Part shown: positions 1-64,000 of the stretch, in pieces
How the letters are laid out: each line of letters begins with the position of its first letter
Numbering within the stretch: position 1 is the first letter of the stretch
DNA from: Sphagnum compactum
Taxonomy: Eukaryota
Reading direction: 5' to 3'
Assembly (NCBI GenBank): GCA_965153455.1
Contig: OZ234493.1
Location: 4,960,001 to 5,024,000, forward strand
Length of the DNA: 64,000 nt
Translations under genes and position numbers: made by a program
The notes under the pieces: generated by a model
What the model saw: the letters and a program-made list of their open reading frames with translations, nothing else
The model's database searches: none
Told to the model about the DNA's origin: nothing

Positions 1-2
1 AA

Positions 3-1364
3 CGCTACAAGGCTAGATTAGTAGCAAGAGGTTTTACTCAAACCTACGGAGTGGATTACAACGAAACTTTTGCGCCGGTCGCAAAATTTGCATCTATTCG
101 TTGTATTCTTGCATTGGCGGCCTTGAAAGACATGGAGATCCATCAAATGGACGTGAAAACCGCATTTCTCAATGGCGAGCTTGAAGAGGAGATTTACATG
201 GAGCAACCTCAAGGGTTCGTGCACCAAGGAGGTGAACATCTCGTGTGTAAGCTTCACAAGTCCTTGTATGGTTTGAAACAATCTCCGAGGGCATGGAATC
301 AAAAGTTAGATGCGTTTCTCAAAAGCATTGAATTTATCAAGAGTGAGGCGGATCCTAGTGTGTACGTTGCACAAGTGGGAGATGTGAAGTTTTTCATTGT
401 GGTCTATGTGGACGACCTCATTTTGGTGTGTAACGATCAAAACAAACTTTTGCAAATCAAAGAGGAATTGAGTCAAAAGTTTGAAATGAAGGACCTTGGG
501 GAGTTGCATTTCTTTTTGGGGATGGAGGTGGAAAGGAATCGTGATGAAAGACTCCTACGCATCAACCAAATCAAATACCTCAAGGAAATATTGAAGCGGT
601 TTCGAATGGAAGAATGTAAGCCCATTGGAGTTCCATTGGATCCCAAGGTGAAGTTACAAAGGAATGTGAATGGAAATGATGAATCAAAGGGATTTCCATA
701 TCAACAAGCGGTTGGGTCTTTGATGTATGCCATGTTGTGCACACGACCCGATTTGGCATACCCAATAAGCGTGTTGAGTCAACACATGGCGAACCCTAAC
801 ATGGAGCATTGGATGGCCGTCAAACGAATCTTTCGATATTTGCAAGGTACATTGCAAATGAAATTACAATTTGGTGGAACACCATCCAAGGAAGTTCTTG
901 GATATTGTGATGCGGATTGGGGTGGTGATCTTGAAGATAGGAGGTCCACCACAGGGTTTGTTTTCATGATTGGAGGTGGAGCGATTTCTTGGAGTAGCAA
1001 ACGACAACCCACAATAGCATTGTCCACCACGGAGGCGGAATACATGGCGAACACGCAAGCCACAAAAGAAGCCGTATGGATAACAAAATTGATGATGGAT
1101 TTGGGATACATGGAGGAGAAGAAAATGATGGTGATTCGATGCGACAATCAAGGTGCGATATCATTGACCAAGAATCCCACTCACCATGCACGAACAAAAC
1201 ACATTGATGTACAACATCATTTTGTTCGAGAACGAGTTGAAAATGGAGAAGTAGGATTTGAATATTGTCCAACGGAACACATGGTGGCGGATGTCCTTAC
1301 TAAGGCATTATCTAAAGAACGACATCATAAGTTGATAAACATGTTCGGATTAGAAACTTCATAG
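3..1364 (+). CDS. Copia Pol, reverse transcriptase + RNase H (5'-partial, uninterrupted in window)
   Basis: ORF track 51..1364; the frame is open from position 3 ([11 protein letters not shown]...FGLETS*). Confidence 0.93.
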   Translation, partial: RYKARLVARGFTQTYGVDYNETFAPVAKFASIRCILALAALKDMEIHQMDVKTAFLNGELEEEIYMEQPQGFVHQGGEHLVCKLHKSLYGLKQSPRAWNQKLDAFLKSIEFIKSEADPSVYVAQVGDVKFFIVVYVDDLILVCNDQNKLLQIKEELSQKFEMKDLGELHFFLGMEVERNRDERLLRINQIKYLKEILKRFRMEECKPIGVPLDPKVKLQRNVNGNDESKGFPYQQAVGSLMYAMLCTRPDLAYPISVLSQHMANPNMEHWMAVKRIFRYLQGTLQMKLQFGGTPSKEVLGYCDADWGGDLEDRRSTTGFVFMIGGGAISWSSKRQPTIALSTTEAEYMANTQATKEAVWITKLMMDLGYMEEKKMMVIRCDNQGAISLTKNPTHHARTKHIDVQHHFVRERVENGEVGFEYCPTEHMVADVLTKALSKERHHKLINMFGLETS

Positions 1365-1372
1365 AGTGGGAG

Positions 1373-1839
1373 TGTTAGAAATACTATTCGTTTCTAATTC
1401 CCAATGTTGATGAATGTGTTAAACATTCATCAAAAGGATGAATAGTATACACATCCTTGTAGTTGTTAGGTTAGGGTTTAGAAATGGAGACTACTTAGGG
1501 TTTGGCGGCGGCTAGGTTTAGGGTTTGGTGGCGGCTAGGGTTAGGCGGCGGCTAGGGTTAGGGTTTGGTGGCGGCTAGGTTAGGGTTAAGTGGCGGCTAC
1601 TTTAGGGTTAGGAGATATTATATAATGGAGTGGTTTTGAGTTGTCATTCATTCCTTCCTTTCATGGTTGTTGAGTGCACATAGAACCTTCAAGCTTTGTT
1701 AGTTGTTGCAAGCCATAGTTTTATGATTGTAGCATTTGAAGCATACAACCTTTGTAATCTTCTTCTAGTTAATACAATTGTTCCATTTCATGAACCTTGA
1801 GTGTTGCATTTCTTGCTTGTATTCAAGTTGTTTCCAATA
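1373..1839 (+). repeat. Family A LTR (3' LTR, 467 bp) with telomere-like/GCC-box array at about 1465-1612 and TATA-like TATATAA at 1619-1625
   Basis: Directly follows the PPT; the same sequence recurs many times in the window. Confidence 0.96.
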
Positions 1840-3223
1840 GATCATGCGAGAAACGATTGGATCATCGATTCGGGCGCAACGCAACACATGACGTTCGAAC
1901 GAGAGTGGTTCACCACTTACGAATCCATTGTTGCACGAAAGGTGTACATGGGAGATGACACCATTTTGGAGGCCATTGGCAAAGGGAGCATCAAGGCCAC
2001 AATGCAAGTTGGAGGTAAAATGTTGCATAGAACCATCACACTGTTAGAAATACTATTCGTTTCTAATTCCCAATGTTGATGAATGTGTTAAACATTCATC
2101 AAAAGGATGAATAGTATACACATCCTTGTAGTTGTTAGGTTAGGGTTTAGAAATGGAGACTACTTAGGGTTTGGCGGCGGCTAGGGTTAGGGTTAGGCGG
2201 CGGCTAGGTTTAGGGTTTGGTGGCGGCTAGGGTTAGGCGGCGGCTAGGGTTAGGGTTTGGTGGCGGCTAGGTTAGGGTGAAGTGGCGGCTACTTTAGGGT
2301 TAGGAGATATTATATAATGGAGTGGTTTTGAGTTGTCTTTCATTCTTTCCTTTCATGGTTGTTGAGTGCACATAGAACCTTCAAGCTTTGTTAGTTGTTG
2401 CAAGCCATAGTTTTATAATTGTAGCATTTGAAGCATACAACCTTTGTAATCTTCTTTTAGTTAATACAATTGTTCCATTTCATGAACCTTGAGTGTTGCA
2501 TTTCTTGCTTGTTTTCAAGTTGTTTCCAATAGATCATGCGAGAAACGATTGGATCATCGATTCGGGCGCAACGCAACACATGACGTTCGAACGAGAGTGG
2601 TTCACCACTTACGAATCCATTGTTGCACGAAAGGTGTACATGGGAGATGACACCATTTTGGAGGCCATTGGCAAAGGGAGCATCAAGGCCACAATGCAAG
2701 TTGGAGGTAAAATGTTGCCTAGAACCATCACACTGTTAGAAATACTATTCGTTTCTAATTCCCAATGTTGATGAATGTGTTAAACATTCATCAAAAGGAT
2801 GAATAGTATACACATCCTTGTAGTTGTTAGGTTAGGGTTTAGAAATGGAGACTACTTAGGGTTTGGCGGCGGCTAGGGTTAGGGTTAGGCGGCGGCTAGG
2901 TTTAGGGTTTGGTGGCGGCTAGGGTTAGGCGGCGGCTAGGGTTAGGGTTTGGTGGCGGCTAGGTTAGGGTGAAGTGGCGGCTACTTTAGGGTTAGGAGAT
3001 ATTATATAATGGAGTGGTTTTGAGTTGTCTTTCATTCTTTCCTTTCATGGTTGTTGAGTGCACATAGAACCTTCAAGCTTTGTTAGTTGTTGCAAGCCAT
3101 AGTTTTATGATTGTAGCATTTGAAGCATACAACCTTTGTAATCTTCTTTTAGTTAATACAATTGTTCCATTTCATGAACCTTGAGTGTTGCATTTCTTGC
3201 TTGTTTTCAAGTTGTTTCCAATA
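1840..3223 (+). repeat. Tandem duplication of a 692-bp unit (202-bp family B protease fragment + 490-bp family A LTR): 1840-2531 and 2532-3223
   Basis: Both units start GATCATGCGAGAAAC (DHARNDWIIDSGATQHMT), end CCAATA and are near-identical; LTRs at 2042-2531 and 2734-3223. Confidence 0.95.
2734..3223 (+). mobile_element. Family A solo LTR inserted in family B pol, 5-bp TSD CACAC
   Basis: ACCAT-CACAC|TGTTAG...CCAATA|CACAC-AAGTT; removing it restores the TITQVLHVPK frame. Confidence 0.95.
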
Positions 3224-6200
3224 CACACAAGTTCTTCATGTTCCGAAAATGAAGAATAGTCTCATTTCCGTTAGCAAACTCATTTCGGAGGGCTTGAAAG
3301 TGGAGTTTGACAAGGATGGTTGTAAGGTCAACAATGTCCATGGAACCGTTGTGGCGCAGGCACGAAGGGAGAAGAACTTGTATCTTCCCAACGTCAATGT
3401 TCGAAAGGAGAGTGCGAATGTGGCAAAGTCTTCGAATGAAGGAGCTACGCTTTGGCACCAAAGACTCGGCCACCTCAACATGGCGACTCTTAAGAAGTTG
3501 GAGAATATGGTCAATGGCATGAATTTGAAAGAAGTGCCATTGCACCATGTGTGTGAAGCTTGCATTGAAGGCAAACATCAAAGGACACCTTTTCATAAAG
3601 ATGAAGCAAGTAGGGCTTCCAAGCTTTTGGAAATAGTGCATAGTGATGTGTGCGGACCGATGAAGACCACATCTCATGGTGGAGCACGATACTTTGTCAC
3701 CTTCATGGACGACTTTTCGAGAAAAACTCATGTTTACCTTTTGAAAGCGAAAGGAGAAGTGTTCGACAAATTCAAGGCGTACAAGGCCTTAGTGGAGAAT
3801 CAAACCGACATGAAGATCAAAACCTTGCGTTCCGACAACGGAGGAGAATTTGTGTCCAAAAAGTTTGATGACTTTTTGCATGAATGCGGAATCGAACGTC
3901 AAACAAGTGCACCTTACACACCACAACAAAATGGAGTTGCGGAACGAGCCAATAGGACCATCATGGAATGCGCTAGAAGCATGATTCGTGCACAAGGACT
4001 TGACTTGGAGTTTTGGGCGGAGGCGGTGAACACGGCGGTTTACATCAAGAATCGATGCCCAACTAAAGCTCTTGATTCAAAGACCCCACAAGAAGTGTGG
4101 ACCGGTATAAAGCCGGATGTATCTCATTTGAGAGTTTTTGGTTGCAAAACATTTGCACACATTCCAGATGAAAAGAGAAGCAAATTAGAGTCCAAATCCA
4201 TACCTTGTGTGTTTCTAGGGTATTGTGAAGGGACCAAAGCATTCGCTTAATGTGTCTAGAAACCAAGAAGATCATTAAGAGTCGAGATGTTGTGTTCCTT
4301 GAAGGGACGGAAGAAGTAGAAGGTGTTTGTGATAAGAGACCCCTTTCAAACCAAATAGAACACCTTGTTGTGGATGAAGTCGATGAACTTGTGAAGGATG
4401 TTAATCCTATATCTTTGAAGGCAAGACCAACGGAAGACGTGGAAGGTGATGAATCTACAACAAACTCTTCTTCGGAAGAAGAATTTGCTTCATCACAAGA
4501 TGAGGGTTTGAATGAATCACAACAAGATGGACGAAGAGAAAGGCCCCAAAGACAACGTAAGGAGTGGCCTCGTGATTGGTGGGTGGCCACCAAAGAGGTG
4601 GAACGAGCCACCATGGCATTTTCGGAAGAACCCCAAACCGTGGAAGAGGCGTTGAATGGCGAAGATGCAAAGAAATGGGAGATTGCCATGCAAGAAGAAT
4701 ACGAGTCTCTTCTTGTCAACAACACTTGGTCCTTGGTGCCACTCCCCGATGGTAGAAAACCCATTTCTCGCAAATGGGTGTTCAAAATCAAACATGGGGT
4801 CAATGGTGAAGTCGAACGGTACAAGGCGAGACTTGTGGCAAGAGGTTTCACCCAAACATTTGGAGTCGATTACAATGAAACTTTTGCACCCGTTGCAAAG
4901 TTTGTGTCAATTCGTTGTATCCTTGCACTAGCGGCCATTGAAGACATGGAGATTCATCAAATGGACGTCAAAACCGCATTTCTCAATGGTGACCTTGAAG
5001 AGGAAATCTACATGGAGCAACCCGAAGGATTCACACGTGAAGGTCTTACATCTTGTGTGTAAGCTTCACAAGTCATTGTATGGCTTGAAACAATCTCCAA
5101 GGGCTTGGAACCAAAAACTAGACGCTTTCTTGAAAAGCATCGAGTTTACGAGAAGTGATGCGGACTTTAGTGTCTATGTTGCGCAAGTGGAGGATGTGAA
5201 ATTTTTCATTGTCGTCTACGTGGATGATCTCATCTTGGTGTGCAATGATAAGGATAAGCTTTTGCAAGTGAAGGAAGAACTTTCTTGAAAGTTTGAAATG
5301 AAGGATCTTGGTGATTTGCATTTTTTCCTTGGCATGGAAGTGGAAAGAGATCGTGCACAACGTCTTTTTTACATCAACCAAATTGGGTATCTCAAGGAGA
5401 TTCTCAAACGCTTTCGCATGGAGGATTGCAAAGCCATCGGAGTGCCACTTGATCCCAAGACGAAGTTGAAGAAGAATATGAACAAGGATGATCAAATGGT
5501 GAAGGTTCCTTATCAACAAGCTGTGGGATCCTTGATGTATGCCATGTTGTGTACTCGACCCGATTTGGCATACCCAATAAGCGTAGTAAGTCAACACATG
5601 GCCAATTCAAGCCTAGAACATTGGATTGCGGTGAAGCGCATTTTTCGATACTTGCAAGGCACATTGCAATTCAAATTACGCTTCGGAGGATTATCACCTA
5701 AAAATGTGGTCGGATATTGTGATGCGGATTGGGCCGGTGACCTTGAGGATAGTGTTAGAAGTACTATTCGTTTCTAATTCCCAACGTTGATGAATGTGTT
5801 CGAAGTACTATTCGTTTCTAATGTTGATGAATGTGTTAAACATTCATCAAAAGGATGAATAGTATTCACATCCTTATAGTAGTTAGGTTAGGTTGAATAG
5901 TGGTGGCTAGGGTTAAGGTTTGGTGGCGGCTAGGGTTAGGGTATTGGTGGCGGCTAGGGTTAGGCGACGGCTAGGGTTAAGGTTTGGTGGCGGCTAGGGT
6001 TAGGGTTAAGTGGCGGCTACTTTAGGGTTAGGAGATAGTATAAATTGGAGTGGTTTTGAGTGGTCTTTCATTCCTTCCTTTCATGGTTTCTTGAGTGCAC
6101 ATAGAACCTTCACGCTTTGTTAGTTGTTGCAAGCCATAGTTTTGTGATTGCATCATTTGAAAGCATACAACCTTTGTATTGTTCTTGTTAGTTAATACAA

Positions 6201-6262
6201 TTGTTTCATTTCATGAACCTTGAGTGGTCCATTTCTTGCTTGTTTACAAGTTGTTTCCAATA

Positions 6263-6276
6263 GGTTATGGGCCCAC
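6263..6276 (+). other. Primer binding site GGTTATGGGCCCAC, complementary to the anticodon region of tRNA-iMet (half-tRNA priming); also 24714-24727 (-), 37337-37350 (+) and a variant at 35367-35380 (-)
   Basis: Abuts the LTR end with no spacer; complementary to GTGGGCCCATAACC of plant initiator tRNA; same type of PBS as Drosophila copia. Confidence 0.9.
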
Positions 6277-6892
6277 ACCAAGCAAGAGAAAAAACATTGT
6301 GTTAGGACAAGGAATAGTGAAAGGTTTTGAGTTTCTATTGCATAGAAAAAGGGAGAGAATTTTTTTGAGAGACGGATTTTTTGTTTCCAAAGTAAGTGGG
6401 AGTTCATTTCCAAGTGGTGGCATAGAAGGAGCTTACAACTTTTTCAAGTGAGTGGGAGGCGTGGAAGAGACTTCTTCAAGGTGTTGTAAGTTCTCAAGCG
6501 TGGAAGAGTGTTCTTCAAGTTTTTTAAGTTTCAACTTTCAAGTTCAAAGTGTGTGAAAGAGAGTTCTTTAAAGTGTCCTAGGAGTGTGGAAGAGAGTTCT
6601 TTAAAGTGTCCTAGGAGTGTGGAAGAGAGTTCTTCGAGTTGTTGGAAGTTTCAACCTTAAGGTTTGAGAAAGTGTGGAAAAGAGTTCTTCGTGTTGTTGA
6701 AGAATTTCAACATTCAAGTGTTTAAGGGTTTCTTGTAAAGGTTTTGCTTTATGACATATAGGAATTGAGTGAGAGAGATTTCAAGTGAGGTATTCAAACA
6801 TTAGAAAGTTTTTCATCTTGAAATTTTCCCACTTCCCATTCCTTTGAATAGAAAAAACATAGAGTGTTTGTTTAGCGTTTGTGAAACCCCAA

Positions 6893-9800
6893 ATGTCATC
6901 CTTCCAAATGGAGTCTTCGAAAGTCATGGAGAAGTTTGATGGTGGCAACTTTCACCTTTGGAAGTTCAAAATGCGCATGATGCTTTCCAAACATGGGCTT
7001 TGGAAATTTGTTGATGGGAGTGCCATCTTGCCAAGTGAAGAAGTTGGAACCTCCGATTACAATGAGAAAGAAATGAAGGCTTTTGCATTGCTTTGTGAAC
7101 ATCTCACGGATGCCCAACTTGCACACATTCAATATTGTGACAATGTGAGTAGTGCATGGGAGGCTCTTTGCGGTGTGCATGAAGCCAAGACAATCGGCAA
7201 CAAATTGTTCCTTCGAAAGAGATTCTTCACCATCAAAATGCAAGAAGGGGATGACATGCTTGTGCACATCAACACGGTGAAAGCCCTTGCGGACCAACTA
7301 CGTTCCATCGAGGTGAACATTACGGATGAAGATGTTTACATGGTACTTCTCATGAGCCTTCCTCCTTCCTTTGATAACTTAGTCACAAGCTTGGAATCCA
7401 TGTCCACGAAAGATGTAGACCTTCAATTCATTGTAGCAAGGTTGCTTCACGAAGTGTCCAAAAGAAAAGAATGTGAGAATTCTGAGACTACCGCATTAGT
7501 GAACAAAACCCACAAGTCAAACGAGAAGCTTTGTTTCTATTGTAAGAAACCCGGACATTTTGTGAGAAATTGTTTGAAGAAGAAAAATGATGAAAAAGAA
7601 AAGGCCAATCAAGCTTGTGAAGATCATGAGCAAATGTTTGTTGCGGCATTGAGTGCCAATGATCATACCACGTATGATTGGATTGTGGATTCGGGTGCAA
7701 CGCAACACATGACATTCGAACAAGAATGGTTTACCACGTACGAGCACATTTCCCTAAGGAAGGTGTTCATGGGCGATGACACCGTTTTGGAGGCCGTCGG
7801 CAAGGGGAGCATCAAAGCCACAATGCAAGTGGGAGGCAAATTGTCCCACGCAACCATGACCCAAGTTCTTCATGTTCCAAAAATGAAGAATAGTCTCATT
7901 TCCGTGAGTAAGCTCATTTCCGAAGGTTTCAAAGTTGAGTTTGACAAGGATGGTTGTAAGGTGAATGATGCTCGAGGAGTTGTTGTGGCGGAAGCACGAA
8001 GGGACAAGAACTTGTACCTTCTAAATGTCAAGGTGCACAAGGACACGGCGCACATCGCAAATTCTTCGGAGGAAAGTGCCATGCTTTGGCATGAAAGACT
8101 TGGCCATCTCAACATGGCAAGCCTCAAGGAGTTGGATGCCATGGTGGACGGCATGAATTTGAAGGAAGTGCCCTTGCATCACATTTGTGAAGGATGCATC
8201 AAAGGCAAACATCAAAGAACATCATTTCCCAAGGATGGAGCAACAAGGGCCTCACAACTTTTGGAGATTGTGCACACCGATGTATGCGGGCCAATGAGGA
8301 CTACATCGCATGGTGGAGCGCGATACTTTCTCACTTTCATTGATGATTTGTCAAGGAGAACTCATGTCTATTTTTTGAAGGCCAAAGGAGAAGTGTTTGA
8401 GAAATTCAAACAATACAAGGCGTTGGTGGAGAACGAAATTGGTCACAAAATCAAAGTGCTACGATCGGACAATGGAGGAGAATTTGTGTCCAAGAAGTTT
8501 GACACATTTCTTGCGGAATGTGGAATTCAACGACAAACAAGTGCGCCCTATTCCCCACAACAAAATCGTGTTGCGGAACGTGCCAATAGAACCATCATGG
8601 AATGTGCGAGAAGCATGATTCTTGCACAAGGGTTAGGACTTGAATTTTGGGGCGAAGCGGTGAACACAGCGGTGTACATCAAAAATCGATGTCCAACCAA
8701 GGCTCTTGATTCCAAGACCCCTCAAGAAGCATGGAGTGGTAGGAAACCGGATGTGTCTCATTTGAGAGTCTTTGGTTGTAAAGCCTTTGCACATGTTCCC
8801 GACGAGAAGAGGACCAAATTAGAGTCCAAGTCCATCCCTTGTGTGTTTTTAGGATATCATGAAGGCACGAAAGCATATCGCTTGATGTGTGTAGAAACCA
8901 AGAAAATCCTGAAAAGTAGAGATGTTGTGTTCGTTGAGAGGTCAAAAGAAGTAGGCGGTGTGCTCCATCCCAAGAAAGTAGAAAATGTTGTTGTAGAAGT
9001 TGAAGGAGAAGAACCCTTGAGCTTTAGTGAGGATACACCGTTGAATGAAGAAACAAGGGAAGGTGTGCAAAGTGAGTCCACACCAAGTTCTTCATCGGAA
9101 GAAGAATTTGTTGTTTCAAATGACGATCCATCTCATGAGCCTTCACAACGTGTCTCAAGGGAAAGACCTCAGAGGCAACGAAGAGAATGGCCTCGAGATT
9201 GGTGGATTGCTACCAAGGAGGTGGAGCGTGCCACCATTGCATTTTTGGAGGAACCCCAAAATATTGAAGAAGCATTGACATGTGAAAGTTCCAAGGAGTG
9301 GGAGTGCGCCATGCAAGAAGAATATGATTCTCTCATGGCAAACAACACATGGACTTTGGTACCACTTCCCGTTGGAAGAAAACCCGTTTCTTGCAAATGG
9401 GTGTTCAAAATCAAACAAGGTGCCAACGGGGAGGTGGAACGCTACAAGGCCAGATTAGTGGCAAGAGGTTTTACCCAAACGTACGGAATAGATTACAACG
9501 AAACTTTTGCGCCCGTCGCAAAGTTTACATCTATTCGTTGTATTCTTGCATTGGCGGCATTGGAAGACATGGAGATCCATCAAATGGACGTGAAAACCGC
9601 ATTTTTGAACGGCTAGCTTGAAGAGGAGATTTACATGGAGCAACTTCAAGGGTTTGTGCACCAAGGAGGTGAACATCTTGTGTGTAAGCTTCACAAGTCC
9701 TTGTATGGTTTGAAACAATCTCCAAGGGCATGGAATCAAAAGTTAGATGCTTTTCTCAAAAGCATCGAATTTATGAAGAGTGATGCCGATCCTAGTGTGT

Positions 9801-10801
9801 ATGTTGCACAAGTGGGAGATGTCAAGTTTTTCATTGTGGTCTATGTGGACGACCTCATTTTGGTGTGCAACGATCAAAACAAACTTTTGCAAATCAAAGA
9901 GGAATTGAGTCAAAAGTTTGAAATGAAAGACCTCAGGGAGTTGCATTTCTTTTTGGGGATGGAAGTGGAAAGGAATCGTGATGAACGAATCTTACGCATC
10001 AATCAAATCAAATACCTCAAGGAAATATTGAAGCGTTTTGGAATGAAAGATTGTAAGCCCATTGGAGTTCCATTCGATCCCAAAGTGAAGCTACGAAGGA
10101 CCACGCATGGAAATGATGAATCGAAGGGATTTCCATATCAACAAGCGGTTGGGTCCTTGATGTATGCCATGTTGTGCACACGACCTGACTTGGCATTTCC
10201 AATAAGTGTGTTGAGTCAACACATGGCCAACCCTAGCATGGAGCATTGGATGGCTGTGAAACGAGTCTTTCCATATTTACAAGGTACATTGCAAATGAAG
10301 TTACGTTTCAATGCAATCCCATCTAAGGAAGTGCTTGGATATTGTGATGCGGATTGGGGTGGCGATCTCGAAGATAGGAGGTCCACCACAAGGTTTGTTT
10401 TCATGATCGGAGGTGGAGCCATATCTTGGAGTAGCAAACGACAACCTACAATAGCGTTGTCCACCACGGAGGCGGAGTACATGGCGAACACGCAAGCCAC
10501 AAAAGAAGCCATATGGATAACAAAATTGATGATGGATTTAGGACACCTAGAAGAGAAAAAGGTGATGGTGATTCGATGCGACACTCAAGGTGCGATATCA
10601 TTGACCAAGAATCCCACTCACCATGCACGAACAAAACACATTGACGTACAACATCATTTTGCTTGAGAACGAGTTGAAAATGAAGAAGTTTAATTTGAAT
10701 ATTGTCCAACGGAACACATGGTGGCGGATGTCCTTACCAAGGCATTATCCAAAGAACGACACCACAAATTGATAAACATGTTTGGATTAAAAACTTCATA
10801 G
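6893..10801 (+). pseudogene. Single-frame Gag-Pol (gag, CCHC knuckle, protease, integrase, RT, RNase H) with three in-frame stops
   Basis: ORFs 6881..9616 and 9635..10666 are in one frame; stops TAG 9614, TGA 10664, TAA 10691; natural stop 10799-10801. Confidence 0.95.
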
Positions 10802-11366
10802 AATGGGAGTGTTAGAAGTACTATTCGTTTCTAATTCCCAACGTTGATGAATGTGTTCGAAGTACTATTCCTTTCTAATGTTGATGAATGTGTTAAACAT
10901 TCATCAAAAGGATGAATAGTATTCACATCCTTATAGTAGTTAGGTTAGGTTGAATAGTGGTGGCTAGGGTTAAGGTTTGGTGGCGGCTAGCGTTAGGGTT
11001 TTGGTGGCGGCTGGGGTTAGGCGACGGCTAGGGTTAGGGTTTGGTGGCGGCTAGGGTTAGGGTTAAGTGGCGGCTACTTTAGGGTTAGGAGATAGTATAA
11101 ATTGGAGTGGTTTTGAGTGGTCTTTCATTCCTTCCTTTCATGGTTTTTGAATGCACATAGAACCTTCACGCTTTGTTAGTTGTTGCAAGCCATAGTTTTG
11201 TGATTGCATCATTTGAAAGCATACAACCTTTGTATTGTTCTTGTTGGTTAATACAATTGTTCCATTTCATGAACCTTGAGTGTTCCATTTCTTGCTTGTT
11301 TACAAGTTGTTTCCAATAGCAAAGAGAATAGTCTTATAAGTGAGTGAGAGGTGTGGAAGAGATTTC

Positions 11367-14300
11367 TATTGGCAACAACTTGAAAACAAGCAAGAAATGC
11401 AACACTCAAGGTTCATGAAATGGAACAATTGTATTAACTAAAAGAAGATTACAAAGGTTGTATGCTTCAAATGCTACAATCATAAAACTATGGCTTGCAA
11501 CAACTAACAAAGCTTGAAGGTTCTATGTGCACTCAACAACCATGAAAGGAAAGAATGAAAGACAACTCAAAACCACTCCATTATATAATATCTCCTAAAC
11601 CTAAAGTAGCCGCCACTTAACCCTAACCTAGCTGCCACCAAACCCTAACCCTAGCCGCCGCCAAACCCTAAGTAGTCTCCACTTCTAAACCCTAACCTAA
11701 CAACTACAAGGATGTGTATACTATTCATCCTTTTGATGAATGTTTAACACATTCATCAACATTGGGAATTAGAAACGAATAGTATTTCTAACACTCCCAC
11801 TCTATAAAGTTTCTAATCCGAACATGTTTATCAACTTATGATGTCGTTCTTTAGATATTGCCTTAGTAAGGACATCCGCCACCATGTGGTCGGTTGGACA
11901 ATATTCAAATCCGACTTCTCCATTTTAAACTCGTTCTCGAACAAAATGATGTTGTACATCAATGTGTTTTGTTCGTGCATGGTGAGTGGGATTCTTGGTC
12001 AATGATATCGCACCTTGATTGTCGCATCGAATCACCATCATTTTCTTCTCCTCCATGTATCTTAAATCCATCATCAATTTTGTTATCCATATGGCTTCTT
12101 TTGTGGCTTGCGTGTTCGCCATGTATTCCGCCTCCGTGGTGGACAATGCTATTGTCGGTTGTCGTTTGCTACTCCAAGAAATCGCTCCACCTCCAATCAT
12201 GAAAACAAACCCTGTGGTGGACCTCCTATCTTCAAGATCACCACCCCAATCCGCATCACAATATCCAAGAACTTCCTTGGATGGTGTTCCACAAAAATTG
12301 TAACTTCATTTGCAATGTACCTTGCAAATATCGAAAGATTCGTTTGACGGCCATCCAATGCTCCATGTTAGGGTTCGCCATGTGTTGACTCAACACGCTT
12401 ATTGGGTATGCCAAGTCGGGTCGTGTGCACAACATGGCATACATCAAAGACCCAACCGCTTGTTGATATGGAAATCCCTTTGATTCAGCATTTCCATTCA
12501 CATTCCTTTGTAACTTCACCTTGGGATTCAATGGAACTCCAATGGGCTTACATTCTTCCATTCGAAACCGCTTCAATATTTCCTTGAGGTATTTGATTTG
12601 GTTGATGCGTAGGAGTCTTTCATCACGATTCCTTTCCACCTCCATCCCCAAAAAGAAATGCAACTCCCCAAGGTCCTTCATTTCAAACTTTTGACTCAAT
12701 TCCTCTTTGATTTGCAAAAGTTTGTTTTGATCGTTACACACCAAAATGAAGTCGTCCACATAGACCACAATGAAAAACTTCACATCTCCCACTTGTGCAA
12801 CGTACACACTAGGATCCGCCTCACTCTTGATAAATTCAATGCTTTTGAGAAACGCATCTAACTTTTGATTCCATGCCCTCGGAGATTGTTTCAAACCATA
12901 CAAGGACTTGTGAAGCTTACACACGAGATGTTCACCTCCTTGGTGCACGAACCCTTGAGGTTGCTCCATGTAAATCTCCTCTTCAAGCTCGCCATTGAGA
13001 AATGCGGTTTTCACGTCCATTTGATGGATCTCCATGTCTTCCAAGGTTGCCAATGCAAGAATACAACGAATAGATGCAAATTTTGCGACCGGCGCAAAAG
13101 TTTCGTTGTAATCCACTCCGTAGGTTTGGGTAAAACCTCTTGCTACTAATCTAGCCTTGTAGCGTTCCACTTCCCCATTTGCGCCTTGTTTGATTTTGAA
13201 CACCCATTTGCAAGAAACGGGTTTCCTACCGGCGGGAAGTGGTACCAAAGTCCATGTGTTGTTTGTCATGAGGGAATCATATTCTTCTCGCATCGCACAC
13301 TCCGACTCCTTGGAATTTTTATTGGAAACAACTTGAATACAAGCAAGAAATGCAACACTCAAAGTTCATGAAAGATTACAAAGGTTGTATGCTTCAAATG
13401 CTACAATCATAAAACTATGGCTTGCAACAACTAACAAAGCTTGAAGGTTCTATGTGCACTCAACAACCATGAAAGGAAGGAATGAAAGACAACTCAAAAC
13501 CACTCACTTATATAATATCTCCTAACCCTAAGTAGCCGCCACTTAACCCTAACCTAGCCGCCACCAAACCCTAACCCTAGCCGCCGCCTAACCCTAGCCG
13601 CCACCAAACCCTAAACCTAGCCGCCGCCTAACCCTAACCCTAGCCGCCGCCAAACCCTAAGTAGTCTCCACTTCTAAACCCTAACCTAACAACTACAAGG
13701 ATGTGTATACTATTCATCCTTTTGATGAATGTTTAACACATTCATCAACATTGGGAATTAGAAACGAATAGTATTTCTAACACTCCCACTCTATAAAGTT
13801 TCTAATCCGAACATGTTTATCAACTTATGATGTCGTTCTTTAGATAATGCCTTAGTAAGGACATCCGCCACCATGTGTTCCGTTGGACAATATTCAAATC
13901 CTACTTCTCCATTTTCAACTCGTTCTCGAACAAAATGATGTTGTACATCAATGTGTTTTGTTCGTGCATGGTGAGTGGGATTCTTGGTCAATGATATCGC
14001 ACCTTGATTGTCGCATCGAATCACCATCATTTTCTTCTCCTCCATGTATCCCAAATCCATCATCAATTTTGTTATCCATACGGCTTCTTTTGTGGCTTGC
14101 GTGTTCGCCATGTATTCCGCCTCCGTGGTGGACAATGCTATTGTGGGTTGTCGTTTGCTACTCCAAGAAATCGCTCCACCTCCAATCATGAAAACAAACC
14201 CTGTGGTGGACCTCCTATCTTCAAGATCACCACCCCAATCCGCATCACAATATCCAAGAACTTCCTTGGATGGTGTTCCACCAAATTGTAACTTCATTTG

Positions 14301-17300
14301 CAATGTACCTTGCAAATATCGAAAGATTCGTTTGACGGCCATCCAATGCTCCATGTTAGGGTTCGCCATGTGTTGACTCAACACGCTTATTGGGTATGCC
14401 AAGTCGGGTCGTGTGCACAACATGGCATACATCAAAGACCCAACCGCTTGTTGATATGGAAATCCCTTTGATTCAGCATTTCCATTCGCATTCCTTTGTA
14501 ACTTCACCTTGGGATCCAATGGAACTCCAATGGGCTTACATTCTTCCATTCGAAACCGCTTCAATATTTCCTTGAGGTATTTGATTTGGTTGATGCGTAG
14601 GAGTCTTTCATCACGATTCCTTTCCACCTCCATCCCCAAAAAGAAATGCAACTCCCCGAGGTCCTTCATTTCAAACTTTTGACTCAATTCCTCTTTGATT
14701 TGCAAAAGTTTGTTTTGATCGTTACACACCAAAATGAGGTCGTCCACATAGACCACAATGAAAAACTTCACATCTCCCACTTGTGCAACGTACACACTAG
14801 GATCCGCCTCACTCTTGATAAATTCAATGCTTTTGAGAAACGCATCTAACTTTTGATTCCATGCCCTCGGAGATTGTTTCAAACCATACAAGGACTTGTG
14901 AAGCTTACACACGAGATGTTCACCTCCTTGGTGCACGAACCCTTGAGGTTGCTCCATGTAAATCTCCTCTTCAAGCTCGCCATTGAGAAATGCGGTTTTC
15001 ACGTCCATTTGATGGATCTCCATGTCTTTCAAGGCCGCCAATGCAAGAATACAACGAATAGATGCAAATTTTGCGACCGGCGCAAAAGTTTCGTTGTAAT
15101 CCACTCCGTAGGTTTGAGTAAAACCCCTTGCTACTAATCTAGCCTTGTAGCGTTCCACTTCCCCATTTGCGCCTTGTTTGATTTTGAACACCCATTTGCA
15201 AGAAACGGGTTTCCTACCGGCGGGAAGTGGTACCAAAGTCCATGTGTTGTTTGTCATGAGGGAATCATATTCTTCTCGCATCGCACACTCCCACTCCTTG
15301 GAATTTTCACATGTTAATGCTTCTTCAATATTTTGGGGCTCCTCCAAAAATGCAACGGTGGCGCGCTCCACCTCTTTGGTAGAAATCCACCAATCCCGAG
15401 GCCATTCCCTTCATTGCCTTTGAGGTCTTTCCCTCGCAATATCTTGTGAAGGTTCACAAGATGGGTTGTCATTGGAAACAACAAATTCCTCTTCCGATGA
15501 AGAACTTGGTGTGGATTCACTTTGCACACCTTCCATTCTTGTTTCACTCAAAGGTCTATCTTGACTAAAGGCCAATGGTTCTTCTCCCTCAACTTCTTCA
15601 TGCACAACTACATTTTCTTCTTTCTCAAGATGAGGTACACCACCTATTTCCTTTGAGCCTTCAATGAACACAACATCTCTACTTTTGATGATTCTCTTGG
15701 TTTTCACACACATCAAGCGATACGCTTTGGTGCCTTCGTAATATCCTAAAAACACACAAGGCATGGACTTGGAGTCTAATTTGGTCCTCTTCTCATCGGG
15801 GACATGTGCAAAGGCTTTACAACCAAAAACTCTCAAATGGGACACATCGGGTTTCCTACCACTCCACGCTTCTTGAGGGGTCTTGGAATCAAGAGCCTTG
15901 GTTGGACATCGATTTTTGATGTACACCGCCGTGTTCACCGCATCGCCCCAAAATTTAAGTTCCAACCCTTGTGCAAGAATCATGCTTCTTGCACATTCCA
16001 TGATGGTTCTATTGGCACGTTTCGCAACACCGTTTTGTTGTGGGGAATAGGGCGCACTTGTTTGTCGTTGAATTCCACATTCCGCAAGAAATGCGTCAAA
16101 TTTCTTAGACACAAATTCTCCTCCGTTGTCGGAACACAGCACTTTGATTTTGTGACCAATTTCGTTCTCCACCAAGGCCTTGTATTGTTTGAACTTTTCA
16201 AACGCTTCTCCTTTGGCGTTCAAAAGATAGACATGAGTTTTCCTTGAGAAATCGTTAATGAAAGTGAGAAAGTATCGCGCTCCACCATGGGATGTAATCT
16301 TCATTGGCCCGCACACATCAGTGTGCACAATCTCCAAAAGTTGTGAAGCCGTCGTTGCTCCGTCCTTGGGAAATGATGTTCTTTGATGTTTGCCTTTGAC
16401 GCATTCGTCACAAATGTGATGCAACGGCACTTCTTTCAAATTCATGCCATCCACCATGGCATCTAACTCCTTAAGGCTTGCCATGTTGAGATGGCCAAGT
16501 CTTTCATGCCAAAGCATCGCACTTTCCTCCAAAGAATTTGCAATGTGTGCCATGTCCTTACGCACCTTCACATTAAGAAGGTACAAGTTCTTGTCCCTTC
16601 GTGCTTGCGCCACAACAACTCCTCGAGCATCGTTGACCTTACAACCATCCTTGTCAAACTCCACTTTGAAACCTTCCGAAATGAGTTTGCTCACCGAAAT
16701 GAGATTATTCTTCATTTTTGGAACATGAAGAACTTGGGTGATGGTTGTGTGTGTCAATTGGCCTCCCACTTGCAATGTGGCTTTGATGCTCCCCTTGCCA
16801 ATGGCCTCCAAAACGGTGTCATCGCCCATGAACACCCTCCTGGGGGAAATGCGCTCGTACGTGGTAAACCATTCTTGTTCGAATGTCATGTGTTGCGTTG
16901 CACCCGAATTGACAATCCAATCATACGTGGTATGATCATTGGCACTCAATGCCGCAACAAACATTTGTTCGTGATCTTCACAAGCTTGATTAGCTTTTTC
17001 TTTTTCATCATTTTTCTTCTTGAAACAATTTCTCACAAAATGTTCGGGTTTCTTACAATAAAAGCAAAGCTTCTCATTTGGCTTGTGAGTTTTGTTCACT
17101 AATGCGGTAGTCTCAGAATTCTCACTTTCTTTTCTTTTGGACACTTCGTGAAGCAACCTTGGTACAACGAATTGAAGGTCTACATCTTTCGTGGACATGG
17201 ACTCCAAGCTTGTGACTAAGTTATCAAAGGATGGAGGAAGGCTCATGAGGAGTGCCATGTAAACATCTTCATCCGTAATGTTCACCTCGATGGAACGTAG

Positions 17301-17707
17301 TTGGTCCGCAAGGGCTTTCACCGTGTTGATGTGCACAAGCATGTCATCTCCTTTTTGCATTTTGATGGTGAAGAATCTCCTTCGAAGGAACAACTTGTTG
17401 CCAATGGTCTTAGCTTCATGCACACCACAAAGAGCCTCCCACGCACTTCTCACATTGTCACAATATTGAATGTGTGCAAGTTGGGCATCCGTGAGATGTT
17501 CACAAAGCAATGCAAAAGCCTTGGTCTCTTTTTCGTTGTAATCGGCCCTTGCAACTTCTTCACCCTAGTCGCCGCCTAACCCTAAGTAGTCTCCACTTCT
17601 AAACCCTAACCTAACAACTACAAGGATGTGTATACTATTCATGCTTTTGATGAATGTTTAACACATTCATCAACATTGGGAATTAGAAACGAATGGTATT
17701 TCTAACA
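11367..17707 (-). mobile_element. Composite family A insertion with TSD ATTTC: 3' LTR 11367-11793, RT/RH remnant 11794-13319, nested LTR 13320-13782, gag-pol 13791-17563, 5' LTR stub 17564-17707
   Basis: ATTTC at 11362-11366 and 17708-17712; PPTs at 11794 and 13783; gag is joined directly to the LTR repeat tract at about 17563. Confidence 0.93.
13791..17563 (-). pseudogene. Gag-Pol, 5'-truncated, one in-frame TGA (15411-15413), protease DSG>NSG and integrase E>K substitutions
   Basis: ORFs 15411..17510 and 13791..15371 are in the same frame. Confidence 0.93.
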
Positions 17708-20700
17708 ATTTCTTCAAGGTGTTGTAAGTTTTTCAAGTGTGAAAAACTTGTTTTTGAAAGTATCAAGGTTTTCCAAGTGAAAGTGTTTGGAAGATAGTTC
17801 TTTTAGTTGTTGAAAACTTCAACTTTCAAGTTTGAGAGTGTTTGTTGTAGCATTTGTGTTCAAAATGTCTTCTTTTCAAATGGAGTCCTTGAAAGTCATG
17901 GAGAAGTTTGATGGTGGCAACTTTCACCTTTGGAAGTTCAAAATGCGCATGATGCTTTCCCAACATGGGCTTTGGAAATTTGTTGATGGGAGTGCCACCT
18001 TGCCAAGTGAAGAAGTTGCAAGGGCCGATTACAACGAAAAAGAGACCAAGGCTTTTGCATTGCTTTGCGAACATCTCACGGATGCCTTACTTGCACACAT
18101 TCAATATTGTGACAATGTGAGAAGTGCGTGGGAGGCTCTTTGCGAAGTGCATGAAACTAAGACAATTGGTAACAAGTTGTTCCTTCGAAGGAGATTCTTC
18201 ACCATCAAAATGCAAAAAGGAGATGACATGCTTGTGCACATCAACACGGTGGAAGCCCTTGCGGACCAACTACGTTCCATCTAGGTGAACATTACGGATG
18301 AAGATGTTTACATGGTACTCCTCATGAGCCTTCCTCCATCCTTTGATAACTTAGTCACAAGCTTGGAGTCCATGTCCACGAAAGATGTAGACCTTCAATT
18401 CGTTGTACCAAGGTTGCTTCACGAAGTGTCCAAAAGAAAAGAATGTGAGAATTCCGAGACTACCAATTAGTGAACAAAACTGACAAGCCAAATGAGAAGC
18501 TTTGCTTTTATTGTAAGAAACCCGAACATTTTGTGAGAAATTGTTTCAAGAAGAAAAATGATGAAAAAGAAAAAGCTAATCAAGCTTGTGAAGATCACGA
18601 ACAAATGTTTGTTGCGGCATTGAGTGCCAATGATCATACCACGTATGATTGGATTGTCGATTCGGGTGCAACGCAACACATGACATTCGAACAAGAATGG
18701 TTTACCACGTACGAGCGCATTTCCCCCAGGAGGGTGTTCATGGGCGATGACACCGTTTTGGAGGCCATTGGCAAGGGGAGCATCAAAGCCACATTGCAAG
18801 TGGGAGGCCAATTGACACACACAACCATCACCCAAGTTCTTCATGTTCCAAAAATGAAGAATAATCTCATTTCGGTGAGCAAACTCATTTCGAAAGGTTT
18901 CAAAGTGGAGTTTGACAAGGATGGTTGTAAGGTCAACGATGCTTGAGGAGTTGTTGTGGCGCAAGCACGAAGGGACAAGAACTTGTACCTTCTTGATGTG
19001 AAGGTGCGTAGGGACATGGCACACATTGCAAATTCTTTGGAGGAAAGTGCGATGCTTTGGCATGAAAGACTTGGCCATCTCAACATGGCAAGCCTTAAGG
19101 AGTTAGATGCCATGGTGGATGACATGAATTTGAAAGAAGTGCCGTTGCATCACATTTGTGAAGGATGCGTCAAAGGCAAACATCAAAGAACATCATTTTC
19201 CAAAGACTGAGCAACGAGGGCTTCACAACTTTTGGAGATTGTGCACACCGATGTGTGCGGGCCAATGAAGACTACATCGCATGGTGGAGCGCGATACTTT
19301 CTCACTTTCATTGACGATTTCTCAAGGAAAACTCATGTCTATCTTTTGAAGGCCAAAGGAAAAGCGTTTGAAAAGTTCAAACAATACAAGGCCTTGGTGG
19401 AGAACGAAATTGGTCACAAAATCAAAGTGTTACGTTCCGACAACGGAGGAGAATTTGTGTCTAGGAAATTTGACGCATTTCTTGCGGAATGTGGAATTCA
19501 ACGACAAACAAGTGCGCCCTATTCCCCACAACAAAACGGTGTTGCGAAACGTGCCAATAGAACCATCATGGAATGTGCAAGAAGCATGATTCTTGCACAA
19601 GGGTTGGAACTTAAATTTTGGGGCGATGCGGTGAACACGGCGGTGTACATCAAAAATCGATGTCCAACCAAGGCTCTTGATTCCAAGACCCCTCAAGAAG
19701 CGTGGAGTGGTAGGAAACCCGATGTGTCCCATTTGAGAGTTTTTGGTTGTAAAGCCTTTGCACATGTCCCCGATGAGAAGAGGACCAAATTAGACTCCAA
19801 GTCCATGCCTTGTGTGTTTTTAGGATATTACGAAGGCACCAAAGCGTATCGCTTGATGTGTGTGAAAACCAAGAGAATCATCAAAAGTAGAGATGTTGTG
19901 TTCATTGAAGGGTCAAAGGAAATAGGTGGTGTACCTCATCTTGAGAAAGAAGAAAATGTAGTTGTGCATGAAGAAGTTGAAGGAGAAGAACCATTGGCCT
20001 TTAGTCAAGATAGACCTTTGAGTGAAACAAGAATGGAAGGTGTGCAAAGTGAATCCACACGAAGTTCTTCATCGGAAGAGGAATTTGTTGTTTCCAATGA
20101 TAACCCATCTTGTGAACCTTCACAAGATATTGCGAGGGAAAGACCTCAAAGGCAACGAAGGGAATGGCCTCGGGATTGGTGGATTGCTACCAAAGAGGTG
20201 GAGCGCGCCACCATTGCATTTTTGGAGGAGCCCCAAAATATTGAAGAAGCATTGACATGTGAAAATTCCAAGGAGTGGGAGTGTGCGATGCGAGAAGAAT
20301 ATGATTCCCTCATGACAAACAACACATGGACTTTGGTACCACTTCCCGCCGGTAGGAAACCCGTTTCTTGCAAATGGGTGTTCAAAATCAAACAAGGCGC
20401 AAATGGGGAAGTGGAACGCTACAAGGCTAGATTAGTAGCAAGAGGTTTTACCCAAACCTACGGAGTGGATTACAATGAGACTTTTGCGCCGATCGCAAAA
20501 TTTGCATCTATTCGTTGTATTCTTGCATTGGCGGCCTTGGAAGACATGGAGATCCATCAAATGGACGTGAAAACCGCATTTCTCAATGGCGAGCTTGAAG
20601 AGGAGATTTACATGGAGCAACCTCAAGGGTTCGTGCACCAAGGAGGTGAACATCTTGTGTGTAAGCTTCACAAGTCCTTGTATGGTTTGAAACAATCTCC

Positions 20701-22172
20701 AAGGGCATGGAATCAAAAGTTAGATGCGTTTCTCAAAAGCATTGAATTTATCAAGAGTGAGGCGGATCCTAGTGTGTATGTTGCACAAGTGGGAGATGTG
20801 AAGTTTTTCATTGTGGTCTATGTGGACGACCTCATTTTGGTGTGCAACGATCAAAACACATCTTTTTGGGGATGGAGGTGGAAAGGAATCGTGATGAAAG
20901 ACTCCTACGCATCAACCAAATCAAATACCTCAAGGAAATATTGAAGCGGTTTCGAATGGAAGAATGTAAGCCCATTGGAGTTCCATTGGATCCCAAGGTG
21001 AAGTTACAAAGGAATGTGAATGGAAATGATGAATCAAAGGGATTTCCATATCAACAAGCGGTTGGGTCTTTGATGTATGCCATGTTGTGCACACGACCCG
21101 ACTTGGCATACCCAATAAGCGTGTTGAGTCAACACATGGCGAACCCTAACATGGAGCATTGGATGGCCGTCAAACGAATCTTTCGATATTTGCAAGGTAC
21201 ATTGCAAATGAAATTACAATTTGGTGGAACACCATCCAAGGAAGTTCTTGGATATTGTGATGCGGATTGGGGTGGTGATCTTGAAGATAGGAGGTCCACC
21301 ACAGGGTTTGTTTTCATGATTGGAGGTGGAGCGATTTCTTGGAGTAGCAAACGACAACCCACAATAGCATTGTCCACCACGGAGGCGGAATACATGGCGA
21401 ACACGCAAGCCACAAAAGAAGCCGTATGGATAACAAAATTGATGATGGATTTGGGATACATGGAGGAGAAGAAAATGATGGTGATTCGATGCGACAATCA
21501 AGGTGCGATATCATTGACCAAGAATCCCACTCACCATGCACGAACAAAACACATTGATGTACAACATCATTTTGTTCGAGAACGAGTTGAAAATGGAGAA
21601 GTAGGATTTGAATATTGTCCAACGGAACACATGGTGGCGGATGTCCTTACTAAGGCATTATCTAAAGAACGACATCATAAGTTGATAAACATGTTCGGAT
21701 TAGAAACTTCATAGAGTGGGAGTGTTAGAAATACTATTCGTTTCTAATTCCCAATGTTGATGAATGTGTTAAACATTCATCAAAAGGATGAATAGTATAC
21801 ACATCCTTGTAGTTGTTAGGTTAGGGTTTAGAAATGGAGACTACTTAGGGTTTGGCGGCGGCTAGGGTTAGGGTTAGGCGGCGGCTAGGTTTAGGGTTTG
21901 GTGGCGGCTAGGTTAGGGTTAAGTGGCTGCTACTTTAGGGTTAGGAGATATTATATAATGGAGTGGTTTTGAGTTGTCTTTCATTTCTTCCTTTCATGGT
22001 TGTTGAGTGCACATAGAACCTTCAAGCTTTGTTAGTTGTTGCAAGCCATAGTTTTATGATTGTAGCATTTGAAGCATACGACCTTTGTAATCTTCTTTTA
22101 GTTAATACAATTGTTCCATTTCATGAACCTTGAGTGTTACATTTCTTGCTTGTATTCAAGTTGTTTCCAATA

Positions 22173-22252
22173 GCTTCAAGCCTTGTTAGATATTACAAGC
22201 CATAGTTATATGATTGTAGCAATAAAGCATATAACCTTTGTAATTTCCAATA
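22173..22252 (+). repeat. 3' end of a family C LTR (target of the upstream A element)
   Basis: Reverse complement of 35381-35460; ends TTTCCAATA. Confidence 0.92.
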
Positions 22253-25174
22253 AATATTTCCTTGAGGTATTTGATTTGGTTGATGCGTAGGAGTCTTTCA
22301 TCATGATTCCTTTCCACCTCCATCCCCAAAAACAAATGCAACTCCCGAGGTCCTTCATTTTAAACTTTTGACTCAATTCCTCTTTGATTTGCAAAAGTTT
22401 GTTTTGATCGTAGGTCTTCTCATCGGGGACATGTGCAAAGGCTTTACAACCAAAAACTCTCAAATTAGACACATTGGGTTTCCTACCACTCCACGCTTCT
22501 TGAGGGGCCTTGGAATCAAGAGCCTTGGTTGGACATCGATTTTTGATGTACACCGCCGTGTTCACCGCTTCGCCCCAAAATTCAAGTTCCAACCCTTGTG
22601 CAAGAATCATGCTTCTTGCACATTCCATGATGGTTCTATTGGCACGTTTCGCAACACCGTTTTGATGTGGGGAATAGGGCGCATTTGTTTGTCATTGAAT
22701 TCCACATTCCGCAAGAAATGCGTCAAATTTCTTAGACACAAATTCTCCTCCGTTGTCGGAACGTATCACTTTGATTTTGTGACCAATTTCGTTCTCCACC
22801 AACGCCTTGTATTGTTTGAATTTTTCAAACGCTTCTTCTTTGGCCTTCAAAAGATAAACAAGAGTTTTCCTTGAGAAATCGTTAATGAAAGTGAGAAAGT
22901 ATCGCGCTCCACCATGCGATGTAGTCTTCATTGGCCCGCACACATCGGTGTGCACAATCTTCAAAAGTTGTGAAGCCCTCGTAGTTCCGTCCTTGGGAAA
23001 TGATGTTCTTTGATGTTTGCCTGTGACGCATCCTTCTCAAATGTCATGCAACGGCACTTCTTTCAAATTCATGCCATCCACCATGGCATCTAACTCCTTA
23101 AGGCTTGCCATGTTGAGATGGCGAAGTCTTTCATGCCAAAGCACTTTGAAACTTCTCCATGACTTTCAAGGACTCCATTTGAAAAGAAGACATTTTGAAC
23201 ACAAATGCTACAACAAACACTATGACGCGCTCCTTGGTCCCGGGGTGAACCCACTTGAGGGTTCGCCAATGTGAAGTTGCGGAAAGTGGGGACCCAAGGG
23301 CACGCTCCCGACTTCCAACTCTATAAAGGGGTAGAGGGTCGAGTTGGAAGCCCCGGGATTAGACTAGGAAGATGGACTAGTAGATCAAGCACAAATCTGC
23401 ATCCAAAACCAACCACAACTGGGTTAGTTCACATTCGGGAACACCCTTGGGTGTTGGGACAAGCCACGGGCACTTCGGACTACTTGACTCACCACGGCCC
23501 GGACTTGGGGGAAGCCACCACCTTCCCCCTTATAGTTATCTCTGCGGCTCACCACGGAGGCTACATCCAAATGGCTCATTTTGTTGGGACTCCCGAAATG
23601 GAGTCCCGAAATTGTCCCGGCGGGACTCCCGGGACTTTGAACGGTCATAACTCCCGATTCCGAAGTCCGATCGCAACGAGGTCTGAACCAAAGTTGTAGC
23701 CCTCGTCGAGATCTTTTCAACGCCATGTCGCACTCCCTGAGGCGACGTCGGCAATGGGTCGATTCCCGACTTTTAGTGGTCGGGAGTCAAACTGCCAGTT
23801 TGACTCCCGGCCCTTCTTTTGCCCATAACTTGGGCTGCAGATGTCCAAATGGCCAATGCGAGGCCATTTTCGATATCTACGTTTCAAGACCTTTCCAATG
23901 ACACCAAGAACACTCCAATGCGAGGTGTTTTGCCCCTTGCTGTCGAGCTCTGAACATTCGGGAGTCCCGGAGGACTCCCAACCTCCAACTTTTCCAAGTG
24001 TTGGGCTTCACCCTCACACTTGGACAAAGTGGGGTTGCGACACACTATCAAACTTGAAAGTTGAAGTTTTCAACAACTAAAAGAACTCTCTTCCAAACAC
24101 TTTCACTTTGAAACTTGATACTTTCAAAAACAAGTTTTTCACACTTGAAAAACCTACAACACCTTGAAGAAATCTCTTCCACACCTCCCACTCACTTGCG
24201 ACCTTGCAAACTAAAAGCCTTCCCTCAAAAGGATTTTCCCTTTCTATGTTGTACAAGCAAACACTTCAAAAACTTAAAAAACAAGTTTTCCTAAAAACTT
24301 TTACAAGAAACTTGAAAACCTTCTCTTACACCTCAAACTTCAATGTTGAAACTTTCAACAACTCGAAGAACTCTCTTCCACACACTTTCTCAACCTTCAA
24401 CGTTGAAAACCTCAAAAACTTGAAGAACTCTCTTTCACACTTTTGAACTTAAACCTTGAAACTTAAAGACTTGAAGAACACTCTTCCACACTTAAGAACT
24501 TACAACACTTTGAAGAAGTCTCTTCCACACCTCCCACTCACTTGGAAAAGTTGCAAGCGCCTTGTATGCCACCACTTGGAAATGAACTCCCACTCACTTT
24601 GCAAACTAAGAACCTTGTCTCAAAAAGGATTCTCTCCTCTTTTTTTATGCAATACAAGCTCAAAACCTTTCATTACTTCTTGTTCTAACACAATGTCCTT
24701 TCTCTTGCTTGGTGTGGGCCCATAACCTATTGGAAACAACTTGAATACAAGCAAGAAATGAAAGCTTCAAGATTCATGAAATGGAACAATTGTATTAACT
24801 AATAAGAAGATTACAAAGGTTGTATGCTTCAAATGCTACAATCACAAAACTATGGCTTGCAACAACTAACAAAGGTTGAAGGTTCTATGTGCATTCAAAA
24901 ACCATGAAAGGAGAGAATGAAAGACAACTCAAAACCACTCCATTATATACTATCTCCTAACCCTAACCCTAGCCGCCGCCTAACCCTAATCCTAGCCGCC
25001 GCCTAACCCTAGCCGCCACCAAACCCTAACCCTAGCCGCCGCCAAACCCTAAGTAGTCTCCACTTCTAAACCCTAACCTAACTACTACAAGGATGTGAAT
25101 ACTATTCATCCTTTTGATGAATGTTTAACACATTCATCAACATTGGGAATTAGGAACGAATAGTATTTCTAACA
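22253..25174 (-). mobile_element. 5' half of a family A element (5' LTR 24728-25174, PBS, UTR, gag start, integrase, RT fragment) with two large internal deletions; its 3' half is 35759-37034 (+)
   Basis: Deletion joints near 22410 (integrase to RT) and 23145 (gag to integrase); breaks at LKEI with TSD ATATT; LTR shares TTGAAGCTTTCATTTC with the LTR at 36544-37034. Confidence 0.9.
23223..24042 (-). mobile_element. Ty3/Gypsy solo LTR (820 bp), TSD CACTA; same family as 27197-33928
   Basis: TG...CA ends; CACTA at 23218-23222 and 24043-24047. Confidence 0.96.
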
Positions 25175-27196
25175 GCCATCTTGCACGAATCCTTGCGGTT
25201 GGTCCATGTAGATGTCCTCCTCCTATTCCCCATTCAAAAATGCGGTCTTCACGTCCATTTGGTGAATCTCCAAGTCCGTGGCGGCTCCAATTGCAAGCAT
25301 GCATCTAATGGTCGTGAACTTGGCCACCGGGGCAAATGTCTCATTGAAGTCCACACCCGCAACTTGAGAGTACCCCTTGGCCACCAACCTTGCCTTGTGC
25401 CTCACGATATGGCCCGATGCATCCCTTTTTGTGCGAAACACCCACTTACGTCCCACACTCTTGCGATCCTTTGGAAGAGGCACCAATTCCCACGTGCCAT
25501 TGGCCATGAGTGAGCCATACTCCTCTTGCATGGCCGCCTCCCACTTGCTTGCATCCTCCGAACGCATTGCATCACACAAATTCAATGGATCATCAAGATA
25601 AGCAACATTAGCACGTTCCACATCGTGTTGGGGTAGGATGTGGTTCTTCCACCATTCTCCAAGCGGTCGCCGCTCCCTCAAGGGGTGCCTACGCTCCTCT
25701 GAGGGCTGCCCCTCTTGTTCACCACTTGTGCTTGTATCTTTAGATGGTGTTGAAGGTGTTGATGAACACCCTGGGGTTGGCGGTGCCTCTTAACTGCTTA
25801 GATCTTCTTTGGCATCACTTGCGCCCTCATCATCATCCACACAAGGTGATTTGGAAGATGTGTCCACAATCACCACATTAGGGGTCTCATTTCTCCCACT
25901 TGGATGCATCTCCAAATCATTGCCGACACTAGTGCTATCCTCCATGAACTCAACATCCCTACACTTGATGATCTTCTTGGATTGCACACACATGAGCCTA
26001 TATGCCTTGGTGCCTTCACAATACCCAAGAAACAAGCATTTTGTGCCCTTTGCATCAAGCTTACCCCTCTTCTCGTCCGGCACCATGGCATACGCAATGC
26101 ATCCAAACACATGCATGTGTGAAATGCAAGGCTTTCTCCCACTCCAGGCTTCCTCGGGTGTGATGGACGGCAACGCCCTTGATGGACATCGACTCCTTGT
26201 GTAGGCCGCATTCACCACGGCTTCCGCCCGAAGTGACTTCTTGAGGTTTTGAGCATGAAGCATGCTCCTCGCCATCTCCACAAGGGTGCGGTTTGCACGT
26301 TCCGCCATTCCGTTTTGTTGAGGCTTATACGGTGTGGAGGTTTGCTTCTCAATGCCGTGTGCCTTCAAGAAGCGCTTGAATTCCTTGGAAATGTACTCCC
26401 CTCCACTGTCCGACCGAAACACCTTGATCTTGTGCTCCGATTGTGTCTCCACAAGTGCCTTGAATTCCTTGAACTTCTCCAAGCACTCCCCTTTGGATTT
26501 CAACAAGTACACCCACACCTTCCTTGAAAAGTCATCAATGTACGTTACAAAGTACCTTGTACCACCCAAGGATGTGGTCCTCATGGGGCCACATACGTCC
26601 GAATGCACAATCTCCAAGGGCTTGGTGGCACGCATCCCTCCATCGCTTGGAAATGGTTTGTGATGTTGTTTTCCCTCAATGCACCCTTCAAAAACAAGTG
26701 AAGATGTAGGGCAAGGCATGTTTCCAAGGTTCATACCACTTACCATGTTTTGGAGCGCATGCACACCTTTGACGTTCAAATGACCGAGGCGGCAATGCCA
26801 AAGCTCCAATGCACCATCAATTGTTGAAGTTTGGGCCACGTTGGCCACATGCACCTCACACACCTTGGTGAAGGTCACTTGTTACAAGTTGCCTTCGCGT
26901 AGCGCTATTGCAATCACCTCTCCATCAAACGCCCTCACAATGCACTCAGTCATGTTGAATTGCACTTTGCACCCACTTGACAAGATTTTGCTCACCGAAA
27001 GCAAGTTGGTATGCAATTTTGGCACATGGACCACGTCCTTGATTCTAATCTTCTTGGTTCGCTCTATCACCATCACTTTCACAAGGATGGACCCCATTCC
27101 AATTGTTTCAACAATGCTATCATCACCCATATGCACGTTGCGTGTTGGAATTACCTCATACGTGTCAAATGCGGCTCTATGAGAGGTCATATGCTT

Positions 27197-30100
27197 TGAC
27201 GCGCTCCTTGCTCCCGGGGTGAACCCACTTGAGTGTTCACCAATGTGAAGTTGCGGAAAGTGGGGACCAAAGGGGCACGCTCCCGACTTCCAACTCTAGA
27301 AAGGGGTAGAGGGTCGAGTTGGGAGCCCCGGGATTAGACTAGGAAGATGGACTAGTAGATCAAGCACGAATCTGCATCCAAAACCAACTCCCGGGACTTT
27401 GAACGATCATAACTCCCGATTCTGAAATCTGATCGCAACGAGGTCTGAACCAAAGTTGTAGCCCTCGTCGAGATCTTTGCAATGCCATGTCGCACTCCCT
27501 GAGGCGACGTCGGGAAAGGGTCGATTCCCAACTTTTAGTGGTCGGGAGTCAAACTGCCAGTTTGACTCCCGGCCCTTCTTTTGCCTATAACTTGGGCTTC
27601 AGATGTCCAAATGGCCAATGCAAGGCCATTTTCGATATCTACGTTTCAAGACCTTTCCAATGACACCAAGAACACCCCAATGCGAGGTGTTTTGCCCCTT
27701 GCTATTGAGCTCTGAACATTTGAGAGTCCCGGAGGACTCCAAACCTCCAACTTTTCCAAGTGTTGGGCTTCACCCCCACACTTGGACAAAGTGGGGTTGC
27801 GACACTCTCCCCCACTAGAAGAAAGAGGTCAATGTCCTCATTGACACTTAGAATTTTCCTTCATACAATTGTAATTGCTTTCTTTTGGATCCGTGGCCAT
27901 TTGCCGACTCTTGCGGCTCGGACCTTGTCTCAAGCTAACTTAGGCGTCCCCAAGTTTCCAACACTTTCTTGACAAGTCCAAGAAGGTCTTATAGGGAACC
28001 CTCTTTCTTTGTTTCGTCAAAAGACTAAACTAGTCTAATTAACGAAGCCCTCATTTGGGAGGAACCTTTTTCCATCCTTCCCTTCATGAGGACTTAAGTC
28101 AAGTCTACTCTTGACCTAAGCTAACTAACATGATTCCTATTCCTATCTCGCGCCTTGGTCACAACAACCAAGCCTTAACTAAAAGGTTTGCTTATCAAGG
28201 TACGAGAAGCAACACTTAGGTTTGCCAAACCCAAGTCCCAAACTACACTTAAAGTATGCGAGCGGGGTCATGACTTCCCGCGTTGGCCACACTACCAACC
28301 AACCCTTTGGGATGCACTTAAGGCATGTGCATGTCCCCGCAAGCTCACCTTGCTTGCCTCCTCTTTTGGGGCCAAGTTTCCTCAACCTCAAAGTAGGAGT
28401 CCGATTTTGATTCGGGCCTACGCAAGAGAGTTCTATTTGTCCATGCCACAACCCTATTTGCCTTAACAAATTTTTCATGATACAATCTCTTGGAGGTTTT
28501 AAAGCCCTTTTTATTTCACTTGCAACTTGATGTGGTACATTTTATGAAACTCTCCCCCTCTATAAGAAAGGTGATGTCCTCATCACGCTCTACGTCTTTT
28601 CTTCGCCCGTCTAGCGTGGAATTCTTCTATGGCTTCTTGGGCATGTTCCATGTCGGATTCATTCACCCAAGAAGCCTCTATTGCATGGTAACCTTTCCAC
28701 TTAACTAAGTATTCCCGCTCCCGCCCTCTAAGTTGCCTCGATTTAAGCACGGCCTCTACCTCAAATTCTGGTTCATTATGAACCAAGTCCGGTGGAGGCC
28801 TTGAATGGTGCTCTCTATTAGGCCTCAAGGTGTCGCGGGAGACCGGCTTCAAAAGGGAAACATGAAATGTGGGATGAACTCTAAGATTTTCCGGAAGTTC
28901 TAACTTATAAGTGTCGGAAAGTTTCTTTTCCAATACTTTGAATGGACCCGCATATGGGCCCATAAACTTATGACTTAACCCTTCGGGCAACCGGAAGTTC
29001 TTTATGTTCAACCACACCTCGTCTCCTTCTTGAAACTTCACCTCTCGTCGGGACTTGTCCGCAAAATCCTTGTACCTTTTGTGCGCCTTTTCCAAGTTGG
29101 CCTTTGCCAACTCCCACAAGCGCTTTCTTTCTTCATCAAGTTGTGTGACCATTGGCACTTCCTCACTTGCATCAATCGAAGGTTGTCCTTGTGCTGCCCA
29201 AGTCATGGGCACAATTGGTGACTTGCCCGTCACCATTTGGAATGGGGTGGATCCCGTTGCGGAATGTACCGAGTTGTTGTAACAAAACTCGGCTAACTCC
29301 AAATGATCCACCCAATCTTGTTGATCCGCCGCCACATAATTCCTTAAGAATTGTTGGATCACCAAGTTCACCCTCTCGGTTTGTCCATCGGTTTGGGGGC
29401 GGAATGAAGTGCTCATTCTGAGTTCCGACCCCATTTGCTTCCACAAGGCCCTCCAAAACTTACTCGTGAACTTCGGATCCCGATCCGACACTATGTCCTT
29501 TGGAAGGCCATGATGCTTGAAAATGTGGGAGAAGAACAACCTCCCCGTCTCTTGAGCCGTGGCTTCATCCTTTGTGGGAATGAAGTGTGCCATTTTGCTA
29601 AATCGATCCACCACAACCATGATGGCATCGAACCCTTTTGAAGGGGGCAAACTTACCATAAAGTCCATTGACACACTTTCCCACGGCCCTTCGGGAATTG
29701 GCAAAGGTTGCAACAAACCCGCTTGCTTCTTGTTGAGGGTCCGGTTTTGTTGACAAGTTAAACAAGTCTTCACGTACTCCTCCGCATCATCCTTCAAGTT
29801 GGGCCAATAGTAGGACTTCTTTAGGAATGGTGTGGTGCGCTTTGCACCACCATGGCCCGCAAGCGGTCCATCGTGACATTCCTTCAAAAGTGTGTCCCTA
29901 ATTTTCCCTTCCGGCACATAGAGTCGGTTTTGCTTGTACCACAACAATCCATTTTTCAAGTGGAAGTGGGACTTGGCTCCATTTTGGATGCTTTGCCTTG
30001 CCTCCTTGGCAAAAGCATCCCGGCGGTTTGCTAATCTAACTTCCTTTTGAAGTTCCGACTCTCCCACATACACCACTCTAAGTTGGTGTTCCCGGCTCAA

Positions 30101-33100
30101 AGCATCGGGGACTATGTTCTCCTTTCCCGGCTTGTGCCGGATGTCCACATTGAACAAGGCCAATGTGTCTTGCCACCTTTGTTGTTTTGATGACAACTTG
30201 GGTTGAGTTGCGAAGTACTTCAAGGTCACATTGTCGGTCCACATCACCACATCTTTGGAGCCTATGTAATGGCCCCAAGTCTTGAGACAATGTATGACCG
30301 CCCACATTTCCTTCTCGTGAGTTGACCACCTTCGCTCCGTCTCACTCAACTTCTTGCTTTCAAAGGCCACCGGTCTTCCATCTTGCACTATGACACCCCC
30401 AATTGCAAAGTCGGAGGCGTCGGAATGGATTTCAAACTCCTTGTCAAAGTCGGGCAACTTCAACACCGGCGCCTTCACCAAAATGCCCTTCAACGTTCCA
30501 AAGGCTTCGTCGCATGCTTCATTCCAATCATAAGTGACGGCGGACTTCTTCAAGAGGTTTGTCAAAGGGGCCGCTATTCTCGCAAAGTTCTTTATGAACT
30601 TGCGATAATAGGAGGCCAATCCTAAAAAGGATCTCAAGGCGGGAACCGAGTTAGGCGGCTCCCAATCCAAAATCGCCTTGACCTTGTGATCATCCATCAT
30701 CAAACCATCTTGAGTTATCCTATGCCCAAGGAAATCCACTTCCGTCACCCCAAATTCGCACTTCTCAAGCTTGGCATACAACTTGTTTTCCCTTAGCCTT
30801 TGGAACACCTTGCGAAGGTGCTCCGCATGCTCCTCCATGGAGCTACTATAAATCAAAATGTCGTCTATGTAGACGACCACAAAATCATCAAGCCATTCGC
30901 GGAAAATGTCATTCATGAGGGTGCAAAATGTTGCGGGTGCATTGGTGAGCCCAAAGGGCATCACCAAGAACTTGTATGACCCATACCTTGTGCGACAAGC
31001 GGTCTTTTCTTCGTCCCCTTCCGCGATCCTTATTTGGTAATATCCCGAACGTAGATCAATTCTACTAAAAACCTTGGCTCCCGAGAGACGATCAAATACA
31101 TCATCGATGCGAGGTAAAGGATAACGATTTTTCACCGTTGCCTTATTGAGTGCTCTATAATCCACACACATCCTCAAAGTCCCATCCTTCTTGTGAACAA
31201 AAAGGACGGGTGCCCCATATGGTGACTTGCTTGGTTTGATGTAACCTTTCGCGAGGAGTTCCTCAAGTTGAACCTTGAGTTCCTTCAACTCCTCGTGGCT
31301 CATTCTATATGGGGCCTTGGCGGGCGGTTACACTCCCGGTATCACTTCAATCGCATGATCAACTCGTCTTCTTGGGGGCAAGTCTTCGGGCAACTCTTCG
31401 GGCATCACATCTGGGAACTCTTGTAAGACTTGCTTTATGCACTTGGCGGAAGTCACCAACTTGGTGGCTCCCTCGGGCTCATATTCGTCCAACACTCGCA
31501 TGACACACATCATGCCGAAACCCCCCACGCATTCTCTTTCCCAAGCTTTTCCTAACATGAAGTGGATGGTTGAACCACCCACACAAGGCAACTCATGTGC
31601 CTTAACTCGTACAATCCCACTTTTAGATGGGATTCTAACCAACCTATTGTGCCCTTCTATGAGCACATTGTTTTGGGTGATGAACTCCATTCCGAGAACG
31701 CAATCCATTCCACCCAAGGTGGAAACCAACAAGTCCACCTTTCCTCTCCAATTTCCCAATTGGAGAGGCACTCCCTTTGCTTGTAGTGTAGTTGGATGGG
31801 GAACCCCATCCGCGAAATGCACCTCAATGGGTGCCTTGAGCTCCTCCAAGTGGAGCTCCATCCTTTCGGCGCTCTCCCGAGTTATGAAGTTGTGGGAGGC
31901 CCCTGTGTCCAAAAGACATAAGATTTCTCGTTTAGCAATCTTCCCTTTCAAGAATATAAGTCGATTGCATTCCGGTTGGGCTAAAGTGGCATTGAGAGCA
32001 AGTACCTTAGAGCTCCCAACCCCCGTTTTGGATTTGGGACAATTTTTGGAGTAATGCCCCACCTCGTTGCAATTGAAACATGCACCCTTAGGCTTTGCTC
32101 CAAAGTTTCCCTTAGTTTGGCTCCCTTTGAAAGGAGCCCCTTTTTTCACAAAGCTACCTTTTGGCTTGAACCCCGAGCCTTGGAATTGTTTTGGCTTATC
32201 CTTGGGTGGGCTACCTTGCCCCCGGTTCCATTCCCCCTCATGCCTTGGCTTTTTGTGAAGGAACTTGTTGTCCTTCTTGAACCCGGATTTGTCGCTCCGC
32301 CCCACATCCGAGAAGTTCTCCATTTTCGTGATGGCCTCGGATAAGGAGGCGGGCCAACTCTCCTCAAGCTTTCGCTTGGCCCAAGTCGGAAGTCCCATCA
32401 CGAATTGGCACACACGATCCAACTCGTGCATGTGCCGGATCTCCAACATGAGTTCGGAATAGGCCCTCACATATTGCCTCAAATTTTCATTCGTGGCATT
32501 CACAAGGTCGCGGAGTTTGCACCTTGAGATGTAGTCGGAGTTTCTCGGAATGAACTCCGCCTCAATGCGATCCTTGAAAAACTCCCACGTATAGCCATGG
32601 TTCTTGCCCTCCTCTTGTCTCACCGTCCGCCACCATGTGGCGGCATAGCCTTTCAAGTAGGATTGGGCAAGCTCCACGGCGGAATTCCGTCCGACCTTGG
32701 TGGCATGGATATAATCATCCATTTCCGCAAGCCAAGCATCCACCACCTTACGGTCTCGGGCACCATCGAAATTCCCGGGCTTGGCCGGTTGAAACCTTTC
32801 GCCTTTGGAGGCCCCCGTTTTGAGGGCCGCCACCAACTCACCAAAGTCGGGCCTATTCATCTTGAGGAGGACTTCAAGTTGCTCCGGGGTGAATAGGACC
32901 GAGCTCCGTTGTTCCTCCTCACTCTCGGGTTCAACCTCGGGCTCATCTTGGTCCTCCCGGAAGTTTGGTTCCTCCCCAATTGATTCCGGCGAGGCTACTA
33001 GGTCATCGACGGGCTCCTCGGACCTAGGCTCTAGGGCTAGCTTCCGGTTCTTCTTGGGTGCCATCCCAAAAATGTCGTTGAGCTTCACCTTGAGCTCTGA

Positions 33101-33928
33101 TACCACGTGACGCGCTCCTTGCTCCCGGGGTGAACCCACTTGAGGGTTCACCAATGTGAAGTTGCGGAAAGTGGGGACCAAAGGGGCACGCTCCCGACTT
33201 CCAACTCTATAAAGGGGTAGAGGGTCGAGTTGGGAGCCCCGGGATTAGACTAGGAAGATGGACTAGTAGATCAAGCACGAATCTGCATCCAAAACCAACC
33301 ACAAATGGGTTAGTTCACATTCGGGAACACCCTTGGGTGTTGGGACAAGCCACGGGCACTTCGGACTACTTGACTCACCACGGCCCGGACTTGGGGGAAG
33401 CCACCACCTTCCCCCTTATAGTCATATCTGCAGCTCACCACGGAGGCTACATCCAAATGGCACATTTTGTTGGGACTCCCGAAATGGAGTCCCGAAATTG
33501 TCCCGACGGGACTCCCGGGACTTTGAACGGTCATAACTCTCGATTCTGAAATCCGATTGCAATGAGGTCTGAACCAAAGTTGTAGCCCTTGTCAAGATCT
33601 TTTCAACGCCATGTCGCACTCCCTGAAGCGACGTCGGGAAAGGGTCGATTCCCGACTTTTAGTGGTCGGGAGTCAAACTGCCAGTTTGACTCCTGGCCCT
33701 TCTTTTGCCTATAACTTGGGCTTCAGATGTCCAAATGACCAATGCGAGGCCATTTTCGATATCTACGTTTTAAGACCTTTCCAATGACACCAAGAGCACT
33801 CCAATGTAAGGTGTTTTGCTCCTTGCTGTTGAGCTCTGAACATTCGGGAGTCCCGGAGGACTCCAAACCTCCAACTTTTGCAAGTGTTGGGCTTCACCCT
33901 CACACTTGGACAAAGTGGGGTTGCGACA
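27197..33928 (-). mobile_element. Full-length chromodomain Ty3/Gypsy (chromovirus, probably Tcn1-like), TSD TGCTT; 5' LTR 33108-33928, 3' LTR 27197-27804 (about 213-bp deletion)
   Basis: PBS TGGTATCAGAGC 33094-33105; PPT AGTGGGGGAGAG 27805-27816; TG...CA LTRs; domain order gag-PR-RT-RH-INT-chromo. Confidence 0.97.
28583..33064 (-). pseudogene. Gypsy Gag-Pol with C-terminal chromodomain; one in-frame TAA at 31328-31330
   Basis: MAPKK start at 33064; CCHC knuckle, LLDTGA, YIDD, DAS, GPY motif, FEVEAVL...[19 protein letters not shown] is in frame. Confidence 0.95.
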
Positions 33929-35758
33929 TGCTTGGTGGCTCCCGAGTCCATGATCCACTTGCATATGGCCTTGCAATGGTCTCCATCCTTTGTTGCAAAG
34001 GAATAGTCATCATCGTCCTTGGCTTTGTTGGCATTCTCCTTCTCCTTGTTGTTGTTCCTGGCCTTGAAGCAAAATCGTGCAATGTGGCCCGGTTTGCCAC
34101 AATAGTGCGTCTTGGTGTCTTTGCGTGTAGATGTGGTCCCTCCTCTTCCTTGCGTTGACACCATCGCCGCATCGTCACCTTGTGGCTCCTTTTCCCTCCT
34201 CTTGGACACTTCATGCATCAATCGTGTGGTCACAAAATCCATGGTGAGGTTTTGCATGGGCAAGGTTTCCAAGGCGGTGATTAGCTACTCGTAGGAGGGT
34301 GGCAAGCTCTCAAGCAAGGTCATCACAACATCCTCATCCCTCACGGGCACCTCCAAACAAGCAAGTTGATCCGCAAGCGCCTTGACCTTGTTCATGTGGT
34401 CTAGAAGGTCCTCTCCCTCCTGCATCTTGCACGTGAAGAACCTGCGGCGAATGAAGAGTATGTTGGACAAGCTCCGCGTCTCGTGGATGTTGCAAAGTGT
34501 CTTCCATGCCTCCGTGGGTCCCTTGCACCTTTTGATGTGGTGAAGTTGACTATCCACCAAGTTGATGCCAATGGTGGACATGGCCTTCTTCGCACGCCGT
34601 TGGTACTCCTTGATGACTTTGGGGTCCGCATTGGATGGTGGAGCCTCTTCGGACCCGTCAACAATCTCCCAAAGGTCCATGGAGGCCAACACCATCTCCA
34701 TCTTGAACTTCCAAAGGTTGAAGTTTTCCCCATTGAACTTGTCAATGACTTTAGCGCTCTCTCTCAAACGATGCCATTTTGCACTCAAATCCGACCTCTC
34801 TACCCACTTATGCGCTCAACCAAATGTTAATTAGTACTTAATGAGCACTTTTACATGCAATTGCCTCAATGCACTCTCAAATGTGCTTCAATCACTCAAA
34901 TGCATACGAATGCACCTCATAAACACACTCTAGCACCTAGAAGGCTCAATTGTGTACAAATGCACCTTCAATCAAAAAAATTTAGCCTTGAATGGCTCCC
35001 ACTTGCATCAATGCCTTCTCAAACACTCAAAATGCACTCAACCAACTCAAATCAAGTGCTCTATGAATCAAATGTGCACAAATACACCTCAATGACTCAA
35101 ATCAAGACTTACAATGTTGGAATGTGCACACATGCACATCCAATGCCTCCAAATACCTCCAAAGAGCACCAATCAAGCACTTGTGCACCTCTAAATTCCA
35201 AATGGCCTCCAAAACCTCAAAGCTCCTCCAAAGTTCTTCAAAACCCCTCCAAGGCTCTAAAAGTGCCTCCAAAACCCTCAAAAGTGCAAACTTGCACATC
35301 CAACACACACAAACCCTCAAGATCTCTCTCAATGCACACAAACCTCTAATCATGCAATTCGCATGTGTGAGCCCATAACCTATTGGAAATTACAAAGGTT
35401 ATATGCTTTATTGCTACAATCATATAACTATGGCTTGTAATATCTAACAAGGCTTGAAGCTTCTATGTGCACTCAAAAACCATAAAAGAGAGAATAAAAG
35501 ACTCCTCAAAACCAAACCCTTATATACTATCTACTAACCCTAAAGTAGCCACTTAACCCTAACCTAGCCGCCGCCTAACCCTAGCCCCCACCAAACCCTA
35601 ACCCTAGCCGTCACCAAGCCCTAATCCTAGCCGCCGCCAAACCCTAACCCTAGCCGTCACCAAGCCCTCTCAAATCTACCTATGTCTTTGATTGCTTGCA
35701 ACACTTATCTACCACATCATTATCTATGTTTCTAACATCTACATCATAATCTTCAACA

Positions 35759-37034
35759 ATATTGAAGCGTTTTCGAATGGAGGAATGTAAGCCCATTCGA
35801 GTTCCATTGGATCCCAAGGTGAAGTTACAAAGGAATGCGAATGGAAATGATGAATCAAAGGGATTTCCATATCAACAAGCGGTTGGGTCTTTGATGTATG
35901 CCATGTTTGCACACGACCCGACTTGGCATACCCCATAAGCATGTTGAGTCAACACATGGCGAAACCCTAACATGGAGCATTGGATGGCCGTCAAACGAAT
36001 CTTTCGATATTTGCAAGGTACATTGCAAATGAAATTACAATTTGGTGCAACACCATCCAAGGAAGTTCTTGGATATTGCGATGCGGATTGGGGTGGTGAT
36101 CTTGAAGATAGGAGGTCCACCACAGGGTTTGTTTTCATGATCGGAGGGGGAGCCATTTCTTGGAGTAGCAAATAACAACCTACAATAACATTGTCCACCA
36201 CGGAAGCCGAATACATGGCGAACACGCAAGCCACAAAAGAAGCCATATGGGTAACAAAATTGATGATGAATTTAGGATACATGGAGGAGAAAAAAATGAT
36301 GGTGATTCGATGTGACAATCAAGGTGCGATATCATTGACCAAGAATCCCACTCACCATGCACGAACAAAACACATTGATGAACAACATCATTTTGTTTGA
36401 GAACGAGTTGAAAATGGAGAAGTTCGATTTCAATATTGTCCAACCGAACACATGGTGGCGGATGTCCTTACGAAGGCATTATCAAAAAAACGACATCATA
36501 AGTTGATAAACATGTTCGGATTAGAAAGTTCATAGAGTGGGAGTGTTAGAAATACTATTCGTTTCTAATTCGCAATGTTGATGAATGTGTTAAACATTCA
36601 TCAAAAGGATGAATAGTATTCACATCCTTGTAGTAGTTAGGTTAGGGTTTAGAAGTGGAGACTACTTAGCGTTTGGCGGCGGCTAGGGTTAGGGTTTGGT
36701 GGCAGCTAGGGTTAGGTGGCGACTAGGGTTAGGGTTTGGTGGCGGCTACGGTTAGGGTTTGGCGACGGCTAGGTTAGGGTTATGTGGCGGTTACTTTAGG
36801 GTTAGGAGATAGTATATAATGGAGTGGTTTTGAGTTGTCTTTCATTCTCTCCTTTCATGGTTTTTGAGTGCACATAGAACCTTCAAGCTTTGTTAGTTGT
36901 TGCAAGCCATAGTTTTGTGATTGTAACATTTGAAGCATACAACCTTTGTAATCTTCTTGTTAGTTAATACAATTGTTCCATTTCATGAACCTTGAAGCTT
37001 TCATTTCTTGTTTGTTTTCAAGTTGTTTCCAATA
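35759..37034 (+). mobile_element. 3' half of a family A element (RT/RH remnant, PPT, 3' LTR 36544-37034), inserted in the repeat tract of another A LTR
   Basis: Starts ATATTGAAGCG (ILKR); frameshifts and stops; stop at 36533-36535. Confidence 0.92.
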
Positions 37035-40000
37035 TTGGCGACGCCTAGGGTTAGGGTTTGGTGGCGGTGGCTATGTTAGGGTTAAGTGGCGGCTACTTTA
37101 GGGTTAGGAGATAGTATATATTGAAGTGGTTTTGAGGAGTCTTTCATTCTCTCCTTTCATGGTTTTTGACTGCACATAGAACCTTCAAGCTTTGTTAGTT
37201 GTTACAAGCCATAGTTTTGTGATTGTAGCATTTGAAGCATACAACCTTTGTAATCTTCTTGTTAGTTAATACAATTGTTCCATTTCATGAACCTTGAATC
37301 TTTCATTTCTTGCTTGTTTTCAAGTTGTTTCCAATAGGTTATGGGCCCACACCAAGCAAAAGAAAGGACATTTTGTTAGAACAAGAAGAAGTAGTGAAAG
37401 GTTTTTGTTAGAAATATTATTCGTTTATAATTCCCAATGTTGATGAATGTGTGAAACATTCATCAAAAGGATGAATAGTATTCACATCCTTATAGTAGTT
37501 AGGTTAAATTAAATAGTGGTAGTTAGGGTTTGGAAGTGGAGACTACTTAGGGCTTCGCGGCGGCTACGGTTAGGGTTTGGTGGTGACTAGGGTTAGGGTT
37601 TAATGGCGGTTATGGTTAGATGGTGGCTAGGTTGGGGTTAAGTGGCGGCTACTTTAGGGTTAGGAGATAGTATATATTGGAGTGGCTTTGAGGAGTCTTT
37701 CATTCTCTCCTTTCATGGTTTTGAGTGCACATAGAACCTTCAAGCTTTGTTAATTATTGCAAGCCATAGTTTTGTGATTGTAGCATTTGAAGCAAACAAA
37801 CTTTGAGATTTTTGTTGGTTAATACAATTGTTCCATTTCATGAACCTTGAATGTTTCATTTCTTGCTTGTTTTCAAGTTGTTTCCAATAGAAACCTGCAC
37901 ATTTTGTGAGAAATTGTTTGAAGAAGAAAAATGATGAAAAAGAAAAAGCTAATCAAGCTTGTGAAGATCACGAGAAAATGTTATTGCCGCATTGAGTGCC
38001 AATGATCATACCACGTATGATTGGATTGTCGATTCCGGTGCAACACAACACATGACATTCGAACAAGAATGGTTTACCACATACTTGCGCATTTCCCCAA
38101 GGAGGGTGTTCATGCGCGATGACACCGTTTTGGAGGCCATTGGCAAGGGGAACATCAAAGCCACAATGCAAATGCGAGGCGACTTTTCACACACAACCAT
38201 GACACAAATTTTTCATGCTCCAAAAATGAAGAATAATCTCATTTCCATGAGTAAACTCATTTTCGAAGGCTTTAAAGTGGAGTTTAACAAGGATGGTTGT
38301 AAGGTCAACGATGCTCGAGGAGTTGTTGTGGCGCACGCACAACAACTTGTACCTTCTTAATGTGAAAGTGCGTAAGGAAATGGCAAACATTGCCAACTCT
38401 TTGGATGAAGATACGATGTTTTGGCATAAAAAACTTGGCCATCTCAACATAGGAAGTCTTAAGGAGTTGGATGCCATTGGATGGCATGAATTTGAAAGAA
38501 GTGCCATTGCATCACATTTGTGAAGGATGCATCCAAGGCAAACATCAAAGAACATCCTTTCCCAAGGACGGAGCGACGAGGGCTTCACAACTTTTGGACA
38601 TTGCGCACACTGATGTGTGCGAGCCAATGAGGACTACATCGCATGGTGAAGCGCGATACTCTCACTTTCATTGACAATTTCTCAAGGAAAACTCATGTTT
38701 ATCTTTTGATGGCAAGGGGAGAAGCGTTTGAAAAATTCAAACAATACAAGGTGTTGGTGGAAAATGAAATTCGTCATAAAATCAAAGTGTTACGATCCCA
38801 CAACAGAGGAGAATTTGTGTCCAGGAGGTTTGACGCATTTCTTGTGGAATGTGGAATTCAACGACAAACAAGTACGCCCTATTCCCCAAGACAAAATGGT
38901 GTTGCGGAACGTGCCAATAGAACCATCATGGAATGTGCAAGAAGCATGATTCTTGCACAAGGGTTGGGAACTTGAATTTTGGGGGGAAGCGGTGAACACG
39001 GTGGTGTACAATCAAAAATCGATGTCCAACCAAAGCTCTTAATTCCAAGACCCTTCAAGAAGCATGGAGTGGTAGGAAACCCGATGTGTCTCATTTGAAA
39101 GTCTTTGGTTGTAAAGCCTTTGCACATGTCCCCGATGAAAAGAGGACCAAATTAGAGTCCAAGTCCATGCCTTGTGTGTTTTTAGGGTATTATGAAGGCA
39201 CGAAAGCATATCGCTTGATGTGTGTAAAAACCAAGAGAATCATCAAAAGTAGAGATGTCGTGTTCATTGAAGGGTCAAAAGAAATAGGTGGTGTGGTCGA
39301 TTCCAAGAAAGTAGAAAATGTAGTTGTGCATGAAATTGGGAACAATGAAGTCGAAGGAGAAGAACCATTGACCTTTAGTGGGGATACACCTTTGAATTGA
39401 ACAAGAATGGAAGGTGTGCAAAGTGAATCCACACCAAGTTGTTCTTCGGAAGAAAAATTTGTTGTTTCTAACGAACCTTCAAAACATGTGTCAAGGGAAA
39501 GACCTCAAACGCAACGAAAGGAATGGCTTCGGGATTGGTGGATTGCTACCAAGGAGGTGGAGCGTGCCACCGTTGCATTTTTGGAGCAGCCCCAAAATAT
39601 TGAAGAAGCATTGACGTGTGAAAATTCCAAGGAGTGGGAGTGCGCAATGCAAGAAGAATATAATTCCCTCATGGCAAACAACACATGGACTTTGGTGCCA
39701 CTTCCCGTTTCTTGCAACTGGATGTTCAAAATCAAACAAGGCGCGAATGGGGAGGTGGAACGCTACAAGGCCAGATTATTGGCAAGGGGTTTTACCCAAA
39801 CCTACGGAGTGGATTACAACAAAACTATTGCGCCCATCGCAAAGTTTACATCTATTCGTTGTATTCTTGCATTGGCGGCCTTGGAAGACATGGAGATCCA
39901 TCAAATGGACGTGAAAACTGCATTTCTCAATGGCGAGCTTGAGGAGGAGATTTACATGGAGCAACCTCAAGCGTTCATGCACCAAGGAGATTAACATCTT

Positions 40001-41614
40001 GTGTGTAAGCTTCACAAATCCTTGTATGGTTTGAAACAATCTCCAAAGGCATGGAATCAAAAGTTAGATGCGTTTCTCAAAAGCATTGAATTTGTGAAGA
40101 GTGACGCCGATCCGAGTGTGTATGTAGCGCAACTGGGAGATGTGAAGTTTTTCATTGTGGTCTATGTGGGTGACCTCATTTTGGTTTGCAACGATCAAAA
40201 CAAACTTTTGCAAATCAAAGAGGAGTTGAGTCAAAAGTTTGAAATGAAGGACCTTGGAAAGTTGCATTTCTTTTTGGGAATGGAGGTGGAAAGGAATCGT
40301 GATGAACGACTCCTACGCATCAACCAAATCAAATACCTCAAGGAAATATTGAAATGTTTTTGAATGGAGCAATGTAAGCCCATTGGAGTTCCATTCGATC
40401 CCAAAGTGAAGTTACAAAGGAATCCCAATGGAAATGATGAATCGAAGGGATTTCCATATCAACAAGCGGTATGGTCCTTGATGTATGCCATGTTGTGCAC
40501 ACGACCTGATTTGGCATACCCAATAAATGTGTTGAGTCAACACATGGCCAACCCTAGCATGGAGCATTGAATGGCCGTCAAACGAATCTTTCGATATTTG
40601 CAAGGTACGTTGCAAATGAAATTACAATTCGGTGCAACACTATCCAAGGAAGTGCTTGGATATTGTGATGCGGATTGGGGTGGTGATCTTGAAGATAGGA
40701 GGTCCACCACAGGGTTTGTTTTCACGATCGGAGGTGGAGCCATTTCTTGGAGTAGCAAACGACAACCTACAATAGCATTGTCCACCACGGAGGCGGAGTA
40801 CATGGCGAACATGCAAGCCACAAAAGAAGCCATATGGATAACTAAAGTGATGATGGATTTAGGATACATGGGGGAGAAGAAAGTGATGGTGATTCGTTGC
40901 GACAATCAAAGTGCGATATCATTGACCAAAAATCCCATTCACCATGCACGAACAAAACACATTGATGTACAACATCATTTTGTTCGAAAACAAGTTGAAA
41001 ACGGAGAAGTTCGATTTGAATATTGTCCAACAAAACAAATGGTGGCGGATCTCCTTACCAAGGCATTATTCAAAGAACGACATCATAAGTTTATAACCAT
41101 GTTCGGATTAGAAACGTCATAGAGTGGGAGTGTTAGAAATACTATTCGTTTCTAATTCGCAATGTTGATGAATGTGTGAAACATTCATCAAATGGATGAA
41201 TAATATTCACATCCTTATAGTAGTTAGGTTAAGTTAAATAGTGGTAGTTAGGGTTTGGAAGTGGAGGCTACTTAGGGCTTGGCGGCGTCTAGGGTTAGGG
41301 TTTGGTGGCGACTAGGGTTAGGGTTTAGTGGCGGCTAGGGTTAGGCGGCGGCTAGGTTAGGGTTAAGTGGCGGTTACTTTGGGGTTAGGAGATAATATAT
41401 ATTGGAGTGGTTTTGAGGAGTTTTTCATTCTTTCCTTTCATGGATTTGAGTGCACATAGAACCTTCAAGCTTTGTTAGTTATTACAAGCCATAGTTTTGT
41501 GATTGTAGCATTTGAAGCATACAACCTTTGTGATTTTTGCTAGTTAATACAATTGTTTCATTTCATGAACCTTGAGTGTTTCATTTCTTGCTTGTTTTCA
41601 AGTTGTTTCCAATA
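37035..41614 (+). mobile_element. Older degenerate family A sequence: partial LTR 37035-37336 + PBS, LTR 37406-37889, pol remnant 37890-41122, 3' LTR 41131-41614
   Basis: Many frameshifts and stops; LTRs of a more diverged subtype. Confidence 0.92.
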
Positions 41615-43674
41615 AAATTTGTTAACATTTTACCTTTGCAATCTAGGTCTCCAGAAATAGGTTTGCCTTTTCCTTTTCTAGTTTATTATTATTATTATTA
41701 TTCTTAGAAATCTTTTCCAATATCCAAGTTTGAAAGAGCTTTTGAAGCAATAAAAAAAATGAGAGAGATTGTATAGAAACATTGAAGAGATATAGTTTTA
41801 GGAAGCCCATAAGAGAGGTAGGTCTTAGTGAGCAAGTGAATCTAATTTTCATTTCAAATTTTAAAGAATAGTTGTAGAAGGATGATTTGCAACAAGAACA
41901 ACAAATGCCATTACATCAAGAGGAGCCTACTTAGGAGCAAATTCCAGAGAGAATCCATATTCCTAACAAGAAGCACACGAAAAGAACAAATTGGCAAGCA
42001 ATGGCTACACATCTGTGTGGGAAAAAAAATGCAAACTCACTAGGATGATGAGATTAGGTATGTTTTTACTCCTATTACAATAGTAATCTGAAGAACATTT
42101 TGCTTTAAAAAAGCTCTAGAGAGGAAGAAAGAGCTTGCGCAAATAAAGCTGAATTAGTAGGTATGTTTGAGTTTGATAGGAATATGCCCTAGCACAGCAT
42201 TTTGGATGAATTTTTGAACAACTAGAAATTGGATCCCAAACATAACAAAATTAAGGTTATGTTGGGGGAGGAGCAGAGAATTGTAAGAAAAATCTATTGG
42301 TAAAACTTTTAAAATTTTGCTATATAGGAAAGACAAAGGCAGATTAAGCAAAGATGTATGATGTTAGAGTAGCATTGGCAGATATAGTTGATAGAATCCC
42401 TACAGTTACAACACCAATAAAAGGTGGGTTGTAAAAAACATGAGGTCAGAATATGCCAATAGAATTGTTGCCATTTTGCCTATTATTTACTAAAGGATAA
42501 GGTGCAGTATTTTAGCAATAAGTTTGCCATGATGAACTCCAGACCAGATCGTGGAAAGTTTGTTAATTGGGCTGCAATTATGTACTTTCAATTGGTCAAA
42601 GAATTGATTAGATGGGAGAAGTATCAAAAAAGTTGATTGAGGGAACAACCAAAAGAGAACAAAAAAAGGATGTATGCCATTTTACCATAATCCTAGAAGT
42701 TATGTTTCAAAAGTGGTTTCCATTAGAAGGTGTAGAGCCACAAGAGAAGAAGAAACATGTAGAGCAACCATAAGAGGACAAAAAAAGAAGAGATAGTCTA
42801 AGGGAGAGGTTCACTAAAAATAAAAGACTTCTAAACCATACACACATATCTCCTAAAAAGGAGAAACAACTAGAGACTAGGACAACCAAAAGAGCAGTTT
42901 TGATGTCTCAATCTAATGATGATGAGGAGAGAGAAACTCTGCATAAGAGGCAGAGAAGACAAGAGGATATTACAATGAAGGGCAATATTAATCCTCAACA
43001 AACAATAGAATTACTGAATAAACAATAGTAACAAAATCGGAGGCAAAAGGAGAAATCCATATTTCCTAAATTTGATCCAAGACCATCAATCTTTCCCAAG
43101 CAAGAGTAGAGATCAAATGGACAAGAATAGAGATTAGATGCACAAGAGCATCATAAATGGCAAAAAGGAGCTAGAATTTCAAGCTCAACAATCAATAAAG
43201 GAGCAAATACATGATTTTGACCTAGATCCACCAGAAGTGTAACAATTTGTTCCATCACCACATAATAATGAAGGATATTGCCTTTAAGACCAAGTTCTAC
43301 AACAGGTTCAAATGTATTTGGAGAAATTTGGACTGCACATAGGAGTGTAGGTTCATTAGGTACAAGTTCCAGAGGTCAGGTTTCTAAGTTTCATACACCA
43401 AGGTCTGTGCAAGGGAAGAAGTAGAATTGGATGAGCACAGGAGAGCTGTTAGTATGTTTCAACAGGCAGCAGAGTACAATGTATAGATGATAAATATTTT
43501 GCTTAAACTTTCTGATCTAGAGATAAAAAATAAGCAAATCGTAAAGGAGAAGGATAAATCTATCTTGAACTTGTAGGGGGCTCTAGAGAAGGAGCAAAAG
43601 CTCAAAGTAGAGTTGTAGGATAGGAACAGTGAGAATAATCAAGTATTGGCAGATTTCTAAGAAGTTATATTTTT

Positions 43675-44096
43675 TATTGGAAACAACTTGAAAACAAGCA
43701 AGAAATGAAACACTCAAGGTTCATAAAATGGAGCAATTGTATTAACTAACAAAAATCATAAAGGTTGTATGCTTCAAATACTACAATCACAAAACTATGG
43801 CTTGCAACAATTAACAAGGCTTGAAGGTTTTATGTGCACTTAAAACCATGAAAGGAGAGAATGAAAGACTACTCAAAAACACTCCAATATATACTATCTC
43901 CTAACCCTAAAATAGCCGCCACTTAACCCTAACCCTAGCTGCCGCCAAGCCCTAAGTAACCTCCACTTCCAAACCCTAACCACCATTATTTAACTTAGCC
44001 TAACTACTATAAGGATGTGAATACTATTCGTCCTTTTGATGAATGTTTCACACATTCATCAACATTGGGAATTAGAAACAAATAATATTTCTAACA
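43675..44096 (-). mobile_element. Family A solo LTR, imperfect TSD TTTTT/CTTTT
   Basis: TATTGG...CTAACA; outermost family A copy. Confidence 0.92.
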
Positions 44097-44574
44097 CTTT
44101 TATCAATAACATGGAGAAGTAGAATAAGGATCTAAATAACATCATAATAGAAAGGGATTCCTTGCAAGTAACTCTAAAGAGACATATGTTGATTATTGGA
44201 ACTTAAAGGTAGATAAGGATATTCTAAGTGTAAAACATAGCAAACTTCAAAAAGATTACAAGAATATGGAACAAACTCTTTTAAAGCAACATAAGGAGTT
44301 GGAAGAGCTCAAAATGGACAATAAAAATGCATATCAAGCCAAGAATGAGGTACAAAAGCAATTTGATTAAAGGCATGCATAGATGGCAAAATTTGTAAAA
44401 GTAGAAGGCCTTTAAGGAGAAGTTGCAAAAACCTCTAAAAAAGACTCAGAAGGTAAAGCCCTTCAATTAAGATAGTGTTTTTAGAGAGAATAATGTATTC
44501 AAGAAGCAAAATATTTTATTTCAGGGGAAACTCAAAGCATTGTTAATGGAGGAAAAATATGCAGATATGTGGTG

Positions 44575-45423
44575 TGTCGCAACTCTAGCCTTGGGCTCGC
44601 GACCAAGGCAAGGGCTTGCAAAGGTGCGAGCCAAGAGTGAGCCCGAGAGTCACATTTCATGTTCCCGGGAGTGCAAGAGAATGTGAGGGAATGAACCCCC
44701 ACACTCCCAAGTGAACTCCCACTTTGGGAGTTGGAGTTCTAATGGACTCCTGAGTTTTCAGAGGGCAGTTGCAGGGGTCCAGACTCATTGGATTGAGAAG
44801 TTCCTTATATCATTGGAAAGCTCTTGGAACTTATATGTCTGAAATGGGCTCGCATGACCCATTTGGGTACTTAAAACACAAGTTATGGCCAAAAGAGGGG
44901 TCGGGAGTCTGGCAATTTGACTCCTGACGACTAAAAGTCAAGACTTGCCCCGATTTCCTTGCATGAAGGTGGCGTGCCACATACCATTGACAAGCTCTCA
45001 ACGAGGGCTACAACTTTGCTTTAGACCTAAGCTTAATTAGAGGTCTACACACAAAGGTATGGGCCTCCAAAGTCGTGGGAGTCCCAAATTTGGGAATTTC
45101 AAGACTCCCACTTGGGAGTCCTGAGACAAAATGACATTTGGGTGCGGGTCCCATGACCAGGCATAGAGAATACTATAAGGGGGAAGGTGGTGGCTTCCCC
45201 CAAGTTCGGGCCGTGGTGATTATGAGTCCGTGTTTGCCTATGGCTCGTCCGTGCACCAAAAGTGCTCCAGCTATGCACTAACCAACTTGTTGTTTGGTTT
45301 ATGTAAGTCCGTGTGAGTAATTGACTTGCTTATCACTCTTCCTAGTCTTCATCTCCTCATCCTTCTGCTGTTTTCACATTTAGACTCGTAGTTGAGTCTA
45401 CCAAGGAGTTTTGGGGTGCATCA
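44575..45423 (+). mobile_element. Gypsy solo LTR (related to the 23223 family), TSD TGGTG
   Basis: TGTCGCAAC...GCATCA; shares the ATAAGGGGGAAGGTGGTGGCTTCCCCCAAGT block. Confidence 0.93.
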
Positions 45424-45597
45424 TGGTGGGAAGCAATCCAGGACATTGTTTAGAAAGATATTAAAAAGGTTTGTAGAAGGTATGAGAGAAATGGAAGGCT
45501 ATATAGACACAAAAAAATTTAGATGGAAAAAATCATGCCATCATTTGAGTATTAGCCTTTAGTTTTGTCTCTAGAACTAGAAATTTCAAATGAAAAA

Positions 45598-46372
45598 TGT
45601 CGCAACCCTAGCATTGGGCTTGCGACCAAGGCAAGGGCTTGCAAGGATGTGAGCCAAAACTGAAGCCCGAGAGTCACATTTCATGCTCCCGGGAGTGTAG
45701 GAGTGTGAGGGAATGAACCCCCACATCCCAAGTGAGCTCCCACTTTGGGAGTTGGAGTGTTGATGGACTCCCGAATCTTCAGAAAGTAATTTCAGGGGTC
45801 AAAACTCATTGGATTGAAGAGTTATTTATATCATTGGAAACATTTTGAAACGTAGATTTTTAAAATGGGCTCACATGAACCATTTGAGTGATTGAAACAC
45901 AAGTTATAGCCAAAAGAAGGGCCAAGAGTCAAACTGCCAATTGATTCTCGACCACTAAAAGTTGCAAATTACCTCGATTTATTTGTGTTCAAGTGACGTG
46001 TCACATATTGTTGGAAAGCTTTCGACAAGGGCTGCAACGTTTCTTTAAACCTCATCTCAATCGAAGGTCTATAGAAGAAGTTATGGGCCCCCAAAGTCAA
46101 AGGAGTCCCAATTTCAGGAATTTCGGGACTCCCAACTTGAAAGTCCCGGGACAAAATGATATTTGGGTGTTGGCCCCGTGGCCAGGCACAAAGAATACTA
46201 TAAGGGGGAAGGTGGTGGCTTCCCCCAAGTTTGGGTCGTGACGAGTCTTGTGAGTTTATGTTTGCCCGTGGCTCGTTTGTGCACCAAAAGTGCTCCAACT
46301 ATGCACTAACTGACTTATTGTTTGGTTTGTGTAGGTTAGTGTGAATATTTGACGCACTTGTCAGTCTTCCTA
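45598..46372 (+). mobile_element. Gypsy LTR, 3'-truncated, same family as 44575-45423
   Basis: TGTCGCAACCC start; colinear with 44575-45343, then similarity stops. Confidence 0.88.
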
Positions 46373-48103
46373 AAAGGGAGGTTGTTGGTAAGACAAATAC
46401 ATCATAATAGAATTTAAAACAAGTAAAATCTCTTTTGCAAAAAGTCCATTATCAGGAGTATGCTTCTGTAGCCACAAAAATAGAAGAGCAGGTACAACCT
46501 AAAAAACACATAACTTAAGATATTCAACATAATTAGATTGAACTTGTATTAGAGTTGCAACAGCAATAGCAGATTCAGATCACATCAAATATAGAGTCGT
46601 AACAACAGCCACAAATGACACCAGAATTGTAACAACAAGAGGAAAGGACAAACAATCATCAAACAATTACATAGTTATTAACATAAGCATCAAAAAAACA
46701 ACAACAGACTGAACAATAGCCATAGATAGAGCACATTGTAATACATGCAGACCCTATTGTAGTATAGACAAATTTTTTCTTTTGAATCATAAGATTAGAA
46801 ACAACATTAAATTTAGCTTTCTTAACACATTTTCCATCCAAAATTTCGAGATGTAATTCAAAATATGGGTGGGGTAATGTTAAGGGTATAGTTATTATAG
46901 TTATTTATGGTAATAATTAGTTAGTATATTTCTACTTACCTAAGTTATTGTTTTAGGAAATACTAGCTAGATCACATAATTTTTATTACCATTTAAATTT
47001 GAAAAGAACATAAGACTATTTTTGTTGATAAATATTTATGGCCAAGAGAAGATGAGGATCCATTATATCATTGTAGAACATGAAGCTTTGAAGGAGTATG
47101 AGAGAATAACACTTTGATTTTTGGAAAAAACTTTATTTCCATAGCTATAATTGATGTTTTGAATGTTTTTATCATACTTTCATTGCTAGATTTTAATTTT
47201 GAAACTAGATTTGAATAGATTTGAATGAACATATTTATCTAGTATTAGTTTTAGGATGCAACGCAATCCAATAAGCCAAAAAGGGTGTCGAAGAGTAAAG
47301 AAAATAGTCGAAATTTGATAAATATGTATGTTTTACCATTTAAAGCCATGATAATCATGGCAAGTTATTGTTTTTTCATTCATTTGAATATTAAGGAATT
47401 CAAACCAAAAATCCATTTGATGAAATTTTAAGTTTTAAGTTTTGATTTAAGACCTCAAAAAGTGTACATGAATGTGTCAGACATGAGTCGATTTTGCAAA
47501 AGACTATAAAAAAGACTCATATAATAAATCACATTTGATGGGAAAAATTTAAGAAAATAAAGACCCGTTAACCACGTTAAAAAAACACTCATACCCTAAG
47601 ATATGTGGAATTGTAAAACTTTAAAAATTCAAAGAACTTTCCAAAATTAATCTAGAATTTTAGAATTTCAAAAGTCCTTTGCCACACATAAATGGGATAA
47701 ATGTACATGATGTGTTAAGAAAAGTTGTAGTTTATCATATCAAAAAACATAAAAAGGTTCAAAAAAATAAATAGTTATGATTTGAAATTATTATCATTTT
47801 TAAAAATGAAACACTACATTTATAAGGAATTAGGACATTTTTAGAAATCTATATGTATTAAAAAATGATGAAGAAAATAAATGTCATGTACTTGGACAAC
47901 CATATGCATTTATTATAACAAGTTGCAAAAACAATTATTCCAAAATTCATTCATATGAAAGAAAAATTTTGGCAAAAAAGACATGTAATCCTTTTTTCCA
48001 GTAATCTCGTTCACTTGTTGGCTCATTGTATCCCATTCTCACCCTTTATTGTATTTCAGTCTAGATTTTAGACCAAAATATAGGATTAAAAATTCTGTAT
48101 TTA

Positions 48104-51100
48104 TTGTTGTTTAAACGACTATGGAGGTTTTTAAAAGTCAATTGTGTTGAAACAATTGAATTGGATTCTAAGTGCATCCCATCCATACAGGTTCTTGGAA
48201 ACAACGCATGTGAAGACCTGTTTGATCCACAAGATCATAGGGTTACAAACATTGGGAGTGAACCCCTTGAAATGGCGGAAAATATTGTTATCAAAGGAGA
48301 AGTTCTATTCATATTGATACAACGAATGGAAAAGGTGAAGAAATGGTATAATGTGCCACAAGAGGTCTTAGCGGACGCTTCATACCAGGTGAAATTATAT
48401 GTTCCTTTCATTAGTATTTTTGTCAATGGTTGGAATAGATGGATGGGTTTTGTAACTAATCGTGGAAATATGCTCACAACACTCAATGAAAAAAAACATT
48501 AACGAGTGGTGCAAAAAGCGGGTGATGTCAAAGAATTGAGAGGAGATGATCATGAAGAAAGGGGTGGAGAATTTGGAAAAGTAAGAGGAAAAGGAGTTCG
48601 GAAAGATTCGTTCGAAGTACAAAAATAGAGTTGGGAAGCTTTTGCCAATTGTCAATCTGTCCAGCAGATAAGAGTTCTTCAATATTTTGAAGGAGAATTT
48701 TGTGCAATGGAGCTAAAATGGACAATTGATAAGTTGTCTTGTTTCATACACACAAAGGTGAGTGCCAAAGAGAGAGTGAGTTATTTGAAGGTCTGGATCA
48801 AGGATGACATGGAGAAATCAGCACATGGATTCCCATTGAAGCTTACGGGGAACACATCATTGGACCCATGGCTTTCAAAGAAAGCATTCATATTTTAGTG
48901 AGTGATGTAAACATTACTTTTGAATTGTGTTTGGAAATGAAATGGGTTTGTAAGTAAAGAGTTATAGCATTGTTGAATGCAACTCTTACAAGCATGCAAG
49001 GACAAGGTCGAGGAGCTAGAGAGCGACCATCAAGAACACATGCGAGTAATATATGAGAAGCCAAAGTTCAGGGAGGGATGGGTGGCAATAAACTCATACG
49101 TGTCAAATACACAACGAAATAATTTTCAAGAATATTTTTGCATGAATTCAACTTGGACAATTTGAAGAAAGGCACAAAAATTTTCTGTTTAGCACTTGGG
49201 AAGAGCAACTATACAACTCATGATTCTCCAATGATGCTTGTTTCAATGAGTACAAACAACACAACTTTGTATGTGAGCACCCAAAAAAAGTAACAAAGTT
49301 TAAACATGGAGAATTTGGTATGGCAAGTACATGAAATTAATTTTAATTGCAGAGGGGTTCATTACCAAACATCGTTCTTTGGGGCGAATTGCAACTAAAG
49401 GGATAGAGTACCAAACATTTATGATCGAGGGGATGGTATTATATTTATTGGTCACTGAAGTCCCAGAGGAGGAGAAAGAATTGTATGAATCCTATAAACA
49501 GGAGGAAGAAAACTCACTCATAGGGGCACCAAGTCAAGAGGTGGATGCAGATGTAGTGGAAGAGATATCATGAGCATCGAAAAACATCCTTGTCAACTCG
49601 ATTCTGACCGCAAACAAAGGGAGAAGACAATTGAAACCATGCCCATGTGCACAATGGAATGCATCGAATTTCATTGCATTTGGCATTGCAAACAGAACCC
49701 AATCGGACTATCTTGCATGAAAAATTTTACAAGCGCAAATGGAAGGATCATGGAAAAGCCCCGGACACGATGAAAAGGTGACATTGAAACAAGCACAAGG
49801 TATATCAAAGAAACAGAGACACATGGCAAGGTACTCCATTGTCATAAATATGAGTAGAGTGGTAGAAAAGAAAGATGTGTTTCTAATCCCATAGTCATGG
49901 CTAGGAACTTATATGGCATACTTATAGAACAAAAAATGCCAGAGACTTGGGGATTGCAAGCATATCATCAATTTGTGAGGCAAGTGAAAAGAACATCAAC
50001 ATAATTATAATTTGGATTGTTTTGAACCCGCAACCCATGAACTAACAAATGATTTTTGTCCAAATGTAGCTGCATTGTCGAAATTTATTAGGGGGAAAGG
50101 GCAAGGAGGAGATTGCACATTTTGACCTCGTTATCATTGACATCCCAGATGGATAAATGGTTCATGGCCTACCGGTAGAATCCATTCCATCATGGAACAC
50201 AAGAGCAATGTCGGATTAGTTTGTTGTAGTAGCATCTGTAGTGAACCTATGGGGGTGTGACGACATGAGAGTCTTGTTCATGTTCTCTCGTGACCATGAG
50301 CTTCAAAAGAAGATGCAAAGACACATGAAAGGAACACCATTCAACAAGGAATTCAAACATTGGACAATCATGAATTCAGTTCTTTTCTATCTGCCAAAAG
50401 CACTAGTAAGGAACACTATTCCGGAGAATAATAACAAATCTGAATAAATCCATTGTATATTCATACCAATGATTGTTTTTTGGATGTAGACATTGTTATT
50501 TTAAGTTATCTGTTGGACATAGCCAAGGCGGGGATTCAAGTTGATGGACAATTTGATGGCATACATTGACCCAAACATCGATCTTATAGATCTTGATGTC
50601 CTTTATGATGTGGTCATGGATAAAACATTCAAAAAGGGGAAAACAAGGTGTGCCATGGAGGGGTGGGAAGGAGAAAGCCCTTGTGTTGATGTAAGAACTT
50701 GTTGAATGTTGCAGCCCACAAGGAGGAAGGGTGTTAGACTTGACAGCAAGAATAGGTATGGCCAATGAAGGTCAAATGCATTATATTTGAATTGTACCAA
50801 TGGTACCTAATCTTGTGTGATGTTCATATGTGATTCTCACATTTTTTTATATCTGATTAATGTAGGTGCATGTATTCTCACTCCCTCGGTAACGAGAAGG
50901 TTAATTGTGGATGGGAGGAATAAATAACTATTCATGATTCACTTTTGGATGCAATGTTTTCGGTGAAGGCAAGGCCATTCGTCGACCAAATAGGTTTGGA
51001 GAAGCATACCACAATAGTTGATGAAGAGGAGGACAACGAGGACACTATCCCATTGACTAATATAAACATTTACGACCAAGGAGTATCAACAAGTCACAAT

Positions 51101-51440
51101 GGGTCCCCTCGAGGAACATGGTGAGTCCTTGAGAATAAACATTGAATTTATCGACCACAGGTAAAATCTTCACCTTACTAACCAGCACCCTTCAATGGCA
51201 AAACACCCCAACTGAGACAAATTTCCAGAGATTTATTCTAAAACATGATTCATGTGATTGCATGTTTATGTGAAACAAGTAGCCATTGGCATGGCTTCAA
51301 CAATGTCTGGAAATATGACAGAAGAATATTTGCCCTCCATTCGAGCCTAACAACGAAGACTCGAAGGTTGCAAATTTGTTGACAATGAAGTTAGAGAAGC
51401 AAGTTGTTCAGAAGACAGCTCGTTGGATGCATTGGATTGA
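48104..51440 (+). pseudogene. Decayed multi-exon gene whose 3' exons encode a beta-class N4C/N6A DNA methyltransferase-like domain (50070 to about 50930)
   Basis: FDLVIIDIPDG at 50121-50153; PWRGGKEKALVLM*ELVECCSPQGGRVLDLTARI|G at 50653-50755; GT-AG introns 50406-50489 and 50756-50865 keep phase. Outer boundaries are approximate. Confidence 0.7.
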
Positions 51441-51839
51441 TGAAAGGAAAGACGAGTACTATGTTTACTTTGTCTTGAAGTACAAACATGGTTAGGGTTC
51501 CCCTAGCATATGTTTATTGATCATCCCAAATTGGGGTAGTTAATTGTTGGTAGATAACAAGACAAGTTGTACTTGTAGTTTCAATAAAAGAAACCCAACT
51601 TCTTTTCTCTTCAACTAGAATGCAATATTTTTCCCAAATGATGCATAATACAATTAAATGGTTATAAACCGCAAATGAAGATTCCGTTCATATTATGAAA
51701 TGGTTTGATGATTTTGATTTAGCCAATCATAGAGTATAATACATATTTTGTTACAAGGGCTGCACCCATTACAAATTAGGTTGACTTTAAAATGGCCTCA
51801 AGCTATGCCAGATTCACCAAAGCTATAACATGGACATCG

Positions 51840-53192
51840 GTGTTTGGCTAACTGGTGTACGTAACCATGAGATATAAAGGACAAATAGGCTTGAAATGGG
51901 TGTGTGGCTACTCCCATTCAAAATACACCTATGTTGACGTAAACATTTGGGAAACTAACGTAAGATCCTGCCAGATGGGAAGGACAGATAGGCTAGAAAT
52001 GGGTGTGGCGCTACACCCATTCGACTTACGCCTATGTTGACGTAGACATTTGGGAAACTTGCATAGTTACCCATAGGACGGGAGGGACTGATAGGCTTGA
52101 AATGGGTGTGTAGCTACTCCCATTTGCGATATAGCTACGTTGACGTAGACATTTGGGAAACTGGCATAGTTACCCATAGGACGGGAGGGATTGATAGGCT
52201 TGAAATGGGTGTGTAGCTACTCCCATTTGCGATATAGCTATGTTGACGTAGACATTTGGGAAACTGTCATAGGTAACAACAAGATATATGGGACAAATAG
52301 GCATGAAATGATAGTGTAGCTACTCACATTTGAAATACACCTACGTTGACATAGACATTTTGGGAAATTGGCATAAGTACCCACGAGATAGGAGGGACTG
52401 ATAGGCTTGAAATGGGTGTGTAGCTACTCCCATTTGAGATACACCTATGTCGACATCGACATTTGGGAAATTAGCATAAGTAACCACGAGATATAAAGGA
52501 TTGATAGGCTTGAAAAATGTTAGTGTAGCCATTTCCATTCGAAATACACCTACGTCAATGTAGACATTTGGGAAACTAGCATAGGTACCCACAAGATGGG
52601 AGGGATTGATAGGCTTGAAATGGGTGTGTAGCTACTCCCATTTGAGATATTATGTTGACATAGACATTTGGGAAACTCATGTAAGTAACCATGAGATATA
52701 AGGGACAAATGGGCTTTAGAAATGTTTGTGTAGCTACTCCCATTCAATATACACCGATGTCAACATAAACATTTGAGAAACTGGCATAGGTACCCACGAG
52801 ACGGGAGGGACTAATAGGCTTGAAATGGGTGTGTAGCTACTCCCATTTGAAATACACCTATGTCGATGTAGACGTTTGGGAAATTGGTGTAGGTAACCAC
52901 GAGATATAAAGGATGGATAGGCTTGAAATGTTAATGCAGCTACTCCCATTCGAGATACACCTATGTCGACATAGACATTTGGAAAATTGGCGTAGGTACC
53001 CTTTAGACAAGAAGGATGGATAGGCTTGAAATGGGTGCGTAGCAACTCCCATTCGAGATACCCCTACATTGACAAAGACATTTGGGAAGTTGGAGTAGGT
53101 ACCCACTAGGTGGGAGGAGTGGACACACTTTAAATGGGTGTGCATCTACTCCCATTCGAAATACACCTAGATCGATGTAGACGTTTGGGAAA
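51840..53192. repeat. Tandem array of about 13 x 103-bp units with two largely alternating variants
   Basis: GACATTTGGGAAA anchor (with variants) at 52045, 52148, 52251, 52354, 52458, 52563, 52663, 52768, 52871, 52974, 53077, 53180. Confidence 0.95.
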
Positions 53193-53746
53193 CATATAGT
53201 GAGCACATGGGAACCACTTGGGAACAAAATAGGAATTTCATTGGAACATGGGACACGGAAACTAGACATCTGAACCTTTTTAAAATTTGTAATCTTCTAG
53301 TTTGGAAGATTATACAACAAATGTTCTATCCTGAGAGATTATGGAGCATAATCTTCTTGCCTAGAAGATTGCAAACTGTCATCCAAGTGACATATGGCAG
53401 GTTGAAAAGCACCAACATTACCCAGCATACTAGGTTTTTGGAACCAAAAAGTGGCATAATCATTCACCGTGGATGTTCACCTAAAGGTTTATATATAATT
53501 TGTATATTTGCAAGTGGTTTTGGCACACACCGTCCTCCTATGGCAACACCTAAGGAGTCAGGACACATGCCCCATGCCTGCAAATTGACCCTGAATCATA
53601 ATTTGTCTAAACTGATGAGAACAAATTGTTAGGCCCAAACTAATTTGACGGGGCATCCTTGGTCTATGCCCCTTGCAAAAAGTATACAATGTGTAGTCCC
53701 AAGAGCTAAGCGGCTCTCATGACAAGTTGGCTTGTTCACAAATAAG

Positions 53747-56233
53747 CAGGCCTCTATATATATGGAAATCTATTAATAGAATTCGTAAGTTCCGTATTTC
53801 ATTTTCGTAGGGTGCTGGTTTTTAACGGTATCAAAAAAAATCTATGTTTCATTTTCGTAGGGTGTTGTTTTTTAACGGTATAAAAAAAAAACTTTATTTC
53901 AATTTTGAAAGTCCGTGGCGCATTTTCGGATCACCAAACGATGTTCCCTTGCCATTTACTGCATTCTTGCTCGATCGATGGAGACCTCTGAGCTTGCTCC
54001 GAAGCGTCCCTGCAAAGCTGGAGCTCGCAAGACGCCCTTCAAGACGAAACACGCCATACAATATGGACTTTCCATTACAGCCCGCGACCCGATGTCTTCT
54101 GAAGTTGTTGTTGTCTGCTGCCAATTTTGCATATGCTTTGGTCGCGAAGGCTCTTCTAAAAATCGTTGACGATTTGGACGTTTGAAGGACCTCCATTTCG
54201 AACCGATAATTACACGCAGCACCTTCACCTGAATCACAAAACTCGATGGGAAGAATACCAAGGGTTGGCACATCAGGAGAAATCAAAATATTTCGACGTC
54301 GTTGTCAAGCACGATATGCCATTACATCGAGCCCCGATCTGAAGCTATCACATTGACCGTCAGCAACAGCATCGTTGATGTTGTGATTGGCGACATGCTC
54401 TGGCATCCAACTGACATGGAAGGGCAAACACGTGAAAACGCATTGTCTCTTTTTAAACGGAAAGAAGACGGTAGCTATTTCGTAGAGATCACCAAGTCAA
54501 AGCAATTCTTGCTAGCGACACGTTATGTTAGACGTGGAATGTCGTTTGCCATGGCTGCAGATGCAATTCATGATGCAAAAGAGGTTTGCGACATTCCAAA
54601 GCTCGGCGCTTGCAGCGATTACTTGGTTGCTTCCTACGCCAGAGTTGCATGTGCCCTTTCGATTGAACACATTTCGCAAGTTCTATGCAGCAAATGGGAA
54701 TTTTCAGTGGCGTTTGACACGTCAACCGACCTTCAGCAAACCTCTTGGGTTGATGTTCGCATTCGATACTATCAAAACTCTACTCTGGAAAACTTTCATC
54801 TGATTACTCTCCCATTTGCTGGGCAGCACACTGGCTTGGCCACGTTCGAGATGTTTGAGAAACTGTTTGACGCTGTCTGTCCTTTATGGAAAGACAAGTT
54901 GATTGGTTGCTCTACGAACGGGGCAGCAAATATGATTGGGCGTCTTTCTGGAGTTGTGACACGGATCCAAAACGTTGTGAAGCCAAACTTCATGCGAGTG
55001 TGGTGTCTGTTGCATCAAATAGACATCACTATGCAGAAGGTTTACAAGCGAGTAGGTTGTAACTTTTACAAGATGCTTACCTCCATTATTTCGTTCTTGA
55101 GGCGCCAGAAGAACGTCGTTGAGGAAATGCAAGCCATCTGTCCGAACCTTTCAGCCACTCGGTGGGCTTCTATGTCGCGCGTTGCTTGATTTCTGGTTGA
55201 GAAGCGATCGGAAATTGTAACATACTTTGCTAAAACGGAACCATCCGATCGTTTTGACCAGCTTCCAACTCTTGCTTTCTGGATCTTGATCTCTGTCATT
55301 AGCGAGATCTCAACGCACATTAGTGAGTGCGTCGAGAGCTTGCAAGGCCGGCGGGTGACTTTACAGCAGCAAACGGCTGCCGTTCAATCACTGCTGGATT
55401 CTTTATAGCGTTTTGCTTTCGTGGAACTCACTCCCAATGATGACACTTTACCGGCCATGCAGGACGTCGTCGTTATTGGGGAGAGGCAGGTCAGTTACGC
55501 TGACCTAAGGGGATTCATTCAAGATCAGGGCATCTTCGCCAACCAAATTCTTGATGCACTAGAGCCAGAAGAATGCACTGAAGTTCTGGATGCCGTTGGC
55601 GAAATCCTTCTGTCGATCGTCAACGGGTTGAGCTCAGTCAAGGCTTTGCGCGACGAAGTGAACGACGCCAGTACTGATGGCATGCCTCCTTGCTTGCCGC
55701 ACGAACTGCTAGCGTTGAAACCACGCGACGTCGTTCAGTTAGTCCTGAAATTCCACGATCGACTATCGGTTTCCTTGACTTAGAATTCCATTGATTTGAT
55801 TGTGGATCAGCACAAGAAGCTTCTGAATGCCGTCAGCAAGGAGCCAAGGATCCAAACTGCCTCGGCTCGTCACAGTGAGCAGACAGACTTTAGCGACGCT
55901 TGGAAGACCCCATCCATTAAGGACCGGTTTCCTGAGCTGATGGAGTTCTGTGGGGGCTTGGCTTCTCCTTTCCCCAACACGGCCACCGTTGAAAGCGATT
56001 TCTCAGTTTTGAAATGGGAAAAGGATCTACACTGATCGAATATTACTCCTTTTTCACTTGAAGGGATCTTATACTGCTGTCAGATTCGCTCTTTGCTGAA
56101 GAATTAACAATGAAAGCCAATGATAGAAGAGATTTCTGAATAAATTTCGTATATTCCGTATTTTATTTCTGTAGCGCGCCGTATTTTATTGAAAAACAGA
56201 ACATAGGGATTGTTCCGAAGATAGAGAGGCCTG
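53747..56233 (+). mobile_element. hAT DNA transposon, TIR CAGGCCTCT(A/C)TAT, 8-bp TSD CAAATAAG
   Basis: TSD at 53739-53746 and 56234-56241; transposase inside. Confidence 0.95.
53978..56107 (+). pseudogene. Intronless hAT transposase pseudogene
   Basis: CQFC...H..H zinc finger, SVAFDTSTD, STNGAANM, WCLLH, TRW, PNTATVESDFS; frameshifts near 54165 and 54320; stops at 55187, 55406, 55781, 56033. Confidence 0.9.
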
Positions 56234-56555
56234 CAAATAAGGCATGAAAGGCCACAATGCAGGGGATCTGTAAAGATATTGAGGTATATATATTCATCCT
56301 TCTTATTAATTAGTTGAGGGGCATGACAAAGTTTTTTGTGTGTGGAAGGAACCAGTTTGATTGGCCCATCACAATTTGTTTTTGAAACACTGGGCACTCC
56401 CCCATAGAAGCACAGAGGTGCTTCCCTGTGGCCCCCCTTTATATAGTTTATGCATATGAAAGTTCAACTTTGGCCAACTCAATGGGAGCAGGAAAAATCC
56501 CTCCCCCGCTGCCGCCCACCCCTAAACCCAAAAAGGAAAAAAATTGGGCCCTCAT

Positions 56556-59167
56556 GGCCTGAGTGACCCAGCACCCACCAGCGCACCATCCAAAAAATTC
56601 TGTTTAGAGATTTTTTGGATGGATGAAATCCAACCTAACCTTCGAACAGGGTCCTGGGGTGCAGTTGCGATTTTTTTCCCATGCCCCTGACCCCAACAGT
56701 TAGTTTCTAAAAATACATTTTTTAATAAAAGAAAATTACATCCCCCAAACTCCCTTCCCACCTACCTCCCTCCTCCATGCTTCTCATTTCTCACTCACCA
56801 TTTTCTCCTCACTCTCTTGTTTTCTTCCTTTTCTTTTTTTTCTGTTTGTATTGTTTTTATTTATTTATTGTTTTCTTTCTTTGTTTCTTTTCGTGTTTGT
56901 TTCTATGTCTTTTGTTTTTTTTTTCATTTCTTTTTGTGTTTGCTTCTATGTTTTCTTTTTTCGTTTCTTTTTGTGTTTGTTCTATGTTTTTTCTTGTGTG
57001 TGTTTTTTTTTCTTTTTGTGCTCTTTGTGTGTGTGAAAGAGGAGGAGTTGTACAACAACAAGAGCTTGTTACATCATATAATGTTTTTAATGTTGGTAGG
57101 TCGTAAAGGAAGAAAACCTTAACAATAGCAAAGGTTGTTAGCTTGCAGAATTGTGTGCGTGTGAGGGATAATGAAGAGGAACAAACAAATGTGTGTGGAC
57201 TTGACAAGTAGTAAAGAGGAAATCAATGTCAACACAATGAGGGTATTGCATGCACATCAAACCGTTGGTTTTTTTTCATTTTTTTGTTTTTGTATTTGAT
57301 TTTTCTTGTTTTTTTCATTATTATTTTTGGGGGTTTTGCTTTTCAAAGGAGATTTATTAAGAAATTTACTTCTTCTTTTTTTCTTTTTTTTTTTCCCGTT
57401 TTTGTGTTTTTTTTTTCCTGTCATGTGCTTTGTTAATAATTTTTGTAATTAATATTTTTGTTTCTATGTTTATTTGTGGTTTTATTATTTTGGTTTTTTG
57501 TATTTATTTTGTTACCATCTCCTCCTTTGTTTCTATTGTCCTCCTCAATTATAAATCATAAATTGGAAACTAGACTTTACATTTTGTTTGTAATGCATTG
57601 TGATTAGGATTGCAATAAATTATTTTTTGTTATGGTTGTTGTTAAATTGATTAGAATGGCACCTCACACAAGGTTGGAAAAAACTCAACCTTCACCAACC
57701 ATGGACATGATAGTTTTGGTGATGGTTGATGGACTAGCGCATGGTGCAACAAATGAATTAATGGCATCTATGTTAAAGGATCAAGTTGAATCAAGTGTTG
57801 GTTCATGGAAAAAATTGTTCCAATCCGAACACTATATGTAAGCAATTGCAATTAGTTATACTATTGTTCTTCCTTGAGGTGATCAATTTAACTATTTCCT
57901 TTTCGGACCTTCCCCACCTTCCCAAAAAAGTTGGTGAGGTTTTTTTTCAATATTTTTGGGTGCAATACCCCAATTTTTTGGGATTTTAATTTTTGAATTA
58001 ATAATACCTTCATACACCCATGTTCCTAGCCATTGGTGTGTAGGAAATATTTTCATATTAATCCTCCCAACTTTCATCATGTTGAACAATGTTCTCATTT
58101 CAATACCAAGGGTCTAATGTACAAGTAATACCCTCATTAATATTCACCAAAAGTTTAATAATTTTGTTTCATACCTTTTGTCATGTTGACTATAGAATTA
58201 AACAACATAAATAATTATATGAAAATAATATTTATAAATCTAATCTATATTGTTTAAAGTACACCATTAAAATAAGCAAATCAAATTATTAAATCTAGAC
58301 TTAACTACTTAATTAAACTAAATACAACATGCAATAGATGTGCCAATGTTGAGCCGAAGTTCTACATTCTTGGGACATCTATGTGAGGTTTGCAATACTT
58401 TCATCATAATAAAAAACATCTTTTGACAATTTAATACAATGCCCTAATGAGGGTATTTCACATGATTTGAACTTTTATAACTTTATACAATACCTTCAGA
58501 ACGTTTTAAAATATAAATTTTCAAACCAATTCATATCTACAATACCTTATTCAAGTGAGGATAAATATTTTAATCATGATTTTAAATATTGCTTGAATGA
58601 ACAAGTCCAAGCTCTATGCAATATCTTTGTTTTATTTTATTTTTCATCATTTTCAATAGTTGTGGGTTCTATTGGAGTGGCAGTTGCAGGTAGGTGCAAC
58701 CAAGTAGGTGGGGTCTAGTAGGTACCTACCTAAAGGGCTAGAATGTAGGAAACTGGAAGGGTAGGCAAGTAGGTAAATGGGTGGGTGGGTAGGTAGGCAA
58801 ATAGATGGGTGGGGGGATAAAGTAGGTGGGGAGAAAAATATCACATTTTAAATATATAGGTGAGTAGGTAGGTGGGAGAGAGTCAATTTTAAATTTAAAA
58901 GTATTGGTGAGTTGGTAGGTGGGGGTGAGTGGGATAGGTTGGCGAGAGAGTATGTGGGTGGGGGGGAAGTTTCAAAAAAAAAAAAACTGGATGGGAGATG
59001 GGGAGAAAAAAAAGTTCCAAAACAAAACCTGAGATCAGGGCTGAGAAAGGGGAAAAAAAAAGTCAACCTGCTAATTACCTTGGTTAACTCAGGGACAGAA
59101 AAAAAAATCCCATCAGTGCCCCATCCATCCAGGATGGTGCACTGGTGGGTGCTGGTTCACTGTGGCC
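56556..59167. mobile_element. Non-autonomous Mutator-like element, about 36-bp imperfect TIR, 9-bp TSD GGCCCTCAT
   Basis: Left GGCCTGAGTGACCCAGCACCCACCAGCGCACCATCC; right (reverse complement) GGCCACAGTGAACCAGCACCCACCAGTGCACCATCC; TSD at 56547-56555 and 59168-59176; interior is low complexity. Confidence 0.85.
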
Positions 59168-60023
59168 GGCCCTCATGGCATGTTGAGCCTTCTCATTGGG
59201 CGCATGAAAATTATGGTTCTAAAACTGTCTGTCACCAGTTTCGACCTAGGCTAATGCAAGGAAAGGGAAGTATGGGTGGACATTGAGTGGGCCCAGGAAT
59301 CCCTTTCTGGGCCACATACATCCAGCAGAATCAATTACCATAACAAAGCCCAGGTAGCATTGATGCTCGAACTAAGTAGCCAGGCAGATGATATTGCAGA
59401 ACTTTGGATTGCTGGACTTGGTATCCAATGGATTACAAACGGTTGTGCCAGATGCACCATCCCCAACGTGTGAACTTTTCAACTATACAAAACAAAGTAT
59501 TCTTAGGTCATCATCTAAGACCTTCATTACTCCACTGGTGTGGCAACCAGTAGTGTAATTCCAGGTGGTTTCTCTTGCACACAACGTGAACTTCCCACCT
59601 CCCACCACTATTTTATGGTTGGAAACGAAGGCATTTTTTGTCTTTTATGGGCCAAACAAGGTTTGTTGCGGTTTGATTCATTCCTTCTAACACACTTTCA
59701 TGACAACCTTGTAGGGGCTTTACACCTTCATGCATAGGTATTAGATTAAAGGAGGACAGAAATTACCTATGGGTTTGAATCAATGTGGGTGGTTTTTTAT
59801 TGTTTGTAATAAAGTCCAGTTCCAGGTATTTCAAAAAATCAGAATCGAAGGAGTGCTGGGTCTGGGAATTTGAAAAAGAAACCAGAATTAAAGAATCATT
59901 AGGTTTCATGAAGGAATCGGCAGTCTAGACCGCTACTTGGCTTGTAAAAGAAGTGAGGACCATGGTTGTAGATAAGGACTCAGTATTTGATTTTTTTGGA
60001 TAACCATGGTTGTCAACTCTGAT

Positions 60024-60324
60024 CAGTGTTTTTTTTTCTGGCGAACTGGGGCAAAATTTCACCCTCAGCTGGGGAGGCGCAACCACCACAACAGGAGTTT
60101 ACAGCAGCTCCAAATCGTCAGACACTGTTATTAATGAGGTTTAAGGTTTGCCAGATTTTTATTGCATAAGGCAGTTTTCCTGGTAGTTTTTTACTGTTTT
60201 GACAGTTTTCTCAAATCTTTTCGTCATTAAGGCTAAACCTTCTGTGGGATCATTGCCACTCATGCTAAATCTCTTGGGATGATCGCCATCTGTGCCACAT
60301 AAAAAACAAGAAAAAAAAATACTG
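60024..60324. mobile_element. hAT-type MITE (301 bp), TIR CAGT(G/A)TTTTTTTTTCT, 8-bp TSD ACTCTGAT
   Basis: TSD at 60016-60023 and 60325-60332. Confidence 0.9.
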
Positions 60325-63300
60325 ACTCTGATACCCAGTGGGGGTTTGGTGCAGTGTCTATTACCTGCCCCACTCCGGGTTGATGGAGGACATTGACTGT
60401 TGACATGGGTCTTTGCGTGAGACCCTTAATACACCCCCGCCATCGAGCACGGACCGGCACCCCCATCGAGCACTGTCTGGCGCCCTTTGTGGGTCTGACA
60501 GTGCAGCCCTGCGGAGAACAGTGTGGTTCTCCCGCAGGGTTTGACTTTTTGACTCTGGAAGTTATTCAATTATAAATAATTATAGCAGCTGACCTGCTGT
60601 AAAACAAAAATCTGTAAAACAAATTAAAAGAAAACTGCCTATTTTTGCAAATTAAAAAAAAACATGTAGAACCATGCTGAGTGGTTTTATGCAGAACCAT
60701 GCAGGGCTCAAAAACATGTGCAAGAAGACAAGAAAAACAAGCGCCGGCCAGAGCTCAATTGGGGGGAGGGGCGGAGGGATATTTAGTGTCTTGCGTTCTT
60801 TTCCTTGCGTTGTATTCTTTCAGTTTTATCAGTAAAGAGTAAACAAATCAATCAACCACCCAGAAATGAATCCCCTGCCATTTTGTGGCGGATGCCCATG
60901 TGTAAGAACTAAGAACCCACTAAAAATTTCCTACGTGTATTTGGAGGTTGCAAAAAGGTTGGCATTTTGGAAGTGAAATGCTGCTCCTGTGAGAGTTTTA
61001 TTTTTCTAAATGTGTGCCCTTTTTCCCTGTGATAATCACCAAGTTTCATGGGGAAAAATAATAATTCTCACAGGTTTTTTTAGTCTGCAACCTCCTTGGG
61101 AGGGAGTTTCCCCACGTTTGCCCTGCAACTTCACCTCTGGCAGCCCACTTACTTGGGGAATGCCCCACTCCTCAGGCATTACCTTACACACAAGTCCTTT
61201 CAACTCCTTATTCATAGCATCAAGGGCTATTCACACTTGTCAAATAAGCTTTTGGCTTAAAACCTATTATCATTGGAAAAAGAATGTAAGAAGGGATAAG
61301 TTAATCATGTCTGCCACATCAGCATTAATCTTTCCAGATTCTCCCCCATGAATTTGTTGAACTAGTACAGATCCGGACCTGGTATGTGAGCCTCTTTATG
61401 TGTCTTCCACATCCACAATGTGCAAGTTATTTCACCATCCCCATCCATAAAACAAAACTGGTTCTTGACAATGGAAAGTGAGGATCAATTAAATGTCACT
61501 ACATGAGCCAATCCGTGTCAAACTCTTGTAAATTTAATCATTTATCTTATGCTTTTTCCCTATCATGAACTTTTTGTAAAATCAGGGATTGCCAATGGCT
61601 ATGCATGTGGAAATAATAAATATTGTATCTAAGTTTTTAGTACTAAACTCCATGTCAGGAAGATGGGGATCAAACCATCCGAGTTAATTAGGTTTCCAAT
61701 TCAAACAAAAGTTACATACTACCAGGCAAGATAAGTTGTGGAGTAACTTAGCATCAAATGGAAACGTGAACCACAATGTCAATGAATCAATTTATCCTCA
61801 TCATAAGCCATCAATGGTCAAGAGCAAAAGGATTAAGGGAAAAAAAGATTTCAATTTTGAATTCAATCAAACATTGTTTTTGATGAGACATGTGCTACAT
61901 AAATTAGTAGTGAATTATTCCATAAATAATGAATTCAGGTTTCATTTAACAATAGCAAGGTTGTAGCATGAGGCACCTCAATGTGGACCTTCTAATCAAG
62001 ACCCCAATGACATTTAATTGTTTTGTAGGACTCTTTGCATCTTGAAAGGGAAAAATGCTCCAAACTAGCCTCATAAAAATTGAACAATATTTTTTCAATT
62101 TTCATAGTCATGTTCTGAACCTCATCAAATAAAAATGAAAGATAGTAAAATTTCAATTTGGCGTTGTGTAGTGTCAATGGATGACAATTGCAAACTAATT
62201 GAGTGAGGTCCACTGTCAAAACAAATTACATGCTCGATTTACCAATTTGGAATCATTTGTCTCACATGATTTGGATTCCAAAAATTGCATTTCAAGTCCA
62301 AGTGGTTAAACAAAACAATGTGAAAAGGCAATTTGTCAGCCAATGCTTTTTGTATACATACATAGAATTCACATTTTGTATTTAACTACAACTATCAATT
62401 TAATACATTAGTTGATTAGGAACATGTCCATAAATAAATAAATTTGTCAAGTATGTCCTAGGATGTACCAATTTATTTGGAAGTGATGATTTTTTGGATT
62501 CATGCATTTGTTCAACCTTTTCAATGATTCAAGATGTTTTACATGGTCAACACAGCAATTGACAAAATTTTAATGGGCCGTGCAGAAATATGGTGCACAT
62601 GAAGTAAGTAGCCAAGTGGAAAATTGTTCTCCATTTTGGGCATGTTGGAAGTTACATTCAATACACAAAAGGTCAATGGATAGCTAATGCCAATGTATGT
62701 AGACCATGTTTTGTACATCACGATTCACCATCGTCTTGGCATATAGAAATGTAGGTAGACTGTCTTGCATTTTTTTGGACGAAAATTGATGTAAAGCTAC
62801 CAACCAATATTTTGACTAAGTCGTGTTTTCATCCTTAAAGCTATTGCCTTTAATTATTCATCTGCCATGCAGAGTGTAATTTCCTCTATCTCAGGATACT
62901 GCTTTTGGCAATTCTTTCAAAACTATGAAGATGGAAAATCATTTGGCATAGTTACGTAAAGCAACAACTTGTTGACTACATAGATGATTATCTTATGAAT
63001 ATCATACATTTTTTAGGGATTGTGCTAGATACAATGATGCAAGTAAGTATGCAAGGCAACCAACCAACCAAACCGAGTCTTCACAAGCCGTCCATTTCTT
63101 TTCCCAAGGAGAGGTTCTTGGTTTGCCCTAAATGGGAGACATGAAACAAAACTAGGAAGCCCCTATTGTGTGCCTTCCATGCCTTGGGTCCATTAAATAT
63201 ATCACAAAAACGTTTGTGGTTGGGGTGCCCACCTACTACATTAGTAGAATTCAGTTTTGACACTGCATGTTTAATGTTTTCTAGTCTTGACGAGACATGG

Positions 63301-64000
63301 ATGAAATTAAGTGATGACAATGTAATGTATAGCCTAATAGTCTGAGGTTCCCTTCTGGTGGTCAGGAGTTTCCACTTTAGACAAGGGTCCAAGGAGAAGG
63401 GTCCAATGAAATCGAGCATTCTTATTGGTCAAGAGTTTTAAATTGGTCCCAAGGCCTTTAGACAATGGTTTAGGATCAAGACAAATCAAATTGTGATCTA
63501 GCTTACATGACATCAATTTGGAGGAAAACTAATTGGTTTGGACCAAAAAAATGAGCTTTAAGCAGAGCTCATGGTTTGGAGAACCAAAGTGTAAGCTTGG
63601 ACGGGTTCAAGGTTGCTCATTTCTTTGTTTTTTATTCTTTTATATTGTTTTTTTTTTCCTTTTGTTTTCAAATTTTGAATGGAAGACATGTTATGGATTG
63701 AGGGCATTGTCGAGAGCACACCAGCTCTCCCATTTTTGATCAATTCTAAAGTTAATATGGCTAGTTTGTGGATCCTTGTAAGGTGGTTGCTAGAAAGAAT
63801 GCATTTAAAGCCCTTCCAAGTGCATGAAATGGAGATGAAAGCAAAAAAAATAGAAAAAACCATGGAAAAAAGAAGAAGAAGATTTATAAAAACCAAAAAT
63901 TAACCTAATTTTCTATGTGTCAATCACACTTTTTTAATATTGGACTCTCAAATTGGACCCAAGCCTTTAGACACACTCATTGTACCTTAAGAAAAAACGT

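Follow-up and report, generated by a model that had tools for sequence, protein, structure and literature searches.

A probable pseudogene from an intron-bearing gene family with likely kinship to permuted beta-class amino-methyltransferases

Beta-class amino-methyltransferases (PF01555, N6_N4_Mtase) are exemplified by E. coli YhdJ. Eukaryotic genes of beta-class descent are few: bdelloid N4CMT, Marchantia DN4MT1, and the MT-A70 family (PF05063; METTL3, METTL14, and METTL4 types). The MT-A70 family, which is eukaryotic and stems from permuted beta-type methyltransferases, includes inactive members with a degenerate motif IV. Marchantia DN4MT1 and bdelloid N4CMT group clearly with prokaryotic 4mC enzymes, and the term PF01555 occurs in PMC8885841. 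The methyltransferases of DIRS/LTR retrotransposons, as described in passages of 10.64898/2026.05.21.726589, are of the Dam type (alpha-class) and are encoded by intron-free ORFs, with the catalytic pocket kept.

The locus studied here lies on the + strand of a 64-kb stretch of DNA, which we call the window. Positions 50070–51035 are a probable pseudogene copy within an intron-bearing eukaryotic gene family, and the unit containing it begins near 48.1 kb. Our main reading, to which we assign a probability of roughly 0.7, is that the window copy is a pseudogene and that the family protein is a diverged homologue of permuted (motif IV before motif I) beta-class SAM-dependent amino-methyltransferases. 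The literature searched, supplementary files aside, held no account of such a family.

Exon–intron layout and lesions of the window copy

Re-reading of the sequence returned the frames, stops, and two frameshifts of the initial annotation at the same positions, together with its GT-AG introns at 50406–50489 and 50756–50865. The branch-like CTAAC that it placed at 50042 is also present, inside a further intron upstream of exon 1. The layout is as follows.

48104–49857, + strand: upstream low-copy region; decayed open-frame remnants, part of the duplicated unit
49858–49966, + strand: possible upstream exon, uncertain; open frame ending in ..NLYGILIEQKMPETWGLQAYHQF
49967–50069, + strand: intron before exon 1; GT..AG ends, CTAAC at 50042–50046
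50070–50405, + strand: exon 1; motif IV-like FDLVIIDIPDG, SWN, beta5-like VLFMF, and F.KEF..W...N
50406–50489, + strand: intron 1, phase 0; GTAAGG at start, TGTAG at end
50490–50755, + strand: exon 2; variable middle part, then motif X-I-like KEKALVLM*ELVECCSPQGGRVLDLTARI (asterisk, stop)
50756–50865, + strand: intron 2, phase 1; GTATGG at start, TGTAG at end
50866–51035, + strand: exon 3; ..ACILTPSVTRRLI (..RRLI), 1-nt deletion after 50905, WEE, TAA at 50921–50923

Frame 0 of exon 1, taken from 50070, reads LHCRNLLGGKGKEEIAHFDLVIIDIPDG, TAA (50154–50156), MVHGLPVESIPSWNTRAMSD, TAG (50217–50219), and then FVVV...WGCDDMRVLFMF...HWTIMNSVLFYLPKAL through 50405. Exon 2 opens at 50490 with TLLF and has two in-frame stops beyond those listed in the initial annotation (TAA 50502–50504 and TAG 50520–50522). 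A frame shift is required near 50640, caused by an extra A in the run 50631–50635, and the tail of the exon reads GVPWRGGKEKALVLM, TAA (50692–50694), and ELVECCSPQGGRVLDLTARI, ending at 50755. Past its TAA, exon 3 continues with ITIHDSLLDAMFSVKARPF.. (ITIHDS...), and the likeness of this region to the paralogous contig L129 stops near 51035.

Comparison with the two paralogous contigs, L128 and L129, showed that both frameshifts are real 1-nt lesions private to the window copy. The A run has five residues in the window and four in L128 and L129. At the deletion in exon 3, where a 1-nt correction before WEE had been proposed, L129 has one extra base, and its exon there stays in one frame with one TGA. 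Where the window has TAA behind DIPDG, both paralogs have TAT (Y), and L129 has TGG (W) where the window has TAG following MSD. All copies covering the relevant positions, by comparison, contain the stops that follow ..CWT and ..LVLM; since these two stops were already shared, the copies spread after the gene had died. The three DNA-level copies have diverged neutrally, and this decay, along with the in-frame stops and frameshifts, bears out the earlier view of a dead copy. Intron 2 of L129 contains an insertion of ~880 bp that is gypsy LTR-like.

The intron at 49967–50069 has 88–90% identity with the paralogs and is conserved no less than the exons. Database ORFs P0004 and P0012 read the possible upstream exon straight on into this intron, and no methyltransferase signal was detected in 49858–49966. 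Further upstream, 48104–49857 has 84% identity with L128 from its position 4280 on, and the frame at 48065–48898 spans 278 codons with only 2 stops. Nothing in Pfam or among PDB sequences was recognised that would identify the long N-terminal region proposed at 48.1–50.0 kb.

The protein family and its methyltransferase-like motifs

Exon 1 served as the query for the large-library protein search. A phmmer search over 1.84 billion representatives yielded 8 matches at E≤1e-3, two of them repeat proteins and six relatives (P0005, 7e-23; P0006, 1.8e-14; P0004, 1.4e-12; P0007, 9e-8; P0009, 5.7e-4; P0010, 5.8e-4). All six relatives are short and single-exon. The family conserves DL.I.DIPD...SWN...F.KEF..W...N. 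DIPD is present in the window, P0009, and P0010 (QIPD in P0010), with DFPN in L129 (P0005) and DILD or DVLD in decayed copies; the atypical catalytic motif pointed out earlier is a conserved feature of the family and not a lesion of the window copy. Uninterrupted exons occur in P0009 and in the P0010/P0014 cluster. In P0001, P0007, P0009, P0010, and P0013, the splice donor of exon 1 is read through at one alignment position (V-R/K/C). Judged from these frames, the position of intron 1 is conserved among distant relatives, in agreement with the proposal of an intron-bearing family whose homologues, here the exon 1 relatives, keep both the DIP motif and the intron position.

Neither the exon 1 phmmer search nor word-index searches found an intact full-length relative. 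The word-index searches returned no longer proteins either, which is weak evidence. There were no matches in a metagenome scan with P0014 or in viral-contig scans with P0014 and P0009, and self-comparison of the window found no second copy within its 64 kb.

We compared the family with a reference for the beta class (PF01555), a 52-sequence alignment built in this analysis. The exon 1 family scored 28.3 by hhalign (P 0.002), with DLVIIDIPDG falling on DLIfaDPPYn and the exon aligning on the motif IV-V region (template columns 77–140). None of 400 column and block shuffles scored as high (maximum 22.8), and controls gave 15.9 (reversed query), 16.2 (reversed template), 15.6 (copia pol), and 19.5 (gypsy pol). 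The catalytic consensus of motif IV, (D/N/S)PP(Y/F/W/H), is not reproduced, as neither the second proline nor the aromatic residue is present. A contiguous 38-amino acid piece of exon 2 scored 28.3–28.7 (P ~1e-4) on tqKPeaLl..VLDPF, placing KEKALVLM..VLDLT on motifs X-I (template columns 248–273); neither shuffles (0/100) nor natural window chunks (0/444, maximum 19.7) reached this level. The joined reading aligns colinearly with the template over columns 44–288 in permuted order. These two colinear profile-profile alignments uphold the order claimed at the outset, IV-like before X-I-like, at hhalign probabilities of just 14–58%. Because the initial annotation had picked the frames by these motifs, the tests fall short of being fully blind.

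Scores against a self-built beta-class HMM were low: -2.9 bits for exon 1 and 4.6 bits for the joined peptide. The exon 2 piece was the top match among 6384 window chunks, but narrowly (7.0 versus 6.4 bits). Because an out-of-frame L128 chunk scored 9.0 bits, compared with 7.0–8.2 bits for the real piece, HMM scores of this size are noise.

The remaining motifs fared less well. The SAM loop of motif I, F.G.G after VLD in the beta class, shows no G.G in either copy: the window has VLDLTARIG and L129 has VLDLKA*IG, with ARIG or A*IG in place of G.G (two decayed copies only). Exon 3 has, by eye, a motif II-like RRLI/V.CG.EE, corresponding to the R..IG.E claimed earlier. This motif has no signal of its own, as exon 3 alone scored 10.6 by hhalign and shuffles were equally high in 50 of 100 cases.

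Curated libraries were silent. PF01555, the family to which the initial annotation had pointed, gave no match at any threshold tried for window pieces, family members, or read-through frames, the score lying below the gathering threshold. Pfam as a whole had no match for any of 8 family members at E≤10, nor at E≤1 for any + frame of 47–53 kb, L128, or L129. Scans of NCBIfam and PHROGs with the pieces, family members, and read-through frames gave nothing meaningful, and PDB sequences had no match for the exon 1 profile, the 48065–48898 frame, or the ORF at 54233–55189.

AF2 modelling of the window exon gave an unusable structure (pLDDT 45.9), and Foldseek on it is meaningless. For P0014 the AF2 model (pLDDT 55.1) has the strand-helix order expected for beta4 to beta7. 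A Foldseek search with it found no match at E≤1e-3; 28 of the 42 rows listed are methyltransferase-fold by title, and we gave this no weight. VIA likewise returned Z values of 5.5–6.9, under the noise level of the tool, and no weight was given to the ~32 of 50 rows that are methyltransferases by title. As leads only, the neighbours that the ESM Atlas gives for P0014 and P0009 are SAM methyltransferases (PF01555, Eco57I, MTS, and UPF0020 among them), and the Atlas model of P0009 superimposes on tRNA m6A37 methyltransferases with TM 0.62–0.67. Since both folds are of low confidence, the structural matches do no more than favour methyltransferases.

A real gene family unrelated to methyltransferases, having another alpha/beta fold and resembling them in DIPD and VLD by chance, would fit the silent curated HMM libraries, the noise-level scores of the self-built HMM, the low-confidence fold models, and the missing key catalytic residues. 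We regard this as rather unlikely, as two segments top all nulls tried (0/400, 0/100, 0/444) and fall on a single template in the expected order, and two distant members have methyltransferases as their Atlas neighbours.

Copy number, expression, and proposed carrier element

DNA depth over the unit is flat at ~48 and equals that of the low-copy flanks. A high-copy repeat stops at ~48103, where depth drops from thousands to ~48. RNA reads were absent from 48.1–51.8 kb even at 80% likeness in one polyA run (~12% read), all 16 placed reads falling on the repeat at 47.2–48.0 kb. The window copy is apparently silent.

The initial annotation considered the gene probably transposon-borne. A gene carried as a passenger by a DNA transposon, with intact elements elsewhere making up a mobile 4mC/6mA system, would be in keeping with the at least three DNA-level copies with introns, with the further decayed fragments in databases, and with an ORF 3.3 kb downstream that we take, by eye, to be hAT-like. 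That ORF, however, is missing from both L128 and L129, and no terminal inverted or direct repeats were found around the unit; the boundaries of three copies are disrupted by LTR insertions. The depth is even and matches the low-copy flanks, a sister species has the locus at the orthologous position, and two stops pre-date the spread of the copies. With neither a transposon hallmark nor a high copy number found, the transposon-borne claim is not supported, and we judge a passenger origin improbable.

Interpretation and comparison with known systems

It is very unlikely that exon 1 is the second half of an unpermuted, gamma-type RNA/protein methyltransferase (TrmN6, MTS, UPF0020) with a coincidental X-I piece: the Atlas neighbours of P0009 are mostly tRNA m6A37, MTS, and UPF0020 proteins rather than PF01555 and exon 3 has no signal, but no motif I-like piece turned up upstream, the + strand of 48.2–50.0 kb being absent from the 30 top-scoring window chunks, Pfam is silent there, and the exon 2 piece tops the window chunks and by hhalign far exceeds the natural null.

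We therefore favour homology to the permuted beta-class enzymes. This small, unannotated family probably descends from bacterial-type DNA amino-methyltransferases and has an unusual catalytic motif. Its protein would have a class I methyltransferase fold, with motifs IV-VIII in the first half and motifs X-I in the second. The intact ancestor may have bound SAM through the VLD..G loop and might have transferred methyl to an amino group, exocyclic or otherwise. With DIPD in the place of (D/N/S)PP(Y/F/W), the ancestor was perhaps altered in substrate or was a non-catalytic pseudoenzyme.

A more tentative extension, which we hold to be doubtful, is that the locus is a fossil of undescribed eukaryotic permuted amino-methyltransferase homologues, of an age sufficient for introns to be conserved and with a conserved D-I-P-D loop in place of DPPY, of which intact members would survive in other organisms. 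Such members would act as methyltransferases on a substrate of a new kind or serve as non-catalytic SAM- or nucleic acid-binding partners, and the family would fall outside every current family model. An additional intron-bearing family with an altered catalytic loop would constitute a new lineage in the history of eukaryotic 6mA/4mC enzymes, and might turn out to be a novel pseudoenzyme or an enzyme acting on a new substrate. The window copy being dead, it is of use chiefly for the family profile that it offers for locating intact members.

Bacterial and phage PF01555 proteins resemble the family in their order: a motif IV-like strand-loop element comes first, a helix-strand pair containing W.K/N comes next, and a variable middle precedes the K(P)..L...L.....VLD block. 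They differ in having DPPY or SPPY where the family has DIPD; in the family the glycines of motif I do not appear, scores fall under every Pfam threshold, and the gene has introns and lies in a plant-like genome. As for MT-A70, there was no Pfam match, and hhalign scores against a 3-sequence bacterial MT-A70 alignment, a weak profile, were 14–16, compared with 43.4 for the beta-class profile on the same alignment. The Dam-like DIRS/LTR methyltransferases, as far as the passages cited describe them, share with the family an amino-methyltransferase domain, proposed here, that is tied to eukaryotic repeats. The Dam-like type, with motif I before motif IV inside an intron-free ORF that bears a reverse transcriptase, does not fit the reversed motif order seen here, the GT-AG introns, or the absence of reverse transcriptase, RNase H, and recombinase domains from the + strand of 47–59 kb. 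Marchantia DN4MT1 and bdelloid N4CMT are eukaryotic genes of beta-class descent, as is proposed for the family described here; by comparison, this family is far more diverged and its motif IV is non-canonical.

Structure and decay of the gene copy

The methyltransferase-like gene copy was re-read on the + strand, and every element of the initial annotation's observation was confirmed, including the spliced GT-AG reading with its CTAAC and a 1-nt correction in exon 3. The stops at 50502 and 50520 in exon 2 are additional to those named there.

Features of the gene copy
50042–50046, + strand, CTAAC, read from the sequence
50070–50405, + strand, exon 1, in a single frame, with in-frame TAA at 50154 and TAG at 50217
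50406–50489, + strand, intron 1, GTAAGG..TGTAG
50490–50755, + strand, exon 2, with stops at 50502 and 50520, a frame change near 50640, and TAA at 50692
50756–50865, + strand, intron 2, GTATGG..TGTAG, phase 1
from 50866, + strand, exon 3, requiring a 1-nt correction after 50905, with TAA at 50921

The upstream region (48.1–50.0 kb) contains long frame remnants, for example one of 278 codons holding two stops, and has no domain recognizable by Pfam on the + frames or by PDB sequence search.

A metagenome scan with P0012, a database ORF that reads through the intron before exon 1, yielded two contigs with paralogous DNA. L128 matches 47700–48074 and 48078–50650 at 82–84%, with a gypsy-LTR-like insertion between the two blocks and another ending the match at 50650. 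L129 matches 48934–50772 (78%) and 50773–51033 (79%), and its intron 2 contains an LTR-like insertion of ~880 bp. The run at 50631–50635 has five A in the window versus four in L128 and L129, and L129 has one more base at the exon 3 site, which places exon 3 in a single frame there. Both frameshifts needed by the initial annotation are thus private to the window copy. Where the window has TAA following DIPDG, L128 and L129 carry TAT, and where it has TAG following MSD, L129 carries TGG. All three copies share the stop that follows ..CWT, and the TAA within ..LVLM*ELVE is common to the window and L129, the sole two copies covering this site. Identity between the window and L129 is 79% in exon 1, 90% and 81% in its flanking introns, and 83% in exon 2, such that exon conservation is not above intron conservation. 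Substitutions in exon 1 are distributed 33/19/18 over codon positions 1/2/3 (50 transitions, 20 transversions). The copies thus arose by duplication, at the DNA level, of a dead gene in which two or more stops were already present, and their drift since then has been neutral. The proposal of a dead copy is borne out by the in-frame stops, the two private frameshifts, and the neutral divergence among the three copies.

In the best-matching DNA dataset, contig depth is flat at ~48–50 over 48.1–51.8 kb and in the thousands over the 47.2–48.0 kb repeat. A single contig of a second species (organism B) spans 49639–51800 with 51 differences and 5 gaps. It continues past the point where the paralogs cease to be similar, so that this species has the orthologous locus. 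Approximately 12% of one polyA RNA run contained no read on 48.1–51.8 kb, even at 80% likeness; all 16 placed reads fell on 47.2–48.0 kb, the region of an ~816-bp element.

Surroundings and possible carrier

The window is plant-type DNA rich in repeats, with 0–41 kb filled by nested Ty1/copia and Ty3/gypsy polyprotein ORFs.

Features surrounding the gene copy
28583–33244, − strand, gypsy pol/gag ORFs between copies of an ~820-bp repeat
41.3 kb, TTAGGG/TTTAGGG-like repeats
51843–53277 (also placed at 51.86–53.19 kb), tandem satellite of 103-bp unit, ~12.7 copies, ~78% matches
54233–55189 and 55409–55783, + strand, ORFs of 318 and 124 aa, from ORF reading

Copia-type polyprotein ORF fragments number at least six in 1–22700 and 36000–41100, in both orientations; several are near-identical, pointing to nested insertion or duplication in the recent past. 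The ~820-bp repeat (23221–24042 and 33108–33928) forms an LTR-like pair around the gypsy ORFs. It has two more tandem copies (44575–45355 and 45595–46373, spacing ~1024 bp) and also occurs as three insertions across L128 and L129, interrupting the methyltransferase-like unit. Long inverted repeats (arms 41129–41617 and 43672–44098, 92% complementary) contain the telomere-type TTAGGG/TTTAGGG-like repeats and are possibly a foldback-type element. The ~816-bp element (47229–48044), with DNA depth in the thousands, is inserted within another repeat; in other genomic copies, which lack it, 47228 is contiguous with 48045. The 103-bp satellite follows immediately on the downstream side of the pseudogene unit and shows higher-order periodicity at 206 and 413 bp.

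The unit may be carried by a transposon, as had been proposed, but no terminal inverted or direct repeats were found bracketing it and no second copy occurs within the 64-kb window. The ORFs at 54.2–55.8 kb have, by eye, motifs that we take to be hAT-transposase-like (..D.STD.., ..NGAANM.., ..CLLHQ..); these ORFs had no match in Pfam or PDB sequence searches and are absent from L128 and L129.

The exon 1 protein family

Large protein searches used exon 1 queries; relatives of exon 2, exon 3, and the upstream part come from L128 and L129 alone. P0001, the read-through of window exon 1, was searched exhaustively by phmmer against 1.84 billion representatives and returned eight proteins at E≤1e-3, six of them true relatives (P0005, 7e-23; P0006, 1.8e-14; P0004, 1.4e-12; P0007, 9e-8; P0009, 5.7e-4; P0010, 5.8e-4). 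The other two, P0008 and P0011, are repetitive proteins and were set aside. The relatives are all ORFs of 65–151 aa, annotated as 'hypothetical protein' or unnamed.

Exon 1 is a real coding exon. Family alignments contain the motifs DL.I.DIPD and SWN, a hydrophobic strand, and the motifs D.EL.KK and F.KEF..W...N. The atypical DIPD motif recurs as DIPD, QIPD, or DFPN, and is a family trait rather than a lesion of the window copy. P0001, P0007, P0009, P0010, and P0013 share a V-R/K/C continuation at one alignment position. Such a continuation is expected from a read-through GTR/GTN donor, and the intron after exon 1 is therefore conserved to ~28–33% identity, in agreement with the suggested intron-bearing family.

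Probable relationship to beta-class methyltransferases

Curated models were silent. Pfam yielded no families for three window pieces and all eight family members (E≤10), or for the three + frames of 47–53 kb and the frames of L128 and L129 (E≤1), and the anticipated PF01555 match was thus not obtained; the locus falls outside PF01555 membership as defined. NCBIfam and PHROGs gave rows at chance level alone, and the exon 1 profile matched no methyltransferase among PDB sequences.

We assembled a beta-class reference of 52 sequences from a subsample of 80 YhdJ-like loci and the PF01555 matches of 46 genomes, and its consensus was as expected (DPPY ... W.K ... HPtqKPeaLl..VLDPFaGSGTT..R.fIGiE). 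By hmmsearch, the joined window reading scored 4.6 bits, exon 1 −2.9, and the exon 2 piece 8.2; the last was top of 6384 window read-through chunks, narrowly (7.0 vs 6.4 bits). In L128 (6483–6662), a reading that is out of frame past a 10-nt deletion scored 9.0 bits, and therefore read-through chunks scoring below 10 bits amount to noise. Plain hmmsearch evidence is not convincing.

Profile-profile comparison by hhalign was more informative. The exon 1 family scored 28.3 against the reference (P 0.002, probability 14%), aligning FDLVIIDIPDG on vDLIfaDPPYn and the next helix and strand on the motif V region. This score was reached by none of 200 column shuffles (maximum 22.8) or 200 block shuffles (maximum 21.0); controls gave 15.9 (reversed query), 16.2 (reversed template), 15.6 (copia pol), and 19.5 (gypsy pol). 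The contiguous 38-aa piece of exon 2 (50641–50754) also scored 28.3 (P 1e-4, probability 58%), gapless over 26 columns on tqKPeaLleriI..s..gdiVLDPF, a score reached by 0 of 444 random window read-through chunks (maximum 19.7, 99th percentile 16.7). With L129 added it scored 28.7, with 0 of 100 shuffles as high. The two segments, separated by 250 bp and sharing one strand, match the two halves of one template, upholding the proposed order of motif IV-like before X-I-like; the multi-exon reading is colinear with template columns 44–288 (P 3.7e-4, probability 36%). Exon 3 alone scored 10.6, equalled or passed by 50 of 100 shuffles, and therefore the motif II (R..IG.E) assigned to it is unsupported; joining it to exon 2 gained only ~3 score units (32.0). 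A small MT-A70 profile (3 bacterial sequences) scored 14–16, which is no match, and 43.4 against the beta-class profile.

AlphaFold2 models of the exon 1 family had pLDDT of 45.9 (window sequence) and 55.1 (P0014), and no Foldseek match reached E≤1e-3. The predicted order in P0014 is helix, strand, loop, helix, strand, helix, two strands, which is the expected beta4 to beta7 order. Among the Foldseek rows listed, 28 of 42 are methyltransferase-fold by title, including beta-class M1.HpyAVI; about 32 of 50 VIA-align rows are named methyltransferases, at Z 5.5–6.9, under the level the tool gives for unmatched models. As leads only, ESM Atlas feature neighbours of P0014 (0.86–0.88) are SAM methyltransferases, with clusters of PF01555 and Eco57I among them, those of P0009 include UPF0020, MTS, and PF01555 clusters, and the Atlas's own P0009 model has TM 0.62–0.67 by query to tRNA m6A37 methyltransferase clusters. 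These model-based leads weakly favour a methyltransferase too.

The contrary reading, that descent from a beta-class-like methyltransferase is wrong, draws on these points: no curated model recognizes the family, catalytic residues are missing, the G.G loop is unconfirmed, and the locus was chosen by the same motifs now compared. Against it are two separate segments, each well past its own empirical null and in the correct permuted order. On balance, we favour beta-class-like methyltransferase descent, with a probability of about 0.7.

Literature near this topic includes a preprint on Marchantia DN4MT1, the bdelloid 4mC paper (PMC8885841), PMC12344493, and a 2026 preprint about retrotransposon-borne Dam-type methyltransferases; in the portions of these sources available to us, no intron-bearing DIPD family is described. 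The resemblance of the locus to PF01555 is architectural.
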